DNA from: an uncultured virus (IMG/VR IMGVR_UViG_3300032116_021735)
Lineage: Duplodnaviria > Heunggongvirae > Uroviricota > Caudoviricetes
Reading direction: 5' to 3' (one strand)
IMG/VR virus record: IMGVR_UViG_3300032116_021735
Length of the DNA stretch: 20,000 nt
A program made the translations under genes and the position numbers. Positions 1-20,000 of this stretch are shown piece after piece. How positions within the stretch are numbered: the stretch's first letter is position 1; every line of letters starts with the position of its first letter. A model generated the notes under the pieces. That model made no database searches and was not told the origin of the DNA. It worked only from the letters and a program-made list of their open reading frames with translations.

Positions 1-1
1 T

Positions 2-1003
2 TCCTTAAATCCAAAAGAATATGAAGTAAAAATTCAATTAGAAAGTGTTCTTTCTTATGCATTTCAAGCTGAAATGAATTGTCCCAGTTCGGGAGTTCTA
101 TTTCTAGAACTTTTCTGTGGTAAGAAAAATAGAGTGGGCTTTCATTCAACAAAGTCTAAAAAAGAAGTCATTAGATTAATTGAAAGTTTTGGGTATGCTT
201 CTTTAGTAGAAAATTTGCTAAAAGACTCTTTGAATCTTGCCTCATCTAGCTCTAGAATCTTTTTAAAGAAATCTACTTCAACTTCTTCTTATCTAGAGCT
301 AGTAAAAGGTTACCACTTTTTATTAAATTCTCTTCTTAAGATTCAAACACAAGAGATTCCAAGATTGAAAGTGGCATGTATCGATGGATACATAGAAAAT
401 GTATCTGAAATACATCATCTTTTAAGTTTCCTGTCAGAGACTAAAATTCCTTGTCTTCTTCTAGTCAGAGGATTGTCAAATGACGTTCTCAATACACTAA
501 AAGTCAACAATGATAGAAAGACAATACAGGTATATCCCTACAAGACTGCTTTTGATCTTGATGAAGTTAACACTATTGTGGACGTAGCGACAGTTTCCGG
601 AGCAGATGTAATCTCTACTACAAAAGGAAATTTAATATCATCGCTAAATCCGGAGTTATTAGGAGAACTAAATACTTGTATTTTAACGGAAAAGTCTTTT
701 AGCGGAAATTCTAATTTTTCATCTTCAGTCAAAAGACACGTAGATGAGTTGATAAGAAAATCTAAAGAAAGACCAGAATTATCTGATATCCTCTCTAATA
801 GGATAAAATCATTATCTTCTGAGTGTATCAACATCTGCATACCAGATGATATGGATTTTTTTTATAGATCTAGTCAGATAGATGAAGGGATCAGAATCAT
901 TTCTTCAATCATGAATAACACATTCAATCCTGAAGAAAATGCAAAGAAATTTTATGATTCTTTTCAGAAAAACTTTGAATCTTCTGTAAGATTTTTACTT
1001 TAG
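2..1003 (+). CDS. Degenerate GroEL/Cpn60-like protein (apical and intermediate domains recognisable); 5'-partial
   Basis: The frame is open from base 2 ([25 protein letters not shown]...), so the true start probably lies upstream of the window. Segments are collinear with GroEL: [22 protein letters not shown] ~ [33 protein letters not shown]...[20 protein letters not shown] ~ ISNIREMLPVL...[32 protein letters not shown] ~ [21 protein letters not shown] ~ LQERVAKLA. No GDGTTT motif. Confidence 0.8.
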   Translation, partial: [333 protein letters not shown]

Positions 1004-1017
1004 CTCTCTCTTGTGTA

Positions 1018-1025
1018 TATAAATT
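1018..1025 (+). promoter_or_regulatory. Putative phage late-type promoter motif TATAAATT
   Basis: It lies just before ATG 1028. The same 8-mer is intergenic at 18702-18709. It resembles the T4 late promoter TATAAATA. Confidence 0.3.
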
Positions 1026-1027
1026 TT

Positions 1028-1246
1028 ATGAACATCGTTGATAAGATTTCAAGAGACTCTAGAATACTGATAGACAGTGCAAAAGACACTTTTGTGTCAA
1101 ATTTTCTCACTATGATGAGAAACAAAGACTTAGAATTAAGCAATGATCAAGTTGAAAAACTGATTAGCTTAGTTACTTTGTCTCTGGATGAGTCCTTTCA
1201 AAAGACTCTTCCTTTCTATCAGACAATGATAAAGAAGTATTTGTAA
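1028..1246 (+). CDS. Small hypothetical protein (predicted helical)
   Basis: The ORF fills the gap between its neighbours and its stop overlaps the next start (TAATG). ATG 1028 is preferred over GTG 1013. Confidence 0.7.
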   Translation: MNIVDKISRDSRILIDSAKDTFVSNFLTMMRNKDLELSNDQVEKLISLVTLSLDESFQKTLPFYQTMIKKYL

Positions 1247-1719
1247 TGAAAGGCTACAGACACCTTGTTAAATGCAGGTGTGTTTTACCTCAATACAAAG
1301 GCTTATCAAGCCCACCTGCCCATCACTTCATTGTATTTTCTGTAGTTAATGATGACGATACGGTGAGAATAAAATATTCTCAGTGCAATAACTGCGGTAT
1401 TGTTCATAAAGTCATAGATGTATGTACTTCAGATATAATTCCCGGAAAAGAAGCAATGTCTTCTATTGTTAAAATAGAAGACATTAAACTTTCACTTCCA
1501 CATAATCTTTCAGACATACTTGAGAGAAATAATGTTGATTTAGCAACATGGGAGCAAGCTCAGTTCATATTGGAGAATAAACAGTGGGGAAATTTCGTTA
1601 TCCTTGCTCAAGAAGAAGAAGCAGGCACGAAACAAGGAAAATATGTTAGGATTATGAGCGAGACCTTCTTCAAGGTGGAATCATTCTCTCGAGAAGATGT
1701 CGCTGTACCATCGGAGTAA
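1246..1719 (+). CDS. Hypothetical protein with putative Zn-binding Cys/His motifs
   Basis: 157 aa with HLVKCRC and CNNCGIVH...C motifs; translationally coupled to the upstream gene. Confidence 0.75.
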   Translation: MKGYRHLVKCRCVLPQYKGLSSPPAHHFIVFSVVNDDDTVRIKYSQCNNCGIVHKVIDVCTSDIIPGKEAMSSIVKIEDIKLSLPHNLSDILERNNVDLATWEQAQFILENKQWGNFVILAQEEEAGTKQGKYVRIMSETFFKVESFSREDVAVPSE

Positions 1720-1721
1720 AA

Positions 1722-1970
1722 ATGTCAGAGATATACGGTCAGTTAGAATCTGAGAAGTTAGCTGCCGATAACAAGGTGGCACACGAGATTGTCCGAGAAA
1801 TCAACCATTTCGGAATCAATGATCGACAGCGCTGGTTGATCATCTATTACCTCGGCCTCGAACTGGAGAACGTGGACGAGTTGAAGGAGCTCACGGGATT
1901 CGTGAAGGAGTTCAAAGGCAAGGACCTCTTCATCTCCAAGATCTATGGTGCCACAGAAGGAGACGAGTGA
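1722..1970 (+). CDS. Hypothetical protein, coupled to clpP
   Basis: 82 aa; GGAG Shine-Dalgarno at 1713-1716; stop overlaps the clpP start (TGATG). Confidence 0.75.
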   Translation: MSEIYGQLESEKLAADNKVAHEIVREINHFGINDRQRWLIIYYLGLELENVDELKELTGFVKEFKGKDLFISKIYGATEGDE

Positions 1971-2563
1971 TGGGAAGATTAGTCAGCAACTCCGCGAGAG
2001 TTTCGAAAACAAATAGTGATGAATCATCTACCACAATGGGAATCGCGATGGGAGACTCTCAGCGACTCGTTGTCCTCCACGGCGAGGTGAACGAGGCATC
2101 CATCTCACTGGTGGTCGCCCAGTTACTCCACCTCGCCTCTCAGAACCACAAGCCCATCCACCTCGTGATCTCCACGTACGGCGGATCGGTGGACGAGATG
2201 TTCACCTTGTACGATACGATCAAATTTCTCCCATGTCCAGTCCACACCATCGCCCTCGGAAAGGTCATGAGTGCAGGTGTTCTACTCCTCGCCACAGGAG
2301 CCAAAGGCAAGAGGATGATCGGCCGGAACGCTCGAGTGATGATCCATCCAATCTCCGGCGGTGTCGGAGGAAATGTGTTCGAAGTGATCAACGAGTCTAA
2401 GGAGCACAAGCGCATGCAGGACCAGATGGTGGATGCGATTGTCCGCGAGACCAAGGGTTCCAAGGCGGAGATTGAGAAGATCATGAAGTCCGGACACGAC
2501 TTCTACCTCCTTCCAGAACAAGCCGTCAAGCTCGGAATCGTAGACAAGATCATTGGTGACTGA
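1970..2563 (+). CDS. clpP: ClpP-family serine protease subunit
   Basis: IHLVISTYGGSV, YDTIKF, GKVMSAG (catalytic Ser), ARVMIHP (His), HDFYLLPEQAVKLGIVDKI (Asp and C-terminal motif). AAGGAG at 1957-1962 favours ATG 1970 over GTG 1967. Confidence 0.95.
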   Translation: MGRLVSNSARVSKTNSDESSTTMGIAMGDSQRLVVLHGEVNEASISLVVAQLLHLASQNHKPIHLVISTYGGSVDEMFTLYDTIKFLPCPVHTIALGKVMSAGVLLLATGAKGKRMIGRNARVMIHPISGGVGGNVFEVINESKEHKRMQDQMVDAIVRETKGSKAEIEKIMKSGHDFYLLPEQAVKLGIVDKIIGD

Positions 2564-2567
2564 TACC

Positions 2568-2596
2568 GGTGCAAAGTGTACCCCACGCGGTATAAT
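2568..2596 (+). promoter_or_regulatory. Putative sigma70-type promoter (perfect -10 TATAAT, atypical -35) for the helicase
   Basis: TATAAT at 2591-2596 sits in an otherwise GC-rich intergenic gap. GTGCAA lies 16 bp upstream (2569-2574). The ATG is only 11 nt downstream and has no SD. Confidence 0.55.
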
Positions 2597-2607
2597 GTCA
2601 GGCCAAC

Positions 2608-4257
2608 ATGCCTAAACATGACTACGTGAGGTATTTTCCATTTGACAGGATCCGTCCTGAACAACGAAATGCGATTGAATTCGCCCTGGATGCATACGAA
2701 TCCGGCAAGAAGGCCGTTCTGCTAGAAATGGGAACGGGTACAGGTAAATCCGCCACAGGTATCTGTATCTCCCGTTATATGGAGGCCCATGCTCCTGTTG
2801 TGAAGGATGAGGAGGGAATGCCTCTAGCAGGCTCCTACATTATAACAACACAGAAGATTCTCCAGGAGCAATACATGAACGATTTCGGGCCACAATCCGG
2901 AAAGAACCTTATTCGTACGATTAAATCATCCTCAAACTATCGGTGCAAGCACTACTCAGATAACTCCTGCTCTGAGTCAAAGAGATTGCTACAGAAACTT
3001 GGCAAACAGGTGGCAGGTACAGATTTCGCCAAAACCTGCAAGAATGAATGCACGTACTCCCTGGAAAAACAAGATTTTATTGAATCACCAATCTCCATCA
3101 CGAATTTCTCCTATTTTCTGGCGGAGACCACGTACGCAGGAAAGTTAACTCCTCGAGCCCTCCTCGTGGTGGATGAGTGCCACAACACGGAAACGGAGCT
3201 GGGCAAGTTCATTGAGGTGAGTTTCTCTGAGAAGTTCGCTCGAGATGTTCTCAAGTGTAAGATACCGAAGCTGGACACCCAGGAGGCCGTTCTCGAGTGG
3301 GTGAAGGGCCCGTACCGCAAGGCGGTGAACAAGTACGTTCGAGAGTTGGAGAAGAACCTCGTGAGGCTCTCAGATTCGGAAGGCCAAGGTGAGTTCTCGA
3401 AGCAGTACGAGATGCTCGAGAAGCATACCGGTAAGATCGATCAGTTCATCGAGGTATACAATCCAACCAATTGGGTGATGAACGTGGCCTACCCACAGGA
3501 GGGCAATCGCAGGGGAGCCCGTAAGTTCGAGTTCAAACCCGTCGATCTGGGACCATACTCGCAGAAGGTGTTCCTTCGATCAGGTGCTCGAACCCTGATG
3601 ATGAGTGCCACTGTTGTGGACCACGAAGTTTTCTGCAAATCTATCGGCCTAGATCCTGCCGATGTTGCCTACCTCCGCATCGGATCTCCCTTCCCCGTGG
3701 AGAACAGGCCTGCCCACTACATACCTGTGGGTTCGATGGGCAAGGACTCAATCGACAAGACCCTTCCAATCATGGCGGAGGCGGTCAAGATGATTCTCGA
3801 CAAGCATCCTGATGTGAAGGGAATCATCCATACGAGCAATTATAAAGTTGCAAAATACCTTATGGAGAATGTGAAGACCAACCGGTTCCTCACCCATGAG
3901 TCCGCCAACCGCGATGAGGTTCTTAAGTTCCACGTGACTTCCTCAGAGCCTACAGTACTCCTATCTCCTTCGATGATGGAAGGTGTTGACCTCGCTGATG
4001 ATGCCTCGCGGTTTCAGATACTGTGCAAGGTACCCTTCCCGTACCTCGGTGACCTCGTGATCAAGAAGCGAATGGAGAAGGACAAAATGTGGTACCCTTA
4101 CACCACCGCGAAGTCTGTCATCCAGGCATTCGGTCGATCTATTCGAAACGAGAAAGACCACGCAGTTTCCTACATTCTGGACTCAGACTGGGACAGGTTC
4201 TACTCCCGGAACATCCACATGTTCCCCCAGGAATTTAGGTCATCCTTCATCAAGTAG
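2608..4257 (+). CDS. DinG/XPD(Rad3)-family SF2 DNA helicase with putative 4Fe-4S cluster
   Basis: Q motif (RPEQ), motif I MGTGTGKS, motif II DECH, motif III MSAT, motif V EGVD, motif VI QAFGRSIR. Four Cys lie between motifs I and II (NYRC..SC..TCKNECTY). Confidence 0.92.
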   Translation: MPKHDYVRYFPFDRIRPEQRNAIEFALDAYESGKKAVLLEMGTGTGKSATGICISRYMEAHAPVVKDEEGMPLAGSYIITTQKILQEQYMNDFGPQSGKNLIRTIKSSSNYRCKHYSDNSCSESKRLLQKLGKQVAGTDFAKTCKNECTYSLEKQDFIESPISITNFSYFLAETTYAGKLTPRALLVVDECHNTETELGKFIEVSFSEKFARDVLKCKIPKLDTQEAVLEWVKGPYRKAVNKYVRELEKNLVRLSDSEGQGEFSKQYEMLEKHTGKIDQFIEVYNPTNWVMNVAYPQEGNRRGARKFEFKPVDLGPYSQKVFLRSGARTLMMSATVVDHEVFCKSIGLDPADVAYLRIGSPFPVENRPAHYIPVGSMGKDSIDKTLPIMAEAVKMILDKHPDVKGIIHTSNYKVAKYLMENVKTNRFLTHESANRDEVLKFHVTSSEPTVLLSPSMMEGVDLADDASRFQILCKVPFPYLGDLVIKKRMEKDKMWYPYTTAKSVIQAFGRSIRNEKDHAVSYILDSDWDRFYSRNIHMFPQEFRSSFIK

Positions 4258-4300
4258 TTTACTTTTTTGAAGTTGGTCCATATATTCCTGAATCAGGAGG
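4258..4300 (+). promoter_or_regulatory. Putative sigma70-type promoter plus SD for the Hc1-like gene, overlapped by a 13-bp palindrome
   Basis: TTTACT (4258-4263), 17-bp spacer, TATATT (4281-4286); palindrome TCCTGA-A-TCAGGA (4286-4298); AGGAGG (4295-4300). Confidence 0.6.
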
Positions 4301-4312
4301 TCACATTAACAA

Positions 4313-4516
4313 ATGAGTGATAACCCAATCGTATCGAAGTGGAATGAGTTGAAGGCCCTAGTTGAAGCTCTCGAGGCCGATGTTGCCAAGAATGCAAAGG
4401 GCGTTGCTGCTGCCGGCGTGCGGGCTCGCAAGGGTCTTCGCCAGTTACAGTCAAAGTCAAAAGAGATTGTTAAGCTCATGATTGAGACTGACAAAGCTGG
4501 AAAACAAGAGAAGTAG
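4313..4516 (+). CDS. Histone H1-like nucleoid protein, Hc1 family (short form)
   Basis: LKALVEALEADVAKNAKGVAAAGVRARKGLRQLQSKSKEI matches the Hc1/HctA N-terminal pattern (D..K..KGNKAA..R.R). AGGAGG lies upstream. Confidence 0.85.
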   Translation: MSDNPIVSKWNELKALVEALEADVAKNAKGVAAAGVRARKGLRQLQSKSKEIVKLMIETDKAGKQEK

Positions 4517-4517
4517 C

Positions 4518-4757
4518 ATGAGACAAATTGATTTGATCAAAAGAATTTTAGCAAATAAAGCTCAGGAAGTTATTGCTGAAAATAATTCAGAGATCAATGA
4601 GTCTAATGAAGTGCCTCCCGTAGAAGATAAAAATAATGTTTCTCTTGAGCAAGAGAAACATTCTCAAACTGAAAGTAATTCTACAGTTAAGGAAACTTCA
4701 AAAAAGAAAAATACTTTCCCTTCAAAAAAGAAAAAAACGCCTGAATCAGGCGTTTAG
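4518..4757 (+). CDS. Hypothetical low-complexity protein (acidic middle, Lys-rich tail)
   Basis: ATG 4518 is 1 nt after the Hc1 stop. The product is E/N/S-rich with a basic C-terminus. Its stop overlaps the stop of the convergent gene (TTAG at 4754-4757). Confidence 0.6.
   Translation: MRQIDLIKRILANKAQEVIAENNSEINESNEVPPVEDKNNVSLEQEKHSQTESNSTVKETSKKKNTFPSKKKKTPESGV
4724..4755 (-). terminator. Intrinsic terminator downstream of the sigma-region-4 gene (possibly bidirectional)
   Basis: The minus strand reads CGCCTG-ATT-CAGGCG-TTTTTTTCTTTTTT right after the TAA stop. Perfect inverted repeat AAACGCCTGA-A-TCAGGCGTTT at 4735-4755. Confidence 0.65.
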
Positions 4758-5020
4758 CTTTGAATAAAGCTTCTAATTTTTTGATAAATATTTTTTTCTA
4801 TTTGACAAATTCTCATTCTCGTCAGGCCGTAGATCTTCCCAATCTCGTTTAGGGTTAAAGGTCCGGCCTGACTCGTTATTAAAATACAATTTTTACCTTT
4901 TGGGAAATCTATCCACTGTTTACAAGATTTTCTCTCACATTTGCAAGAGCTTTTTTCTACAGCATCATAGCATTTTTCTTTCACTACATTTAACTTTATT
5001 TTTTCTTGATTGTTGCTCAT
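4754..5020 (-). CDS. Stand-alone sigma70 region-4 HTH protein with Cys-rich N-terminus
   Basis: PLTLNEIGKIYGLTRMRICQIEKNIYQKIR ~ sigma70 region 4.2 ([28 protein letters not shown]). Five Cys precede the HTH. At 88 aa it has no sigma region 2. Confidence 0.85.
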   Translation of the reverse strand: MSNNQEKIKLNVVKEKCYDAVEKSSCKCERKSCKQWIDFPKGKNCILITSQAGPLTLNEIGKIYGLTRMRICQIEKNIYQKIRSFIQS

Positions 5021-5080
5021 AGATCTGTGTAAGATAATTTAGCAAGGAATGATTTTTGTATAAGTCATCTTCTAATACAC

Positions 5081-6484
5081 ATGAAAAAAACTTACATACT
5101 CGACACAAACGTCCTCCTCAGCGATCCAAACTGCTTCAATAACTTTCAAGACAATGATGTGATCCTTCCGATCCTTGTCTTGGAAGAACTTGACAAACAT
5201 AAAGGCAGGTCAGATGAGGTAGGACGAACCGCTCGAGAGGTCAACAGGATCCTCGATAAGATTAGTGAATCAGGTTCTCTAAAAGAAGGTGTCTCTCTAC
5301 CTTCCGGAGGAATTCTTAGAGTGATGTCCTCACCGACTGGATACAACGCACTTCTCCCGCCCGAGCTTGTTGTTGGATCTTCGGTAGACAATATGATCAT
5401 TGGATTCGTCCTGATGCTTCAGCGGGAAGTTCCTGAAGCAATCCTCGTTTCCAAGGACATCAACGTCCGTGTTAAGTGCTCTTCTCTAGGCATCGAGGCT
5501 CAGGACTATCTGTCTAACAGAGCCACTGATTCTGCAGAGCATCTCTACACAGGCGTGAAAGTATTCGTGGTTCCTTACGATGTCGTAGAGATGTTCTACG
5601 CAAGAGACTCTATCCACATGGACAACGTAACCACGGAGAAACTGTATCCCAATCAGATACTCGTCATCAAGTCAGTTGATTCCGAAGGTAACACTCTCAA
5701 GTCTGCGATCTGTAGGGTCAAGGGAGACATGCTCCACCACCTCAGAAAAATCGATCAAGTCTTTGGTGTGAAACCACGTAACAAAGAACAGACATTTTCT
5801 ATCGAACTCCTGATGGATCCCAGTGTCAAACTGGTGACACTCACCGGCAAGGCGGGCTGTGGAAAGACTCTCATCGCCATTGCGGCAGGATTGGAGCAAC
5901 TCGAGGCAATGGGAAACGATGGACCATACCAGAAGCTTATCGTTTCTCGACCAGTTCAACCAGTAGGACGAGACATCGGCTTCCTGCCCGGCACTCTTGC
6001 TGAGAAGATGGAACCATGGATTGCTCCCATCAGGGACAACCTCGAGTACCTCCTCAGCAGCAAGTCTGGTAAGAAGGGAAACAGCCGTAGCAAGAAGCGG
6101 ATGGATGAACTCGCAGGCGGCAGTGGAACATCAGGTCTCAGCAAGGATCCTTTCCTCGAGTTAATGCAATCGAAGGGCCTCATCGAGGTGGAGGCGATCA
6201 CCTTCATCCGCGGCCGCTCAATCCCCAACGCATTCATCATCATCGACGAGGCGCAGAACCTCTCGATGCACGAGTTAAAAACCATCGTGACTCGTGCTGG
6301 CGAAGGCACAAAGATTGTTCTCACTGGTGATGTTGAACAGATCGACAACAATCACGTGGACACCTTCACCAACGGTCTCACACACGCTGTTGAGAAGTTT
6401 AAGGACCAAGAAATCTCAGGTCACGTAACTCTTCTCAAGGGAGAACGCAGTGAGCTTGCAACTCTTGCTTCTAAGATTCTTTAA
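5081..6484 (+). CDS. phoH: PIN-PhoH (PhoH2/YlaK-like) protein
   Basis: PIN domain: YILDTNVLL, VLEELD, VDNMI, SKDINVR. PhoH ATPase: GKAGCGKT, SRP, IGFLPG, EKMEPW, IRGRS, DEAQN, TRAGEGTKIVLTGD..Q, ERSELA. Confidence 0.95.
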   Translation: MKKTYILDTNVLLSDPNCFNNFQDNDVILPILVLEELDKHKGRSDEVGRTAREVNRILDKISESGSLKEGVSLPSGGILRVMSSPTGYNALLPPELVVGSSVDNMIIGFVLMLQREVPEAILVSKDINVRVKCSSLGIEAQDYLSNRATDSAEHLYTGVKVFVVPYDVVEMFYARDSIHMDNVTTEKLYPNQILVIKSVDSEGNTLKSAICRVKGDMLHHLRKIDQVFGVKPRNKEQTFSIELLMDPSVKLVTLTGKAGCGKTLIAIAAGLEQLEAMGNDGPYQKLIVSRPVQPVGRDIGFLPGTLAEKMEPWIAPIRDNLEYLLSSKSGKKGNSRSKKRMDELAGGSGTSGLSKDPFLELMQSKGLIEVEAITFIRGRSIPNAFIIIDEAQNLSMHELKTIVTRAGEGTKIVLTGDVEQIDNNHVDTFTNGLTHAVEKFKDQEISGHVTLLKGERSELATLASKIL

Positions 6485-6535
6485 TCTAAACCTGTCCAAT
6501 TATTTATATTCCGACATAATTTCTCTAGAAGATCA

Positions 6536-7975
6536 ATGAGCGGAATATTAGATAATAGATCTAGAATAATAGATGCCATTCTAACCTCAGAGGGAAGAAG
6601 GCAAATGGCGCAGGGTACTTTTGAAGTTTCTTATGCAACTTTTACTGACTCAGGCGTCTCCTATATACCAGACTTAGTTAACGGACACCAAGACCCAACT
6701 GATAAAATTTATTTTGAAGCCTGTAATCTTCCGCAAGATCAAATAACATTTGAATCAAACGATGAAGGAAAACTTGTTCCCTTCAGATCTCAGGATATTA
6801 AAGTAGAAACTCCTGAAGGAAATATACCCAACGCTATGGCTGAAGGAAGCATAGTCAATGGTAGACTAACTGCATATCAATACCATCATGGAAGGAGAAT
6901 AAAGGCTTCTTTAATTACAGAGAATATAAACGATGACAACAAAGGATTCATTTATTCTGATTCTCTAGGTGTCACAGGAAGCATACTGGTTAAACCTAGA
7001 CTCTTAGGAGGCACATACACAGTAACTGCACCTTCTCCTGGAGGACCTTATATTGGATATGTGGGAACAAGGGGAGGTTCTGGTCCCAAAGAATTTTGCA
7101 TTGCAATATCTGGAGCCATTAGTTCTTTAAAGAACATTGGTGGTCCTGATGTTTCTTGCAGGGCCATTAATGACTCAGTTTATTTGGATTTCTTAGAATC
7201 TTTTTCAGGAACTAAGTTATTTGCAACGGGTACTCTTTCCTCTCCGCTACAACTAGAAGAAGGAGCAATTGGTGGAAAAATTCTTACCGACGAAATTGAA
7301 AATGCATCTTTTTCAAGTCAGATAAGGGGAATTTTAACTTCTTCTCTTGACAATTTTATTGATTTGCAGACAATTTCAAGCGTTGACAGACTTTTTGAAG
7401 ATGATAAATTTTTCTTGTCTGAAAATGAATTAACATTCGATCTCTCAAAATCATCTTCAAAATCTCTCAAATCTTTTAGGGAAGCACCTCCGTCTCTCAA
7501 TTCAATTGATTCACTCTTTAATGATAAAAAATTGAGTCATCTAGAAAATTTCATGTATCTTCCTCCCATAGTAAAAACTTCAGATTCAACCGTGTCTGAC
7601 AAGACAAGAATAGAGAATTTAACGCCCTATCTTTTAGGGAATTATCCTTCTTGGGGAGATAACGAAGTGAGAATGTCTTATTCAGACATAATGGAAGAAA
7701 TTAAATCATTTGACAATGATGAAAAGCCTGTTTACTTTAACTTTACTTCTAGAAAGAATAGGGTCATTGGTCAAATTTTTGAAATTACAAACAATACAGT
7801 GAACAAGCTTGATATTGTTGATTTTGGAGATTTGTCTAATAATTCTCAAGACTTAAACAGAATATTTTTTATAGGCAAGACATTTTTGGACAACAGAGGA
7901 ACTACCTGCTTTGTCAATATGTTTACTCTTGTTTTTTCAAGAGATGATAGAAGCTCTCTAGAGGTAGTCAAATGA
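6536..7975 (+). CDS. Putative virion structural protein (baseplate/tail), paralogous N-terminus to 16637-17386
   Basis: ILDNRSRIIDAILTSEGRRQMA...F.VSYATFTDSGVSY...FEA parallels YLDHSTNNIILDAVLTDYGRQRLA...F.VTHYSLGDDEVDY...FEA. The ORF is clear; the function is inferred. Confidence 0.6.
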   Translation: MSGILDNRSRIIDAILTSEGRRQMAQGTFEVSYATFTDSGVSYIPDLVNGHQDPTDKIYFEACNLPQDQITFESNDEGKLVPFRSQDIKVETPEGNIPNAMAEGSIVNGRLTAYQYHHGRRIKASLITENINDDNKGFIYSDSLGVTGSILVKPRLLGGTYTVTAPSPGGPYIGYVGTRGGSGPKEFCIAISGAISSLKNIGGPDVSCRAINDSVYLDFLESFSGTKLFATGTLSSPLQLEEGAIGGKILTDEIENASFSSQIRGILTSSLDNFIDLQTISSVDRLFEDDKFFLSENELTFDLSKSSSKSLKSFREAPPSLNSIDSLFNDKKLSHLENFMYLPPIVKTSDSTVSDKTRIENLTPYLLGNYPSWGDNEVRMSYSDIMEEIKSFDNDEKPVYFNFTSRKNRVIGQIFEITNNTVNKLDIVDFGDLSNNSQDLNRIFFIGKTFLDNRGTTCFVNMFTLVFSRDDRSSLEVVK

Positions 7976-10656
7976 AAATTTATCAAAAACCTGTAATTTC
8001 TGATAGGTCTTCTTCCGTACTAAAGATTAATAAGGACACTTTCGCAGAATTAATTTCTGAGAGCACTGATTTTTTTAACTTTAACTTTACTTTTAGTATT
8101 TCTTTAAAAAATTCAAGAAAAGATCCTAGACAGTATGACAAAGTTGTAATAACTGTAAAAAGAAAAGAAGATAATTACTCTGATTTGTTTTCTAATATTG
8201 CAAGCGAAACAGCAAACAGGGTTATCAATTATCCACTTTCGACCACTCCTCAGAAAAAGTTTTCAAATTCTCCTACAAAAATTCTGCCTGATAAAGTTTC
8301 TAACAAGCTTTATTCAGGATTGAATTTAGTAAAAGACATTGATAAAAAAGAGCAGTTTATAGGACAATCATCAATATTAATCAATTCATTAATAGTTGAA
8401 GCTGCTTCAAACAAGTATACTCTCACGGAACTATATGCCGAAGACTTTAAGAAGAGTAGAAAAGAAGCCAGAGACAGAGATACTCAGCTTAGAAATCAAA
8501 TCATTTTAGATGAAAAATCTAGCATTGTTAGCGATATAGACACGAATAGAATAGATCCATCTTCCGTTCTAACTCGAATTAATTCAGAGTTGTGCGATAT
8601 AACATACCCGCTATCTGAAGAATCTATTTCAAGTCTTAGCTCGGAGTCCTTGTTTGAAAATCCTAAGTTAAGAATGAGTCATATATCCAGTGGAAATCCT
8701 CCGCTATTTTTTGATATAGTCAAGTACTACTTGAGCGACATCCAACCAGCACCTGCTGAAGATACTTCTACATTGTATGAAAAGAGAATTTCTACTAAGA
8801 ATCTTGATGATATCTCTATTAGTCATTCTATTCCCATTAAAAAAAATAACAAGAACGTCAACTTAGAAGTTAGATTCGATCTATACAAGATAGGATCTAA
8901 TATTATTGACGAAACATTCTCTACAGATTTATTTCTTCCCAGTCATGTAGAGGCTTTTAATTGCATTTCTAATCCTCCGGAAGTTAAATTTTCTTATGCT
9001 AAATTTTTTCAAAAAAATGAAGAATCTTCTCTTTGCAATGTAACAGTCATCGATAGAGAAATTTCTAAAAAAATAGATGGGTATAATGTCTATCTAAAGT
9101 CTATAGACGCTCAAGGTAATGTTTCTCCCTATGAAAAGATATCTCAATTAAAAAATGAAAAAATAAATGAATTTCAAGTCTTAACCAAGTCCAAGCTATC
9201 AATTCTTAGAGTGATACCGCTAGATTCACAGAACAAAGAGTCAAATACATTTACCAATATTGTTATAGGGCCTGGCTATAAAAGCATAGGAGCTTTAACA
9301 ATATTGCCAAGTCATTTTGGAAAGAATGGAATTAAAATAGATGTTTTAAATGTTCCTTCTAATTGTATTTCTTTGTCTCTGTATAGAAGAGATTGCACAG
9401 ATAACACGGAAGGTAATTTTGAACCAATTGAGACAATTAAGATTGTTAACAGTAGTAATATTTCGACAATAACAGATAGGTTTACTAATATTGGAAGAGT
9501 ATATGAGTATTATGCAATAGCAATTTGTATTGAAGATAATTCAAAAGAAGAAATATCGGTATATTCAAATTTTTCTGTTTTTAAGAGCTCTTCTGGTCCT
9601 TCAACAGACGCATCAATAAATGTAAATTTGCTAAATTCAAAATTTTCTACGTCTGATCTTTCTCCAAGCGTATCATTCGATCTTCTCACTTCAATATCAA
9701 AATCTGAAAATGAAAAAATAACTCAAACTCTTAAAGATCAGCTAGGAGAACTTTACAATCAGTTTCTAAATCCCGCAACAAATTCCTCTTCGCCTCTTGG
9801 GGAGGACAGTTCAGGAATACCGCAATATTCAAATATTTTCTTTCATGAAGTAGTAAGAACTAACTTGAATACCTCAGAGAGAGAAACTTTCGATTTAGTT
9901 TCAGATGGTACATTTATAGATAATCAAGAAACTCAAAAGATAAACAACGTAAAATCCATAAATCCCAACCATTCTTACGTCTACCAGATCTTTACTTATA
10001 AAAAGAATCCTGTAGAAATTTTTAAGAAATTTGTGGTAAGAGGTATTGACAACAGAGGGAAAGAATGGTTTTATCTTCCGTACAAGTGGAAACAACCAGT
10101 CGTAAAGCTTGGAAAACTTTACCCTGATGATAATCATGGAATTCCTGTTGTTGATGCATATGAAAACTTTACTTCTGAGTCTTTTGGACTTACTGCTCAA
10201 TATCAAATCGAATCTTCTTCTCAGTATTATTCAATAGATCAAATAGACCTGGATAGAATCGACGTAAATACTGTAAGAATAAGCTGGTCTTCAAATAACA
10301 ATATACAGGAAGTTTTAGACTCTTTTGTTGTTATGAAAGTAGTGAACGGAATAAGAAGTTTTGTTGGAAGAACTTGCAAGAATTACATTTACCATCAATT
10401 GACTGATTTAGATTTGGGAAGCATTTATTACATCGTTGTGCCTATAATGTCAGAATTTGACATCGACACACCTGCTTATTCTGAAACAATTTATGTCTCT
10501 CCCGAAGGTTTAACGCCAAGAGTCAAGGTGACTTCTCTTTCTTCCAAACTAATTGATGATTCATCCATAAAGATGAATGAAAACATTTTTAATGTTGAAA
10601 AGAACAGCTCCCTCTTGTCTTCTTTAAAGCAGAAATCATCTTTTAAAAAAATCTGA
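7972..10656 (+). CDS. Large putative structural protein with FN3/Ig-like beta-sandwich repeats
   Basis: Recurrent FN3-like strand patterns: GYNVYLK; LYRRD...ITDRFTNIGRVYEYYAIA; FID...HSYVYQIF; VRISW...IYYIVVPI. ATGA overlap with the upstream gene. Confidence 0.6.
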   Translation: MKIYQKPVISDRSSSVLKINKDTFAELISESTDFFNFNFTFSISLKNSRKDPRQYDKVVITVKRKEDNYSDLFSNIASETANRVINYPLSTTPQKKFSNSPTKILPDKVSNKLYSGLNLVKDIDKKEQFIGQSSILINSLIVEAASNKYTLTELYAEDFKKSRKEARDRDTQLRNQIILDEKSSIVSDIDTNRIDPSSVLTRINSELCDITYPLSEESISSLSSESLFENPKLRMSHISSGNPPLFFDIVKYYLSDIQPAPAEDTSTLYEKRISTKNLDDISISHSIPIKKNNKNVNLEVRFDLYKIGSNIIDETFSTDLFLPSHVEAFNCISNPPEVKFSYAKFFQKNEESSLCNVTVIDREISKKIDGYNVYLKSIDAQGNVSPYEKISQLKNEKINEFQVLTKSKLSILRVIPLDSQNKESNTFTNIVIGPGYKSIGALTILPSHFGKNGIKIDVLNVPSNCISLSLYRRDCTDNTEGNFEPIETIKIVNSSNISTITDRFTNIGRVYEYYAIAICIEDNSKEEISVYSNFSVFKSSSGPSTDASINVNLLNSKFSTSDLSPSVSFDLLTSISKSENEKITQTLKDQLGELYNQFLNPATNSSSPLGEDSSGIPQYSNIFFHEVVRTNLNTSERETFDLVSDGTFIDNQETQKINNVKSINPNHSYVYQIFTYKKNPVEIFKKFVVRGIDNRGKEWFYLPYKWKQPVVKLGKLYPDDNHGIPVVDAYENFTSESFGLTAQYQIESSSQYYSIDQIDLDRIDVNTVRISWSSNNNIQEVLDSFVVMKVVNGIRSFVGRTCKNYIYHQLTDLDLGSIYYIVVPIMSEFDIDTPAYSETIYVSPEGLTPRVKVTSLSSKLIDDSSIKMNENIFNVEKNSSLLSSLKQKSSFKKI

Positions 10657-10670
10657 ATGGATAAAGCAAA

Positions 10671-13600
10671 ATGATAAAAACTTCAAAGATCTTTAGTGGA
10701 ACTGCTTCTTCTATTCCCAAAGTTACACTACATTCAACCCCAGTTGGAATTTCTGCAGCAGTTTCAAATTTCTCTGTACCAGTAGTTCCTATACAAGGAA
10801 TTCAATCATCTCTTTTATCAAGTAAGTCTTCATTTGGAATTTCTGGTGAAGTTAGTAATTTTAACGTTTCAAATGAATTCATTCAGGATGCAGTATCTCA
10901 AAAAATACCTACTGTATCTATAAAAACTCCTATAATTCAAAAACCAATTACGTCTCCAAATCTTTTTCAAGATTCATCTGATCTTGAAGTCTCAGAGACT
11001 AACCTGGAACAGAAAATTTTTTCTCAATACACGGGAATAAATGAAAGTGAGCCTTCTGTTATCTTAATGTCAGAATTTTCTCCCATATTTTCCGGAGGAT
11101 CAAAGAGCGAACAAGGAAAGGCTCTTGGCATAAAAGAGAATTCCAAAATCATAAATGCAAAAGTTGCAATAACTGTTCTTTCTCAAAGTAATGATACTAG
11201 ATCATTTATAAAATCAAATAAACAAGAACTAAGCAGCTATATTTTGGAAGAAGACTCGTTTCTTAATCAGCTGTCTAGAGTAACTTCTAAATCTTTAGAG
11301 TCTTTAGATGTAAGCTCATATGCAGTTCCTGTTTTTACCAAGTCAAATTTTGTGGGAAGCCTGTATGAGACGTTAAAAAAATCTGGCTATAGCGCAGACA
11401 ATATAGTTAAATTTTCTGAAACTAAGCTGTGGAATCAGTCATTGATTGAGCTAAAGAGATCACTCTTAACTCACACACAAGAATTAACTTCAATAAAATT
11501 TAATAGAAGGAATATAAGCTCAGATAGCGATCCTTTTGTTCTTTCTGACGTTGAAAAAGAGCCTGAGGGTCTTAAGAGGATATGGATAAATCCTTATTTG
11601 ACTTTGCCTACCTCTAGCGAAATTACCAATATTTCTAAACTAGAAGATAATATTAGAAATTTTTCTGATTTTGACAACAAGCAGTTTGTAAATCTATCAA
11701 TTTCTAATTCTTCTAGCTACTCAGGTATTACAAATAATATAAGTGGATTCATTTCTTCTTTTTCTTATACAGGAAGAGATATCAGCATAGTAGCTAACAC
11801 AGTTTTAAAAGAATCAACTTACGCTTCCTATCTGTTGAAACCAGAAAATTACTCTAGCATTGAGTATAAATTCAATTATAGATTGTCTCCATCAGGAGAC
11901 AACTTTCCTGTGTGGGATTATATCGTCGGCAGATTTCCAAGATCAGTCTTACAATTTTCTCAAAATCCTACGGGAAATAAGAATTCTTTGTCTTCATTTT
12001 CACAAGAATATGTTGCGCAGGGAGAAAGCACTTTTAACATACTTACGTTTGAAAATAATGTAATAGAAGGCACCAGTGTAACTCCCGGGTCAAGCTATTA
12101 CATTGATAGTTCTTTAATGACTCTTGACGGTAGATCATTTGATACTTCGAGGCTTGATCAACTTATCAGAAAGACAAAAGAAGCACACGATACAACAAAA
12201 ACAATTGTTGATATTCTCGGCTATAACATAGAAAAGATCTCTAATCCCGCCGGATTTAACGAGAAGTATGTAAAGAAAAATCAAGAATTTAATCTTGATC
12301 AACTCATTGATAAGCTTTCTATAGTTGCTTCAACCTATAAAAAATGCACTAAGATTTCTTCCCAGAAAGAAATTGATTCTTTAGATTCTACTTACATGAG
12401 TTCTGGATTCGGTCTCACGTTAAATGAATCAGTTGGTATTAGACTTGCATCCCTTATTTGTAAGGCAGCTGTATATCCAACCAAAAACTTTGAAAAGACT
12501 TCAAATAGACTAAAGTCTCTCCTTTTTCTTTGGACAGTTAATGTTGCCTTAAAACAAATAGACACTTCTATAAACAATGATAGTCTGATAAGTTTACTAA
12601 AAACAAAAATTTCTGAGCATCTTGCCTCTATAGCTGTTTCTTCAAACGCATCAGAAATATCACAAGCAAATAAAGAGGCGAGAACTTTTCCACTTGCTGC
12701 TGGCAGTTCTCCAGGTATAAGAACATATGAAGCTGAAATTAACGACACACCCGCAGTAAGAGAGAAAAAAGCTGCCCTAATAACTTACGTACAGTCAGTT
12801 AACTACAGAGTTTTTCAAATAGATCCTGGAAAAGGAATCTGGTTCGAGATCATTGGATTGCTAAAGAAAGTTTTAACGACCAGCCTCTATACAGGAGATT
12901 TTACTTCCTACTCGGGAATATCAAAGTTTGCTTATGTATTTTCTTTCTTTGACCTTGTCTTAAGGATAGTATCTTCTCAAACACCAGAAAATCTTTTAGG
13001 AACTTATTCAACTTCTTATGAGTACAATTCATCTTTTGGATCAATAACAATTTCTGAAACTGGATTTTTAATTGACAAAGTTACCAAGAGCAATCTCAAT
13101 GAGTGTTTTGACGCAAATTACATAGGTCCAAGCTATAAGTCAACAAAATTCTCCCGGAAGATATCTGACGCTGTAGGCTTCGTAAATTCAGAAAATACAG
13201 CTGTTATTAACCACGTTGCTATTTTTAGAAAATATCTCTTAGACCTTGGTATTTCTCTTGGTCTTTTTAGTTCTTTTTTAAAGAATAACTTTGAATCTCA
13301 TATTGCAACTCTAAAAAGCCTCTATGACTTAGACACAAATCTAAATGAAAGTCAAAAGACTTCTTTAATGAACTTAACGTTCTCAGAAGAGCAAATAAGG
13401 CTGACCAGATACTTGATGTCAGAAATAAAGGACAGAATAAAAGGCACAAGTAATCTTGAAGGTCAGTTAAGATCTTTACCAACTTTCTCAGACTTTCCAA
13501 GAGGATTTTCTGATTTTTTACCTCTCAACGAGACCGATATGGTTTCTTACACTATGCTTTCTCCTTACTTTAAATCGATTGAATTTTTAAAAGAAAAGGG

Positions 13601-14621
13601 AAACAACAAGAAGATCATTTCAATTGGAATTCCTCCTCGTCTCAATAGAAAAATAAGAACCATAGCAAGAACTTCAACAATTTCTGAGAAATCTATCAAA
13701 GAAGGATTGATTAGAATTAAGATCTATAAGATCGACAGACTTCATCCGGATATAGTCTATCTTCCAAAGACTTATCTTTTTGAGATGAATAGATTCCCTA
13801 CGAGAATTATTTCTAACTGGAATTATGATTCCTTCGTAGATGATGATTTTAATCTACTCAACATTCCAAGCAAACTAATAGATCCTGAAGGAAATATTAG
13901 TTTGAAAAAGAATTACATCGAAGCATTTCCGGCCTCAGTTTATGGAGACATTTTAAAAGAAGAAGAAAAATTCGAGATATACTCAAACCATTCTACCAGC
14001 TTTCTTTTAGAAGAATATCTTAGATGGTTTACAGACATACACTTTGACGAAAGTAGATACGTTAATTTTTCAGGGATAGACAAATCTGTTGACATAAAAG
14101 GAAGCCAGTACAAGACTTACCTGGGATTTGCAAAGAATAATCTTTCAACACAGGATTTTTCTCAAAAAGTTGCAGGTAGATTCACAGATCCCACAAGCGG
14201 AGAAACGTTCACTGTACCAATAAGCTCTCCTGAAAAATCCAATTCTTCTACTTCTACGTCAGCAAATACAAAATCTTACGTTATTCCAATGGACAGTACG
14301 ATTCTTTCGTATTTTTCAAATGAGACACTTGTTATAGATCCTTCTGAAGTAAAAAGAAGAATTTCGTGTTTGAAAAAATTTGACAGAGTCTTTACAGTAG
14401 TATTCGACCCAGATGATTTTTACGTAGATACTTCTGTTTCATCCAAGACTACGCTAGAATCGCTAAAAAATTTAGGGATACTTGTCGGAGGAGACATGGG
14501 AACTTCAAAGGATGAATCTCCGTACAAGAATAGGGATACAGTTCCTGGAGATGTTACACTTGACGAATATTTTGTAACGCTAGAACCTTACGATTACGTC
14601 CAAGAATATGAGGAAAAATGA
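10671..14621 (+). CDS. Large hypothetical protein (1316 aa), probably virion-associated
   Basis: Long Ser-rich ORF with no recognisable catalytic motif, embedded among structural-type genes. Confidence 0.55.
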   Translation: MIKTSKIFSGTASSIPKVTLHSTPVGISAAVSNFSVPVVPIQGIQSSLLSSKSSFGISGEVSNFNVSNEFIQDAVSQKIPTVSIKTPIIQKPITSPNLFQDSSDLEVSETNLEQKIFSQYTGINESEPSVILMSEFSPIFSGGSKSEQGKALGIKENSKIINAKVAITVLSQSNDTRSFIKSNKQELSSYILEEDSFLNQLSRVTSKSLESLDVSSYAVPVFTKSNFVGSLYETLKKSGYSADNIVKFSETKLWNQSLIELKRSLLTHTQELTSIKFNRRNISSDSDPFVLSDVEKEPEGLKRIWINPYLTLPTSSEITNISKLEDNIRNFSDFDNKQFVNLSISNSSSYSGITNNISGFISSFSYTGRDISIVANTVLKESTYASYLLKPENYSSIEYKFNYRLSPSGDNFPVWDYIVGRFPRSVLQFSQNPTGNKNSLSSFSQEYVAQGESTFNILTFENNVIEGTSVTPGSSYYIDSSLMTLDGRSFDTSRLDQLIRKTKEAHDTTKTIVDILGYNIEKISNPAGFNEKYVKKNQEFNLDQLIDKLSIVASTYKKCTKISSQKEIDSLDSTYMSSGFGLTLNESVGIRLASLICKAAVYPTKNFEKTSNRLKSLLFLWTVNVALKQIDTSINNDSLISLLKTKISEHLASIAVSSNASEISQANKEARTFPLAAGSSPGIRTYEAEINDTPAVREKKAALITYVQSVNYRVFQIDPGKGIWFEIIGLLKKVLTTSLYTGDFTSYSGISKFAYVFSFFDLVLRIVSSQTPENLLGTYSTSYEYNSSFGSITISETGFLIDKVTKSNLNECFDANYIGPSYKSTKFSRKISDAVGFVNSENTAVINHVAIFRKYLLDLGISLGLFSSFLKNNFESHIATLKSLYDLDTNLNESQKTSLMNLTFSEEQIRLTRYLMSEIKDRIKGTSNLEGQLRSLPTFSDFPRGFSDFLPLNETDMVSYTMLSPYFKSIEFLKEKGNNKKIISIGIPPRLNRKIRTIARTSTISEKSIKEGLIRIKIYKIDRLHPDIVYLPKTYLFEMNRFPTRIISNWNYDSFVDDDFNLLNIPSKLIDPEGNISLKKNYIEAFPASVYGDILKEEEKFEIYSNHSTSFLLEEYLRWFTDIHFDESRYVNFSGIDKSVDIKGSQYKTYLGFAKNNLSTQDFSQKVAGRFTDPTSGETFTVPISSPEKSNSSTSTSANTKSYVIPMDSTILSYFSNETLVIDPSEVKRRISCLKKFDRVFTVVFDPDDFYVDTSVSSKTTLESLKNLGILVGGDMGTSKDESPYKNRDTVPGDVTLDEYFVTLEPYDYVQEYEEK

Positions 14622-16555
14622 TTAAGCCTTCTCTGTTGAGTGAAATTAGAACAATAGATTCTGACAGAGAATTTACTGTTAGAGAAGAAATTAGGGTACC
14701 CGCAGAGGATCTTGGAAAGTCTTATCAATTTTCTAAGAACAAGATGTCTGACCCGTCTTTATCAGTCGATGACGTTAATGTTCCTGAAATAACTGATTAC
14801 AAGTCAGAGTTTATCTACAATTTTTACACTAAAGATGAAAGAATCAACGAACTTTCTGATAATCAAAAAAATAGCCTTGAAAAGATTCCAAGGTATGTTT
14901 CTTTAAGATGGACTTCTCCAAAAGCTTCTAATCTAGAAGAGTCTAAATTAGATCTTGAAAAAAACAGCTCCGCAGATCTCTCCATAGAGAACAATTCTGA
15001 TAAGATTGTATCAGAGGATAATTTCTTTAACCCGAGTTATGTCAACTACACCTTTTCTAACATAGACATGATAGAACAGGGAGCTTCAGACATAGAAAAT
15101 TACAGCAGAATCTCTAGAAGAACTGAAGAGAGTATATTCAAAATGTCAAAAGTTCAGATAGAGAACGCTTCTTTGTCTGAGAGAGAGAACAATCCAAATT
15201 ATAGTAGAATTTTAGGTGATCTAACTGAAACATATACCAAACTTGCTGATTTACCAAAAAACTCTCTAGGTCTTAGAGTTTATGATGAGCAAAAAAAAGC
15301 CGTTGATGAAGACGATCTTCTCAGATCTATTACAAATTCAGTATCTCTAACTGTAAAAATTAACAACTCTGTCATTCCTGATATCTTCAGTAATTCTTCA
15401 GTAAAAAACAATCAAACAAATTACGAAACATTGCGTGTCTCATATTCTGAATCTCTCAGCGGATTCAAGAATAGAGAAGGTCTTAGCCTAGTTCCTGTTC
15501 AAAATGATTATGCAGACACTGCGAAGTCCAAATTGACAAGTCCTATAAAGCTTCTTGGATATATCATTGATAGATACAAGATCACTAACGACGGATTTCA
15601 AAAAGATAAAACTTATTACATTGAAGATATACAAAAAACTAATTTTGAGGACGTTGCTGTTGTTTATGGAATAACTTACGTTTATTCTGTTAGAGTAGTA
15701 GCAAGTGTCAAGTTGCTCACATACACATACGATGGATCTTCAGTTAATTCTTCTACAATTTATGTAAGCTCGAGACCTGTATCAATTCCCGTGGAGTGTT
15801 ATGAGTACAACCCTCCACCAGAACCTAACGATATAAGATTTGTATTTGATTATGTCAAGAGAAACTTAAAAATTCATTGGGACACACCAGTCAATCCTCA
15901 GAAAGATATTAAACAATTTCAAGTATTTAGGAGAAAAACCATTAGAGAGCCATTTGAATTAATTGCTCAATATGGATTTGATAATACGGATATCGGAGAA
16001 GGGGTTTTTCGATATCTTACAGGAGAAATTGTTGATTCCAACAATCTTGAAAGAGTTCCGTCAGACTATAAGAGACTTGTAAAAATCTCTGAAAATCCGG
16101 TCTATATGCACGTTGATGAAGATTTTACCGTGGACCCAGAATTCTACATTTCTTCTGATTACATCTATGCAATTTGTAGCATAGATGCCCATGGAATGAT
16201 ATCTAATTACTCTTCTCAGCATAGAGTAACTTTTGATCCATATAAAAATAAGCTAGTAACTAGTGTTATCTGTGATGCTGGTTCGCCTCGACAGTATCCC
16301 AATATGAATCTCAGGTCTGACGCATTCAAAGACGTAATTAACATATCGGGAGATTCTACAAAGAAGCTTAATGTTTACTTTGCTCCCGAATACCTTAAAG
16401 TCAAGGATGAAAGAAATATTACTTATAAGATAGTAGAATCTCAAATTGACAATCAGAATTCTTATTATCTTCTTCAGTTTATCAATCTTGACAATCAAAA
16501 GATTCAAACTATAAAAATCAATGTAAAAGATCCGGGAAGACTTACTGAGTCTTAG
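14618..16555 (+). CDS. Putative structural protein with FN3-like domains
   Basis: GYIIDRY...FEDVAVVYGITYVYSVRVV and PPPEPNDI...LKIHWDTP...IKQFQVFRR...YIYAICSIDAHGMISNYS are typical FN3 signatures. ATGA overlap upstream. Confidence 0.7.
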   Translation: MIKPSLLSEIRTIDSDREFTVREEIRVPAEDLGKSYQFSKNKMSDPSLSVDDVNVPEITDYKSEFIYNFYTKDERINELSDNQKNSLEKIPRYVSLRWTSPKASNLEESKLDLEKNSSADLSIENNSDKIVSEDNFFNPSYVNYTFSNIDMIEQGASDIENYSRISRRTEESIFKMSKVQIENASLSERENNPNYSRILGDLTETYTKLADLPKNSLGLRVYDEQKKAVDEDDLLRSITNSVSLTVKINNSVIPDIFSNSSVKNNQTNYETLRVSYSESLSGFKNREGLSLVPVQNDYADTAKSKLTSPIKLLGYIIDRYKITNDGFQKDKTYYIEDIQKTNFEDVAVVYGITYVYSVRVVASVKLLTYTYDGSSVNSSTIYVSSRPVSIPVECYEYNPPPEPNDIRFVFDYVKRNLKIHWDTPVNPQKDIKQFQVFRRKTIREPFELIAQYGFDNTDIGEGVFRYLTGEIVDSNNLERVPSDYKRLVKISENPVYMHVDEDFTVDPEFYISSDYIYAICSIDAHGMISNYSSQHRVTFDPYKNKLVTSVICDAGSPRQYPNMNLRSDAFKDVINISGDSTKKLNVYFAPEYLKVKDERNITYKIVESQIDNQNSYYLLQFINLDNQKIQTIKINVKDPGRLTES

Positions 16556-16636
16556 TGATTGCTAGAAACAACTAATTCAAGCTAAAAAAAAGAACTTTGA
16601 ATAATTACAGCATTAGAAGACCAAACCTGAGGGCGT

Positions 16637-17386
16637 ATGGGATATCTTGATCATAGCACAAACAACATAATACTGGACGCAGTTTTAACTGATTACGGTC
16701 GTCAAAGACTTGCGACAGCGAATAGTTCTTTTAATGTAACTCATTACTCCCTTGGAGACGATGAAGTAGATTACAGAATTATAAAGAAGTATGGAAGAAC
16801 TGTCGGTAAAGAGAAGATAGAGAAAAACACGCCCATATTCGAGGCATTAACAAATTCTTCAATTGCTCTCAAGTACAGACTAATTGGAAGAGAGAATGAT
16901 GGAACCTCCATTTCTACAATTTATCTCCCAGTTTTAAAAACAAATTCCACGGTCGCGCTAGAGAAAACACAAAATTCTTCAGTTTCAGTAAAAGTTGACC
17001 TCTATTTTAACAACTCCACTGGTGCTTCTGTTCCTGCAGAATTGATACAGACTATCTATAAGATAAAAGTCTCGGATAGATTCTTTACCATAGATACACC
17101 CGTTGGAGGAAATCTAACACAACCAGACACAGCCAGGAATTTGGCAAATGCAGGTGATCCCAACAGGATTGCGACGTACACATTTACGACATCTTCAAGT
17201 ACGCAAACTTCTATTTCTTTTAATGTAAAAGCAAGAAATATTGACAACACTACGCTTTCTGTTTATGGAAAAAGAATTGCCACAAATTCTTCAGTTAGAC
17301 AAATAACGAGTTATATTACCGTTGTAGGCGAAAGGCACGGATGTACGCTGGACATTCCTGTCACTTACAGAGCATCTTTAATCTGA
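16637..17386 (+). CDS. Putative virion structural protein with tail-collar/baseplate-like N-terminus
   Basis: AVLTDYGRQRLA...VTHYSLGD resembles the start of phage tail-collar fibre domains (ILT..G...LA...IT....GD). GAGGG lies upstream. Confidence 0.65.
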   Translation: MGYLDHSTNNIILDAVLTDYGRQRLATANSSFNVTHYSLGDDEVDYRIIKKYGRTVGKEKIEKNTPIFEALTNSSIALKYRLIGRENDGTSISTIYLPVLKTNSTVALEKTQNSSVSVKVDLYFNNSTGASVPAELIQTIYKIKVSDRFFTIDTPVGGNLTQPDTARNLANAGDPNRIATYTFTTSSSTQTSISFNVKARNIDNTTLSVYGKRIATNSSVRQITSYITVVGERHGCTLDIPVTYRASLI

Positions 17387-17405
17387 ACGTGGATTTAAAA
17401 ACAAA

Positions 17406-18701
17406 ATGGCAACAACTAAAGAGATTTTAGCCTCCGATAAAAAGACGACAAGATCTTTTCTCAATCAGCTGATCGATGTTTTGCAAGAAGACATTAGCTC
17501 TTCTGTGTCAAGAAGAAAATATCAAGTATTTGTGACTGGCGGGATAGGACCAGGAGTCACTTCGTCACTTTTTCAGACTGTTTATGACCAAGACTTTACT
17601 TTGCAGACAGCAAACCCAGTCTTTGATATTACTTTTGGTCTTTCTCCTGTCGATGCTGTTAAAAGTGATGGTTCAAACAATTCAGATGGAATTGCAGGAT
17701 CGACTTCGACAGCACAGGACATTACAGGAAAGTATCTTTATCCAAGCAGCTCTCTGATGATGAGAGAAAAAACTGACATTTACGGACAGTTTGCTCAGAC
17801 TCTTCTTGGAAGTAGAACATCCATGTTCAAGCTGCCCGTAGACACTTCTTTGACTACGACGACTACAACGACTGACATAGATGCAGCTCTTTTTATAGCA
17901 TTTAAACGCCTCTTTGCAAGAGACCAAATAAAGAGAGAGACTTTTGCAATGAGATTCTATCAGTCTGCTTCTTTCGTCAGCAGAACTGGTCCCAATGATG
18001 AGCCACCTGCGCTTGATTCTGCCGGAGTTCCAAACCTTTACGTTACTTCGACCTCTGGGTCTGCAATATTTACAGATATCGGATCGTCAGACTCAAGATA
18101 CTTTGAAGTGGGTGGTCAATATGGCTATCTAGTAAATGCTTCTAATACGTCAAATGCTGTAGGTTTAATCTACTATGATTCTGGTATGGTTGTTCTCGAT
18201 GCCGAGAAGATAGTTTCAGGATCTCAGTTTATCTCTGGGACCATTTCTGCAATGCATCCTCTTGGTAGAATTACTCTTGGTGGAACAGGAACAGAAACTG
18301 CAAGGAAAGCCAAGGTCGTCCCAGATCTCTTGACGTCTGGAAGCATAGATGACATTGTGGACCACTTTTGTTATTCAAGATTTGGAAGTGGTGCGCTCAC
18401 AGCCATGACCTTCCAGAATGTAACCAATATTAACTCTTCGCTCATATTCTGCAGGGCTTTACCGGATGATTTCAACTACTCCTCAAATCCAACTTACGTT
18501 GAGACATCAGGAGATTATCAAGGTAGACTAACCATCTATGATCCTGCAGTACCTGAAGATACTCAAGAGCCTTTTACTTACATTACTACGATCGGTCTTT
18601 ATGATAATGCAGGGGGCCTTTTAGCAGTTGCTAAGTTGAGCAGACCTGTTGAAAAAAATCCCGGAAGAGATCTTACATTTAGAGTTCGACTGGATTTTTG
18701 A
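17406..18701 (+). CDS. Putative virion structural protein with tail-collar/baseplate-like C-terminus
   Basis: The C-terminus FNYSSNPTY...TYITTIGLYDNAGGLLAVAKLSRPVEK...FRVRLDF resembles the I.EIGL.D..G.L.AVA..P..K end of tail-collar domains. The body is S/T/G-rich. Confidence 0.7.
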   Translation: MATTKEILASDKKTTRSFLNQLIDVLQEDISSSVSRRKYQVFVTGGIGPGVTSSLFQTVYDQDFTLQTANPVFDITFGLSPVDAVKSDGSNNSDGIAGSTSTAQDITGKYLYPSSSLMMREKTDIYGQFAQTLLGSRTSMFKLPVDTSLTTTTTTTDIDAALFIAFKRLFARDQIKRETFAMRFYQSASFVSRTGPNDEPPALDSAGVPNLYVTSTSGSAIFTDIGSSDSRYFEVGGQYGYLVNASNTSNAVGLIYYDSGMVVLDAEKIVSGSQFISGTISAMHPLGRITLGGTGTETARKAKVVPDLLTSGSIDDIVDHFCYSRFGSGALTAMTFQNVTNINSSLIFCRALPDDFNYSSNPTYVETSGDYQGRLTIYDPAVPEDTQEPFTYITTIGLYDNAGGLLAVAKLSRPVEKNPGRDLTFRVRLDF

Positions 18702-18709
18702 TATAAATT
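18702..18709 (+). promoter_or_regulatory. Putative phage late-type promoter motif TATAAATT
   Basis: It sits in the 21-bp gap before ATG 18723 and is identical to 1018-1025. Confidence 0.3.
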
Positions 18710-18722
18710 CTAGCGAACAACC

Positions 18723-20000
18723 ATGTCAGTCATCCGTGTTACAAAAAATGATGTTGAGAATTTTACTTTAGTAACAACGCCAAGTCGTGTCTATATTTCA
18801 AGCTCTATACAAGGTGTAACAGGATCAGTTAAGGTCTTTCCAAGACTTTCTTCAATAGAAAAAGACTCTGAGACCAACTTTGTTTTTAGCGATGCTTCAA
18901 CTGCACCGATAGATTCTAATTTTTCAAATTCTTCTAAGAGAATAGTAGATAAAGCTCGAACATTTAGGTCTCAGGGGCAATCAATTGAAGGAATTACAAG
19001 AAGCTATTTTGACCTAGTATCTTTGACAAAAACAAAGAAGGCTAGTGTTCTTGACATAGAAAGACTTACTCCGACTACAAGGCTGACAAAATATACTTTG
19101 ATAAAGAATAACATCAAAGATGTCTTGATGCCTTATTACAGGACTGATTACCCCACTAGTCACTGGGCATATACCAATTATCATTCTTTAAATTTCTTTA
19201 CGGCTTTTAATGGTAGCAATCAACTAGTTCCTACTTCGTCTGTTCTTCTATACCCGAACGTAAGTGACGAAGATGTCAGAACTGTCGAAGGTTATGCTTC
19301 TGGTTCTTACCTTTTTGAAAAGGGATTTACGTTCGACTTTTACATAAACCCGAGATACAAGGAAGACGGAATAGACCCAGGACACTTTAAGTCAGGAACA
19401 ATATTTCATTTATCTTCCAGCTATTGTGTTTCTCTAGTTACAGGTTCTAGAAAAGACCCAAATGGCCTACCAGAAGGATTTAGATTGCAACTGCAGCTAA
19501 GTCACAGTGCAGATAGATCTCCTTCAAAAGCTATCCCGGGAACATATCCGAATGATTTAATTTTTCTATCGTCAGATAACTCTCTCTTTTATAACCACTG
19601 GCATCACGTAGTCATTAGATGGGGGACAAACACAATAAACAACGGAACTGGTTCCTTCATAATAGACGGCATAAATGCTGGCAACTTTGTGATACCTTCT
19701 TCGTCTCTTCTGCCAGCTTCGTTTACAAATTCTCTCAATCCTGACGTTCTTTGCATTGGCAATTATTATGAAGGAACAAACACTGGCGTCGATTCAATGA
19801 GTTTGTTCTTCAATCCCAATAATTCAAAAAGAGATGGAGTAGATCAATTAACAAGTGAGCCTGGAGATCCCAGCTACGATGGACCAGTTTTCTATAAATT
19901 TGAGCATCCTCTAAAGGCAGAAATACACGATCTAGTTTTTAGAAGATACTATCTTTCAGATTTAGAACTATCATCTACAGGTTCTAGGGGAATTGGATAT
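18723..20000 (+). CDS. LamG/concanavalin A-like domain structural protein; 3'-partial (absent from the ORF track)
   Basis: Manual translation is open from ATG 18723 (MSVIRVTKNDVENFTL...) to the window end. LamG-like pattern: FTFDFYINP...NHWHHVVIRW...FIIDG...LCIGN...LKAEIHDLVFRRYYLSDLEL. Confidence 0.8.
   Translation, partial: MSVIRVTKNDVENFTLVTTPSRVYISSSIQGVTGSVKVFPRLSSIEKDSETNFVFSDASTAPIDSNFSNSSKRIVDKARTFRSQGQSIEGITRSYFDLVSLTKTKKASVLDIERLTPTTRLTKYTLIKNNIKDVLMPYYRTDYPTSHWAYTNYHSLNFFTAFNGSNQLVPTSSVLLYPNVSDEDVRTVEGYASGSYLFEKGFTFDFYINPRYKEDGIDPGHFKSGTIFHLSSSYCVSLVTGSRKDPNGLPEGFRLQLQLSHSADRSPSKAIPGTYPNDLIFLSSDNSLFYNHWHHVVIRWGTNTINNGTGSFIIDGINAGNFVIPSSSLLPASFTNSLNPDVLCIGNYYEGTNTGVDSMSLFFNPNNSKRDGVDQLTSEPGDPSYDGPVFYKFEHPLKAEIHDLVFRRYYLSDLELSSTGSRGIGY

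Follow-up and report, generated by a model that had tools for sequence, protein, structure and literature searches.

The defining feature of chaperonins is a ring driven by ATP, and the client-binding groove of GroEL comprises residues L234, L237, L259, V263, V264, Y199, Y203 and F204. Much of the ring contact is supplied by the C-terminal half of the equatorial domain, and the stem loop serves as an intra-ring contact element. The original minichaperone work reportedly used the isolated apical domain of GroEL as an engineered construct, and to our knowledge isolated apical domains are known as client binders only in laboratory constructs. The apical fragment GroEL-AD (residues 191-376) binds non-native proteins hydrophobically, according to passages of a published report (PMC4973282). 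Full-length phage chaperonins, such as gp146 of Pseudomonas phage EL and the chaperonin of Bacillus phage AR9, are phage-encoded GroEL homologues that are often found in jumbo phages; phage chaperonins are annotated in 245 deposited phage records. Those of the gp146 type are full-length (510-580 aa, n = 9), ATP-dependent ring formers, and several phage chaperonins work without a co-chaperonin, as stated in sections of two articles (PMC7185714, PMC9598537). In the main text of openly accessible articles, no description of a short, ATPase-less GroEL was found, and the words "truncated", "equatorial" and "apical" are absent from a study of viral chaperonins (Marine et al. 2017; PMC5649160).

Here, a stretch of 20,000 nucleotides (the window) from an uncultured virus of the Caudoviricetes (IMG/VR record IMGVR_UViG_3300032116_021735) was analysed. 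It carries a short gene for a GroEL homologue that, unlike the chaperonins of the gp146 type, lacks the ATPase site and, unlike the engineered minichaperones, is a natural protein that has kept its intermediate domain in full and a stump of the equatorial domain.

The short gene and its product

The short GroEL-like open reading frame occupies positions 2..1003 on the plus strand of the window, whose left edge cuts its 5' end; the part within the window encodes 333 aa (codons 42-374, followed by the stop codon). The full N-terminus, whose recovery had been proposed in an earlier reading of the sequence alone (hereafter the sequence-only reading), was obtained from G001, the virus record holding the window (100% of sampled words matched), in which codons 1-41, located to the left of the window, have the coordinates L001:2822-2700 (minus strand of the record). 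Since only these 41 further codons lead to a GTG start and an in-frame TAA is located two codons upstream of it, the whole product comprises 374 aa. The GTG codon is not accompanied by an obvious ribosome-binding site. Contigs from two RNA libraries were identical to the gene over its 5' part, which is weak evidence and not proof of transcription. Scanning for promoters and terminators around the gene gave counts similar to those obtained with shuffled sequences, and no tRNAs were found in the window.

Homology to GroEL

The short protein is a true GroEL homologue, and the homology lies far beyond chance. It matched PHROG 5725 ("chaperonin groEL") with an E-value of 1.3e-12 and, as a single sequence, GroEL in the PDB with an E-value of 6.8e-6. 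A profile of its family matched the GroEL proteins in the PDB at E 2e-25, with profile positions 80-354 corresponding to GroEL 122-409, and hhalign against an alignment of 10 GroEL sequences returned a probability of 99.9% (E 2.6e-32). The AF2 model (pLDDT 89.6, pTM 0.73) was matched to GroEL by Foldseek (E 4e-20) and aligned by VIA-align to GroEL/Hsp60 with Z 23.9 over 367 residues (chain 8-518). Thus both the profile comparison and the structure prediction that had been suggested as checks gave GroEL, and the proposed retention of the apical and intermediate segments was borne out: the protein is homologous over GroEL 122-426 and has the same apical and intermediate folds. The apical domain alone superposed on 5cdj_B (Z 23.7, rmsd 1.9 Å over 171 residues), on 10yy (Z 23.0, rmsd 2.1) and on the engineered minichaperones (GroEL 191-345/376; 1kid, 1fya and 3vz6; Z 22.4-22.5, rmsd 2.4-2.5).

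The short protein falls below the gathering threshold of Pfam for Cpn60_TCP1 (PF00118). No Pfam match was obtained for the 333-aa part in the window at E<=1 or for two longer family members at E<=0.01, the precomputed Pfam entry was "-" for all of 110 relatives, and a PF00118 scan of G001 found nothing. In the ESM Atlas, the clusters nearest to the protein are viral hypothetical proteins.

Domain architecture and the former nucleotide site

The protein has 374 residues, compared with 548 in GroEL, and about 114 equatorial residues, compared with about 270. Its N-terminal equatorial remnant (residues 1-87, GroEL 1-133; residues 42-87 at positions 2..139, plus strand) contains helices at residues 48-67 and 71-79; for the first ~90 residues, the equivalences were derived from a forced global alignment of profiles and from the order of secondary-structure elements, and are of low confidence. 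The apical domain is flanked by a two-segment intermediate (hinge) domain, the N-terminal part of which (residues 88-143, approximately GroEL 134-191; positions 140..307, plus strand) was assigned from the profile and hhalign alignments. The apical domain itself, with its fold and helices H and I present, spans residues 144-314 (GroEL 192-374 by structure alignment; positions 308..820, plus strand) and is followed by the C-terminal part of the intermediate domain (residues 315-347, GroEL 377-409 by alignment; positions 821..919, plus strand). In place of GroEL 410-548, a C-terminal stump of 27 residues remains, consisting of a loop and one helix (residues 348-374 and the stop codon; positions 920..1003, plus strand). 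Its last residue corresponds to GroEL ~443, with everything beyond this point missing, and longer family members add only up to 23 residues at this stump. In the AF2 model, the two halves of the equatorial stump still fold against each other, and a beta-hairpin (strands 23-27 and 30-34) occupies the place of the GroEL stem loop.

The motif replacements described in the sequence-only reading were all recovered. EMNCPSSG (residues 65-72; positions 71-94, plus strand) was placed by hhalign at the position of AGDGTTT, which contains the GDGTTT phosphate loop of GroEL, in a forced, low-confidence part of the alignment; the shortening between this point and the intermediate domain appeared as gaps. 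QIDEG (residues 333-337; positions 875-889, plus strand), in the C-terminal part of the intermediate domain, aligned with RVEDA, and the protein ends 37 residues later, close to the ~40 aa estimated before. The GGG loop (GroEL 414-416) of the GVVAGGG motif is absent, and the family consensus contains no GDGTTT, P-loop-like or other known nucleotide motif anywhere. Conservation of all three aspartates is likewise lost: among 80 aligned family members, the GroEL D87 position is occupied by G (57/80) or S (6/80) and that of D52 by Arg (35/80) or Thr (20/80), with Asp in none of the 80 at either site, and the D398 position by E (41/80), Y (17/80) or R (8/80). The claim that the equatorial machinery is lacking therefore held for the residues of the nucleotide site and not for the domain as a whole, of which the ~114-residue stump remains; neither a complete equatorial domain nor an intact pocket was found.

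Several invariant or near-invariant residues nevertheless lie where the nucleotide site of GroEL was, namely E65 (80/80), P69 (72/80), G70, Q38, D335 (78/80) and R339 (80/80), and because of these some ligand or interdomain switch could persist. Their positions are at or close to those that border the nucleotide site in GroEL or look onto it from helix M. The hinge glycines, which would be needless for a static binder, are mostly kept (G192 position in 74/80, G410 position in 40/80), and the intermediate domain is fairly conserved, with a column identity of 0.37 in its C-terminal part. These features would fit a protein that still cycles, in which stump and intermediate domain form a new, smaller site for a nucleotide, a metal or another ligand that drives hinge motion. 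Such a protein would have to do so with none of the three catalytic or Mg-binding aspartates of GroEL conserved, with the base- and ribose-binding C-terminal segment absent, and with neither a known nucleotide motif in its consensus nor a Pfam domain, and we regard this reading as improbable.

Family, distribution and selection

The short family comprises at least 769 sequence clusters (representatives at E<=1e-30) with lengths of about 365-435 aa; the best 150 matches of an exhaustive search were 281-429 aa long. Clustering at 90% identity gave 110 clusters, and the 80 aligned sequences were 22-94% identical to each other. In 77 of the 80 viral loci, the open reading frame encoded 369-436 aa, and none of the 80 contained internal stops. 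The remaining three comprised a 194-aa frame at a contig end and two frames of 464 and 503 aa, which are probably over-extended start calls. No longer or fused forms were matched among proteins of 656-2000 aa, which is weak evidence, and a 606-aa relative (P0070) had no Pfam match.

The short gene was not found by tblastn in 50,697 deposited phage records (E<=1e-3), by a profile search of Tunturi_5, phage G, XacN1 and LR756502 (the family profile detected 5/5 positive-control records), or by scanning 185,579 species genomes for a pattern, so as to cover prophages and hosts.

The ratio dN/dS, whose determination across homologues had been suggested, was computed for 33 pairs; 17 of them had dS<1.2 and gave values of 0.07-0.26, the remainder having saturated dS or dS above 1.2. 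This purifying selection argues against a decaying pseudogene. It is true that the gene is shorter than that of GroEL, lacks the catalytic motifs and starts with a GTG codon that has no obvious ribosome-binding site, as a decaying pseudogene or a gene-calling artefact might. Both are contradicted by the constant length across the 80 loci, the hundreds of clusters, the dN/dS values, the confident fold, the fixed neighbourhood and the conservation of residues upstream of the first ATG (Q38, H39, E65), which leaves them with a negligible probability. The short gene is working and selectively maintained, and in a large clade of uncultured jumbo phages from freshwater it is one of the core genes.

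Conservation of the binding groove

In GroEL proteins, conservation is spread evenly, whereas in the short family it peaks in the apical domain. The full-length GroEL clade that resides in the same genomes (see below) showed column identities of 0.63-0.85 in all domains. In the short family, the apical domain was the most conserved (0.44), with values of 0.58 for helix H and 0.66 for helix I, and the equatorial stumps were the least conserved (0.18-0.22; C-terminal stump 0.18). Judged by these column identities, selection on the family is focused on the binding surface formed by apical helices H and I.

Helix H (residues 175-188; positions 401..442, plus strand) places H179 at GroEL L234 and L182 at L237, and helix I (residues 201-212; positions 479..514, plus strand) places L204, K208, V209 and N210 at L259, V263, V264 and N265, respectively. 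The family keeps T261, N265 and R268 of GroEL and is hydrophobic at L237, L259 and V264, with L at the L237 position in 74/80 sequences, L at the L259 position in 44/80, V at the V264 position in 74/80 and N at the N265 position in 80/80; T206 is present in 80/80. It differs from GroEL at L234, where His is found in 77/80, and at V263, where Lys is found in 74/80. The window protein has a gap of 3 residues that includes the Y199 position. Owing to the near-invariant His and Lys, the groove is unlike the generic hydrophobic one of GroEL and, being partly polar, also unlike that of the engineered minichaperones; these two residues fit a dedicated partner better than a general holdase.

Gene block around the short gene

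In contrast to the minichaperone constructs, the short gene is part of a phage core block, the genes of which follow it on the plus strand of the window. It is trailed by a gene for a small conserved helical protein of 77 aa (1013..1246), with homologues in 48 of the 71 loci that have a small open reading frame before the next gene, which encodes a zinc-ribbon protein of 157 aa (1246..1719) and is located downstream of the GroEL-like gene in 80/80 loci. A conserved 82-aa protein (1722..1970; 71/80 loci) and a ClpP-type serine protease subunit of 198 aa (1967..2563; PF00574, E 2.9e-41) come next, succeeded by a DNA helicase of 549 aa (2608..4257; phrog_2488, E 4e-110) and a PhoH-like ATPase of 467 aa (5081..6484; phrog_2765, E 7e-106). 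ClpP was conserved as a neighbour in 63/80 viral loci, the helicase in 62/80 and PhoH in 76/80. The nearest relatives of the helicase are those of the jumbo phages Tunturi_5, G and XacN1. The 157-aa protein has invariant residues C10, C12, C47, C50, H6 and H54 and gave a confident model (pLDDT 92.1), which matched none of the solved folds (best Foldseek E 0.04, best VIA Z 4.1).

The 77-aa frame was considered as the missing equatorial half of a split gene, and this was rejected (hhalign probability of its family 0.5% against GroEL and 0.1% against GroES). Read-through of the stop codon into it was also dismissed: the two genes are in frame in the window, but this was the case in only 8/23 abutting loci, which is the chance level. 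In relatives, the 77-aa gene stays beside the 157-aa gene, often 1-2.5 kb from the GroEL-like gene.

The fixed gene order with the zinc-ribbon gene (80/80) and ClpP (63/80) raises the question of a function other than folding, in which the short protein would have been exapted as a delivery or gating partner of the neighbouring ClpP or as a regulator acting with the zinc-ribbon protein. The strong CLP_protease match, the fact that the GroEL and ClpP lineages both build 7-fold rings, and the position of the gene away from capsid genes in the window are in keeping with such a function, and the His and Lys of the groove speak for a ligand that is specific, be it folded or a peptide. Adjacency within a large conserved core block is, however, unspecific, ClpP was not detected in 17/80 loci, and in many relatives variable inserts of 0.9-2.5 kb part the GroEL-like gene from the genes that follow it. 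Exaptation of this kind is therefore considered distinctly unlikely.

Full-length GroEL in related genomes

The sequence-only reading had advised a search for canonical groEL and groES genes elsewhere in the genome. In G001, which is 18% complete, no full-length GroEL was detected, and Cpn10/GroES (PF00166) was absent both from G001 and from 5/5 large relatives. A full-length GroEL with all ATP motifs intact was present in 4/4 relatives that are at least 84% complete. Counting all 15 records, G001 included, co-occurrence was seen in 5, the other 10 being 18-61% complete; because of this incompleteness, its universality is extrapolated from the four nearly complete genomes. The full-length frames (538-552 aa; G002-G005 and G008) are located 87-180 kb from the short gene in the shared genomes, and were scored by the short-family profile (A1) at 71-93 bits. 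Their clade is 64-80% identical across 40 clusters and nested in the tree among ordinary group I GroELs, and the short family forms a long separate branch (SH-aLRT 100). Among the 80 matches listed in a viral scan with alignment A3, all but two were at most 51% identical (best 57%), and most belonged to other GroEL lineages. A conserved frame of 93-110 aa lies just upstream of the full-length gene in 5/5 loci; it had no Pfam or PHROG match and a probability of 0.1% in an hhalign comparison with GroES.

The presence of a canonical GroEL without Cpn10 in complete relatives is compatible with the short protein being a ring modulator that co-assembles with, caps or blocks the GroEL of phage or host, or stands in for the GroES lid. 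Its model retains the hairpin at the place of the stem loop and is nearer to the raised, ATP- or GroES-bound subunits (5opx_A, 8g7l_A, 4v4o_C; rmsd 5.3-5.7) than to the apo subunits (1ss8, 1oel, 2yey; rmsd 7.2-7.9), as also reflected by the Foldseek TMq values (0.61-0.63 vs 0.50-0.53). On the other hand, the C-terminal equatorial half, which provides much of the GroEL ring contact, is missing, the equatorial remnant is the least conserved part of the protein, as would not be expected for a conserved ring interface, and the separate branch shows that the short family is no recent duplicate of the co-resident GroEL. Prediction of a complex between the full-length GroEL of G004 and its short paralogue (alignments A3 and A4) gave a score of 0.00 and a mark of 0.32, which is evidence neither way. 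On balance, a ring modulator is rather unlikely.

Discussion

The sequence-only reading had named three candidate roles, those of a holdase, a dedicated assembly factor and a subunit joining GroEL rings. The explanation that we favour, with about an even chance of being correct, is that the short protein is a binding chaperone or adaptor that needs no ATP, is specific for its client and may act together with the phage GroEL. It is a paralogue of group I chaperonins that has kept the apical (client-binding) and intermediate (hinge) domains whole, with its equatorial domain cut to a stump of ~114 residues and the ATP-binding and ATP-hydrolysing residues of GroEL lost. A partner would be bound without ATP through the groove that lies between apical helices H and I. 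This groove is remodelled, being in part hydrophobic as in GroEL and in addition furnished with the near-invariant His and Lys. ATP-independent apical binding is also the mode expected by analogy to the minichaperones; for the short protein, we infer it. The composition of the groove points to a single dedicated client or partner that is conserved, and away from a general affinity for unfolded proteins. Since complete relatives carry an intact full-length GroEL but no GroES, clients may be captured for, or handed to, this full-length GroEL. A more far-reaching version, a two-part viral chaperonin in which a motor-less, GroEL-derived accessory protein replaces GroES or selects clients for the phage GroEL, is considered unlikely. 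If it were true, loss of the ATPase domain would have turned a chaperonin into the co-factor of a chaperonin.

With an ATP-independent binding chaperone or adaptor, the short family would constitute a natural minichaperone that is large, ancient and under selection, with its motor shed and its groove remodelled. With it, nature provides a test of how much the apical and intermediate domains can achieve on their own and, given the small size and the confident predicted fold of the short proteins, questions on them are directly testable. The family may further reveal the way in which protein folding or quality control is arranged in jumbo phages beside a GroEL and a ClpP of their own.

Identification of the full-length gene product

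The gene lies in an open frame at 2–1003 (+) that is truncated by the left edge of the window. The window corresponds to the minus strand of the 59,833-base virus record G001, whose length at a completeness of 18% (CheckV) implies a jumbo-phage genome. The N-terminus, which the sequence-only reading had left to be recovered, was retrieved from this record: the frame extends upstream by 41 codons to a GTG start, two codons above which lies an in-frame TAA, giving a product of 374 aa (P0001); E. coli GroEL measures 548 aa. The GTG start was taken as real because Q38, H39 and E65, all located ahead of the first ATG, are conserved in the alignment of 80 short-family sequences (A1).

The protein is a GroEL homologue, well beyond chance, as had been claimed from the sequence alone. 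It matched PHROG 5725 ('chaperonin groEL'; E 1.3e-12), and the PDB match of the single sequence was Thermus GroEL (E 6.8e-6); the A1 profile retrieved solved GroELs with an E of 2e-25, covering GroEL residues 122–409. Using hhalign, residues 105–358 were aligned with residues 153–426 of E. coli GroEL alone (probability 98.4%), and a 10-sequence GroEL alignment was matched with a probability of 99.9% (E 2.6e-32). The AlphaFold2 model generated from A1 is confident (pLDDT 89.6, pTM 0.73). The top-ranked chains in a Foldseek search with this model were GroEL/Hsp60 (E about 4e-20), and VIA-align placed model residues 1–371 over residues 8–518 of mtHsp60 (367 residues aligned, Z 23.9). Isolated apical domains (model 144–314, GroEL 192–374) were superimposed with a Z of about 23 and an rmsd of 1.9–2.1 Å. 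The Pfam family Cpn60_TCP1, by contrast, matched neither the short protein nor G001, and is on record for none of the 110 clusters of relatives.

Domain anatomy and loss of the nucleotide site

Residues 144–314 form the apical domain, and residues 88–143 and 315–347 the intermediate domain (GroEL 134–191 and 377–409). These are flanked by an N-terminal (1–87; GroEL 1–133) and a C-terminal (348–374; GroEL 410–548) equatorial remnant. In the model, the former is predicted to keep the order of its elements (helix, β-hairpin, short helix, long helix and half-length helix), and the latter to consist of a loop and one helix. Members that are longer gain no more than 34 residues at the N-terminus, 20 behind residue 87 and 23 behind residue 348.

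A global profile alignment to GroEL, in which the first 90 residues are forced and of low confidence, bore out the motif readings made from the sequence alone. EMNCPSSG stands, within this low-confidence part, in place of the phosphate loop and is followed by a shorter connection to the intermediate domain; QIDEG stands for RVEDA, and the protein ends about 40 aa later. In the same low-confidence part, the D87 position is occupied by Gly in 57 and Ser in 6 of the 80 sequences and the D52 position by Arg in 35 and Thr in 20, with Asp at neither; at the D398 position, Glu is found in only 41/80. The GGG 414–416 loop and everything beyond GroEL residue ~443 are absent, and, independently of this alignment, no GDGTT-like or GGG-like motif occurs anywhere in the short-family consensus. 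The proposed lack of equatorial machinery thus held for the nucleotide-site motifs, but a rudimentary equatorial domain is still there. Invariant E65 and R339, near-invariant Q38, P69 and D335 and the retained hinge glycines would be in keeping with a reduced, ligand-driven cycle that persists, which we consider very unlikely.

The short protein is a GroEL paralogue that lacks the motor but whose binding and hinge domains are intact. Although related to GroEL, it falls short of GroEL membership on three defining counts: it has no complete equatorial domain, lacks the nucleotide-site residues and scores below the Pfam threshold.

Family size and constraint

A word-indexed search yielded 110 clusters; nearly all measured 365–435 aa, and no Pfam annotation was recorded for any of them. 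An exhaustive profile search returned 4,850, 2,193 and 769 representatives at E≤1e-3, ≤1e-10 and ≤1e-30, respectively, the weaker tiers of which must include ordinary GroELs (71–93 bits with the short-family profile). The best 150 all measured 281–429 aa, and no longer relatives were found among proteins of 656–2000 aa. The gene is intact in 80 viral contigs, with an ORF of 369–436 aa in 77 of them; the remaining three comprise 194 aa (cut by the contig end), 464 aa and 503 aa, the latter two taken as over-extended starts. Among 33 pairs for which dN/dS was computed (Nei-Gojobori), the 17 with a dS below 1.2 gave values of 0.07–0.26, the others being saturated or above this dS. The short gene therefore represents a large constrained family. 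The alternative of a decaying pseudogene, named in the sequence-only reading, is contradicted by the intact ORFs, steady length and dN/dS, leaving it a negligible probability.

Gene neighbourhood and distribution

One gene order is common to all 80 viral loci: a divergent 258-aa gene, a 172-aa coiled-coil protein and the short GroEL-like gene are followed, after an optional insert of 0.9–2.5 kb, by genes for 77-aa, 157-aa zinc-ribbon, 82-aa, ClpP, helicase, PhoH and 479-aa proteins. By tblastn (E≤1e-5), the zinc-ribbon protein was detected in 80, the 82-aa protein in 71, ClpP in 63, the helicase in 62 and PhoH in 76 of the 80 loci. A non-folding role together with ClpP or the zinc-ribbon protein appears decidedly unlikely.

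The 172-aa upstream protein (L001:2855–3373 (-), left of the window) appears to be a coiled coil whose C-terminal segment is hydrophobic, is conserved in 57/80 loci and has no family assignment. The insert junction (L015–L078, e.g. L052:9198–11432) carries differing small ORFs in many relatives while the order is otherwise fixed, which makes it a possible accessory-gene hotspot. The 157-aa zinc-ribbon-like protein (1246–1719, +; invariant C10, C12, C47, C50, H6 and H54) is 33–85% identical among relatives, more conserved than the GroEL-like gene; its confident model (pLDDT 92.1) matched no solved fold (lowest Foldseek E 0.04, highest VIA Z 4.1). The ClpP-type protease (1967–2563, +; PF00574, E 2.9e-41) neighbours helicase, PhoH and small genes, not portal or capsid genes, and may be regulatory rather than the prohead protease suggested by PHROG names. 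Within one conserved block, G+C is about 0.51 for ClpP and helicase and about 0.46 for PhoH, as against 0.31–0.35 for the GroEL-like gene and large downstream ORFs (window 2001–4000 compared with 1–1000 and 7001–17000), which could stem from constraint on amino acids, from the level of expression or from a foreign origin. Consecutive ORFs of 894, 1316 and 645 aa (7972–16555, +) and the surrounding 479-, 431- and 426-aa ORFs had no PHROG match and no Pfam match at E≤0.01; only the 479-aa (44/80) and 894-aa (7/80) ORFs are present in related loci.

Contigs with the short gene reach 369 kb, two of them with terminal repeats. The nearest deposited relatives of the helicase (about 28–32% identity) belong to Tunturi_5, phage G, XacN1 and 630–640-kb uncultured phages. 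Searches for the short gene came back negative for the four jumbo-phage genomes nearest by helicase (profile search with positive control), for 50,697 deposited phage records and for 185,579 species genomes. Freshwater metagenomes from several studies contain near-identical DNA; for window 1–2600, 0.69–0.95 of sampled words were recovered in freshwater runs from at least three studies besides the possible source (P8, P10, P11). Contigs of two RNA libraries span the 5' part of the gene without differences, a weak hint of expression. Short contigs from four metatranscriptome libraries cover parts of window 1–5500 at 99–100% identity, and one from run X15 covers window 1–352 of the GroEL-like gene.

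Co-resident full-length chaperonins

The sequence-only reading had proposed looking for a canonical groEL/groES elsewhere in the genome. A PF00118 scan of larger relatives detected one full-length chaperonin gene in each of the four records at least 84% complete (538–552 aa, 221–242 bits, 87–180 kb from the short gene), in 1/10 records of 38–61% completeness and none in G001 (18% complete). Five genomes searched for Cpn10 yielded no match. The full-length proteins form a clade of 40 clusters (64–80% identity) and retain TLGPKG, TKDG, GDGTTT, IEDA, GGG and, at the C-terminus, the DP motif. Directly upstream, at the usual groES position, all five loci contain a conserved 93–110-aa ORF (L096:3152–3436(-), L097:3125–3406(-), L098:1036–1368(+), L099:3341–3631(-), L100:3136–3459(-)). 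Its copies resemble one another (phmmer E 1e-18 to 1e-31), matched no Pfam or PHROG family, showed no similarity to GroES by hhalign and could encode a novel co-factor.

A maximum-likelihood tree was computed from 45 rows and 398 columns by a quick search, with SH-aLRT as the sole support measure. In it, a branch with an SH-aLRT of 100 has the short family on one side, and the branch that connects this family with the other rows measures about 2 changes per column. The full-length jumbo-phage clade is nested among ordinary group I GroELs. The short family is thus not a recent duplicate of the co-resident GroEL; the tree carries a long-branch and compositional-bias warning, and no origin is claimed from it.

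Conservation of the H/I groove and proposed function

The short gene is a core gene with a normal GroEL co-resident, and selection on it is centred on the H/I groove. Within A1, the columns reach a mean pairwise identity of 0.44 for the apical domain, 0.58 for helix H and 0.66 for helix I, compared with 0.37 and 0.24 for the intermediate segments and 0.22 and 0.18 for the equatorial stumps; the co-resident full-length clade is evenly conserved (0.63–0.85). An action on chaperonin rings, whether by capping them, poisoning them as a subunit or standing in for GroES, would fit the retained stem-loop hairpin and the model's 'raised' conformation, yet the equatorial part is missing and poorly conserved, making this reading possible, if unlikely.

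Within the groove, which in GroEL contains residues important for client and GroES binding, the T261 and N265 equivalents are invariant (n=80) and that of R268 is retained in 77/80. The L237 and V264 positions remain hydrophobic; the L234 position is His in 77/80 and the V263 position Lys in 74/80. Because the groove is strongly conserved and partly polar, its sequence suggests that a single dedicated ligand is bound, and not unfolded chains promiscuously.

Some JGI records name relatives 'chaperonin GroEL', so the homology has already been noticed by pipelines. The short protein falls outside the known full-length chaperonins of phages, and no description of a shortened, ATPase-less GroEL family was found in the main texts of the open literature searched or in passages of PMC5649160. 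By analogy, the engineered GroEL minichaperone would be closest in its way of working. With about an even chance of being right, we infer that the short protein would bind a specific partner through the H/I groove without needing ATP, and would act as an adaptor or chaperone of its own dedicated client, which it may pass on to the phage GroEL.
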